Origin: Paraspadella gotoi
Taxonomy: Eukaryota > Animalia > Chaetognatha
Assembly: GCA_051294375.1 (NCBI GenBank)
Contig: CM119270.1
Coordinates: forward strand, 5,974,027 to 6,038,026
Direction of reading: 5' to 3'
DNA: 64,000 nt
In this document: positions 1 to 64,000 of the stretch, piece by piece
How the letters are laid out: every line of letters starts with the position of its first letter
How positions within the stretch are numbered: position 1 is the stretch's first letter
The notes under the pieces: model-generated
Seen by the model: only the letters and a program-made list of their open reading frames with translations
What the model was told of the DNA's origin: nothing
Database searches by the model: none
Position numbers and translations under genes: made by a program

Positions 1-134
1 AAGTAATAAAAATAAACCAAAAACTTATGAAATATATGTTTACAAAAAAAATAATTATTGCAAATGCTTATATTAATAACAATTTTTTTAATATCATGTA
101 AGAGCTAATAAATGAATGAGAGATAAATTTTATA

Positions 135-330
135 TAGGGAAGCCAGTTACTCTGGGAGTGAATAAACGAGACTGTGAGAGAGTTGATTGAAAGCTTGCAG
201 GGACCTGCTATGTCATTATCTTGTAAGAGTGATGGAGGCCTTAAACCACCAAAGCCTGTCCAAAGTCAGGGGCAAGATTGCTTATTTATTAAATGAATGG
301 ATAATTTTTATATTGGTTGTACCAATTTCA
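135..330. repeat. Interspersed repeat family A (~200 bp, shared end ...ttggttgtaccaatttcata)
   Basis: Recurs at ~54013-54206 (near full length) and as truncated copies at ~17162-17226, ~26841-26933 (rc), ~28304-28320 (rc), ~34899-34966 and ~42557-42622 (rc); all share the same end. Confidence 0.8.
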
Positions 331-510
331 TAAAACTTTATATCCATATTTATAAAAAAAAGCTATTTACTCTTTTAGTAGGGCCAAACTTTGTCAACGG
401 GGTGGGTCAAAAGTTTGATTTGGGAACCTTCAAGTTTAGCTTCAAACATTTCTGAGAAAACTTTCAATGGACCAAAATTTTCTAAAATGGCTAGAAGCAC
501 TAGTAATTAA

Positions 511-680
511 TTTTTAATTGTCTCAATCGCTTTGCGTTTGCGACGATTTTGCTGTAGTTTTGCACATAAGTGGCGGCGTCGTCGTCGTGTGTATGAAGTG
601 GGTGTATGGGTGTATGAAGCTGAAAATTTATATACAGCTTCTCATCATCGAGGTCCTTGAAATTGGGTGAGGACAGTTAT
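511..680. mobile_element. Possible HINE/DINE-like element fragment
   Basis: T-run start, short subterminal hairpin (tcgc...gcga), (gtc)n/(gtgtatg)n microsatellite and a ctgaaaatttat motif resembling the element at 24245; no clear 3' end. Confidence 0.3.
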
Positions 681-988
681 TAAATATGTTTTGTTTAGGT
701 TTTATCAAAACAAATTTCCTCTTTTTATTTTTATGTCTCCTTCTCTCTCTCTTTTTTCTTTTCAAGCCCTTCAAGCTTGCTAATCTATCAAGATTCGAGT
801 GATCATATAATCATAATGGGTAAAAATAGTTACCAAGTCAGTTTAAAGGTTGGACTTCTGACCTCTCATTATTTGGTCCGATAAAGAGTCAGCTCGCCTT
901 TACCGCTCACTCACTTCGGCCAATCACGACTCGCCGAGAAAATGGTAGCGATGAGACGCAATTCTCAACCTCTTCTCTAGACCCTGCG

Positions 989-1037
989 CGTGGAAGTATT
1001 CCATTGGCCAAACTAAATCGTGGAAGACTGCGATTGG
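989..1037 (-). promoter_or_regulatory. Two tandem ER-stress response elements (ERSE, CCAAT-N9-CCACG)
   Basis: 989-1007 cgtgg-aagtattcc-attgg and 1019-1037 cgtgg-aagactgcg-attgg are exact reverse-complement ERSE matches ~400-450 bp upstream of the calreticulin ATG. Further CCAAT boxes at 920, 1079 and 1111; GC box at 1191-1200. Confidence 0.85.
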
Positions 1038-1442
1038 TCGGTCCAAGAATATAATTGTATTCTTCGTCGAAATTTGGACCAATCCGCGCACGAATCAGTT
1101 GTAGATTCAACCAATCGACGTTTTACAACTGGCAATGGCTTCGATTTTACCAGTTTTTAACTTCATGTAGTAAGGATGTCGGCCCATTCTGGGGCGGGCC
1201 GCTTTCTCATTGACACTTTGCGCAGTGACGGACGAATCGACGCCGTCTTTGTTTATATGTAAATATAAACACATACATATACATACGGCATTCCATGTTT
1301 ACTTATATGCTCGACGCTTTGTCCAACCGGCTAACCCTTTCCCACGTTTTTCTCCCCTCCAGATAATATTCCGACGATTCAATTTTATTCGTTGGCGTAC
1401 GTTTTAGACAACTTTTTAAACAATTTTTAAGTATTTTTAAAA

Positions 1443-4411
1443 ATGGAGATGTTGTGGGTCGTCTCGTTTCTCATGTGCCTTTGGGCGGCAGAGTCGACGG
1501 TCTATTTCAAGGAACAGTTCGACGACGGAGGTGAGTGTCGAAAAAGAAAAAAACCCATGAGCCGTAAGTTGATCCCTCATCTTTTCATTGCAGACGGATA
1601 TTTGTCTCGGTGGGTCTCGTCGACGAGCAAAGGCGGCGACCAAGGCAAGTTCGTCATCTCGTCGGGAAAGTTCTATGGCGACGTTGAGAAGGACAAGGGT
1701 GAGTTCTAAGAGTTACTGCTCAAAGGGAAGGTGCCTTGTTTTAATAACATTCTTTGTACCGTTTGATGCCTAGAAATATTTTTTTTTTCTTGGAATTTAT
1801 TGGCATTTTTCGGCGCCCCAGTTAATCTAAATGTTAATATTTTTCTCGTTTGGTCATTTCAGGCCTTCAAACGTCTCAAGACGCCAGATTCTATGGCATC
1901 TCGGCCAAATTCGATTCCTTCAGCAACGAAGGCAAATCTTTGGTCATTCAGTTTTCGGGTGAGTTTTTGATGTACGAAGAAACAAAATTGAAAAAAAGCT
2001 ATCTTGAAGGGACTTACCTCGACTTAATAATTTTCTGGCCCTGATAAGTTTCCTCAATCCTTCCATTCCATCATTTCCTAGTTTAAGAACTTAATTGATT
2101 TATTTCCTTAATTGTATAACTAAATTTTTTAAAACTACCCTTCACTAAGCTCTCGCTCATGCTATTCTACCTCCACCGTTAGCAAATAAAATCTCCCCCG
2201 CGACTTTCCCCCAATTTTCCCTCTTTTCTCCCCTCCTTTCTCCCCCCGTTCCTCCCTCCAGTCAAGCACGAGCAGAACATCGACTGCGGCGGCGGCTACG
2301 TCAAGGTCTTCCCCTCTACTCTCGACCAGACGGGGATGCACGGGGACTCTCCCTACCACATCATGTTCGGCCCTGACATCTGCGGTTCGGGAACGAAGAA
2401 GGTCCACGTCATCTTCACCCACGCGGGGAAGAATCACCTCATCAAGAAAGAGATCCGCTGCAAGGTAAGTTTTTATGGGGTGAAGTTGTGGGGTTTTCCA
2501 TTTTTAGTCTTCTTGGCGGGCTGGCCGATGAATTTCTTAAGCCAAATATGTATATCGTTAGAATTTTTTTTTTTTTTTTTTTCTGAAATAAAAGAGACAA
2601 TTTGACAATTAAGACAATAAGAAGATTAAACGATTTGAAACAATATGACATTTAAACAATAAATGAGAAGATTAAAAATTAAAAATATTAAAAATATTAA
2701 AAATATTAAAAATATTAAAAATATTTCGTTCCCTTGAATCAATCGCCGCTTACATTTTTCTCCCCCAGGACGACGAATTTACTCATCTGTACACTCTTAT
2801 CGTGAAACCGGACAACACTTACGAAGTCAAAATCGATAATTCTAAGGTGAGCCGCTGAGGAAATGCTAATAAAACTGAAATTAAAACCAAAAAAAATATA
2901 AAAGGCGCGGGTTCAGTATTTTGTTTAATTTTAATATTATCCTCGTTAACTTTCGTTTCCCATATGTTGCTCATTTTAGTGAAGCTTTTTCCAATTTTTT
3001 TCACCCTTTCCTCCTCCCCCTCCCAAAGGTGGAGAGCGGTTCCCTGGAGGAAGACTGGGACATCCTCCCCCCGCGCGAGATTCTCGACCCCGACGCGAAG
3101 AAACCCGAGGACTGGGACGATAACGAGTCCATCCCCGACCCCACCGACGAGAAGCCCGAAGACTGGGACAAGCCCGAGCACATCCCCGATCCCGAGGCCA
3201 AGAAGCCCGAGGACTGGGACGACGAGATGGACGGCGAATGGGAGGCCGCTATGATCGATAACCCAGAATATAAGGTGAGTTGGGAAAGTCTGAAAGATGA
3301 TTACATGGATGCAATTGATTTCGGGATGGTGCGGGAGATAGTCTTGTTTCTCTAAATATTAAGAAAGAGAAACATTGATATTTTAAAGAATAATGATAGG
3401 AGAAGGCTTTGTTTATTGTTGATAGTTCAAAGAAACGCGCTGAAATAAAACAAAAAAATCTAATCCAAAACATAAAGCCGCTCTTTGAATTCAAACATAT
3501 TAAATATTTTAATGAACTGAGCCAAGTTGAACCTCGTGACTTTTATAAATTCTGAAAGAAAAAAAATTTTCACCTTTAATCTCTTTCCATCTCAAAATAT
3601 GATTTCTCTCTCCATAGGGCGAGTGGAAGCCGAAGCAGATTCCCAACCCTGCCTACAAAGGCAAGTGGGTCCACCCCAAAATCCCCAACCCCGATTTCCA
3701 TGAAGAACCTCACCTTTACCGCTACACGGACATCGGGGCGTTGGGTTTTGATCTCTGGCAGGTGAGTTCGTCCCGAAGTTTCATGTTTTTGTTATAAGTA
3801 CAATGTTGTTTTTATGAATAGCAGTGCGCTCCAAGCAATGTGGCGAGGCCTTGTATTTTTAAATAGGCGAATGATTTCTACCAATCGTTTTCTTTTCCTT
3901 TTTTTCCTCGCCGCCGATCTCCTACCCCCATCTATCTTCCCTTTCCTATTCCCTCGCCTCTCTCTTTCTACTCATCTTTTCTCTCCATTTCCTCTCCCCT
4001 TACGTTTCCCTCCCCTCTTTATTCATATTTTCTATTCCTTATTCCAGGTGAAATCCGGCACAATCTTCGACAACATCTTTATCGGCGACGATCCGGCGGA
4101 AGCCGAGGCTTTCGCCAAGGAGACTTTCGAAGTGACCAAGGTAAATAGCTCCCTGTCACTTGATTTCACTTTCATGTCTCACCTTTTCTCAAAATCCTTC
4201 ACATCAGGACCCGGAAAAGAAGATGAAGGAAGCCGAGGACGCCAAGGAGAGGGCGAAGGAGGAGGCGGAGAAGAAAGAGGAAGAAGACGAAGTCGACGAG
4301 GAAGACGACGACGACAAGGATGCCGAGAAAGAGGACGAGGACGAAAAGGAGGAAGCGGAGGAAGAGAAGGCGGAGGAGGAAACGACGAAGTCGGATCACA
4401 TCGAATTGTGA
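1443..4411 (+). CDS. CALR: Calreticulin, 9 exons
   Basis: Exons 1443-1530, 1594-1698, 1863-1958, 2262-2464, 2769-2846, 3029-3274, 3618-3761, 4048-4140, 4208-4411, all GT-AG and phase-compatible. Signal peptide, [24 protein letters not shown]-domain KPEDWD repeats, acidic tail, C-terminal ER-retention variant HIEL. Confidence 0.98.
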
Positions 4412-6748
4412 AGTGGGATTCGCTGGTCGGCGGAAAACGTGAAACCTCCTTGTGGTGGAACGAACAAGTCATTCCTTACACGCTCCTTTCTTCGCTGTGA
4501 AACGTCTCCCAAAAAAAAACTCGTTATTCGAAGACGATTTAGCGAAGAAAACGTCTCGCTCTCTCTCCCCTTCCCTCCCATCCCCTTCACCATCGATTTC
4601 TCTCGCGATCGTAGGCTACGTTCATTGTATTAATTATTACATTTGTTCTCTCTCGCCGCGGTCGTCCCATCTTTCGCCCCCTTTTCCTTGGCTTCGCATC
4701 TTCTTGATTTCATTTTTTTAAACTTTGCGTCTTTTCATATTAATTTTTATTATGTATTAGTCGGTCATTTAAGTCATATTTCCAGTTTTTTTTTTCTTAG
4801 TAAAATCCGATTTTTATCTCTAGGTTTTTTTCAGTGATTGTTCTTTCGTGAAATCGAAATAAAAACAAAAATGAACATGACAAATCTTTTTTTTAATTTA
4901 ATGAATGTAATTTTTGAGACTAACGTTTGAATTGAAAGGCTGCAGAGTAAATTTGCTAACATGAACGTTCGTAACATTTTAGGAAGGTTTAGCAGAAAAT
5001 CTGGCAGTTCTGCGATAATCACAATAGGTTACGATAGTATTAAAAAGTCGCGTATGATTTTAATTATACGGATTAAAGCAAACGAAAAAAACGCAAAGCG
5101 GTGTACAAACGCGCTTCCTCGCAAGTTCTATAGAAACGAGGATAATGGTAAACAAGTAAAGTTCCCAGAAAAAGCTGTCATATAGTTAATTATAAAATTA
5201 TCAACCTTAACAAATATAGGATTCCTCTTTCTTTTCCTGATGACAATAAAATTAACTTAGGGATTTGTATTGTTTAAGCTCGTTTAAACTTTGTTAAATG
5301 ATCCTGGCAAGATGACTGTAATCTAGTGAAAATCGAAAATCAATCAATAAAACATGAAACGTGTGAAATTTTGTTCTTTTATTGAGTAATTTTTCAAATA
5401 AGAATTTAACCTTTTGATTTGATTTACTAAAAAACAATAATAAGGACCCTTGCACAGGTTCTGGAGCGTGATAGATGGAGAAGAAACTCAGAAAACGCAA
5501 AACCTTTGCGTGGGCTCTTTAAAACGGCATTCTTTAAAAGCTCCGATTTTTTTTTATTTCTCCAACTCTTATTGGTCGAAAAAGAGTTATGAGTGAGAGA
5601 GGAGAAAAAGAGAGAGGGAACGCACCAACCCTCTCTCACTCTCTCGATCCAATATTTGTCTGCCTGGGTAGTTTTTTTTTCAAAAGGTTTTTTTCTTCTG
5701 TTGATTTTATTTTCGCGAATTGAATCACGTTGAGATTCGCGATTCAAGAAAAGTTGCGCCTCGTTTTTTTCCCCCTTTTGAATAATGTTTGGTCAAAAAA
5801 AAAAAAAGAAAAAATGGGATGAAGTGATGTGAAAAAAAGTCAGGCAAATGTTTATTTTTTACTCCGTTCGAATCGCGAAGTTTGGAATTTTTTTTTTCTG
5901 AAACTTTACCTTCGAAGCTTTAATGAATAAAAATAGCAACTGTGAATACGAAACGAAAACAAATAAATACGACAAAAGCCACAAAAGCAAAAATTCTGAA
6001 GCGTTTAGGTAGCCAAAGTTTGTAACTTCCTTTTTTTACTGGTGTGTGTGAGCTTGTCTTTGCCGACATAGTTTGCGTCTAAACCATCAATTACTAACTC
6101 AAAACTAAATGTAATAAGCCGATAATCGTCGAATTCTATTTAAAGATAATAAAGATAAAAATTTTGATATTTACCATAAATTTCAAGTAAAACAAAATCA
6201 TAAACTAGAAACTTTTCAAGAAATATTTATTCCCGTTTTATAACTAATTTTCCGTCTATAAATGCGTCTCCATCTACATAAAGTAACCTTTTACATTGTA
6301 TAAACATCCGATTTTTTTCCTCTTTGTAGCGAAAAAAGGGGAAAAAAGTGAAGAAAACTTAACCGAATCTCACGGACTTCGTCGGACCTGGACCGAATCT
6401 GAGACTCAGATTTCGGATTTTTCTCTTTCTGTTTTGTTTTGCTTTTTTTACGCGGAGCCGAAATTACGGAAATATAAACAAACCTTTGTATCTTTTTTTT
6501 TATTTTGCAGAGAGATTACTATTTACGACCACTATTTATAAGTTAACGATATTTAATTACCCAAAAATCGTTATTAACTAATAAATTGGATGACATCCAA
6601 TGAAGTCGAATGAAAATCTTAGGTTTTCATTTCTAATACTTTGAATTGGGGTCAAGAGGGAATGAAATCAAAACCATTTGATATTAAATAATAACGAAAA
6701 AGACATTTATTTATATGATTATAGTAGTTCTTAATTTTTTTTTTCAAA

Positions 6749-6812
<64 letters not shown>

Positions 6813-6923
6813 TAGAGATTGCAACAGAGTAAACGCAAGAGAGAGAGAAAGACAGAGAGAGAGAGATAGAGATTGCAACAGAGTAAACGAGAGAGAAAGT
6901 CAGAGAGACGACAGAGAGAGAGA

Positions 6924-6954
<31 letters not shown>

Positions 6955-9900
6955 CGAAAGGCAGCGATTTGAAGAGAAAGAGATTGTAATGAATTCCAAA
7001 TTCAGAGAAAATCTATTTAACAAAGTATTAGAAATGAAAACCTAAGATTTTCATTCGACTTCATTGGATGTCATCCAATTTATTAGTTAATAACGATTTT
7101 GGGTAATTATTTAAATATCGTCAACTTATAAATAGTGGTCGTAAATAGTAATCTCTCTGCAAAAAAAAAAAGATACAAAGGTTTGTTTATATTTCCGTAA
7201 TTTCGGCTCCGCGTAAAAAAAGCAAAACAAAACAGAAAGAGAAAAATCCGAAATCTGAGTCTCAGATTCGGTCCAGGTCCGACGAAGTCCGTGAGATTCG
7301 GTTAAGTTTTTCTTCACTTTTTTCCCCTTTTTTCGCTACAAAGAGGAAAAAAATCGGATGTTTATACAATGTAAAAGGTTACTTTATGTAGATTGGAGAC
7401 GCATTTATAGACGGAAAATTAGTTATAAAACAGGAATAAATATTTTTTGAAAAGTCTCTAGTTTATGTTTTTGTTTTACTTGAAATTTATGGTAAATATC
7501 AAAATTTTATCTTTATTATCTTTAAATAGAATTCGACGATTATCGGCTTATTACATTTAGTTTTGAGTTAGTAATCGATGTTTTAGACGCAAACTATGTC
7601 GGCAAAGACAAGCTCACACACACCAGTAAAAAAAGGAAGTTACAAACTTTGGCTACCAACGCTTCAGATTTTTGCTTTGTTGGCTTTTTGTCGTATTTAT
7701 TTTGTTTTCGTTTCGTATTCACAGTTTGCTATTTTTATTCATTAAAGCTTCGAAGGTAAAGTTTCAGAAAAAAAAAAATTCCAAACTTCGCGATTCGAAC
7801 GGAGTAAAAAATAAACATTTGCCTGACTTTTTTTCACATACTTCATCCCATTTTTTTCTTTTTTTTTTTCTTGACCAAACATTCATTCAAAAGGGGGAAA
7901 AAAACGAGGCGCAACTTTTCTTGAATCGCGAATCTCAACGTGATTCAATTCGCGAAAATAAAATCAACAGAGAAAAAAACCTTTTGAAAAAAAAACTACC
8001 CAGGCAGACAAATATTGGATCGAGAGAGTGAGAGAGGGTTGGTGCGTTCCCTCTCTCTTTTCTCCTCTCTCACTCATAACTCTTTTTCGACCAATAAGAG
8101 TTGGAGAAATAAAAAAAAATCGGAGCTTTTAAAGAATGCCGTTTTAAAGAGCCCACGCAAAGGTTTTGCGTTTTCTGAGTTTCTTCTCCATCTATCACGC
8201 TCCAGAACCTGTGCAAGGGTCCTTATTATTGTTTTTTAGTAAATCAAATCAAAGGTTAAAATTCTTATTTGAAAAATATACTCAATAAAAGAACAAAATT
8301 TCACGTTTCATGTTTTATTGATCGATTTTCGATTTTCACTAGAGATTAGTCATCTTGCAGGATCATTTAACAAAGTTTAAACGAGCTTAAACAATACAAA
8401 TCCCTAAGAAGTAAATTTTATTGTCATCAGGCAAAGAAACGAGAGGAATCCTATATTTGTAAAGGTTGATAATTTTATAATTAACTATATGACAGCTTTT
8501 TCTGGAGAACACTTGTTTAGCATTATCCTCGTTTCTATAGAACTTGCGAGGAAGCGCGTTTGTACACCGCTTTGCGTTTTTTTCGTTTGCTTTAATCCGT
8601 ATAATTAAAATCATACGCGACTTTTTAATACTATCGTAACCTATTGTGATTATCGCAGAACTGCCTGATTTTCTGCTAAACTTTCCTAAAATGTTACGAA
8701 CGTTCATGTTAGCAAATTTACTCTGCAGCCTTTCAATTCAAACGTTAGTCTCAAAAACTACATTCATTAAATTAAAAAAAAAAGATTTGTCATGTTCATT
8801 TTTGTTTTTATTTCGATTTCACGAAAGAACAATCACTGAAAAAAACCTAGAGATAAAAATCGGATTTTACTAAGAAAAAAAAACTGGAAATATGACTTAA
8901 ATGACCGACTAATACATAATAAAAATTAATATGAAAAGACGCAAAGTTTAAAAAAAATGAAATCAAGAAGATGCGAAGCCAAGGAAAAGGGGGCGAAAGA
9001 TGGACGACCGCGGCGAGAGAGAACAAATGTAATAATTAATACAATGAACGTAGCCGACGATCGCGAGAGAAATTGATGGTGAAGGGGATGGGAGGGAAGG
9101 GGAGAGAGAGCGAGACGTTTTCTTCGCCAAATCGTCTTCGAATAACGAGTTTTTTTTTTTGGGAGACGTTTCACAGCGAAGAAAGGAGCGTGTAAGGAAT
9201 GACTTGTTCGTTCCACCACAAGGAGGTTTCGCGTTTTCCGCCGACCAGCGAATCCCACTTCACAATTCGATGTGATCCGACTTCGTAGTCTCCTCCTCCG
9301 CCTTCTCTTCCTCCGCTTCCTCCTTTTCGTCCTCGTCCTCTTTCTCGGCATCCTTGTCGTCGTCGTCTTCCTCGTCGACTTCGTCTTCTTCCTCTTTCTT
9401 CTCCGCCTCCTCCTTCGCCCTCTCCTTGGCGTCCTCGGCTTCCTTCATCTTCTTTTCCGGGTCCTGATGTGAAGGATTTTGAGAAAAGGTGAGACAAGAA
9501 AATGAAAGTGAAATAAAGTGACAGGGAGCTATTTACCTTGGTCACTTCGAAAGTCTCCTTGGCGAAAGCCTCGGCTTCCGCCGGATCGTCGCCGATGAAG
9601 ATGTTGTCGAAGATTGTGCCGGATTTCACCTGGAATAAGGAATAGAAAATATAAATAAAGAGGGAAACGTAAGGCCCTTACTAAGGGAGAGGAAATGGAG
9701 AGAAAAGATGAGTAGAAAGAGAGAGGCGAGGGAATAGGAAAGGGAAGATAGATGGGGAAGGAGATCGGCGGGGAGGAAAAAAGGAAAAGAAAATGATTGG
9801 TAGAAATCATTCGTCTATTTAAAAATACAAGGCCTCGCCACATTGCTTGGAGCGCATAAAAAAAAACAACATTGTACTTATAACAAAAACATGAAACTTC

Positions 9901-10947
9901 GGACGAACTCACCTGCCAGAGATCAAAACCCAACGCCCCGATGTCCGTGTAGCGGTAAAGGTGAGGTTCTTCATGGAAATCGGGGTTGGGGATTTTGGGG
10001 TGGACCCACTTGCCTTTGTAGGCAGGGTTGGGAATCTGCTTCGGCTTCCACTCGCCCTATGGAGAGAGAAATCATATTTTGAGATGGAAAGAGATTAAAG
10101 GTGAAAATTTTTTTATTTCAGAATTTATAAAAGTCACGAGGTTCAACTTGGCTCAGTTCATTAAACTATTTTAATATGTTTGAATTCAAAGAGCGGCTTT
10201 ATGTTTGGATTTGATTTTTTTGTTTTATTTCAGCGCGTTTCTTTGAACTATCAACAATAAACAAAGCCTTCTCCTATCATTATTCTTTAAAATATCAATG
10301 TTTCTCTTTCTTAATATCTAGAGAAACAAGACTATCTCCCGCACCATCCCGAAACCAATTGCATCCATGTAATCATCTTTCAGACTTTCCCAACTCACCT
10401 TATATTCTGGGTTATCGATCATAGCGGCCTCCCATTCGCCGTCCATCTCGTCGTCCCAGTCCTTCGGGCTTCTTGGCCTCGGATCGGGATGTGCTCGGGC
10501 TTGTCCCAGTCTTCGGGCTTCTCGTCGGTGGGGTCGGGGATGGACTCGTTATCGTCCCAGTCCTCGGGTTTCTTCGCGTCGGGGTCGAGAATCTCGCGCG
10601 GGGGAGGATGTCCCAGTCTTCCTCCAGGGAACCGCTCTCCACCTTTGGGAGGGGGAGGGAAAGGGTGAAAAAAATTGGAAAAAGCTTCACTAAAATGAGC
10701 AACATATGGGAAACGAAAGTTAACGAGGATAATATTAAAATTAAACAAAATACTGAACCGCGCCTTTTATATTTTTTTGGGTTTTTATTTCAGTTTATTA
10801 GCATTTCCTCATTTGCTCACCTTAGAATTATCGATTTTGACTTCGTAAGTGTTGTTCCGGTTTCACGATAAGAGTGTACAGATGAGTAAATTCGTCGTCC
10901 TGGGGAGAAAAATGTAAGCGGCGATTGATTCAAGGGAACGAAATATT
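2719..10947. repeat. Large inverted duplication: ~3.9-kb arms (2719-6643 and 7021-10947) with a 377-bp (GA)-rich spacer
   Basis: 7021 caaagtattagaaatgaaaacc is the reverse complement of the sequence ending at 6643. The mirror continues through CALR exons 5-9 to just before the 25-N gap; many ORF-track entries are mirrored. Confidence 0.95.
9260..10899 (-). CDS. CALR: Partial second calreticulin copy (exons 5-9), truncated at an assembly gap
   Basis: Same exons on the minus strand ending SDHIEL*. Synonymous differences from copy 1 in exons 8-9; indel frameshifts in the exon-6 copy nearer the gap. Confidence 0.8.
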
Positions 10948-10980
10948 ATCTCTTTNNNNNNNNNNNNNNNNNNNNNNNNN
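10948..10980. other. Possible adapter remnant (atctcttt) followed by a 25-N gap
   Basis: 25 Ns at 10956-10980; the preceding 8 nt no longer mirror the left arm and resemble the start of the PacBio SMRTbell adapter (atctctctctttt...). Confidence 0.55.
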
Positions 10981-11477
10981 ATTCGGAAATCCAGGCCGGA
11001 TCTTACAATGAATTGTAAGTGAAGCCAAATTTCAAGGGGGTCTCGTAATTGGTTTTCGAAAACCAATTTTTTTATCGCCATTTAATTCTTTTTTTTTTAT
11101 TAGAATGAGCGAACTGTGAAAAAAGGCTTGTATTTATTTGGAAATTGGATACTGTAAAAAATAATTAAACTCTGAATGATGTGTAAAAGACAAGGTAGCA
11201 TTCGTAGCATCAATAGTTGCTTTTAAATATTTAAATACAAAATACAATTAAATAAGTTTTTCACAATTTTGATCGGTAACAAAAGAAATGGGAATGGAAC
11301 ATACATACAGCTAAATCAGGAGAGCGTACATTAAATTGTTATAAATCAATGCAAAAAAGCCATTTTTTTATTGATTTATCAATCATTATTGATTCGATTT
11401 TCACCAGATGTTTACTTTGGAAATAAAAAAAATGAATGGAGTTCAGAACCAATAAATGAATAATATTTTCGGGACAC

Positions 11478-11531
<54 letters not shown>

Positions 11532-12017
11532 GCTCTTTATCTGGCCGTATTATTGTTAACACTCCCTCTAACTTCCTTGACTTTTTGCTCCCTAGAGACT
11601 TTTGCGGGACTGATGAAAGAATAACGAAAGTCTACTCCAGAAGTATTTCGCTTCATTACTGAATAAATTAATTGAGTTGGAATTAGGTTGGGAGTTCTAC
11701 TTGGGTGTCGTCTATTTTCGTAACTGTATAAAAGTTTTAAAACGTATATCAATTGTACCAATTATTATTCCTAGGGTATCCGTTAAAAAAAATGACGACT
11801 AAAACCAAACGCGAACCAAAAACGTTAAAAAGCAAAAAGAGCAAAAGAGGAAACAAAGATAAAATAAGAAGAGGAACCACGCAACCGATCACAAACGGAG
11901 CGTTGTAAAAACCAAATAACAAATTTGACAAAAAATTATCGAATCAACCGTAAAAAAAAAAATGAAACTAAACTGAAGCGAGATAAAACTAAAAAAAAAA
12001 CACAAAATCTAAAAACA

Positions 12018-12394
12018 ATGTCTTCCTTCGAAGAGAAGGTCGTGACACGAATCTCGGTCAGGGAAGGTCACAGGGCCGCCCGACAGGCTCACCTCGACCC
12101 CCTCAACGACCCCAACCCTATTCAACCCCCCAACCCGCTCCTCAAACGCCTTCGCGAAGACTTCGTCCTTTTCCTCCTCCGTCGCGGCGTCGACGTCGAC
12201 CGATCCACGCTCGCCGCCGCCCCGCTTTTCGCCGCCAAACTCGACGCCGCCGACTTTGGCGGGGCTGGCGGCGGCGACGAAGTAGCGGGTGGCGACGCCG
12301 CAGAATTCGGGTCGGCGTCGGCGATGATGAGAAGATTGGAGGAAACGGACGAGACGTTTCGGCAATTTATGAGGGAGAGGAGGGAAAAACCGGA

Positions 12395-12471
<77 letters not shown>

Positions 12472-15400
12472 GGATACAGAATTGCATTTAATCGGATTAT
12501 CACGAACAGATAGAGGGTAGAGCCAAGAGTTAAGGGTATGGAGAAAGAGAATGACGCAGCGATAGTGTAAGGGATGAATGCTATCTATTTTGAAAAGGTT
12601 TTGAATGCCCCAACAAAGGATATTATCTTAAACTCCTCATCTTACCCGAAATAGTTAACCTTCAAATCGTCGACGACAACAACGTCGATGATGACGCCGA
12701 CGTCGCCGCCCGGAATGTCTCGTCGACGACACTTAACGGCGGAGCTCGTTCCGCCGCCGACGAGATTCGATCCGGACGAGTGGAAGAACTCGAAGGTTCT
12801 GCAGGATGTGGACAGGTGAGACGGACTTAGGGTAATAACAAAAGACAAGCGGACAGACACATACAAAGACAAACAGATGTACACAGATTTCTTAAAAACT
12901 AAAAACCGATAGATCTATAAACTAAAGGACAGATCAACCAATTGTTATTGTATTATGTCGGCGTTGACCTTCTCTCCTTGGCTCATAGATACCTGATGGA
13001 ACGGCGCCGCAAAGGCCTCAAGAAGAGCGCCTCCCCGCGGTGCGCGTCGCTCGTTCGCGGCGCCGAATCGACCGGCGAGGTCTCGACCGGCGGCGCCTTT
13101 GTCGTCGTCGAATCGAAGCGGCGCGACGACGAGGTTGACGTCGACCTTCGATACGACGACCCCGACTTTTGGGTCACTATGCATGGGGCCTTGTCAAACA
13201 CGGAGGCACAGGTCCAGAGGGCGGAGTTGGGCTTTTGAAAAGAAATCCTTTAATCTCTCTATTCGTCTCATGCTTCAAATATACCGCAACCTCAAGGTGG
13301 CGCGCCAACAGCAATTCTTCAAGAGGCTCAAGAGAGACGAGGACAACTTGAAGCGACTTCTGCAGGAAAAGATCGATGCGAAACAAAGGGACATCGATTA
13401 CATGGCAGCCTTCGACGGGTGAGTTGAACAATGAACATATTTGATCATACGTTTTAATGAAAAAGTAAAAATGCTTTCTTGCTTCGAACATTCAGTAACT
13501 TTTATTTAAAAATAACGCAATTTATGATTGCACAATATTTTACTCAGACCTGGGCTAGAAACCGAGACCATTGGGTTGGGAGATGAAGATTTTGCCCAGT
13601 GCGATATTATGGAACGGTCGTATAAAATGGGTAGTGATATTACGTCACTACCTGTTAAAAACTAATTCGAAAAACAAATGTTAAAAAAATCGACACAATA
13701 ATAAAATGTTATTTAACACTAATTCGAAAAACACTAAAATCAAACTTTAAAATACGTTTTAATTATAAAACCAAAACGGTAATAACCCACAACAAGATTG
13801 TCGCGAAGCTTTATTTTGGGCTTCAAAAAAAAGGAAATTTTCTTTATCAGTTATTATTCAATTCAATTTATTGTCTCTCCCGCTACACTCGGTGGTCTAA
13901 ATATGTATACTGTACAACACACTCATACAATTATGCCTCTTTTTAGAGTCACTATGCACCGATAAATTATTCAAATACTAAAATGACAAGTATAAAAGTA
14001 AAACTCTGAAAAGAAATAACACGATTGAAGTTCATTACTAAAATATGTAAATGTGATTAGGAAACTCAATCTCATCTCTTTATTAATTATTTCTTTTCGT
14101 TGTATTTATAAATAATTAACAAAAGACGGGTTATTTTAACTTAACTACGTTAATGTTGTTAAACATCATCGTTGTTTAAGTAAAAATAAATTGTCTTTTG
14201 TTAATTTTCATTACGAAAATTGGCTTTATGAAATTCAGGAAGAAACGGTCAGCCTCTGAAATTAACGACGTTTGGGGACGAGACATGGCGGAGTTGCTCG
14301 TCGACGCCACAATCGCCGATCGACGCGGGGGAGGGGAAATGCTGGAGCAATGGGAAAAGGCGAATGTGCTGGAGCGAAGGGAAGAGGCTAATATGAAAGA
14401 GCAACGACAGAGAGCCAGCATTTCGGAACGTCACGCGTTGGAGCAATTGGGAAAAGAAAATATGTCGATGAGAGCCAATTTAATGGAGCGAGAAGGGAAA
14501 TTAATGGAGCGAGATTCGAAACGGCAGCAGCAGGACGCGTATTTGCTGGAGCGGCGCCACGAGGCGAATCTGCTGGAGCGAGACGCCCCCTTGATTGAAA
14601 GGGTATCGTCGTCGATCGACTCGAGGGCGACGCCACTGGGCGCCGCTATGACCGAAACCGGATGTCGATTCTTCGGTTCCGTCGAAGAATCGGCGTCATT
14701 TTCGTCGGTCTCCGCGTCGGTAAACGCGACGGCAAAAGTGTCGGAAAATGCGTCGGCAAATGCGTCGGCGTCGAATGTCGGGTTTACGTCGGCATTCGCA
14801 CCGTTGAAGTCGGCAGAGGCGGCAAAGGTCGGTGAGATTGACCTGTCCCGACAAGAATCGAAAGGGGAGAGTCGGCAAATTCTTTCTCAGTCGTCGTCGT
14901 CCTCTTCTTCTTCATCATCGTCGTCATCCTCCTCCTCATCCACAAAAGTCTTGGGCAGCAGCGTCGCCGAGACGAACGCCCAAACCAACGCCAGCGCCGC
15001 AGCCGCAGCCGTCGACGCCGCCGCTGACTCCGCTGCCGCGAAGTTTTCCATAAAGGAAACGAAAACCTCGAAGGATTTCGCGGATCAGGTTCGTGAGGTC
15101 GATTTCAAATTTATACAGCAATACTGTGTGTTGTTTTTTTTGCTAGTACTAAATTCGTTCGAAATGGAGATCGATATCGGGATGAGATATTTTAGTTCAA
15201 GTATTACGAAACTTATTTCATACTTATTAAATTGCTTTAAGAAATACTAGATCTTAAAGCTATGAAAAAAAATGTTCATTGTTGACTCAATTCGCTCCCC
15301 GTTTAGGTTTTACAGGCAGAAACGGCAGAAGACAGGGAGAAGAGAAAGATCTGTCTCTTTGTCTCCACCCCATTCTACACAATGGGCAGTGGGAAAAGTT

Positions 15401-17693
15401 CCTCGAGTGGGAAGGATTCTGATGTGGTCAAAGGAAAGGAGATAAAGGTGGGCCTTGAAAGTGAAGCGAAACTTGAAAGTAAACAAGACGTGAAAGTGAG
15501 CAGTGAGAAAGGTGAGAATATCAGTCATGGCGCGGATGAGAAGATGGAAAAAGGAAAAGATCTCAAGAGCAAAGAAAATTTGTCAGGGACTTTAGAGGCA
15601 ACTGCAAAAATCTTCGGAAACAACCAGCGAAACAGCGAAATTTGCGGAAACAAAAGCGAAACAGGCAAAATCTTCAGAGACAACCATCAAATCAGCAAAA
15701 TCTTCGGAAACAACTGAACATATTTCACGATCGTCAAAAACTTTTAAAACTTCGACGCAAACAACGGAGGCCGAGGAATGGAAATCGAGAATTCGAGCGG
15801 AAGAAAAAAGATCTGAGCTCAAAACAGAGACAATTGATTGGCTCAAAGTGAAGCAAAACGAAGCCGAATCAGCGAATCGCTATACGAAGAGCGGAAAGAT
15901 TGAGAAAGAGGCTGAATCGGGGATGTGGAAGTCCTCAGGAAAGACGCAGAGAGAAAAAGACGCGCCGAGTCCGGTGGAAGGGTTGAAAGGAGTCACGCCC
16001 TCGGTTCAAAAGGTCGAATCTATTTCGACCAAATTAAGAGAAGATCAACCATCTGTTAATGAGACTTCCAGCAAAGACAAAACGGATAAGAATTTCCCCT
16101 CCGCGTTGCTGTCGCCTTCGGTGCCGCTCAAGCCTCCGTCGAAGCCGCTCCGGACGATCAGCTCCAAGACGGACGCCGTCTTTAACTCGCAGAAGGAAGT
16201 CTATGAGATGTTGATGTCGAAGGCGGAGAAGCAGCTGGACAAGCAGAACAGCGAATTCGAACGATTGCACAAAGACGAGGACGACATTTTGGACAAGATC
16301 AAGGTGAAGGGAGAAGGAGCTTGGTTTGCTTGCAGTTCCCCAATTCGTCCTTGGGATTTTTTTTAGCCGAAAAATTAGTTTTAGTTTTAGAAATTAGTTA
16401 TAGAAAGTTTTCGATGCAGTCGGTTTCGTGATAACTTCCTAAAACCATTCTAACAATGAATTTTATCAAAATATAATTTTCTCCCGTCCGATCTCCTTTT
16501 TAACGACATGAAATAATTCAACTTTTATAAACTCTCACAATCATCGTTATTAAATATTGTCTTATATTTCTTTTAAGTACTACTCAATTCTAACTCCTTC
16601 CTCCGACCGTCCTTTAATCACGCCCTGGAAACATTTTTAAATCGCGCTAAAGCAGCATTCGTTTATATGACTACATACAGCATTTTTATTTCCCTTGTTT
16701 TACTCAGATAGCGCGTTCCAGTCTTTCCATCATATTCTTTCGCCCACTTAAAAACCCTCAGGGTCTCATCCAATCAAAAGAGGAAAGCATCGCCCACGAA
16801 TCCGATCTTCACCAACGATTCTTGCAGACGGAAAAGGAGAATGTCGTCCCGTTGGAGTCGATGGAATCCGCAATGGAATCCGCGATGGCATCAGGCAGAA
16901 TGGCGGACGCGGATTCCGTCGAGGAACCGATGATGGCCAGAGCCCTCTTCACTTTTCACCCGCAAAATTCTAAGGAAATTCATTTTCCAAAAGGGGGAAA
17001 GTTGAGGATTTACAGGTGAACCTAAATCTAGATCGACGAATACATATTAACCGATGAAAAATAATATCCACTTTAAAAATTATGAATATAAAACAAATAA
17101 CTTTGAAGGATTTAGGATTTAAAAGTGGGAAGATATTTATTTGTGCGACTATGAAATATATAGGGGCAAGATAGCTTATTTATTAAATGAATGGATAATT
17201 TTTATATTGGTTGTACCAATTTCATAGAGAGCTAAAAAGCCAAATAGAAATAAAGAAACAGACAGAGAGACGGACAGACCAAACCCGCTCGTCTCCTCAA
17301 CAGGATCGTCGACGAGAACTGGTTCGAAGGATTCCACGGAAGAGACTTTGGTCTCATTCCTCGATCCTATGTCAAGATTGTCGAGGACGAACCAGCGGCG
17401 ATTTCGCCGCCGACCGCCCGTTCGCCGCTGGCGGGTTCGTCGCCGACAAGCCGCCGACCCGCCACGGCCGAGTCTGGATCGACTGCTGGTCGATCTCCGG
17501 CCAAATTCGCTCTGGGTGTGTTCCAAACTCCGGCCGTCGGAAAATTTGACTTTTTGGGTCAGAGTCGCGACGAACTTACCTTTAAAAAGGGTCAGGTACG
17601 TGTGCGTTGAAAATTAAAGGTCGATGGAGGATTAAAAAAATTAAACAAAATTTGGGTCTCTATCTCACCTTTTTCCTCTCTCCCCCCCATTTC

Positions 17694-17765
<72 letters not shown>

Positions 17766-18583
17766 TTCTCTCTTTTCTTCTCTCAGGTCCTCCTCCTCTC
17801 CCGCCGCATCGACGTCAATTGGTTGGAGGCGACGAACGGACGCGACTATGGAATCGTCCCCGCTTCTTACGTCCGCCTCTTGACGCCAGAGGAGGGCATG
17901 GCGGGCGGCCTGGCGGGCGGCGCCACTTCTCCGATTCCTTCCACCGGCGCCGTTCAAACGGCGTCGCCCCTTCCTTCGATCGGAATAGCGCCGTCGCTAA
18001 TTCGCGCGGCGGCGTCGCGAACCGGGGCTGTGTCGCAGGGAAGCGGCGCCGCCATGTCGCAGAGCAGCGCCGCGATGTCACAGAGCAGCACCGCAATCTC
18101 CAAGTACAGCGTCACCGACGACGGGGTCACCCATTCCTCTCATTCGGTCGAGTATCGATCGACGGGAGGAGCGGCGCCGCAATGGGACGGCGCGCGATTG
18201 ACGGCGCCGCAAATGTTGACGGCGGGGAAGAAAGTGAGCTGATTCATCTTCATCATCATCATTCGCTTCTTTATCACCATCATCACCATCATCACCCCAA
18301 ATAATTTGACCACAAAAAAACCCCACATTTTTCCAAATTTGTCCTCCTCACCCACGTTGTTCATTTGTTTCCCCCCCCCCTGCATCCACAGTCGTCCGGC
18401 CCCCATCGCGCCATCTACGACTACGTCCCCTCCGCCGCCGACGAGCTCCCCCTTCGCGCCGGAGATATAGTCCACGTGACCGGCGTCTGCGACGACGGGT
18501 GGTTCCTCGGCGAAGATGGCGCCACCGGCGCCGCCGGCACATTTCCCGGAAATTACGTGAGGCCGGTCACTCCGAGGGAGTGA
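12018..18583 (+). CDS. SORBS/CAP/vinexin-like adaptor with three C-terminal SH3 domains and a long low-complexity/coiled-coil N-terminus
   Basis: Approximate exons 12018-12395, 12655-12814, 12989-13418, 14238-15088, 15307-16302, 16762-17015, 17304-17595, 17788-18232, 18391-18583. SH3-1 ARALFTFHPQNSKEIHFPKG..VDENWFEG..GLIPRSYV; SH3-2 AVGKFDFLGQSRDELTFKKGQ..IDVNWLE..GIVPASYV; SH3-3 RAIYDYVPSAADELPLRAGD..CDDGWFLG..GTFPGNYV (SORBS-type). Needs two 1-nt homopolymer corrections (~13230, ~15608); the 5' exon linkage is inferred. Confidence 0.75.
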
Positions 18584-19540
18584 ATGTGGGGAGTGGAGGG
18601 AAGGATATATTTGTTGTCAGTGGGTAAAAAAAAATGGGAAGACGAAGGAATGCAAACGTGGCCGGTGCGGCGGCTCTTTTATGTTGGTATTGGGTTGGAA
18701 ATATCGGGACAGGGTCAGAACAGGGACAGGGTCAGGGTGGACCAATTATTGAGAGAATTATGGATGTTATTACTTTAGTTTCACACAAAGAGTCTTGTTT
18801 TCACGGTAAATTGTGGAGAGAGCGAAATCTTTTACCAATCGTATAACAACGCTGTATAATACATAAATTATTAAAAAAAAAAAAAAAAAAAAAATACCGC
18901 TTTAAACGTGAACCTTTGCATTTAGTACTTTGTAGAGATTATCCGTATTCATTGCATTATTTTTAATATCGTATTACTCTGGCTTTTCATTACTACGAAC
19001 CAAAATTAGCATTAGATTTTTCGTTTTTTTTGCGAGCAAAGCTTTCCCTTTATTAATGATATCATGATGAAATAAAGACATCGTTATTTACTACATATCA
19101 TATGTTGTTATTTATCAATTTATTTTAAAAAAACCTACGTATTTAAAGAGCAGTTTAAATACTGGGAAGAATTATAGTTATAGTATTCTGACTAAGAACC
19201 TAGCTGCTAAAAAATTGTTATTTAGTTTACATTATTTATATCTTATAAAACAAAAATTACTTTTTATGACAAATCTATAATAAACGAAAACTAAATATCT
19301 TGTGCATTACAGAAAAACACCAGAAATTTACTCTCTACTTTACCAATCAAGCAATAATAAGTGACATTTCTATTATGAGAATGTCTAGTTATTTCGTACT
19401 GTATAATTAAACATTTTGATGCTGTCTTTCCGTAAAGAACCAGCGAAATTCCGACCACTAGTTATTAAACGAGCAGATATCCGCTGTCTGCTCGTCAACT
19501 CTACAGCCTTAAACTTAACCCACCAAATAGGACCACATCG

Positions 19541-22244
19541 TCACAAACTCGTCAGACCAGAGAAATTATTTGACATCAAACTCTCCCTGTTGGATCCCGC
19601 CAAGTCACGCCCAGCTCCGCCTTCCAGGACGTACTGTCCGCCCTTGACGTTGCCCCCGAGGCTGTAGGAGACGTTCTCGTACCGCCCACTCAACACGGCC
19701 GTCGATGAGGATGACATGAGGGTCTTGGTGGAGCCTGAAGAGGCGCTGGGCTTTTGGGACGGGCAAGAGGAGGTGACTAGTGGGGGGAGATGGGAGGTGG
19801 TGATAGGGAGGGTAGAAGGGAGGGGAGAAATGGGGGTTGGGAAAAGTCAGTTTGGGAAGTAGTTGGACAGGGAGGAGGAGGATAGGGGGAAAGGTATGGG
19901 GGTGAGGGGGAAAGTAAAGGAGGTGAGGGAAAGAATAAGAGGAAAAAAATATTACGAGAAGACGGGATGCAAAAGTGGGAGAAAAACCTGAGGTAAATAT
20001 TATAATTATCTGAAAATAAAATATTATTAATCAATGCTGACAATTAGTCCCTGCAAGCACCAGTATAAAAATTTTATTAAAATAAAAGGAAAGAAAGCGC
20101 GTAAGTGAATTACCAGATGAGCTACTTCCTGATTGGTTGCTTTTGCGACCAATCGTGTTGTAGTACTCTGAATCGTGAAGATAAAATCCGTCGTCGATGT
20201 TCATTTGTTGGTCGGAAGTCGACTTTGCTGCCTCTAGTGACATCAGTTTGTCCGCCAGACTCGATCCCGGTGGGTAGCCCACCGGACCTGAAATAAAGAA
20301 ATAGAGAATCATAACTAGAAAAGCTTTCAGAAATGTATTCGGAATTCTAGCGACGTAACGATATACATGACATATCTACATTTATTAAGGATTTATTTTC
20401 TTTGTACAACTTCGTCTCTTGAACAAAGCGGGAGATTCTGCCAGAAGTGATTGACAACGTCGTCGTTTTGTTTGTCCGTATCGCGGTATTCAATCGATAA
20501 CAATTTACATTTACCGAAAATAGCATAAATTTTCGGTTTTCCCCCGAAATAAGTTTTTAGTCGTTTTCGGCATTTTTTTTTTCCGAAGCCAAAAATCAAT
20601 TCGTGGATGAAATTTCTTACGCATGTTATTTGCTTCTACGTTAATGTTTGCAAAAACTCTTCGACTTATACAGAGATTTATCCTTACAATATTTTGCAGG
20701 AGAAAAAGAATTACAATGCCTTGGGATTTCTTTGTATTCTTTCTGTGCTTCTCGATCGTAGAGGGACAACTGAAGGCAAAGTTTTTTCGAAGGATCGATG
20801 ACGATAAAAAATCGGATAAAGAGTTTCCGTCAGCCAAGGAGATTTTGGGGTAAGTGAGTGAATGATTGAATTATAAATTAATGGAATGAGAGAGAGAGAG
20901 TAAGAGAGAGAGAGAGAGAGAAAGAGAGATAGCAAAAATCATTCCGTTTTCATCGATTAAAGAGAAAGAAAGACAGAGAGACAGAGAGAGAGAGATCACA
21001 AAAATCATTCCGTTTTCATCGATTAATCCCAGCCTCACTTACGACACCGTGACGCGCGACCAGGACCGATATCCATTCAGATTCGAGACAAAAGGCAAAA
21101 AATATCAAGAATTCGGCGAAGACTGGAATTTACTTTTTAAACTTCGCTCAGAAGTTCAGAGATCGGGAAGTTTTATTCGATTTTGAAGATCAAATTTGAA
21201 GTCGAATCTATTGCGTTGGGCAAGAATACATGGAGTGCTACTAATAATACTATGCCCGTCAATGCTTTTTTTAAAGTCGTCTGAGAAATATTTGACTAGC
21301 TTTTTGGCGTTTTAGCACATTCCAATTAGTTTAGTTGCAAAGAGTAATCGGGAACCACAAACGATTTCTTTTTTTGTACAGAAATACACCGATAGAAATA
21401 CCCCGTTTTATTAAATATCAATAAACTAGTAATCAACCCTGGTTCGCTTCCAGCACCCTATCCTAGACTGGGTCTACAAGATATCTCGACGTCAAGCTCG
21501 CGGCATCGGAATGTTTGAAGACTGCAGCGCCGCCGCCAACGCAGTCCCATCAACCTTCTGCGTCGACGAGGCGCTGCTGACGAGCAAATGGAACTTTTTG
21601 GAGGCGAAAATGTGTTTCGGTTCTGAGCAAAGGTTTATCGTTTTTTACGCCAAAGAATCGTCGGGTTTCGTGAACGCCGCGACTAAAGTGAGCGGTGAAT
21701 TTGCCCGTTTGAATAAGTGATTACACACTCTGATTCTATTATTAACAAATTCAGATCGTAACAAATTCGTCGTGGCCACTGGTCAACGTTTACCTTCAGT
21801 CCAATGCGAACAGCTTTGCGAATCCTTCACAAGGTGAACAAGATTATTCTGATGAGGCAAGAATATTACGTAAATGTTGAAGTTTGAGAAAAGGAATTCG
21901 CGACTCACCTGTTACTGGTGGGTGTGAATAATCGACAAGAGTGAATAAATAAAAGACTCAAAAGCGTTCTGGCGCTATCTTAAATTCGACTAGTTTCACC
22001 CTCCCCTTTCTAGTTTGTACCAATGGTTTGGACAGCGAAAGGTTTCAGCGAAGCACTAACATAGCCCATTATTGTTAAAATAATTTATCTTCAAACTATG
22101 AGATATATTTTAGAGATAAACAAAGTTTATTTGCTTATTTACAACGATTTTTTATTTCACATAGGGACATGTTTCGCCTTTATGATAAGCCTTCATCAGC
22201 GTTGACTAATCAGACAGATTTTTTCTCTTAACATTGAGTCAGAG

Positions 22245-22316
<72 letters not shown>

Positions 22317-25300
22317 AAGCTTCCAACAAAGGTTGAGAAAGGACAGTTGGTCAGATTGAGAAGGTTGAGGTAAGGAGAGAGAAGAAGAGGAAAGGGGTTG
22401 AAATGTGAATGGTGAAAATTTTTAAGAGAGAAAAAATATTTACATTTTGTAATGTTCAACAAAGATAAAGAAATAAATAATAAAAAAATAAGATATATTT
22501 TATATACTTTGCCCCCGTTTTAGATTTCGTCACCAGCTTTTTCCTCAATCCGTTAGAATTTATCGGCGCCACGCCCAAATTATTAACTTTTACTCGAAAC
22601 TGTGGAATCGGCTGCGAACTTTTCTGGGCCACGGTTTCGGACGAACCGGTACTACAGTGGGATCTTTCTAAAAGATGGAAACTGAAAATCTCCGTCATCA
22701 ACGGAGATCAACCTCGGAGTTTGTTCGAGTTGACCGCAGTAGGATACTTCGCAGTTTACGTGCGCTGAAATCCAGGAGTGAAGGGGCGTGGAAGAGAAAG
22801 AAGTAACACGAACTCACGAAATTCCAGACGTAAAAAGACGTTAATCAATAAAGCGCCTGAAGATTTATAAATTTTTGCTAATCTAATTTAAGCTTCATTA
22901 ACGGCCGAAGCAAAATTGTAATTTCCAAACGCGTAATTTTAAGTTTTTTTTTACAGAAAGACATTCGATATATTTTAATAAAAATGATAAACACAAAATT
23001 GTCTCTTATTCTGCTTCTTTTGTCTCCCGTTCCTTCGCACGGCGCAAACAAATTCTTCTACAAAACGGGCGAGAATGACGCAGCTGAAGAATTTTCCGCC
23101 CAAGCGTTTTTGAGGTGTGAAAGATCCGGTTTACACGTCAGATTGTTGCTGCCGTTTTAACTTAATCCCGACACAATGTCACAATGTTCATTTTCGTTCT
23201 TTACTCAGACACACGTACGACAAACTTGAAAGCAAAGAATTTCTTTTCATGGTTCGGGTCCAGAACCGAACATACAACGAACTCGGGCCCTGGCGTTTGG
23301 CGTTGAAGTTTCTGGAGGTTCTTCCTTCAAAAGTGATTTGATTGAATGATTGATTTACTTCTTGGTACATTGACTTAGACATACATTGCATAATTGATTA
23401 ACTCTACAAATCGATTTATTCAATAATTGATTGATTAACTTTATTGATGGATTGATAGACTGATAAAGTGATGAATCGATTGATTGTTTTATTATCTAAA
23501 TTTTTATGGTTAACCGACTCTTTTCTTTAGTTATCTTTTTTTCACTACTTCATCGAAGAAAAATTGCAAGAACTCGGTGAGGTCCAAGAGTTGAAAGAAT
23601 CATGCATTCTCGACCGTAGTGGAGAACACTGCATGGAAAGACGCTTTTTGTCAAACTGGGGATTTTTTGAGTTGAAGGAAAATATCGTATTTTTTATATC
23701 TAATTTTATTTTAAAATATATAATATAAATATAAAAACATCGTATTTATTACTATCTAATGTTATTTTTAAAATAAAATATGTCTAAAAAAATATAGATA
23801 AAATATAGATATATGTAAGTTGAAATTAAAGGGTTAAAAACTTGTCCGAAAGTTTATTTCTTACTATTAAATGGGTTACATATTTTAATATTTTCCTTTA
23901 GCTCATTATTGGGAACCATGTAAAATACGAATATGTGGTTTTTGATGCTTCTGGTTCAAAGAATATGTCACAATCGTTGAAAATGGTGAGAAACCTTCAA
24001 ACAATAATTTTACCTTTTTTTAACTTTCAATTTTTCAAGTTTTTTTTTCACACAAAAAGTAATCAAATTAAGAACATTTTTAGATTGTGAAAAACAGCTC
24101 TTGGCCTGAAATCCGTTCGAAATATTTGAAATCCGAAATTTATGGCTCAAATAAAGGTGATAGTAAAATAATTTTTAGATTATTAAATTGTAGTATTTCC
24201 TTTCTTTTCGTTGTGTTTTGAAAGTTGTTTGCAAAGTAAAACAGTTTTTAGTCGGATCTGCTTTCAGCAGATCCCGACTCTATAATTCACTTTGTCGGTC
24301 CGTTGGTCCGCCCCCTCAATCTTGTCGGGTATTCACTTATATCATGTCAGAACATCGAATTATGATAAATTATGCAAAAAAACGATGTCCGTCCATCCGT
24401 CTATCTTTCTGTTTGTCCGTTTGTCCGTTCATCCGTCCAATTACTCGTAATTGGATGGATGGATTAGAATGAAATTTTGTGTGTGGGTAGGGAAGTGTGT
24501 GATTGAGCTGGATATAACGTTTCGATAGAATTGTCCGAGTGGAAATGAGTTTAAATGGAAAAAACAAAAAAAAATCTATTTCACTTTTTGAACACCAATT
24601 ACTCATAAGTGGATTGGGCGATTGACCTGAAATTTTGCATTTGGGTAAAAAAGTGTGTGATTAAACTGGAAATCAAGTTTCGATAGAATCCTTTGAATGG
24701 AAATGAGTTTAAATGGAAAAAACAAAGAACCTGTTTCATTAATTGATTATGCTTCTTTTTCTTTTTATTTTAAATGTAAATGCAAGATGTATTAATTAAT
24801 CAAATAATTAATCAGTTAATTAATCAATTAGTCTATTAATTATTCAATAATTAATCAGTCACTTAATCAATCAAAACAAACATTTTGGATCAAATTAATT
24901 AATTGCCTAATTAATTAAATAATTAACTTGAATAAATTATTAATTAAGTAATTAATTAATTACTGATAATGATTGTGGGCAGATCCGACATTGTTTGCTC
25001 AAACTTGTTATTGAATTGTTGGCAACTTTGAATTCGGTCTCTCTCTCTTTTCATTATAAACCAAGTATCAATTTGGTTCACAAAATTCCGATATTATTAC
25101 TCATCTTTGTTTAATTAAATAAAAAACTCTTTTACTTTGCAAACAAAAGATTATAAAATAGCTTATAGATAATCAAAAATAAGAAAAATATAAATAAACA
25201 AGTAAATTAAATAAAATTTTTACAAATTTCATAAAGTTTGTTTATATGTAATTCACAACCTATCAACCTATCAACATCCTCCAGATATCCTAATAACCAA

Positions 25301-27392
25301 ATTCCGGCATCTAGCGCACTGCGAAAATTTTGCTAACTTCAACATTTTTTCGCTGGAACATGGATCCTCTTCGAAGGTTCATATCTCTGAGCAAACATGT
25401 GAGTCGTTGAGGAGTTTTGGCCTTTTCTTTTCAAGTGGAAATGACAACACCGACGGCGTAAATGTGAACTTAAGCAAGAGCGAGAGCGAAGAAGATGACA
25501 ATGACAGCGTTATGGTGGACAGCATCAACGTGAGCCGCAACTTTGATAATTTTTACTCGGCAGCATTCGTAGCGTTTTACGTGAGATAACTTCATCGAAC
25601 TCGATGGAGGAAAAATAACTTTAACAAGTTATAATTGAAATCTTATTCTTAATCTTACTTAATGCAAAGAGAAAAATTCACCCGTGATGATTTTCCCGCG
25701 ATTTTGCTTTTTCTTCTTTCCTCTCACTTTTTCCCTGACGGCGGAAGGAGGAGCGTCGTGAATGCAATTGACGCCGTCTATGGCGTTGATGCCGTCTATG
25801 GCGCCCGAGCCTCCGATTTGCAATTGGCTAGAGCGAGCGTAGTTTTGACTTTCGGCTTTGTAACGATTCCCCGTCTTTCTTCTTCTGATAAATAGTAGGG
25901 TTGCTATTATACAATCCATCTCCACTGAATTTATATGCAAATAGTTGTAAACGTTGATTTTTTTTTCTCTCTTAAAACTATTTAATTATTTCATTCAACT
26001 ATCGTTTACGCCTTAATAATGTTTAAATCTTTTCGCAAACAGGTGCCTAATCATGACTTTATCACTTAACGAAAAAGATTACAAACACTCAACAATAATA
26101 AACTAAATAATTAAAATTTATACAAATAAATTAGAAATACCTGGCGCGATCTTGAAAGACAATGAAAAATCCGACGCAGGAAGCAGCGACGGCGACTGTG
26201 AGAAGAGAACCGAAGCCGGCGCCAATTCCCACGTAGTAGCCCATCGCTGGAAATTGATAATTACTTCTTTGTTTTAGTCGCTGAGATTTTATGAATTGCT
26301 AAATATTTTTTTTTTGTTCTTTATTGCTATTAATTATTACAATATTACATAGCTCAGATTTTTTTAATTGTCGCTTAACACTTGTAATACAGACATTAAA
26401 TATTTAAAATTGAATGTACTATACTAGTCCGCTACTCAGGGCTGTAATAAAGATCAATACTTTATTAAAAGTATTAAAACAAATTCAGCATCCGTTCTTT
26501 ACCCTCGTAATACTCCGCCTCTCTTCCGTATTCCATCAAAGCTCCGAACTTCGTTTTGTAAAACCCGCGCCTTTTCACGAATTCGGGATCGAGGCATTTC
26601 GGCGGCTTCGCGCTCCAAGCGCTGTTCGATTCGCAGCGGGCAAAGGCGGAACCAGAGAGAAGAAAATCGGGGCGACAAATGAACATCGCCGTGCTGCCGT
26701 AGCGGAGGCCTGAATAGGAAAAGAGAAGGAAATAGTTGGGAAAGGAGTTTAAAGTTTAAACAATTGAAATTAAATTTGAACAATGAAAATGATTACTATG
26801 GAGACGGAAAAGCCAAAATTTAGAAAAAACAAAAAAATATAATGAAATTGGTACAACCAATATAAAAATTATACATCCATTTAATAAATAAGCTATCTTG
26901 TCCCTCACTTTGGACAGGCTTAAGGCCTCCATCGCACATAACTTAATATCTATTAGAAAACTAGAGCAGAAAGTAATCTCACCTTGGGTAGATGCACCCT
27001 CTATTTCCAGAAGGCAACACTAACGACCCCATCCCAAAAATAGATAAATTATATTAAATGTAAATATTTAACAAAGAAAAAATATCATAACAAATAAATA
27101 AAATCATAAATATTAAATACTTTAAAATCTAAAAAAACAGAATATATTTAACAAGTAACTTTGCAATTTTCATAGGGATGAAGATGAGGAAGAGGATGAT
27201 GAAGAAGACGTTGATGACGATAATGATGCTGACAATGAGGATATACAAATGATGCGAAGAAAAAAAGTAAAATGAATCTGATATTCACCCGCGGTGAGCG
27301 TCACGTTTCCATCCTCAATGTCAAGGTCGTCGCAGAAGACCTCTTTGCAAAACGGAGGCTCGCCAGACCAAGACCCGTTGTGGAGACACATT
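19541..27392 (-). CDS. 3' part of a Sushi/CCP-domain type-I membrane protein (1.5 CCP, TM, Tyr-motif cytoplasmic tail); 5' exons not adjacent
   Basis: Exons ~27392-27289 (MCLHNGSWSGEPPFCKEVFCDDL..), ~26709-26503 (YGSTAMFICRPDFLLSGSAFARCESNSAWSAKPPKC), ~26246-26141 (TM YYVGIGAGFGSLLTVAVAASCVGFFIVF), ~25885-25740 (RRRK..), 20287-20114 (EYYNTI) and 19776-19541 (YENV..GLTSL*). The phase link between ~25740 and 20287 is unresolved. Confidence 0.75.
20716..22768 (+). CDS. Secreted uncharacterised protein A (nested antisense gene), 5 exons
   Basis: Exons ~20716-20849, 21033-~21168, 21454-21687, 21754-21832, 22524-22768. Signal peptide MPWDFFVFFLCFSIVEG; ends GYFAVYVR*; exon-by-exon similarity to protein B. 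Confidence 0.75.
22984..25589 (+). CDS. Secreted uncharacterised protein B (paralog of A), ~6 exons
   Basis: Exons ~22984-23114, 23209-23332, 23531-~23670, 23901-23984, 24084-24156, 25285-25589. Signal peptide MINTKLSLILLLLSPVPSHG. Motifs shared with A: KFF, TYD, W-x-L-x-x-K, C..C..W-x-F-x-E, (I/V)VF-x-A, IV-x-NSSWP, A-x-YVR*. Confidence 0.75.
24245..25009. mobile_element. Helentron-associated interspersed element (HINE/DINE-1-like) in an intron of gene B
   Basis: Starts tttttagtcggatctgc..gcagatcccgactctata (5' hairpin), has (gtcc/gtct)n microsatellites, an internal duplicated block and a 3' subterminal inverted copy gcagatccgac (~24979) ending aaacttgtt. Confidence 0.65.
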
Positions 27393-27635
27393 CTGGGAGA
27401 GAAAGGGGGAGGAGAAAGAAAGAATGAGAGCGGGGAGCGATGGGGCAAGTTGAATTATTAGTAAACGTCGACTTTATGGATTAAATTAAGTTTCTCTCAC
27501 TTACAAAATAAATGAATAATCAAACAAAAAATTATACACGCGCATACTAGTTTATTTAAACGCAAGATTTTAAGCACCAAACGAAAAAACCAAAACACAA
27601 AACATTGCATAAAATAACAAAAAAAAAAATGATAA

Positions 27636-30600
27636 CTAATTTTCATTTCCCCCCTTCCCCTCCTCTTCCTCCTCCTCCTCCCTTTTCTTCACTTCCTTTC
27701 CCTCTCTCTTCATCTCCCTCCCTTTCTCCATAATCATTATGATTTGAAAAAGCACGCCGACCGCCGCCGCCGCCGCGGTCAACGCGACCCCGGCGACGTG
27801 GGACATCTTCCGTGCCGGCGCCGCGTCCGAGTCGCAATCGGCGCCGTCGTCCACGGCGCTTAGCAGCGCCGTCAGCGCCGCGGGCGATGCCAAAGCGCTG
27901 ACGGAGTTGACGAAGAAAAAGGCGCTGGAGACGAAGAGCGGGTCGGCGGGGTTGGCGGCGGCGTCGGCGGCGTTGTCCGCCCCGAAGAGTTCGTAGATGA
28001 CAACCCAGATGACTCCGTACCAACCCTGATGACAGAAGCCCAAGAAGGCCGTCAAGAGGGAGACGCCGACGAAGGAGTCGACGACGAAGATGAAGAGGAG
28101 GTTGAGGACGAAGACGAGGAGAGAATCGGAGAGGAAGACGAGGAGCTTACGACTGACTGGAGAGAGAGAGGGAGAGATAGAGGAAGATAGATAGAGATAG
28201 AGAGATAGAGGAAGATTATTATTGTGTTGGATTGAGGTTTTTTGCTCAGTTACAACGACTTGTCCGCATTACAAGATTTACATATGTAAACACTAAACAC
28301 GTATATGAAATTGGTACAATTATACGGAGTTCTGACTTGAATCTTTTTTTTGGGAAAGCCGTTGCCAACGGCGTTGGAATGTCGTTTTAATTAAAATTGA
28401 AAACAGAAAATTTAAGAGATTTTTTAACGTTATGAAGTAACCTAAGGGACTCCAGGAGAGCAAAGGTCCCAATACCAGAACGCCGACGATTCCACCGACG
28501 CCATAAAAGGAAAGAACCAGAGAAATTTGATGCTCAATTTCGGTATTAAGGTTGATCGTTGCGTTGTCGGTTGAGACGGATTGGTTCGAGGGGCAAGAGC
28601 TGAAAAAGAAGATCAAACAAAGATGTTACAATTATCGCTACGTTGTAAGAAAATGGAATAATGTAAACGTCAACCCCGTGTCGTCCAAACAGTCTACGCA
28701 ATATGTCTTTATTAATTTTTTGTCGAGCAATTAATTAAGATTGAGGGGTTAAACAAATTAAAAAGGAACTAAAAAGTAAATTATAAAATAATCTAAACAA
28801 ATTTTCAGAATTTCTTTTTATTTTTGCAACGAGATTTCCGTTTCCAAAAAAAAAAAGATAGTAAAAAATAAGAAAAAGAAAAAAACCGTGTACAAATAAA
28901 TTTTCATTGAATTTTAATACAACCAACCTGGAAAACGACTCCGACAACAGAGCTGGCAAAAATACTCTCATGCCGAACATTCCGATGTTATTAACGAAAC
29001 CGTAAAGAAGAAATACGACGACGAGCCTTCGCTTAAAGAGCCGCTTGAACGTCCGCAAGAAAGACTCCCTCTCAAAGGCCAACGAAGCCTCCAACGTTGG
29101 CATCTGCTGCAAATACTTGTCCAACGTGGTCAGCGTGTCCAAGAAGACCATCCCTACGTCCTTCGGCGGCCCGGACAAATTTCCCCCCTGGCCGACTTCG
29201 ACGTTTTCCTCCGCGAAAGTCACGCTGCTATTTTTCGTTGCCGGATCTTCTCCGGAATTCTTCTCGGCGAATTCCTCCGTGACCGGCGTCGATCGTCCGT
29301 CGCTTCGATCCGTACGAATCTCCACCTCCTCCTCATCCTCCTCGGAAATGCTCGTCCGCGCGATGGTCCCTCCCTCGATCGACTCGCGAAAGACTCCGTG
29401 GATCGCGGGGAGACTCAACTTCCTCGTCTCGATCTTTCGTCTCTCGAAGCCGAGATTCTCGTAGCCGTCTCGCCGCTCGAACTTGACGTCGGGAAGACTC
29501 TTCGCTCGCTCTCGCATCTTCCACTTCTTCTTGGCTTTGGACGAGCGAGTCTTGATGATGGGAGCGAAGGTGGAGTTGATGAGGAAACTGCGCAGGGATG
29601 TGGCGGCCAAAGCTTGGGCCAGGGATGGGAAGGAGCTCTCCTCGCCGAGTTCGATCATGAAGAGGGAGAAGAGGATTATGAGGCTCCAGAGGAGACCGAG
29701 GATGAGAAGGGCGGTGTTCCAGCCGTATCTGAAATTTAATTCATTTATTTATTCATTCAATCATTCATTTATTTATTCATTCATTTATTTTGTTGACCTG
29801 GAGATGATATAGTCCGCGAGAAGAGGAAGTAGCATCATCCCGACTGGAGCTCCGCAGTTTGAGACTCCGTAGGCCAAAGCGCGATACTTTTGGGTCGCCC
29901 TTCCTGAGAAAAAGACAATATTTTATTGCGCCTATATGAGCTAATATGTTATGAATATTATCTGTAAAAAAAATAAAATAAAATAAAAACCGATAAGATT
30001 CATGGTGAACAACATAATTGGTCCGGCGAAGATGAAAGGGACGACTCCGAGCAGAAGAACCAACGCTTCGGCAGAATCCGCCACCAACGCCGATAACACG
30101 TAACTNNNNNNNNNNTAAATATATTTTTAAATTATCGTAACCTAATATACATTATGGATAGAGTCATCCTAATCTTTTATCATATGATTATAATTTCAAC
30201 TGTGGTAATTAGTATTTTTTTTTTATGTAGACATTTTTAAATTACCAAAATTTTAAGTTTTAAATCTAAGAGAATTTCGATTTATTAATTGTTTTTTTCC
30301 CGGTCCTATAATTAAATTTATCATTGATAATTATCCATTAAATTGAAATGGACACCCACGCAGCAGTTTGCACGGTGGCGACGACGCCTACGACGATTTG
30401 TCCCGGCAATTTCCTGAGGATGACAGCGTGAACCATCGAGAGAAAATTAAAGCCGAATCCCAATCCTTGAACCCAGACGAGAGTGGAGTGAGAAGAAGAG
30501 TAAGAGAAGCGCCACTCCTCAATGAACGACCCTTTATTTGTTTATACATAAGTACAAGAATTAGTTTGGGGAAAAAAATGAGTATACGTACTTTACAAAC

Positions 30601-30952
30601 AAGTTTTATATAATGCTAAAGTTGTTTTGACTTGTAAAATCATTTCATTTCCTTGTTATAATCCATATACTTATTCAATCTTTTAGAATTCAAATTTTAA
30701 AACTGTTATTTTTATTGAATTATTTTTTCTTTTATTTATCAAAAATAGACACTAGGTACATTAAAAAAAAATAATCCGAAAGTGACAAAATAATCAAAAC
30801 ATTTTGGACTCACCCAAGGCGTGATTGACGCCGATCAAAAGGAACATGGTCACAAAACCGATGATGACGATGATCACAGACCAGGCGGAGTCTTTGGCAA
30901 AGGACGCGCGCGGAAACAGGCGGCGCATCAGGCCGCGTGTGGACCAATTCAT
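27636..30952 (-). CDS. MFS transporter, SLC16/monocarboxylate-transporter-like, ~7 exons
   Basis: Exons ~30952-30814, 30530-30360, 30103-29991, 29903-29798, 29728-28928, ~28599-28442, 28156-27636. KDSAWSVIIV (D-GWGW-like TM1), KYRALAYGVSNCGAPVG, YGWNTALLILG, long hydrophilic central loop, about 12 hydrophobic segments. A 10-N gap (30106-30115) sits at one acceptor. Confidence 0.8.
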
Positions 30953-31913
30953 GATCAGGCGGGAACGATTTGGAAAAAAGTATTACTCCGAAAATAAGAG
31001 AGAGAGAGAGATAGTAATGAGTTTTCTTTTTTATTTTTTTTTTAAAACGGGTTCCACCAGGTACAGACTATCCCCGAAAAGGGGAAAAAAATACCAATGA
31101 GAATTTCTTTTGTAACCATTAACAATAAAATGTTGCCGTTATATCCAAATTGTTTCAACATTGTGTCAACATTACGATAAATCGAGACATTTTATAAATG
31201 ATGTCTACCATTATGTCAATTAATCAACTTTGTTTATTGAATTGTAAATTTTAATGAGTTTTTACATTTCCACTCTGTACAGTTGGAGCAAAAACCTGTT
31301 ATTATCACATGAATCTTCTTTGGAAAATTGTTTGAAAGTTAATTTATTACCTTGACAGAACTAAACCGTTTTAGAATGACTTTTTTTCCGATGTCGTGGT
31401 CGTGGCATTACTAATACTATTAGTAATTATTTTTAATATTATATAACTTTGTGTTTTATAAAATTTTCACTCTACAAATCATATTTAAAAGAAAAATTAT
31501 GTTAAAACGAACCGGTCGGTACAAGCTATTAACGACGGAAAAGGGACTTGGAGAGTTTCTCCTTGAGTACATGCGACACTTAGAAAAACACTTTTTGTAT
31601 AGCAACTGCAATAGATTTGTAGATCTTCATTGAGTACTTATATATATATTGTACGGTGCAAAACAACTGTTGTTTAGGAAATATACAAACTTTTTCTTAA
31701 ACAACACTTTTTATCCCTTATCACTAAATTAAAGTCATATAGCCATAACGCAGAAGCTTATTTCAAAATAAAAAAAAATATTTCAACTTAATAACCAGGT
31801 TGAACGACCCCACGGTCCGGTTTTCTTCAAGTTTTGCCCTCAGAACTGAATGGAATGCTGCTATAATTTTAATCAAGGGAGAAGAAAGAGTATGATGAAA
31901 AAAATTGAGAACG

Positions 31914-32047
<134 letters not shown>

Positions 32048-33693
32048 GCAGCTTTGAGAAATAGTATTAGTAGTTCGACTTTTTAGCTTAAGCCCAGAAA
32101 GAGTGTCATATTTACATACATGTTCTTAAAAAAATTTTCTTTAGTTAGTGTTTTATCAGAAGATTGACCCGACGCGAGGTAACAAAATATTTTTCAAAGA
32201 TAATAATTTAATTAACTATTTAACTCGTATTTTTTATAAAAAAATTTAATACAAACTACTCGAAAACTTTAAAAAAAAAGATAACTAAACAGAAAATGAA
32301 TTTTCGGTGCGAATTCATCATCTAACCTACTTTTCTTTCACCAAACCTGAAAACTTCACCCGAATCCTCACCTCAAACTTCCTCCGACCAAAACGAATCC
32401 CGCGTACCGAGCGCCCCAGAAGAAGATTCTTCATCTTCTTTTTATCATTGTTCGTTTCGCCGTTTTTCTCTCTTCTTGGCTCGACACTTTTAATGCGCCA
32501 GCATTATATGTCCTGCGTCTGGTTTCTTTGGGATACTAGTATCGTCATGGTCTCGTGCGTCTTCTTTCAGAAATTTTTCTTTTCACTCTTTCGCATGCCG
32601 CATTAAACCAGCAATGGTTTGTTCAATTTTACGCGAGATGATTTTACTTCTCTCATGCAGAGTAGCCTGGATTTTCACCACAAACTTCAGACTCGCGGCG
32701 AACTAGCTCTCGAATTATTGTTCGCTCATAGCTCAGCTTCGTAGCAGATCGAACCTTCATTGCTGCTCTTCCGATTCTGATATCCGCATTCCCGTTCATT
32801 TCACGCTTTGGCCCTGGTGTCGCACATTCGTGTACTAGTTTTTAATTATTAAACGTCTCTCGTCCTCTCGTCTTATCGCTTTTGGGCAGGTCTGTCTTCG
32901 TCGCTCTCTTCTGCTCTCGTCTCTCTCTCGGTCTTTGTCAGCGAACTTTAAGCTCCTGCTTGTCTCAGGAGCCTTTTTTTCGTAGGTCTTTGCGCCTGAG
33001 AGAGAGAGAGGAGGAGAGAGAGAGAGAGAGAGTAGAGTCTTACGCCGATTTTGATATGTGAGACCACGCGAGAGGGAAAAGGGTGCAGAAAATTTTGGCA
33101 AGGTTGTCAGTATCTAGTAGCGAAGGGCAAAACAGGAGAAAGAAATCTAAGTAAGAAAGTTGACCGAAGATTAGAATCTAAAATTAGAACCTAGTAAATT
33201 CTAAACAAAAAATATAAAAAATATGAATGAAATTTTTGAACGACAATATTGATTTTATGTACTTTTCCATCAAACACTTCCCGCAACTTCAAGAAGAAGC
33301 GATAATTAATGAATAAATAATAATAATAGCGGAATTAAAGCGAATAAACTTAGCTAACCTGCAATGCCAATAATGATGTTTTCCCTAAAAGAGTAATCTA
33401 CAAAACAAGTGACGAATTAAATGGCATTCGAAATGAAAACAAAAGAAATTAATTTTCATTCATATACTTTATAAATATAAAAAAAAAACACCGGAATCTC
33501 GTGCAAGCTGAAGAGATTCCGCCATTGACAAACTTTTCAAAGAATAAAATTATACAACTCCCTGCAAGGACCAGTTTAACCAACTTCGTTGAAACGAACA
33601 TCATTGATTCAAAATCTCCGCTGTCTTCTCGGCATGCCCACCTGATTCTTTCCGCAACCACCTGAATCTTTTCCGCAACCTAAGGAGAAAAAA

Positions 33694-35649
33694 ATGGCTA
33701 ACTTTCCTCCCTTCGCGTCTTTTCCCGCTCTTTCGACTCTCTCTCCATTCTCGCGCCGTCCGGACTTTAACTCGTGCGTTCGACGGGATGCCTCGCCGGG
33801 ATTGCCGCGCTTCTCCTCCGGAACGCCGTCCCGGCCCGGCCGGAAGAAGGCGCGTCTGCTACTCTTAACAACTGGTCACAGGACGCGAGGGCGGAAGCCC
33901 GGCTTTGGCCGAGGACGTAGATCCTCTTTCTCTGCAACGCACATTCTTTATGCTTTTACTACATCGAGGGTGAGAAGATTGAATGATTGATTGAATTGAT
34001 ATTGATTTTTTGATTATTCTTCAATTATTAAATGATTGATTTAAATTTAATAATGGTTTAATTAATAAATTGAATTATTAATTCACTGACTCAAACTTTT
34101 ATTCATCAACTCATACATTTTTAGACGAAAACGTTTATTCAATTGTCTCATTGACTCCTTCATTCTATCACTGACTCATTGACTGATTTCTGATTGATTC
34201 TTTGATTGGTTAGACTTGTCCCTCAAACCCACGGCCGCGCGCAAAAACGACGAGGACCTGCTTGCGTCGAATCAAAGAAAACTAAATCCGTGAATCCGGA
34301 TTTGAAAATCCTCATTTCCGTCGTGCGGCGCCAACGCGGAGGCAAACAAAGGTTTCACGGAGGCGGCCAGGGATGGAGCGTCGAGGTGAGGAAAGGGTGA
34401 GGATCGGGTAAGGCCAAACGATGAAATAGCTGAGGGCAGCGAGGATTCGATTTGGTCTATATTGTGAGGTGGTAGGTATTAGTCTTCGTGGATGCGGAAT
34501 AGGAGTTAATAGGTATGTAGAATAAGGACAAGTCAAAGTTGAAATGCTATATAAAGGAAAGGTCGGTCTTAAGATTTATCAAAGGTCTCGTTTTTTTAGT
34601 TATATGTGAAAAACATTTTCAAACATTTCCTGACAAAATTTCTTTTTTCTTTTATGTGTTCGTTTATTTTTTGAATAGAGTAAATTTCATTTTCAATTCT
34701 CAGACGAACCTTCGCCAAAAACGCGATCCGTTTCGTTCGAGACCGAAAATTTGGACGGAATCGATCTGGACTGGGAAATATCCGGGTGGATGGGCAGAAG
34801 AAAGCAGCACGCCGATCTCATCAGGGCCTTCAGGTCGGTGGCAAATGGTGGCAATGTTCGCAAGTATTGAGTTTGTTTTTTAGTCGTCAATATATAATCA
34901 GGGCAAGATAGCTTATTTTATTTTAAAATGAATGGATAATTTTTATATTGGTTGTACCAATTTCATATATATTTTATTCGGTTAATTTAAAAAAATTTAA
35001 ATTAAATTTATAAATTTGAAGGAGGTTAGTGTTTTTATTGGAAGAATTTTCCCATCCGGTTTTTTCGCTAGTTAACAATCGTATTTGGCTTGTTAACTAA
35101 TTTATATATTTAATTGTTCATTAAGAAGTCGATATAAATGAAGAATCGAAGAATAATCGATTGCTTCTCTCGGCCGCCGTCGCCGCCGCAAAACCCAAGA
35201 TTGACGCCGGTTACGACGCTAAAGTAATTGTAATGTTATAATATTTAATATCCGATAATTAACTTAATTCAAGTAACTTTTGAAGAAAATCCAATCGAAA
35301 TATATTTCGAAATAAAAGCAACGTATCAGTGGGAAGTAGGTACATGTGAAAAAATTAGTATTACTTACCGTAAAAATAGCGAAAATTAAAGATGGAAAAT
35401 GAAAAAAGTTAAATAAATGGTTAACAAAAATTTGATTAGAATATAGGGCGTTATCATTGAAATACAACAATTTGTTTTTACTACCAAAAAAAAATTACCA
35501 TTCCTCTCAATCGCCCATAGGTCATGGTGAAGATCTGGACTTTGTCGGGATCATGACGCTATGACCTTCACGGATCCTGGGAGACGAAAACGGGGATTCA
35601 ACTCTCCCTCTCTCAGCTACGGAAGGAGAGGACTCGTATCATGTGGCTT

Positions 35650-35695
<46 letters not shown>

Positions 35696-36877
35696 GAGAG
35701 AGAGAAGAAGAGAAGAGAGAGAGATAACCTAAACTGAAATTTAAAAAAAAAGTTAATGAGCTTTTTAATAGTTAGATAATGTATATTTTTTAAACCAAAT
35801 CCCAATCTATTTAAGGCGATGAATTATTGGCACGAGCTCGGATCCAAAGGAAAAACTCTCATCGGTTTAGCCGCCTACGGAAAGATCTTGGAAACTCGGG
35901 TGGGGCGCTGAGAGTAAGTTCGAAGAAACGAGAAATGGACGGGGCTGAAAATATTGAAGGAGATAAAAGAAGTAAATCAAGCATCTGTGCTAATTTTACA
36001 ATGTGGCATTTTTTGTTAGCAGGGATTTACTTTTTGATTTATCTTTTTTAAAATAAACAATGCTAAATTATTACTAATATGGTACAAAGGAAGCAAAGTT
36101 GTTTATTACTAGTCTTTTATATTTAACTAATAGTAATTCGTCTCGAAGATTTTATTTTCTTCTTTATTGTTAAAATTAAAAATGGATAAAGGAGAGGTTT
36201 AGTTAACAATCTAAATATAACCTAACCCCTCATCTCAGCCTCACCCACCTACGGCGCCGGATTGCCCGCCCTCGGTCGCGCCGCCCGGACCTTACCTCGG
36301 CGAACGCGGCATCCTCACCTCCTACGAAATCTGCGCCGCCGTCGCGGCCGAGGGCGTCGACGTGGCCTTCGACGAGAGCCAGGGTTGCCCCTTTGCGATC
36401 GTGGGGGCAGTTGGTGTCGGAGGCGGCGGCGGCGGCGGCGGCGGCGCGCGGCGGCGGCGGCCGGCGGCGGCGGCGGCGGCGCGGCCGGCGGGGAGATACT
36501 TTTTCGGTTTTGACGACGTGAGAAGGTACATACATACAAGCATCGATTGGTTTTGTAAATTTGTGGCCGATTTGAATGAATTTTTCGACGCTTTATGTCT
36601 TCATCTGTTGATTAACCTTAATCAAAATTACAAAATGACATTTTCTTATCTCTTTTTTTTTTACTCTATATTTAAATCTATCTATTAATTTTTTTTTCAT
36701 TTTCCTTTTTAAATTTAAAATGCAGTTGGGAGATTGAAGATCGATTGGATGTCGACGAACGGTTTCGGGTGTGCTCGTCTGGGCTCTTGATCTGGACGAC
36801 TTCAACGGCAGCTTCTGCGGCGCGGACCCTTTCCGCTGATGCAGGCGATGCGGCTTAAGGTGAGGGACGTGATGTAG
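33694..36877 (+). CDS. GH18 chitinase catalytic domain (noisy sequence, several indels), ~8 exons
   Basis: Consensus of the copies gives [48 protein letters not shown] (intact DxxDxDxE, ~34751-34784), [60 protein letters not shown]. Confidence 0.92.
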
Positions 36878-37066
36878 ATGCGAAAGTGTTGAGAAGGATT
36901 GTTGTTGTTGTTGTTGTCGCGTCTCGAGCGGAAGGTGAGCCCGAGGAGGTCACTGGTCAGGCGATCCGAGAACTCTTTCATTTTATTGGTTAAACAAAAA
37001 GGGAGGGAATATCAAGTCTAGTTTCCTTCGTCCATGAGGACATCTCCATTTTAATTACTCTTTCAG

Positions 37067-39141
37067 TCCGCCAGATGGATCCTTTCTACGGAACCACGAC
37101 GGAATCTAACGACGTGCTTGGTCCATCGACGACGACGACTTCGGAGATGACGCCGATCGAATCTCTCGACCAATCAGGGTTCGAGGAAGATGTCGCCTTG
37201 GATACGTGCGTCCCGCGCTCCGTCGTCGACGACGAAGTAGACGACAACGACGACGACGACGACAAAAGAACGACGCTCGAATATCCGGAGAAATGCTTCG
37301 AGGTCGTTGCCAAGGTAACGATCGTTTGCCAATCGAAAAACTCATTACAATATCGGTTTCAACAGTAATGGTCGAGCTTCATTAAAAAAACATTTTTTGC
37401 GACACATTATCTTATCAAACTTCAACTGTCAGTTTAGTGACTACAATCTTTTGCTGTCTAAGATCAATCAAATTCAATCAAAGCAATCAAATCAATCTCC
37501 AGTCCGTCAAATGGGTAACTGCCCGCCACGCCTGCCGAGTCGCCGGCGGTCGCCTCCTTAGAATTCTCGACGAAGATCTGCAGACTTTTTTGTCGTCGTC
37601 GTTGTCGTCGCTGCTGCGACTCTTTCAGGTGATTGGTTGTTGTAGTTGTTTTATGCTGTTGTTGGCTTTTGTTGTTGTAATTGTTTTTATTCTCAGGTTG
37701 TTTATTTCTTGCTGTTGTTGTTGTTACTGTTATTAATGTTAATTGTCTTCATCATTTTGAACGGATTATTATAATGATTTAACAAATTTTTAGAAAGTTT
37801 TAATCCGCCATATGTAATGGCACGTGAAATAAACTATTGTTTTCTTTGGATCCCGCTAGAGGGACAGTTTCTGGTTCGGCGCCACCGACGCTCGCGAAGA
37901 AGGAAGTTGGACGTGGGACGACGGGGCGGCCATGAATTTCACAGCTTGGGCCACGGATCAGCCCAATGACCACTGGTCCGCCGGGCCAAAGGGTATTAAG
38001 TTTGGGGCAAAAAGGTTGCGGGGAGAGCGGTTTTGGTGAAATGGATGGAAAAATGTATTAGGATTTGTGGCGGAATCATCGGTCACTTCCCTTGACTGAT
38101 TGAAATACAATGTCGCTGAAAACAGTCGTAAAAGCTCAAATCGAGGGCTTACAGATTCGTCCCATATTGGTATGCTAACTGTTAGACAATGACAATCCTA
38201 TTCCAGGACAAGACTGCGGCGTTCTTTTCAAGGACAAACTTTATACGGACAACAGATGGCGATGGAACGACATGGCGTGCGATGGCAAACACCATTTCAT
38301 TTGCCAGTACAGATTCGAGGTGATTGATTATATCAATGATACTTATCCAAGCTATAAATAATAAACGATAAAGAATACATAAAAAATTACTCAAAACTGC
38401 AAAGAAAGTTAATTACAATGTAATAACTTGTATGTAATTTACATAAGTCGAACGTTGCTTTCAACATTGAAAGCAAAATTCGTGAGAAAATCATATTTCT
38501 TTTCTCCCCATTAGATCCCTTGTCTCGCTCCTCCTCCGCCGGTCAAAGCCACTCTGCTGGGTAAAGTTGCCAAAACTTACCCCACGAAATCGAAGCTACA
38601 GTATTCCTGTCACATCGGTCACGTCATAGAATCCGGTGGGTTAATTTATTTACATTTATGTAAAAAAATATAAAATATTTAAAATATATAAAAATGTTAA
38701 AATATGTAAAATATGTATGTATTGTATCGTTTCCTTTCTTTTCGTTGTTAAATGAGATTAGGTTTACAAAGTTGTAAAGTTTATTATTAGTATTTGTTAC
38801 AACGACGTTTATGTAAAATACTCTGATTTCATTTGTTGAGTTTGATTCCTCTGCGATGATATATTCATTATATATCATTATCATTATTTATCATCATATA
38901 TTTATATATATAAAAATTATACACCTCATAAATCTTAATAAAAATAATAACTTTGGAAAAAATCGCTGACAAATCAATCAATCTCTAGGCGGACGTCATA
39001 CCGCCTGCCGTGCCAATGGCACCTGGACCCGCGCGCCGCTGCATTGCCGCCGCGTCGATTGCGGCGCCATCACTCTGCGCGACGGTAGCGTAGCGTACGT
39101 CAACGATACGTCGTACCGATCGTTGGCGTATCTCACATGTG
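37067..39141 (+). CDS. Thr/Asp-rich linker, C-type lectin domain and 1.5 Sushi/CCP domains; runs into a gap
   Basis: Exons ~37067-37313, 37503-37628, 37860-37992, 38206-38319, 38515-38635, 38989-39141. CTLD: KCFEVVAKSVKWVTARHACR..FWFGATD..EGSWTWDDG..FTAWATDQPND..QDCG..WRWNDMACDGKHHFICQ. CCP1: PCLAPPPP..YSCHIGH..CRANGTWTRAPLHC. CCP2 first half: VDCG..DGSVAYVNDTSYRSLAYLTC. Confidence 0.85.
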
Positions 39142-39166
39142 NNNNNNNNNNNNNNNNNNNNNNNNN
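39142..39166. other. 25-N assembly gap
   Basis: 25 consecutive Ns. Confidence 0.99.
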
Positions 39167-41606
39167 GGTGGGCGCTGAGAGTAATTCGAAGAGACGAGAA
39201 ATGGACGGGCGTGAAAATATTGAAGAGAGAATAAAAGTAAATCAAGCATCTGTGGCTATTTTACAATTGGCATTTTTTGTTACAGGGATTTACTTTTTGA
39301 TTTATTTTTTAAAAATAACAATGCTAAATTATTACTAATATTGGTACAAAGGAAGCAAAAGTGTTTCTTACTCAGCTTTGAAATTTCTAAATAATTCGTC
39401 TCGAAGATTTTATTTTCTTCTCTTTATTGTTAAAATTAAAAATGGAATAAAGGAGAGGTTTAGTTAACAATCTAAATATAACCTAACCCCTCATCTCAGC
39501 CTCACCCACCTACGGCGCGGATTGCCCGCCCTCGGTCCCGGCGCGCCCGGACCTTACCTCGGCGAACGCGGCATCCTCACCTCCTACGAAATCTGCGGCC
39601 GCCGTCGCGGCCGACGGGCGTCGACGTGGCTTCGACGAGAGGCAGGGTGCCCTTTTGCTTCGTGGGGGCAGTGTGGTGTCGGAGGCGGCGCGGCGGCGGC
39701 GGCGGCGCGCGGCGGCGGCGGCGGCGGCGGCCGGCGGCGGCGGCGGCGGGCGGCGGCGGATACTTTTTATCGGTTTTGACGACGTGAGAAGGTACATACA
39801 TACAAGCATCGATTGGTTTGTATAATTTTGGCCGATTTGAATGAATTTTTCGACGCTTTATGTCTTCATCTGTTGATTAACCTTAATCAAAATTACAAAA
39901 TGACATTTTCTTATCTCTTTTTTTTTTTATCTATATTTAAATCTATCTATTAATTTTTTTTTCATTTTCCTTTTTAAATTTAAAATGCAGTTGGGAGATT
40001 GAAGATCGATTGGATGTCGACGAACGGTTTCGGGGTGTGCTCGTCTGGGCTCTTGATCTGGACGACTTCAACGGCAGCTTCTGCGGCCGCGGACCCTTTC
40101 CGCTGATGCAGGCGATGCGGCTTTAGGTGAGGGACGTGATGTAGATGCGAAAGTGTTGAGAAGGATTGTTGTTGTTGTTGTTTCGCGTCTCGAGCTGGAA
40201 GGTGAGCCCGAGGAGGTCACTGGTCACGGCGATCTCGGAGGAACTCTTTCATTTTATTGTTAAACAAAAAGGGGGGATATCAAGTCTAGTTTCCTTCGTC
40301 AATGAGGCATCTCCATTTTAATTACTCTTTCAGTCCGCCAGATGGATCCTTTCTACGGAACCACGACGGAATCTAACGACGTGCTTGGTCCATCGACGAC
40401 GACGACTTCGGAGATGACGCCGATCGAATCTCTCGACCAATCAGGGTTCGAGGAAGATGTCGCCTTGGATACGTGCGTCCGCGCTCCGTCGTCGACGACG
40501 AAGTAGACGAAACGACGACGACGACGACAAAAGAACGACGCTCGAATATCCGGAGAAATGCTTCGAGGTCGTTGCCAAGGTAACGATCGTTTGCCATCGA
40601 AAAACTCATTTACAATATCGCGTTTCAACAGTATAATGGTCGGGCTTCATTAAAAAAACTTTTTTTTGCGACACATATCTTATCAAACTTCAACTGTCGT
40701 AGTTTAGTGACTACAATCTTTTGCTGTCTAAGACTCAATCAAAATCAACATCAAAGCAATCAAATCAATCTCCAGTCCGTCAAATGGGTAACTGCCCGCC
40801 ACGCCTGCCGAGTCGCCGGCGGTCGCCTCCTTAGAATTCTCGACGAAGATCTGCAGACTTTTTTGTCGTCGTCGTTGTCGTCGCTGCCTCGACTCTTTCA
40901 GGTGATTGGTTGTTGTAGTTGTTTTATGCTGTTGTTGGTTTTTGTTGTTGTAATTGTTTTTTTCTCAGGGTTGTTTATTTCTTGCTGTTGTTGTTGTTAC
41001 TGTTATATTATGTTAATTGTCTTCATCATTTTTTTAACGGACTTTTATTAATGATTTAACAAATTTTTAGAAGTTTTAATCCGCCATATGTAATGGCACG
41101 TGAAATAAACTATTGTTTTCTTTGGATCCCGCTAGAGGGACAGTTTCTGGTTCGGCGCCACCGACGCTCGCGAAGAAGGAAGTTGGACGTGTGGACGACG
41201 GGGCGGCCATGAATTTCACAGCTTGGGCCACGGATCAGCCCAATGACCACTGGTCCGCCGGGCCAAAGGGTATTAAGTTTGGGGCAAAAAGGTTGCGGGG
41301 AGAGCGGTTTTGGTGAAATGGATGGAAAAATGTATTAGGATTTGTGGCGGAATTCATCGGTCACTTCCCTTGACTGATTGAAAATACAATGTCGCTGAGA
41401 AACAGTCGTAAAAGCTCAAATCGAGGGCTTACAGATTCGTCCCATATTGGTATGCTAACTGTTAGACAATGACAATCCTATTCCAGGACAAGACTGCGGC
41501 GTTCTTTTCAAGGACAAACTTTATACGGACAACAGATGGCGATGGAACGACATGGCGTGCGATGGCAAACACCATTCATTTGCCAGTACAGATTCGAGGT
41601 GATTGA
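39167..41606 (+). repeat. Direct duplicate of ~35899-38326 (chitinase 3' exons plus lectin exons)
   Basis: Near-identical, differing mainly by indels. It begins exactly where the minus-strand chitinase copy breaks off (ggaaactcg|ggtggg). Confidence 0.92.
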
Positions 41607-41620
41607 ATTCTCTCTCTTTT
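41607..41620 (+). other. Probable PacBio SMRTbell adapter remnant at the inversion junction
   Basis: attctctctctttt belongs to neither flanking copy and matches the adapter start atctctctctttt with one extra T. Confidence 0.7.
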
Positions 41621-41828
41621 CGAGTTTCCAAGATCTTCCGTAGGCGGCTAAACCGATGAGAAGTTTTTCCTTTGGGATTCCGAGCTCGTGCCAATAATTC
41701 ATCGCCTTAAAATAGATTGGGATTTGGTTTTAAAAAAATATACATTATCTAACTATTAAAAAGCCATTAACTTTTTTTTTAAATTTCAGTTTGGTTATCT
41801 CTCTCTCTTCTTCTTCTTCTCTCTTCTC

Positions 41829-41875
<47 letters not shown>

Positions 41876-43806
41876 AAGCCACATTGAGAGAGTCCTCTTC
41901 CTCCGTAGCTGAGAAGAGAGGAGAGTTGAATCCCGTTTTCGTCTCCCAGGATCCGTGAAGGTCATAGGTCATGATCCCGACAAAGTCCAGATCTTCACCC
42001 ATGACCTATGGGGCGATTGAAGGAATGGTAATTTTTTTTTGGTAGTAAAAACAATTGTGTATTTCAATGATAACGCCCTATATTCTAATCAAATTTTTGT
42101 TAACCATTTATTTAACTTTTTTCATTTTCCATCTTTTAATTTTCCGTATTTTACGGTAAGTAATACTAATTTTTTCACATGTACCTACTTCCCACTGATA
42201 CGTTGCTTTTATTTCGAAATATATTTCGATTGGATTTTCTTCAAAAGTTACTTGAATTAAGTTAATTATCGGATATTAAATATTATAACATTACAATTAC
42301 TTTAGCGTCGTAACCGGCGTCAATCTTGGGTTTTGCGGCGGCGACGGCGGCCGAGAGAAGCAATCGATTATTCTTCGATTCTTCATTTATCGACTTTCTA
42401 AATGAACAATTAAATATATAAATTAGTTAACAAGCCAAATACGATTGTTAACTAGCGAAAAAACCGGATGGGAAAATTCTTCCCAATAAAAACATCAACC
42501 CTTTCAAATTAAAATTTAAATTTAAATTTTTTTAAATTAACCGAATAAAAATATATATGAAATTGGTACAACCAATATAAAAATTATCCATTCATTTAAA
42601 ATAAATAAGCTATCTTGCCCCTGATTATATATTGAGACTAAAAAACAAACTCAATACTTGCGAACATTGCCACCATTTGCCACCGACCTGAAGGCCCTGA
42701 TGAGATCGGCGTGCTGCTTCTTCTGCCATCCACCCGGATATTCCCAGTCCAGATCGATTCCGTCCAAATTTCGGTCTCGAACGAAACGGATCGCGTTTTT
42801 GGCGAAGGTTCGTCTGAGAATTGAAAATGAAATTTACTCTATTCAAAAAATAAACGAACACATAAAAAGAAAAAAAGAAAATTTTGTCAGGAAATGTTTG
42901 AAAATGTTTTTCACATATAACTAAAAAAACGAGACCTTTGATAAATCTTCGACCGACCTTTCCGTTATATAGCATTTCAACTTTGACTTGTCCTTATTCT
43001 ACATACCTTAACTCCTATTCCGCATCCACGAAGACGTTAATACCTACCACCTCACAATATAGACCAAATCGAATCCTCGCTGCCCTCACTATTTCATCGT
43101 TTGGCCTTACCCGATCCTCACCCTTTCCTCACCTCGACGCTCCATCCCTGGCCGCCTCCGTGAAACCTTTGTTTGCCTCCGCGTTGGCGCCGCCGACGGA
43201 AATGAGGATTTTCAAATCCGGATTCACGGATTTTAGTTTCTTGATTCGACGCAAGAGGTCCTCGTCGTTTTTGGCGCGGGCCGTGGGTTTGAGGGACAAG
43301 TCTAACCAATCAAAGAATCAATCAGAAATCAGTCAATGAGTCAGTGATAGAATGAAGGAGTCAATGAGACAATGAATAAACGTTTTCGTCTATAAATGTA
43401 TGAGTTGATGAATAAAAGTTTGAGTCAGTGAATTAATAATTCAATTTATTAATTAAACCATTATTAAATTTAAATCAATCATTTAATAATTGAAGAATAA
43501 TCAAAAAATCAATCAATCAATCAATCATTCAATCTTCTCACCCTCGATGTAGTAAAAAGCATAAAGAATGTGCGTGCAGAGAAAGGGATCTACGTCCTCG
43601 GGCCAAAGCCGGGCTTCCGCCCCTCGGTCCTGTGACCAGTTGTTAAAGTAGCAGACGCGCCTCTTCTCGGCCGAGCCGGACGGCGTTCCGGAGGAGAAGC
43701 GGGCAATCCCGGCGAGGATCCCGGCGAAGACGAGTAAAGTCCGGACGGCCGAGAATGGAGAGAGAGTCGAAAGAGCGGGAAAAGACGGAAGGAGGAAAGT
43801 TGCCAT
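41621..43806 (-). CDS. Inverted second copy of the chitinase 5' exons (inverted homology continues, increasingly noisy, to ~44900 vs ~32400)
   Basis: ORF-track fragments KRRVCYFNNWSQDRG.., [29 protein letters not shown] and [25 protein letters not shown] on the minus strand. Confidence 0.85.
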
Positions 43807-44429
43807 TTTTTTTCTCTTGAGGTTGCCGGAAAGATTCAGGTGGTTGCCGGAAAGATTCAGGTGGATGCCGAGAAGCAGCGGAGATTTGAATCAATGATGT
43901 TCGTTTCAAACGAAGTTGGTTAAATCTGGTCCTTGCAGGGAGTTGTTATAATTTTATTCTTTTGAAAGCTTTTTTGTCAAATGGCGGAATCTTTGCTTGC
44001 CGAGTTCGGTGTTTTTTTTATATTTTAAGTATATGAATGAAAATTATTTCCTTTTGTTTTCATTTCGAATGCCATTTTTAATTGTCACTGTTTTGTAATT
44101 ACTCTTTAGGGAAAACATCATTATGGATTTGCAGTTAGCCTAAGTTTATTCGCTTTAATTCGCTATTATTATTATTATTATTATTCGCTTCTTCTTGAAG
44201 TTGCGGGTGTTTGATGGAAAAGTACATAAAATAATATTGTCGTTTCAAAAATTTCATTCATATTTTTTTATTTTTGTAGAATTTTACTAGGTTCTTAATT
44301 TTGATTCTATCTTCGGTCAACTTTTACTTAATTTTCTTTTCTGTTTTGCTTCGCTACTAGATACTGACAATTTGCCAAAATTTTCTGACCCTTTTCCCTC
44401 TCGCTGTCTCCAATATCAAAAGGCGTTAA

Positions 44430-44482
<53 letters not shown>

Positions 44483-44534
44483 GCGCAAAGACCTACGAAA
44501 AAAAGGTGAGGCAAGCAGGAGTAAAGTTCGCTGA

Positions 44535-44597
<63 letters not shown>

Positions 44598-45615
44598 AAA
44601 ATAAACTGTACACCGATTGGCCAAACTATTGACGGATGCATGTATCAGAATCGGAGCAGTGAATGTCCTGCTACAACTACTTTATTCACAATTATTCAGG
44701 TATTGCCCTTTAATTTGTTAAAATCGCTACTTGGCTTAAAATCATCTCTAAATTACAAACCATTGGTTTTATCGCTCAAGTGAAAAAAATTTTCTGAAAG
44801 AAGACGACGACAATGACGACTACGAGTATCCAAAGAACCAGGGACAACCAGCTATAATTGCCTTGGTTAAGTTCGAGCCCGAATTCAAAGAGAAATAAAG
44901 ATTTAGATGATCATCAAACTATAAATAAGCTCCTTTTACCAGCACAAATAGTTCATTATTTGCTGATGGCGCAGTGACTCGCTTAAACCTCCATCCCTCA
45001 TGCGTCCGGCTTACTTGTCACATACAATTGAAGTTCACGCGGGCGATCAACCTCATTCATCTTTAATGGTCCCCATCTGCCGTATTGCAGATCTGAGATC
45101 TGAGTTTTGACCACTTGATTAGAAATTGCGATGGGCGAATCTTTCCGCCGGTTTTTTTCGTCGTCGGGAACGAGGTCGGTGGTCAACCTGGTTAATTGGT
45201 TTTCATCTCGCAGAGATGTTGGCTTTTTCATTGGCCACATGATTTATTGGTGTCTCAGAGCGGGCGAACTTTCATCACACGTCATGATTGATACCCTCTG
45301 CACTTTTCCCCCCGTTTTTCTCTATAATAACTGATGCCTTACTTTTTTGTACATGGAACTCTAAGATGTTTGCGTATCTTTAAAAACACACATATTATTA
45401 GTCCACTCCTGGCTTATTTGCCTTGGCGTTTCCGATCAGAAATGTCTTTCTCAATGTTATTCTTCCCCTTTTGTACATAAAGCAATTGACGCTGCTATAT
45501 CAAAAAATCAATATAAATTTGGGAGCGAAGCTTAGAACAAAGTATTTCCTGATGCTATGAAAAATAAAAAGTTATTCTATTCTCATTTTGGGCGCCGGTT
45601 TTTAATAGTGGACGT

Positions 45616-45870
45616 TAAGGAAACAGCCGGGTTTCCTGTAACGCTCATTGGGATGGGGCATCTCACTGTTGGCTTTAGGGGCTTTCGAACCACAGTGAGG
45701 AATCCAGTCACTGGCGCGGTTACCCTAGGACGGTCGCGCTTTGTCAACGAAGAGGGAAGTCATTAGGATTGCGGATGGAACACTACGCCTTGGATGGTGT
45801 GTTCCCTCTCTGAGCCAATGGACTTGGCTGAACGATGGTGGACGTGAGGCGGTGTGAATATACCACCACA
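45616..45870 (-). mobile_element. Solo LTR with Pol III A/B-box-like motifs and a 4-bp TSD
   Basis: Flanked by acgt (45612-45615 and 45871-45874). Sense strand starts TGTGGTGG and contains tggctcagag (A-box-like) and gttccatcc (B-box-like). Diverged inverted copy at 47116-47355. Confidence 0.7.
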
Positions 45871-46259
45871 ACGTTTCATTTATAACCCTTTCTCATCCGC
45901 ATTTTCGAATGACCACTTGATTTAAAATCGAAGGCAACATCTGGCATTTCCCTGGTCAGCGCAATTCGACTGACCAGTGACCACTCGATTGGAATATGAA
46001 ATTAAATAATCGCGAGTCCGTCACTTTTTACGTCAGTACATTTCCAGACATTTTGAGGAGAAACAGGAAAAACGGAAAGTTTCACCAAATACATTTTCTC
46101 GTTTTCAACTCATTTTAGTATCGGTAAGAATGTATTGTCGTTAAGGAAGTCAAATTTAGGCTATCGCTCTTGTTGATCGCCCTTTCATTGCATTCATTGC
46201 GAACTCCCGAATCTGTCCAGAGTACCGAGTAAATATTTTAAAACCCCCAGTGAAGCGAA

Positions 46260-49200
46260 ATGAGTCTTGCCGGACTCGTCGTCTCCACGCTGCTGAATGC
46301 GGTCGATGTGATGACCGATCTCCGCACAGCCCTAGCACATTTCCAATACGAAAACGATGAATTCAAAAAAATAGGTGAGTGAAGAGACAGTAATTATTGA
46401 TAAGTGTTAATGACAGAACCGTTCAATATAAGCAGTCCCTGAGCTTCGGATCAGGCTGTAACACCATGTTACAGGCGGGTTAAGCGCCCCGTCCCTCTTA
46501 ATTGCCAGACGACCACCGGGCTAGAACCCCGGACCTTTGGGTTGGGAGGCGAATGACTTGCCTCCGGCACCAATGGCCACTGATGAACGGTTGGTGGATT
46601 TTAGTCCATCATACATCCCCCCTCCCGTAGGGAAAAGTCTGGTGCGTCTCTTCAGTGAATTGTTGTTGTTGGTGGAAAGTTCGTCACTATTCACTAAGTT
46701 GAGGCATGTCGCCTGATGTGTTGTGGGCAGAAAGTGCATCGCCAGGTTAAGGCATGTCGCCTGAAAGTGTTGTTGTTGCTGTTGTGTTCGGAAGTCGGGC
46801 TCACCAATGAAGAGACAGTAATCATTGATAAGTGTTAATGACAGAACGTTCAATATAAGCAGTCCCTGAGCTTCGGATTAGGCTGGTAACACCAATGTTT
46901 ACAGGCGGGTTAAGCGGCCCCGTCCCTCTTAACTTGCCAGACGACCACCGGCTAGAACCCCGACCTTTGGGTTGGGAGGCGAATGATTGCCTCCGGCATC
47001 AATGGCCACTGATGAACGGTTGGTGGATTTTAGTCCACCATATGAGAATCTTTTAAGATTTTTTTTTTTTTTGTAAAACGTAATATCAGTTTTGTGAAAA
47101 TCTTCAAAATTGATATGTGGTGGTATATTCACCCCGCCTCACGTCCACCATCTGTTGGCTTAGAGGGAGAACGCACCATCCAAGCGTTGCGTTCCATCCA
47201 CAGTCCTAACATCTTCCCTCTGGGTTGGCAAAGCGAAACCGTCCTCAGGTAACCGCGCCAGTGGCAGGAGGCATCGCTGAGGGTCGGAAGCCCCAAAGCC
47301 AACAGTGAGATGCCTCGTACCAACTGGCGTCACAGGCGACCCGGCTGTTGCCATAGTTGAATCAATTTTGCACCTATTCATCAAAAAAAACCTTAACTTG
47401 TTACCAAAGGTAGAGGCCTTGTGTCTACCCTCGTCATCCACGCAGTGGTCGCTTTTTATTTCGGACTCACCCACCTCATGAAGTTCAGAGCCATATATCC
47501 CCGCCTCTTGGGGACGCGCGCTCGATGGGCCTTTCTTTTGAGCTTCGTCGGCCTGGGCTCGATTCCCTTATCGATTGATTTATACTTGGATCAGGTAGGT
47601 AGGGCATTGACGGAATAATGTCAAAATGTTCAGGTGAGGTGACCACTTAAAATAAATACTGTGCGTAATACGTAGAGTGGACTTTATAGTTATATATAAT
47701 TATTAAAGCGTAGCAAAAATATTAAAATCAAGTAGAATCAAAATTCGAATAGTAGATCATGAAGAGGCTTATTTTTTTATTTTTCAATTTTCTTATACGC
47801 CCATATTTATAATTATATATAGAAAATGTTAAAATTTTAAAATGGTTTTTTTTCTATTTTTGAAAGCAGATTCGAATTCCTCACGAAAAGTTGATAAACG
47901 GAAATAGAACTCTTTTTAGAAAATTATTTCATTAAGTGGGTCCTGGACTTGCAATCAGGCTTGGAAGGGTCTCTGCTCCCCCAAGCGTCCTTGTGCTTCC
48001 CATAAGGGAGGTACCGGACTTGAATTGAACCCGATACTTAGTACCTTTTGACCATAGGGTACTTGCTTTAGTCAATGAGCTTCCAGGTCACAAATCGCCA
48101 CTGAGTGTGAGTTATCTTTAGATGGGGTGAAACTGGGCATAGGGCTTTGCCCGCTACAGATCAACATTAGCTTTTTATTCCTATCAAATTCATTAATTTT
48201 TTTTTAATCATTTTTAATCTTTGTCAATCAATACTCTTTGTTTTTAGACAAGGTCATTGGCTTCAAATTTGGGCGAAAAAGACGACATTATAAATAAACT
48301 GAACTTGATCCATGTTTTATTAGAGTCATTTCCTCAAATGGTAATTTCAAGGCCGGTTAAAAACTGTTTCGCATCATATATAAAAAAAAATTTTATATAA
48401 CTGGTTTTTTTGTTTTTTTGATTAGGTATTACAAACTATATCACAAGTGTTCCTTTGGACTTTACATTCTCGATACCTGTGCATCCATAACAATTTTTTT
48501 TATTCATATTACGATGATCAACGTCTCGGGAAATTACTGCATATTGATTCGAATATGTCTAATTCAGAGAATTCATTTACAAAACCATGTCACTGCGATT
48601 ATATTAGAAAATTATATCGTAGGAGCTATATTTGCAAATGGAGTATTATGGAAAACTGGTTCACCTTAATTTCGATAGCAATGTCAACAATCAGCCTTGC
48701 CAAAGTTGCCATTGATTTCAGAGACTTTACTCAACTTACAGTACAATCCAACAGAGGCACTCTATGTTTTAACCAATTATCATACTTTTGTGGAATATTT
48801 CAGGGTGCGTTTGGTTTACTTGTTTGTATTACTATTTTAACAAATAAGTCCTTACAAACAAACTATTTATTTTATGGTTTGTTTATTTTAATGCCTTTCA
48901 GAGTTTTTACCTTTGGAGAAATGTTTACTATTTTAAGATGGCTATGTATGAATACAAATTTATATTCATCAGACAAATTTTCCTATCATATTGCTCTTTT
49001 ACCAATACTTAATTTTCTTTTTTCTTCTTTTTTTTCCTATTGTGACAAGTTTATTTTACTTAAGGACAGAGGGTTTGTCAAGATCGTTAATAAACTTAAC
49101 TTATTAAAACTTTTCAATTATCCTGCACCGAAGTTTTTCTTTTATCGTTTTAATCATGGTGCTTACTATATTACCAAAAGAAGTATTGATAATCGGTTTA

Positions 49201-50447
49201 GAACAGCATTGGGATCAGTATTAAGAATCTTTCCTTTGACAAAATATGTGTCTTGGATTGGCTATAGAATTAGCTTTGAAATTCATCTAGGAAACTATGC
49301 AGCTCTCTCTACAGACCAAATTGTGTTGGATGTTATGTTGTTGATAGATAATACACTAAGCACGTTATATACTGCTTTAGTTTTTTGGGAAAAAAATTGC
49401 CCTGGATTATTTTGGATTTTATGCGTCTGGAACCTCATTTTATGTTTTAAATTGTATTTTCTCATTTTCATTAATGTACGCCATGTTAATTTTATTGCAT
49501 TACGAGATACTTTTTTCGGTCATAAAACTATTAGTCCATTTGTTTATCCAGGAAAATGGCCAGTTGAGCTTACAAAAGTACCTTTGTCAGCAATTAAAAA
49601 AAGAATAGCGACATCTTTCTGGATGGTGAATATTGGTGAAACTTTATTTTCAGTTGTATGGCATGTCTTTTTAACGTGCTTCGCGATAAATATAATTGAA
49701 GAATTTGTTAAATTGCCAAAAGAAAAATTACAGAAATGCAGATCAATTTACTCACGTAGTATCACGCTATTTATTGGACTCCTATATTCATCTTTTTCAC
49801 TAACAGCTCCTTTTCTCAGATTGTTCCAAACACAAATCGTGCAACAGATTGCCGAAGATTATTTATTTTCTTGTAATATATCCATTAATCACCCTGAACA
49901 AGTAAAACCATCTCGCAGTGATAATATTTTTTTAATCAGTCATTTAGTAAAATTGTATTACTTTTGGTCGTGCTTATTAACTCTGCCTCTTTATAAATTT
50001 ATACTCGAGCATTTTCTCACCAAATATTCAAACAATTGTAGAATAATATTTTGTTGTTTTACAATTTTAATGTTCGTATCTTTTTACGGAATCAAGAAGA
50101 AAACTTCTCAGTTGGAAATTGAATCGAATGTCGCGACAGAATTTCGGCGCGATGTCATTCGTGTAATTGAGGAATATTTGATTGAGACCGAATCACGAAG
50201 GCTACATAGTTACCGACATTTTGACCCTATTTACTCGGTCGCCATTTATCACTACGAATATAAGGACTTTTGCAGGTTGAACAAAGAATTTTCTAGCGCG
50301 ACATCAAACGCTTCGGGAAGATCCTCCCACGCGGCAGTCAAATGGCTGGTGAACTTTGTGCAAGAGTCTCACGATAATACGAAACTGGACATTTACTTTC
50401 TGACTTTAATCTTAATTCCAGCGACGGTCTATTTATCTTTTTTTTAA
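46260..50447 (+). CDS. XK-related (XKR scramblase family) multipass membrane protein, ~804 aa, 4 exons
   Basis: Exons 46260-46374, 47410-47594, 48248-48340, 48426-50447 are phase-compatible (2415 nt) and extend the 666-aa ORF. XK-type motifs: AVDVMTDL in TM1, LLESFPQMVLQ (ESAPQLxLQ-like) and LISIAMSTISLA. Confidence 0.75.
46380..47042 (-). mobile_element. TRIM with tRNA-like LTRs (Helenus-like), family 1
   Basis: LTRs 46380-46613 and 46808-47042; TSD tgag/tgag. Sense PBS TGGTGAGCCCGAC and [14 protein letters not shown]. The LTR carries tggtgccggagg..ctcccaa..ggttctagccc (tRNA A box, loop, B box). Confidence 0.9.
47116..47355 (+). mobile_element. Solo LTR, same family as 45616-45870
   Basis: Reverse-complement homolog; starts tgtggtgg, has tggcttagagg and gttccatcc, ends gttgccata; no perfect TSD. 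Confidence 0.6.
47933..48158 (-). mobile_element. Possible further solo LTR or tRNA-derived element in an XK-gene intron
   Basis: GC-richer island; sense strand starts TGTAGCGG and contains gggttcaattc (B-box-like); no TSD found. Confidence 0.35.
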
Positions 50448-51388
50448 ATAAATTAGGGACTATAAATATTTGATAATTATCTGTTCGCATGAGTTGTATA
50501 CAAAAAAAATAATTTCGTTTCAATTTAGTTAACTATACTTTTTGACATTTTTAAAAACAATTTTCGAAAAATTAAAAAGATACTTAACTTTTTGTCCTCC
50601 CTAACTTATTTCACACCACCACATTTATTTCCTGCTTTTTACTCTGTTTATGAATTTCTTTGAGCTTTTAAATTCGAATAAATAAGATTTTATATTTGTA
50701 TTTATATTAGAATTATAATAGTAATAATATAATCGTTGTATTTGGGTCTGCCACTTTTATCCATTCTCCTAATAACCATAAAACTACTAAAAAGCTACTG
50801 AATTTCCAGAATGCCATCCTATTGGATCCTTCGATGCCTTTCGATTTGGTTATTTAAGGAAGAAATCTGATTTTTGTTTTGATTTTTTTTTAAGACCATC
50901 TTGTCTGGAAATAGCAACTTTTTCCAAAATTCAGAAATACGTAACAAAAAAGAAAGCATAGCTCATGACTAGAGCGTCAATTATTAGAACAAGGGGAATG
51001 AATTTTTAAAAGAATGTCGTGCCAACGTTGGTAAAAAACTTCGTCGGTTAAGTTTGGGGCGTCTCTCTCTCTCTCTCTCTCTTCTCTCTGCTCTCTCTCT
51101 CTCTCTCTCTCTTTCTTGTCATGAATGGGATAATTAACAGATCCAATATTCGATCTCCGATGATGCTCGAAAAGAAAAAAAAAAATAAGAATTCAATTAA
51201 TTAAACGAATATTTTCCTATATTGCCAATATATTTCTCAAATTAAATGTCAACTTTTTTCTTTAATTCAAAATATACGCATATATATATATTGAGCTTAT
51301 TACGCAGAATTCTATTCTTCCAAAAGTTAGTTTGGAACTCGCACAAAATCAAAATCGCCATACGTTTTTTAAACGAAAAAAAACCAGG

Positions 51389-52032
51389 TGAAGAGACAGT
51401 AATTATTGATAAGTGTTAATGACAGAACCGTTCAATATAAGCAGTCCCTGAGCTTCGGATCAGGCTGTAACACCGTGTTACAGGCGGGTTAAGCGGCCCG
51501 TCCCTCTTAACTGCCAGACGACCACCGGGCTAGAACCCCGGACCTTTGGGTTGGGAGGGCGAATGTCTTGCCTCCAGGCACATGGCCGCTGATGAAGGTT
51601 GTGGATTTTAGTCCACCATACATCCCCCCTCCCGTAGGGAAAAGTCTGTTGCGTCTCTTCAGTGAATTGTTGTTGTTGGTGAAGTTCGTCACCAAGTTGA
51701 GGCATGTCGCCTGATGTGTTGTGGGCGGAAAGTGCATCGCCAGGGAAGTGCATCGCCAAGTGTTGTTGTTGCTGTTGTGTTCGGAAGTCGGGCTCTCCAA
51801 TGAAGAGACAGTAATTATTGATAAGTGTTAATGACAGAACCGTTCAATATAAGCAGTCCCTGAGCTTCGGATCAGGCTGTAACACCGTGTTACAGGCGGG
51901 TTAAGCGCCCCGTCCTCTTAACTGCCAGACGACCACGGGCTAGAACCCCGGACCTTTGGGTTGGGAGGCGAATGTCTTGCCTCCGGCACCAATGGCGGCT
52001 CATGAACGGTTGGTGGATTTTAGTCCACCATA
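51389..52032 (-). mobile_element. TRIM with tRNA-like LTRs (Helenus-like), family 1, second copy
   Basis: LTRs 51389-51620 and 51801-52032; 180-bp internal region; TSD cagg/cagg; PBS TGGAGAGCCCGAC; same PPT as the 46380 copy. Confidence 0.9.
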
Positions 52033-52779
52033 CAGGCATTTTTCGTTGACGCAATGGCCTTGTAATTGCTGAGAATTCTGGTTTCATTGCGACAGATTCA
52101 TAGCAGCGGCTGGAGGCGATCCGATGGGCCCATGGTCCAGCTGGTGAGTCTCCACAGTCCACATACCCTTGGCGCCATAAGTGATCGTCTCCGTTGCTAA
52201 ACAACAATTTTTTATTAGGGTCAATGTATATACACTACCAATTAAAAAAATAGGAACTCTTCAAAATAATAACATTTTGATAGATTTTCCTTCAAACTTT
52301 ATTATGTTAAAATTTTATGAAAATTACACACTACGCAGTAGAGCGTAGTGAAAGTTGCATACGAAAATTCTAAAAGTCAATTATGAACGACTTACCATCA
52401 GTGAACATTAATTAAAAAAAAATAATGTTATCTAATTTTCGCAGTAGGCTATATTTATATATATTATTATCTTTATAAAATCGAAAAATTTCAAAATAGG
52501 ATTTTCTTAATTTTGAAGGCTGATTTGAATTTCTCCTCAAAAGTTGATAAAAAAAATCTAAATAATTTTTATTAAATGGGTTAAAAATTAAAAAAACTAT
52601 ATTTAATATATAAAATTTTAATTTTCAGCTTAAAATATAGGTTTTTTGATATTTTAGCAACTTAATGAAATAATTTTTAAAAAAGAGTTATATGTTCTTT
52701 ATATCAACTTTTCATGACTAATCCAAATCTGCAAAAAATCTTACAAAAAACTATTTTGAATTTTACCATTTATTGGATT

Positions 52780-53431
52780 TGTAGTGGTAGTATTTCATAC
52801 CCACTACTCGTCCGAGAATCAGCAGCACCTATGGCGCCGGAGGTAGCACGAGCTCCTCCCAACCCAAAGAACTCGGGTTCGCGCCCTGCTGATTCACACA
52901 AGTAAAAGCGGGACGGGGCATCTAACAACCTGTAGTGTCGGACTAAAGCCCGATCCGAAGTTCGGGACCTTGTGTGCAACGGACGGTAGACTGCTAGCGG
53001 CATCGTCTTCCACATTGGTGAGCCCACACGAACACGCTGGCACGTTAATACACCTCTGCCCGGGCATGTTAACACACCTCTGCCTCGACCATCGGTGTGA
53101 AGACGGGAGCAGGAATAGGCAGCCCTCTAGAGTGCTCGGGCACAACGCGTGCATCATAGCCATCACACTTGCGCGGGTGTGTGATGCCTAGGGGGGATGG
53201 TAGTGGTAGTATTTCATACCCCACTACTCGTCGAGAATCAGCAGCACCTATGGCGCCGGAGGTAGCACGAGCTCCCCCACCCAACGACTCGGGTTCGCGC
53301 CCTGCTGATTCACACAAGTAAAAGCGGGACGGGGCGTCTAACCCACCTGTAGTGTCGGACTACAGCCCGATCCGAAGTTCGGGACCTTGTGTGCAACGGA
53401 CGGTAAACTGCTAGCGGCATCGTCTTCGACA
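52780..53431 (+). mobile_element. TRIM with tRNA-like LTRs (Helenus-like), family 2
   Basis: LTRs 52780-53014 and 53198-53431 with TG..CA ends; TSD gatt/gatt; PBS tggtgagccc (53016-53025); PPT agggggga (53190-53197). The LTR has tggcgccggagg..ctcccaa..gggttcgcgccc. Confidence 0.92.
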
Positions 53432-53731
53432 GATTAGTACTATGTATAAATATGGCCTACTGCGTAAATTGTAAAATTTATAATCCAATTTTTTTTATAT
53501 AGAAATGTTCTTTAGTATAATGTTGTTCGTTCATCACTTTTAGAATTTTAATTAAAGTTAATTTATAATTTTTACTACGCTTGACTACACAGCAAATAAA
53601 GCTGACAAAAACTTTCGTAAGTTCGTTTGATTCAATAAAGTTAATTATTAACTCTTAAGAAAATTTGTTAAAAAAGAGCATCTTTAAAATCGACTATAGG
53701 GAGAAAAATAAAACGAATTAACACTTGGACG

Positions 53732-56716
53732 ATGACGTTGTCGTCGACGATAAATGCGACGACGACGACGACGTTGATGAACGCGACTATGGGAGGTCAC
53801 GCGGATCCCGATGGCGCAGCCGTGTACGTCATCGTCGTCATCATGTTTTACGCCTGTTTTATGGTGTTGTTCATCGGCATCATTACTTGTAGCAAGGTTT
53901 GATTCGGTTTGCTGTACGCTTACGATGTTCACGGCAACGCGGCAGGAAGTGGTAGGGGCTAAAATAGAATTCATACAATTGAAACATTCTTTAAATATTA
54001 TACTACTTCATTGTTGGGAAGCCTGGTCACTTGAAGTGAATAAACAAGACGTGAGAGAGTCTTGCTTAAAAGCTAGCAGAAACATGCTATGTTTAATCTT
54101 GTAAGTGTGATGGAGGCCTTAAACCACAAAGCTGTCCAAAGTCAGGGACAAGATAGCTTATTTATTAAATGAATGGATAATTTTATATTTGTTGACCAAT
54201 TTCATAGAATTATTGGCAATTGACACGTTGCTACCTTATTCCCCATCATCGCTACATCATCGCTACATCATCCCTTCATTCGACAGCAATACTCGGACGA
54301 CGAAGAAGTGGAACGCTACGTCAACCATCATCTCCGTCAAGAAAAATCCATGGTGCAACTGGAGATCGCTTACCAGATGACGCTCAATCGCCTCATTGAA
54401 TCCGCCTCCGCTTCGACATTCATGATGTCCAACGACAGAGTTCGCAGGTGTGAAGGGTATGGTGTTGTCAACGCTGTCTAGAAGGGTCAGCGTACCGAGT
54501 ATGTTATCTTGCTGGTTCTCTTTTCCAATTGTGCCCCATCTGTATTCTTTAATTCCTAAACCCTATTACTTAACCTAAACTATTACTAACTATTACTAAC
54601 TCTCATCACTAACGTTTTTCTTTAACCTAATCTTTTATCTTAAAATATAAGTAAATTCCCATTTTTAGATGTAATAGAGTCTTCGCGAAAAATAAGGCCG
54701 AAGCAAGGTCTAGTGTTCAATCCCCTTACGGTCACGCTGGTTAAAGTGTGACGGTGTCGGCATAAACACGCTTGTGACGTGGGATCCTCTCTGTAGGTCC
54801 AAATTCCTGAGCGCCAGCTGTTGGGAGAGCCCTCCCACCCCGGGCATCACACATGTCTCCTCGTTGCCATACTGAACGATATAATAAATTACTAGGTACC
54901 AAGTTTTTTATTTATTTTCTTTTCCGCTGTTTAGAAGTGAGCGAAACTACAGAGTTGCAGCGAATGGAGCTGCAGCAGCCGGTGGACCTGGTGGAGCAGG
55001 TGAGACCAGAGTAGCGGCGGTCCCGGGATCGCGAGATGGATCGGCGGAGAAGCGGAGGAGGAGGCGGAGGAAAGGAGGAGTAAGGGAAGGAAAAGAAGAA
55101 AGGAGGGACGGAAGATCTTGGTTAAAGAGGCCGAGCTTCTTGGCGAATCGCAAAACGCTGGGGAAAGTGGATGAGGAAGAAGGTGAGATAATTGGGGGGA
55201 GAGAGTGGGAGAGAGGGGGAGAGAGGGAGGGAATGAGTTATGAAGAGGAGAGAAAAATTGGGGGGGGTGAAGGCAAATAGCGAAATGGAGGATTAATAGA
55301 ATTTTATAAGATTTTAGATCAGAGGAATCGTGAAAGAAAACGTTACCGATTTCCGGCTCATGAAAGTTTTCTTTTTCCCCGACTTTAGCACCTAACGGTG
55401 CAATGGGCTATTGCTTATTGCTTATGCTCCTAAAGCTTGACGGGCCGGTTTAATCAACCTCGGATCCCAAGTTCCGGAAAGCGAGGCGACTGAAGAATGT
55501 TGGGCTATACTCGCCGTCAGAGGGCTATGGTGACCCCCTCTCGGTCACTTCCTGAACATATTCACATTTTTTTTTTTAAATGGTTGACTTTTTTTGTTTC
55601 ATTCATCTCTTTTGCGATCGAAGATCGATTTGATTAAATGTTATTACGATCACTAAGTTAACGAAGATTTTCAATCGTCTCGATCGATCGTCATTTTCGC
55701 TCAAAAGTTCCTTCGTCGTTGCAGAGACGTTTTGCGGCCGCGTCGGCGGCGGCGGCGGGGGCGGCGTCAATGACCCGACGAAGGAGGAAGAGAGGAGAAG
55801 GTTCATTGCGTCCGATAATGAAGAGAGAGAGAATGAAGGTAAATGAAGCCGAAAACCTTGTTCTCTCTCTCTCTCTTAGTGAATTATGCCCCTCGTTTTT
55901 GTGATGTCGAAGGCGACTTTGATAGCGTCGACGATGCCGACGACGACGACGACGAAGTCGACGACGAAAACATAAGCCCGAGAGTCTTGTTAGCGACGGG
56001 TAAATTCTTTTCGAGTTTAACTAAAACAATAAACTAAATTTAATTCGTGATGATAAATTTCAAATACGAAATAATAAATCTGATATAATAAATCCAATTC
56101 CATGCTATCACCGCATAATTTCATCAACGGAACGATCAATCAATCGCTCATCAATCAGCCTTTACAATAAATCCCCATCCTCTTTCCCTTTCACCAGCCA
56201 ACGGCAACTCCGCCGGCGCCTTCGTCATCGTCTCCCTCGAAGACGGCGGAACGATGCAGCAGCAGCTTCAGCAGCAGCGAAACAAGTCCCGGCGGAGCAG
56301 CATGACCTCGACGGACGGGGACGGCGACGCTGCGTCGGCTACTGCGTCGACGCAGGAGACGAGACCGCGGACGAGATCTTTTGATTTTTATCGGTCGGTT
56401 TTTTTTTGTTTTTTTTTATGTAGTGTTTTGTTATGGTTAAGCGTCAGTTGCATTGTATTAGTTTTTTTTTCTATTTCAAAAGATAGAAGTTAAAATCATC
56501 TCGTCCTCCCTCCGTAAAAGGTCCGTGCCCGAACTCTGCCCACGACCCCGAGCAATGAGCGCCGCGACCGCGCGCCCTCTTGCGTGCCCTCTGGCGGTCG
56601 AAGCTACGATAACGAGATCGTCATCGTCGCTGTCGCCATCTAACGTCGTAGTCTGCACGAGACGAGGAAAGTCGGCCGACGCTTCGCCCGCCTCTTCGAC
56701 TCACGTTCTTTGCTGA
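53732..56716 (+). CDS. Single-pass (type III) membrane protein with KCNE-like N-terminus and long disordered cytoplasmic tail, ~7 exons
   Basis: Exons ~53732-53896, 54287-54447, 54935-55182, 55725-55838, 55880-55999, 56198-56392, 56521-56716 appear phase-compatible. No signal peptide; two N-A-T sequons; TM AVYVIVVIMFYACFMVLFIGIITC followed by SKQYSDDEEVERYV. Confidence 0.7.
54670..54871 (+). mobile_element. Possible solo LTR in an intron
   Basis: Starts tgtaa, ends gttgccata like the 47355 end, contains gtgttcaatcc; no perfect TSD. Confidence 0.3.
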
Positions 56717-57210
56717 AACTGAAGGTTGATAGGGTGCGGTGGAGGGGGGGCGTGATTCGAAGATGGGAGAGGTGTGGGTATGTTTGGGTGGGATTGGAAG
56801 ACGTGGCCTTACTTTTGGGTTGAGAAGATCTGCCCATTTTCGTTTCGAGTTTGTTCACGATGTTTGACAACAAAAAATGGTCACTTAGTCTTAATATTCC
56901 AAGAAGAACCTTTGATTGTTTGTTTGTTTTTTTTTTGTGTTTTTTTTTTACCACGAAATGAACAATGTTAAATTGGCTAATTTGCTGTTCGTGGCAATCG
57001 TTAATAAGCGTGACATTTTTTAAACGAGCCCAGTTACACGGTGAATATCCTGCTTTTCGGATTTTTTTTTTTTTAATTGAACAAACTTACTCGCATCTTA
57101 AATCCGTTGTTGCTCTGACACAGTTGCTCAATTGTTCCGCACAAAAAGTTGATTTACTTCTGCTTGGTTTTTTTTAAACATTTCTGTTTTTTACTTTTAA
57201 TAAATTTTGC

Positions 57211-57697
57211 AAAAGATTTACAATTTTTGACGTTTTGTTATTAGTAGATTACCCAGTGCAGACCCCCCAAAAAATATCTTCAGACATAAAATAACATGCA
57301 ATGGTTATATTTCACAAATTAATTACAGGTTTACTGTGAACAAATAAAACATGAATAAATGCTTCTAATTCATAATAAAGAATACGATATCACATTCCGA
57401 CACTTATGAGCATAAAGGCAAACTTTTTTGTAAATAATGTAATATATCAAAAAAGATTTACAATTTTTTGACCTTTTGTTATTAGAAGATTACCCAGTGC
57501 AGACCCCCCCAAAAAATATCTTCAGACATAAAAATAACATGCAATGGTTATATTTCACAAATTAATTACAGGTTTACTGTGAACAAATAAAACACGAATA
57601 AATGCTTCTAATTCATAATAAAGAATACGATATCACATTCCGACACTTATGAGCAAAAAGGCAAACTTTTTGTAAATAATGTAATATATCAAAAAAA
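57211..57697. repeat. Two-copy tandem direct repeat, ~240-bp unit
   Basis: aaaagatttacaattttt..gtaatatatcaaaaaa at ~57211-57451 and ~57452-57697, near-identical, between two convergent genes. Confidence 0.92.
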
Positions 57698-57815
57698 GAA
57701 TAAAAAAAAATTCAGCTCACCAGTTATGATTCATAACTTATGACTCATAAAAAAATTAAATAGAAAGGTGTATGAGTTTAATGTAAGCAATCATATCCCG
57801 TAAAACAACTGAGAT

Positions 57816-57894
57816 AAAGTTGATGTTAAAGACTTTTCTGTTACAAATGTTTATCATAAACATTTGTAACAGAAAAGTCTTTAACATCAACTTT
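57816..57894. repeat. Perfect 39-bp inverted repeat with 1-nt spacer (hairpin)
   Basis: 57816-57854 aaagttgatgttaaagacttttctgttacaaatgtttat, then c, then its exact reverse complement at 57856-57894. Confidence 0.97.
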
Positions 57895-57944
57895 GAAGGA
57901 AAAAAAAATCAATGCATACTAGTCAATTAATACTGAAACTAAAA

Positions 57945-60900
57945 TCAAATGAAAGTTGAGGTCCTGATACTCCACCCGCCTCCAACTTCTATTTCAAACG
58001 GATACTTGGAAAACTCTACTTTCATGATGTTGTCCTTGTTGCCGAATGACACTCCGTTAAGGGAGACCTTCAAATCCCGAGGGCGAACCCGCTTCCTCAC
58101 TTCCGGCGCCAGGCGTTCCATGAATTTTCCTTTAAGAGCGCTTCCGTTGAAGGTCTTCCTAAAGTCCAGGAGGAACTCCAAGCCCTCGCCGATAGGAAAG
58201 TCGGCGGACCGGACGAGACACTGCAGCTTCGATACGCGAACCTCCGAACCTTCGAGAACAGAGAACTCCAGTTCGCCGCGTGCATTTGAAGGTCTTTGTT
58301 CAAAGATGTTAGTTCCTTGCTCGGTGATGGCGAAGATGCTCTCTGGATCAGCGTCCGGCCAAATTCTGTTCACGTCTTCCAAGATTCTTTCACGGATAAC
58401 TAATCCGTCGATCTTGGTCATCGGTTCTTCTGTGGGAAATTTCAATATTTTATTCACAGAGATGATGTAAAATGTCTTCGGTTCAAAGTAAGAGAACGTT
58501 ACTCTTATTGTGTTTTCCCTCAGCAAAGGTCGAAGCCAACCGGTTACGGATACTCTTTCATTGTGACCATTCACCAATTTCCAAAATTCTTGAAAATAGA
58601 TATTTTCGTCTGGGTTTTTGTTTTGGGTGAGTCTCTCGTGCTCATAGATCACATAAAGCGATAGGTAAGGAAACCGTTCTGTAAAGTAATCGTACAAATC
58701 TTCCGGCGGCGGCGCTTTTACGCCAAATACCTTCTTTAAGGTTTTGCTTTCTTCGAGATAATGAGTATAGACGTTGCGAACGAAACGAATCAAGTCCGCG
58801 CATTTCGTGATTCTGTATCCGTTAAACTTACAACCAAAAGTAAACAATAGATCGGAGTGGAACAATTTGTTCCAAGATCCCTGACCTCCGATGATTAAAC
58901 TAGAAATTTGTTCCGCCTCGTCGACTTGCAGGCCCGGACTTTTGGGATTTCTGTTCGATATTAGCCACTCGTTCAAATAGTTGAGCAACCCGATAATGTC
59001 CTTGGGCGTGAGAAAGGCTGGTGCTTGTATCGCGTCCATCGCGCAGAGACCTTTGCGGAGCGCGAGGGTAAGAACCTCGAATTCAGTCGTTTTGTCTATT
59101 TGGATCTCGTCAATGATGTCGGCGGCGAATTCCAAATCCGTCCGATGATACTCTTCGTAATCGTGTTCGACGGAGACGCAGTTTAAAAAGTAGCCAATTT
59201 TCAAGGTTGGATTTTTTGGACACCCGCAGAGGAAAATTGTGTCCGGAGATAAGGCAAGATGGAAAACGGGAGGAGTTAACGAATGAAGATGAGCTACTCC
59301 TTTGAGAAGCTGCCAACATAGATCGTTTTTGTGCAGGACCAATTGGTCCGGGTCATCGGTTTCAAATGTTTGTCTTAAAGTTGCCAACGTTGGTTCCACC
59401 ATTAAAAATCCTTGGACCAAGTGCTTCAAACTTAACTCGGTGGAAAAAGAGTTGAGTATGAGAATGTTGTTGCTATATGTCATTTCGCGATGAATTTTAG
59501 ACTTTTGGCGAAAGTTTTTAATCTTTTTGAAGGAGCCAGTTGGAACGGTGGCGTAGGAAGGATACTTTCTTTTCAATCTCAAAATATTCAACGAATGAAC
59601 GGCTTTAAACAACGCTATAATACCGACTAAACAAGCGAAAAACCGCGGAATGTGGACTAAAATAAATTGACACTCTTGATAATTTTCATCGAGTGTCGCC
59701 CTGGAAGAGCATTTAAAGCCTTCCATCGACTGATACTCTTTTGCGTAAGAATAAAGATAGACGAGAGAACAACTGGAGCAATCCCAATTATTGCCAGTCG
59801 CGATAATTTTGGTATTTGTTAATTGTTTTAACTCTTGCGGTAATTTCGTTAAACTATTGTTGGTGAGGTCGATCGTTTCTACTGTGGGTATTTTCATGAT
59901 TTCAGCTTTTGGAGAAAATGTTCGTATGGTGTTGTTCGTGAGATTCAACATTTTAACATAATTAAGGCCAACGATTCTTATGTGACCAATTGTTGTGATT
60001 GTATTGTTACTCACGTTTAAAGAGATGAATGGCTTTTGGCCCGAGCTTCGATAAATTATAAATATTTTATATAATTTATTATGCCTTGCTTCAATGTATT
60101 GAAAAATATCAGTAGGATTAAGGTTGAAGTCTAAATTTAACCAAAACAAATTATTGCCATCGAGTTTTATGCGGGAAATTCTGCTGTTGGTAAAAGCATT
60201 GGGAACCAAAAATCGAATGTTATTGTAGGAAAGGTCCAAAAGTCTCGCCGTCATGCCAGAAAATTGATGAACTTTAATCGTTTGTATTTTGTTTTCGGAA
60301 ACGTCAATGACGGCATCATTTCCAAAGTTTTTCAGTTTCATGACCCCCAATGAATCTTCCCAGTCATTCCATCTGGCATGGAACCTTGAGACTTTCAATG
60401 ACAACCGATGGTCCGTCAAAGGTTTAGCGCAACCCAAGATATAAACACTGTTCATGCCTCTTTCGCGGCCGAAAAAATGATTGAGCATCAAGGCCGATCT
60501 CTCAATCTCCATGGTAACATTGTGACAGTATTTCGGCCGATCCTCCGGGCTTTTATCCATGAAATTCCGGGAGCAGCAACCGAATTTGATGACTATCAAA
60601 AAAGAAAAGATAAATGAATCCGCGCGAATTTTGACCAGCGGATTGTGAAGAATGCTCAAGGTATGCATGTTTGTGAGGTTTTTCATCAGCGGTATGGGAA
60701 TTTGCGAAAAGGAATTGTTATCTAAATACAATTCCAAAATCGTGTTGATCTTTGGAATTGTCAAGGATTTCAGAAAATTTCCCTCGAGTAAAAGATACTG
60801 CAAACCTAAAAGATTGTCAAAAAGCGACTCGTGCAGATGAGACAATTGGTTGAAACTGAGATTCATCACTCTGATCGCCTCCAGATTAGAAAAAGACCCC

Positions 60901-62392
60901 GGGTCTATTTGATAAATTCGATTTAAACTCAAATCGAGACATTTTAATATTTTCAGCGTCGAAAAAGTTGTTACTTTTATTTCCTTAATACGGTTTCCTC
61001 TCAATTTCAATAACCTCAACGACTTTGTTTCTTTAAAAACGTCCTCATCAATGAGTTCTATGCCAAAATCAGTTACCGATAAAGTACGGAGCGTCGCCAA
61101 GTTGGTAAACAGATCTCTGCTAAGAACAGTTAGATTCCCGTTTTTCAAATACAGCGTTTGGAGGTTAATCGTATTTTTTAAAAAATCATTGTTCAGCCTT
61201 TTGACGCCGTATATTTCCATGTACGTGATGGAATCGTGTCGTCCCGGCAAACTCGTCAAATCCACTCCACCCCTGTGCCAAATCTTCAGGTGAGTGAGTC
61301 TCGTAAAATTGGGAAAGTTATTCAGAGAGGAATCGACGCCTGCCACAAACTCTACTGACAAATTGACAACTGGGGACACGAACTGCAAAAACTCGGAAGT
61401 CGTCAACTCGTTGCCCGTTAGATAAAGATAAGTCAGGTTGGGCGTGCCCACGAAAGCATCCGGCGAGATGTAGCGAATTCCGGCATTTTTCGCTTTGATG
61501 TACTTTATTGTGGATAAATTAGCAAATTGAGTCGTGATGTTGGAGATTTTGTTTTGGTTCAGATCTACGTAAGATAAGGGGGCGTCTTTTAACGAGTCTT
61601 TGCCTATATAATCTATGGTGTTGTTATAGAAGCTTATCTGGGTCAGGTAAGGATAGTCTCGAAGAAAGTCCTTCTCGATCCTTTTGAGACCGAGATTTCT
61701 GAAGCTGATTTCAAAGTTGTTGGGCTTTTGGAAGCAGTCCTTGAGGCGAGGACAGGCGTGGTGATGGGTGGTGGCCTTGTACATGATGTCCCGGGTGAGC
61801 CTGGAGCAGTTCTGCGAGGAAGATTTAAAATATTAGAACTTATAAATTCTAATAAAAGTATGTACTAACTTTTTGTTTTGGGTTTATGTTTTATATTTTG
61901 TGGTCGCATTTTTCAATTCGAGGTGATCACGTGACTACACAAAAAAGAAATTTATATGGACTACAAGTTTTAATATTTTTTCAATTTCTGCCTAGTACAA
62001 CTAAGTTTTGAGCATTAGATGAACATTAGATGAACACAGAGGCAAACAGACAGACCAAAAGTTACTCTTCGCGGAACTAAAAAAAAATTGGCTTGTGAGG
62101 ACCCAACGGAGGAAGATTTGAACATTACTTTAAAAAGGTCTGAAATTCCATAAAGTCTTTTTTTTTTTCTGACAATGATCTCAAAATGTAAAGAACTTTT
62201 TTGGTTCTGACTTCTCACCGCGGATTTAAACATCGGCGATGGAACATCCGATCCATTCCAATAAACAATAAAGAGAATAAAGTCTTTTTCGTTGAAGTGA
62301 TTTTTTTCGTTCCAAGTCCGCAAAGCGCATTCTCTCCCCGACGAAACCACGAACAAGAAAAGAGTCAGGAAGATGGTACAAAAGTTGGACAT
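57945..62392 (-). CDS. LRR receptor with TM, pseudokinase, KEN (IRE1/RNase L-type) ribonuclease and possible ubiquitin-like tail; ~1346 aa, 2 exons
   Basis: Exon 1 62392(or 62413)-62219 has signal peptide MSNFCTIFLTLFLFVVSS and a phase-0 donor gtgaga. Exon 2 61811-57945 is in frame with the 1279-aa ORF. About 20 LxxLxLxxN repeats; LRRCT GNNWDCSSC..FKC..C; TM FFACLVGIIALF; kinase remnants QLLKGVAHLHSL..VFHLALSPDTIFL..LKIGYF; KEN W..LF..Y..DLIRFVRNVYTHY..YFTERFPYL. Confidence 0.93.
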
Positions 62393-63078
62393 CTTAGCGA
62401 CGGTGGGGGTCATTGTCGTCGTTTGTTATAATATCGGATGGTTCGTCTCGAGTTATTCGTCTATTGGGTAGTGGAGTGGCGTTAGAGAGTCTGGGTTTTC
62501 AATGAAGTCAGATGCAACCACGATGTCGTTGGCTTCAGTCGATGCGGGTTTGAGCTCGCGACGGAACGGCCATTAATTTAATTTAAAAAAAAAAATGTTG
62601 AACGCTTAGTCATGAATGGGATTGCGTTGATAAACGAGGAGCTCGCCCGGACCCAGTTTTTTTTTTTTAATCTTTAGTGCCTTTACCCTGCTCTTTACCC
62701 TGCTCGACAACAAATGAAAAATTGAGGATTTTAAAGATTTTAAAGATGAAAAATTAGTTCTCGAATAGATCGACAATACAAGACTTTGCAAATAATTTGT
62801 TGTTTTTTTTTACAAGGAAATTGTTTTGTCAGCCTTAAGACCAAAAAGAGCTAACGCGAATTTGGATTGTCCCCATTGTTCTGATAGTATGAACAAGCTA
62901 CAAAGTGATACGCGAAGATACGAATCCAGAATCTGAGTCATGGTTTTATTATGAATTACAACCTCGATCCTCATCCTCCTCTTCCCCTCCCTCTCCCGAG
63001 GATCCGTCCTTTTTAGTCCACTCTCCGCGGTTCTCGAGTTCTACTAACTTCCTTCTTTTCTAATACTATTTCCGGCCA

Positions 63079-63088
63079 GGGACTTTCC
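63079..63088 (+). promoter_or_regulatory. Consensus NF-kB (kB) site upstream of the LRR-KEN gene
   Basis: Exact GGGACTTTCC ~690 bp 5' of the ATG; near-match GGGAATTTCA at 63371-63380. TSS unknown. Confidence 0.35.
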
Positions 63089-64000
63089 CTCAATAAACAT
63101 TACCGTTGCGATATACGTCTTCTTCTTCAGACAACCATTTCAATTTGAGCCTTATCCTTCAATCTTTTTGACAGACTGGACTTACCTCCTTTCCTTATTT
63201 TCAATGAAGATCGCACAAAAATATCGACACACGATATTATAAAACAATCAAAAATCTTATTGCGCTTTGAGGAATTACAATTACGTCATGATCATTTTAC
63301 CAACAGGATCGGATCCTCAAATCAGTTTTTCATGGCTCGCCTTGCACTTTGTGGCGTTATCGTGAAGACAGGGAATTTCAACGAATCGATGACTCATCCC
63401 CACTTAACTCGATTCAGTTGGTTTTTCCCCTCGTTATTTACATTTTTACTATTTGTTGTTATTCTCCCTCATTTTTTCGAAATAAAACCCCAGATTTTTT
63501 TATTTATGTTGTCATTTTTCATTTTAACATCCAGTGCTCTTCTCCCGACATTCCAAAGTTTACAAAAAGCAAGGTCTACTCAAAATGATAATTCATAGCT
63601 GCTATTGTATTTTTAACTAGAATGATTGATATTTTATTAGAATTTAAAAACCTTTACGTGCAAAAGTAATAATTGTTTCTTTAAATTAATAGCCGGGGAC
63701 AAAAAACTAGGTTGAGTTTCTTTATTTGTAATCAATGAAAAATTGATAAAACAAAAAAAAACAAAAAATTTTCGACAGGCCGGATAGAGTCGAAGCCCGT
63801 ACGGATATTTCAAACTTTTAATGTCTAGAAAAATTTTTGAAATAAACTATAATTTAAACATGATCACTTAAAATTTTAGAGAGAAACACTTTAAACTTTA
63901 ATCTATCAAATTCGTGTTTATGAAGATGCCGTTTCATGTTCCAACTCGACCAAGAAAAAAACTTACAATGACCACACTCGAAAATTTCATCCAAAGGACT

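Follow-up and report, generated by a model that had tools for sequence, protein, structure and literature searches.

We report a two-exon gene on the minus strand, encoding a 1346 amino acid product in which a leucine-rich repeat (LRR) ectodomain, a single membrane helix, a truncated pseudokinase, a KEN ribonuclease domain and two predicted ubiquitin-like (Ubl) folds follow one another in one chain. Its gene structure, domain order, catalytic residues and membership in a wider family are established here. On balance, we regard it as probable that this single-pass protein acts in defence, as a receptor ribonuclease gated by a ligand. Its gene family seems not to have been described before, and our literature searches showed no animal receptor with an LRR-TM-pseudokinase-KEN architecture, as the initial annotation of this DNA had supposed. 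The features of the gene are the following.

62219..62392, minus strand: exon 1, 58 codons with signal peptide and N-terminal cap (X9 contig at 62219-62451 and splice joint)
61812..62218, minus strand: intron of 407 nt, GT-AG, phase 0, absent from the X9 contig
57945..61811, minus strand: exon 2, 1288 codons plus stop, from the LRRs to the C-terminus with no more introns
62336..62392, minus strand: predicted signal peptide, residues 1-19 (hydropathy 1.69; the P0003 N-terminus is hydrophobic too)
59793..61721, minus strand: LRR ectodomain, residues ~89-731 (Pfam LRR_8/5/4/1)
60420..60581, minus strand: cysteine cluster in the middle of the ectodomain (GCC..C..GC), conserved in P0002 and also seen in P0003
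59667..59792, minus strand: LRRCT cap, residues 732-773, four Cys aligned in P0001, P0002, P0003 and P0008
59580..59666, minus strand: single transmembrane (TM) helix, residues 774-802 (hydropathy)
59013..59513, minus strand: truncated pseudokinase, residues 825-991, alphaC to alphaI remnant
58635..59003, minus strand: KEN (HEPN-type) ribonuclease domain, residues 995-1117 (Pfam PF06479, Ire1 alignment, fold match)
58761..58817, minus strand: catalytic set Y1057, R1070, N1071 and H1075, equivalent to yeast Ire1 Y1043, R1056, N1057 and H1061
58230..58514, minus strand: predicted ubiquitin-like domain 1, residues 1158-1252 (model pLDDT 87.8, secondary structure; weaker than domain 2)
57984..58226, minus strand: predicted ubiquitin-like domain 2, residues 1254-1334 (fold match to parkin Ubl)
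57816..57894, minus strand: 39-bp perfect palindrome in the 3' UTR, 50 nt past the stop

In the open reading frame listing of the 64-kb window (the whole stretch of DNA analysed), a minus-strand frame runs uninterrupted from 57945 to 61832. At the local base composition, 1288 codons without a stop have a chance of about 1e-34, and the spliced product has its single stop at the end. The open two-exon gene first proposed is borne out by the X9 contig, from another study, which omits exactly 61812-62218; this contig is RNA by the program's guess, which makes it probable splice evidence. No single RNA contig covers the whole mRNA, with gaps at 60184-60314 and 60755-60762. Runs X10 and X11, from other organisms, contributed 0 contigs, which has no weight as evidence. 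The LRR-TM-KEN part is bridged by contigs X5 (58577-60074), X6 (58748-59944) and X9 (57753-60183), which derive from different samples and belong to two further studies. No frame-breaking differences are listed in the coding region among the contigs compared.

A second in-frame ATG is found at 62413, 21 nt upstream of the exon 1 start. The 3' UTR palindrome is a candidate A-to-I edited hairpin. As for the surroundings, the neighbouring calreticulin, SH3, Sushi and GH18 genes point to no more than an intron-rich animal, and a tblastn search with 7 family proteins as queries found no further copy of the gene within the window.

In terms of hydropathy, only two segments rise above the threshold, residues 1-19 and 774-792, in agreement with the signal peptide and TM helix first described next to a cysteine LRRCT cap. 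The LRR_8 profile matches exon 2 at E 2.4e-50 in 8 stretches (Pfam), and the 13 strict or 18 loose motif matches make the first estimate of about 20 LRRs a fair one. N-glycosylation sequons number 18 before the TM helix and 1 after it, and the 31 residues that follow the helix contain 11 K/R and 0 D/E. These sequon counts and positive-inside charges suggest a type I topology, in which the LRRs would lie outside the cell or in a lumen.

In the PDB, the ectodomain sequence best matches ALS, LRRC15 and LGR4/5, with TLR13 and TLR3 ranking lower; these are generic LRR proteins, whose repeats carry little phylogenetic signal. Pfam found no TIR domain at E up to 1, and the cytosolic part is wholly assigned to pseudokinase, KEN and Ubl. 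The term "Toll-like", used initially, holds for the architecture only (LRR, LRRCT, one TM): the TIR domain is lacking, and the ectodomain sequence shows no specific TLR affinity.

The KEN-like segment that had been placed by eye at around 58640-59010 is confirmed, with the quoted motifs found at 58635-59003. Exon 2 matches Ribonuc_2-5A (PF06479) in Pfam with 51.4 bits (E 1.5e-13; curated cut-off 23.3), and phmmer relates the domain to Ire1 at E 1.6e-11. Judged by alignment, the domain keeps all four Ire1 catalytic residues: the R-N-x3-H already noted, now R1070, N1071 and H1075, and also Y1057. In the parts of PMC3149027 that we draw on, these four residues are catalytic in Ire1 and RNA is docked by two RNase subunits. 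Across 20 family rows that are approximately 25-35% identical to the query, R, N and H are present in 20/20 and Y in 15/20; the search that gathered these rows relied on their resemblance to the query and so favours conserved KEN motifs.

The model of the cytosolic part (pLDDT 76.5) superposes on Ire1 with Z 14.6 and rmsd 4.7 over 287 aligned residues, and on RNase L with Z 12.7 and rmsd 4.1 over 258. Foldseek concurs, and in the model the helical KEN is joined to a kinase C-lobe, so that profile and structure point to the same domain. ESM Atlas leads were all below 0.9, with generic pseudokinases at 0.88 and the tail at 0.75. The prediction of a two-copy cytosolic complex scored 0.00 twice, with the alignment unused and no controls, and is evidence neither way.

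The kinase-like remnant of the initial annotation was both aligned and modelled as alphaC to alphaI. It is without beta1-3, the G-loop, the beta3 lysine, the HRD Asp, DFG, the activation segment and APE, with HLA at the HRD position and GYF at DFG. The kinase measures approximately 195 residues, compared to 283-379 in five IRE1-like rows. RNase L dimerisation requires pseudokinase-pseudokinase contacts, according to the relevant part of PMC4730318. Since the N-lobe strands are lost and RNase L needs these contacts, its activation route is not directly copyable here. The pseudokinase may instead be a spacer or docking scaffold, and not an ATP switch.

The last 190 residues, missed by the earlier reading, form two predicted ubiquitin-like folds. 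Domain 2 matches the parkin Ubl in VIA-align (Z 9.8, rmsd 1.9, 68 aligned), a beta-grasp in the last 80 residues, and the family profile matches the RAD23 Ubl at E 0.002. For the whole tail, Foldseek returns di-ubiquitin and ISG15. A profile comparison of the two halves found no similarity between them, on a poor alignment. ISG15, OASL and linear di-ubiquitin likewise have two C-terminal ubiquitin-like folds in tandem, but identity is only around 10-18%, the inter-domain angle differs (whole-tail TM 0.3-0.4) and relatives of this receptor have no conserved Gly-Gly at the terminus.

The gene is part of a multigene family, also missed at first, with paralogous contigs in run X1 (same genome) and one in X9. 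The LRR-TM-KEN layout is common to three unrelated records, P0002, P0003 and the N-truncated P0008, which are the only 3 with it among 19 relatives in the tree, most of which are fragments. P0002 is colinear over its full length, with 27% identity, and P0003 has 23%. The P0002 ectodomain is colinear over 729 columns (E 7e-75), and KEN is its best-conserved region, with 35% compared to 25-30% elsewhere. P0003 has a second LRRCT-like motif midway in the ectodomain. In P0085 the sensor is apparently swapped, with Ubl-LRR-Roc (Roco) instead of the LRR receptor ectodomain.

In a quick tree with flagged long branches and no RNase L sequences included, a branch with SH-aLRT 98 separates 20 family KEN rows from 47 IRE1-like rows. 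Left out were 9 rows without a KEN match, 2 too short, 1 truncated and 6 members of one cluster, with P0085 kept. JGI metagenome contigs were scanned twice, and of the 111 and 590 pattern matches obtained, 0 were confirmed as relatives.

Rapid divergence, paralogues, a near-intronless gene and an apparent sensor swap are typical of invertebrate immune families, and for this reason we favour a defence role. HEPN/KEN expansions are also tied to defence in the portion of PMC3710099 consulted. As for the mechanism, a non-self or damage ligand would pair two ectodomains, and this pairing would bring two KEN domains side by side. IRE1 and RNase L both need a paired RNase surface. RNA close to the membrane would then be cut on the cytosolic side, so that translation stops or the cell dies, with no part for TIR/MyD88 signalling, while the ubiquitin-like tail may recruit partners or mark a dangerous enzyme for turnover. 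Against a defence reading, the ectodomain has no specific TLR affinity, and LRR receptors serve adhesion and development too.

An alternative is an active receptor ribonuclease with a non-immune trigger, where a host ligand (adhesion, development, allorecognition) would make KEN cut or splice specific mRNAs. The top ectodomain matches to ALS, LRRC15 and LGR4/5 fit this, as do the colinear ectodomain with conserved cysteines in P0001 and P0002 and the precise splicing described for IRE1. We nevertheless find it unlikely, with leading LRR matches that reflect generic repeats, and with paralogues, relatives of low mutual identity and what may be a swap to a Roco sensor, all of which suit defence families better.

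If the KEN were silent or only bound RNA, the receptor could be a scaffold acting through its pseudokinase and ubiquitin-like tail. This is rather unlikely: R, N and H stay in every family row, and Y is kept here, while neighbouring residues drift, even if the kinase is heavily eroded, the tail resembles the tandem Ubl of di-ubiquitin, ISG15 and OASL, and Y is replaced in 5/20 rows.

The 18 sequons on an LRR and LRRCT ectodomain, typical in general of surface or endosomal receptors, and the long branch that separates the family KEN from IRE1-like rows argue against an ER or endolysosome stress sensor. Such a sensor would be an IRE1 offshoot with its luminal domain swapped for LRRs and a RIDD-like decay, which the shared topology and the IRE1 entries at the top of sequence and fold matches would favour; we consider it quite improbable.

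Lastly, a chimeric assembly, a recent chance fusion or a pseudogene is rejected as highly improbable, since LRR and KEN are joined in the independent contigs X5, X6 and X9 and in the distant P0002 and P0003, the predicted splice is observed and the frame is intact among contigs compared, even though one run X1 contig contains the whole stretch and may be the window's source.

More tentatively, the favoured defence reading can be extended. Multigene surface or endosomal LRR sensors and cytosolic Roco-type sensors may possibly share a plug-in effector, pseudokinase-KEN-Ubl-Ubl, with the ligand alone triggering RNA destruction. One polypeptide would then suffice, and the response would need neither an adaptor or kinase cascade nor a second messenger or transcription. 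If true, this would place a class of receptor ribonucleases beside receptor kinases and TLRs, as an undescribed animal immune system.

To our knowledge, only two KEN nuclease switches have been characterised, responding to ER stress (IRE1) and to 2-5A (RNase L). A family with KEN and a Toll-type ectodomain would add a third, and no earlier animal receptor would be able to convert an outside ligand directly into RNA cleavage. It would also show how a defence of the RNase L type could operate in some invertebrates with no TIR signalling; the part of PMC8609888 used here raises that question for animal groups without TLRs. The stripped kinase offers a test of whether proximity alone suffices for KEN activation, and synthetic receptors could be built simply on the scaffold of a single-chain RNase that is naturally gated by its ligand.

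Compared to known systems, the protein is like Toll-like receptors in its signal peptide, LRR array and LRRCT beside one TM helix, and the mid-ectodomain LRRCT-like motif of P0003 resembles multiple-cysteine-cluster TLRs as presented in that source (PMC8609888). With no TIR it is not a TLR by the definition given there, and its output would be enzymatic.

Lineage-expanded KEN proteins, as covered in the excerpted text of PMC3710099, include solo KEN in Oikopleura and monocots and one KEN-UBI fusion; what the present family has in common with them is an RNase effector that expanded within a lineage and joined varied partners, ubiquitin included. The KEN partners listed in that text are kinase, ankyrin, CCCH, UBI and BRCT, with no LRR-TM ectodomain among them, and its LRR fusion belongs to another HEPN family (DZIP3-type).

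RNase L (PDB 4o1o, 4oav) shares the order of repeat-domain sensor, pseudokinase and KEN. It is described as soluble, with 2-5A-sensing ankyrin repeats and a complete pseudokinase fold that mediates dimerisation, whereas here an LRR sensor lies across the membrane from a truncated pseudokinase; Pfam gives no ankyrin match, with a signal peptide and TM helix present instead.

Finally, IRE1/ERN1 (yeast Ire1p, human IRE1alpha; PDB 2rio, 3fbv, 3lj0) provides the best sequence and fold matches, with the same type I topology, a kinase fold followed by KEN and the Y/R/N/H catalytic set. The IRE1 ectodomain is a luminal unfolded-protein sensor and its kinase is full and active, whereas here the entire ectodomain is LRR and the kinase is a remnant without catalytic motifs. 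Unlike IRE1, this receptor also carries a tandem Ubl tail, belongs to a multigene family and has its KEN on a separate branch.

The LRR-KEN receptor is encoded by a minus-strand frame of 1295 codons (57945-61832), to which a short upstream exon is joined.

62392-62219 (-): exon 1, 58 codons, start ATG at 62392
61811-57945 (-): exon 2, joined to exon 1 across a 407-nt GT..AG intron

Once spliced, the two exons proposed in the initial annotation give a product of 1346 amino acids. The intron is skipped exactly by one contig of X9, a sequencing run from a different study whose RNA label is a guess only, in line with that gene model. At 90% likeness, X9 has no cover at 61916-62099 (intron) and 62468-62835 (upstream), while the DNA runs cover both; a short depth-2 X9 piece (62152-62248) enters the intron. 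No single contig contains the full mRNA. Overall, the X9 data are good evidence for a spliced transcript.

The whole gene lies within one 5125-nt contig of X1, a run that may be the source of the window. Contigs from three runs on other samples, X5 (58577-60074), X6 (58748-59944) and X9 (57753-60183), run from the last LRRs through the TM into the KEN active site, which excludes an assembly chimera of the LRR and KEN halves. All coding-sequence differences listed between runs and window are substitutions. The architecture is almost certainly real. Seven X9 substitutions fall within 44 nt (58704-58747), just past the catalytic His, altering four KEN residues; either a divergent allele or a conversion event involving a paralogue may account for them.

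The 3' UTR contains a perfect 39-bp palindrome (57816-57894; fold z -9.9), the only one in the window. In X9, three neighbouring positions of its stem (57880-57882) are changed from A to G on the mRNA strand, unlike in the DNA runs X1 and X5; these are candidate A-to-I editing sites, seen in one contig from a different individual. Other features of the window are as follows.

about 1500-4400 (+) and about 8900-11000 (-): a pair of almost identical genes in opposite orientation, which we take to be calreticulin-like by sequence recognition
17254-18580 (+): SH3 exon match, family hit
26477-26755 (-): Sushi exon match, family hit
41748-42005 (-): GH18 chitinase-family exon match, family hit
48426-50447 (+): hydrophobic single-frame ORF of 673 codons; no Pfam match at E up to 1 in the 624 residues scanned
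57211-57700: tandem duplication of ~242 nt, downstream of the receptor gene
about 62959-63000: high-copy short element, lying upstream of the receptor gene; in each of the four runs its depth is very high and loose ends are numerous

Pfam matches in the receptor are to LRR families and Ribonuc_2-5A (E 1.5e-13). Hydropathy indicates a signal-like segment (residues 1-19) and one TM with its core at 774-792, and the LRR array is capped by a four-cysteine LRRCT. Together with the kinase remnant, these are the domains initially listed. A type I topology fits, with 18 N-glycosylation sequons N-terminal and one C-terminal of the TM, and 11 K/R and no D/E directly after it. The best PDB sequence matches of the ectodomain are ALS, LRRC15 and LGR4/5, with TLR13 and TLR3 ranking below, so the earlier term "Toll-like" describes layout (LRRs, LRRCT, one TM) and makes no claim of descent.

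The top phmmer match for the KEN domain is yeast Ire1 (E 1.6e-11). Y1057, R1070, N1071 and H1075 align with Ire1 Y1043, R1056, N1057 and H1061; the R-N-x3-H motif claimed from the sequence is retained, with the tyrosine in addition. Passages of PMC3149027 describe these Ire1 residues as an acid-base pair and phosphate ligands, and RNA docking as shared between two RNase subunits. Across the family, R, N and H are conserved in 20/20 rows and Y in 15/20. In a Foldseek search with an AlphaFold2 model of the cytosolic part (15 sequences, pLDDT 76.5), IRE1 entries rank first and RNase L next. The structural comparison proposed earlier gave, for the monomer, VIA-align Z 14.6 over 287 residues for Ire1 and Z 12.7 over 258 for RNase L; other kinases reach Z 13.7, limited to the kinase part. 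In our judgement the KEN domain is probably catalytically active.

The pseudokinase retains alphaC, alphaE, the catalytic-loop strands, alphaF and alphaH-I. Alignment with P0061, a relative that looks intact, and with five kinases of the IRE1-like type shows that it lacks the G-loop, beta3 lysine, HRD aspartate, DFG, activation segment and APE. Judged by these motifs it cannot be a working kinase, and ATP binding in the usual mode is unlikely. P0061, the deepest-branching family row, has a short tail and intact-looking kinase motifs ahead of KEN, and is a possible link to a kinase-active ancestor.

The tail, modelled separately (pLDDT 87.8), matches linear di-ubiquitin and ISG15 over its full length in Foldseek (E 6e-6, global TM low). 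Its last domain matches the parkin Ubl (Z 9.8), and the family profile matches the RAD23 Ubl; P0012 and P0085, two relatives, show weak Pfam ubiquitin matches. The ubiquitin-like assignment of the first tail domain is less secure.

Among 1.84 billion representatives, phmmer gave 78 matches at E <=0.001 and 15 at <=1e-10, the best of which are not IRE1. Exon 2 and P0002 (1393 aa) are colinear throughout, at 27% identity. The alignment of the P0002 ectodomain covers 729 columns (E 7e-75), and cysteines are shared. P0003 (1457 aa) has a signal peptide, LRRs, two LRRCT-like motifs, TM, pseudokinase, KEN and tail. P0008 begins at the last LRR and follows the same order, with the kinase remnant doubled. 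P0085 (Ubl-LRR-Roc, then two hydrophobic segments) is apparently joined to the same effector module (pseudokinase-KEN-Ubl), a lead only, since its cluster (with P0007 and P0082) also contains a form without it. None of the 20 relative clusters checked has an NCBI or UniRef source; two bear generic names. The 20 family rows, labelled beforehand, fall on one side of a branch with SH-aLRT 98 in a quickly computed ML tree; the tree comprises 67 KEN rows, with long branches flagged and RNase L absent.

At 80% likeness, a 4236-nt X1 contig matches tail (58210-58253) and KEN (58788-58824) in order, and from it a joint of equal depth continues to the cysteine motif of the ectodomain (near 60568), in a piece not separately listed. 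X1 and X9 both show a second KEN paralogue; additional pieces match tail and ectodomain (80% likeness). These matches make at least two paralogues likely.

On balance, we favour a ligand-gated receptor RNase acting in defence. Ectodomain pairing would take the place of the luminal or 2-5A trigger and would bring two KEN domains together. One point counts against this reading: passages of PMC4730318 describe RNase L as dimerising via pseudokinase contacts, and that fold is partly lost here. The alternatives are, in descending order, a receptor with the same parts and a non-immune ligand, which is unlikely; a scaffold with a silent KEN, rather improbable beside the retained catalytic residues; and an ER or lysosomal stress sensor, also improbable. 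That the architecture is an artefact is scarcely credible.

The initial annotation knew of no described animal receptor of this layout, and our full-text literature searches outside subscription journals, judged for the broad queries by the top matches listed, likewise showed no LRR-TM-KEN receptor. Passages of a HEPN survey (PMC3710099) list KEN fusions with kinase, ankyrin, CCCH, UBI and BRCT, and report KEN expansions in Oikopleura and monocots; its architecture file could bear on novelty. The LRR-KEN receptor is predicted to work as IRE1 and RNase L do, yet it belongs to neither, and it falls outside the TLRs.
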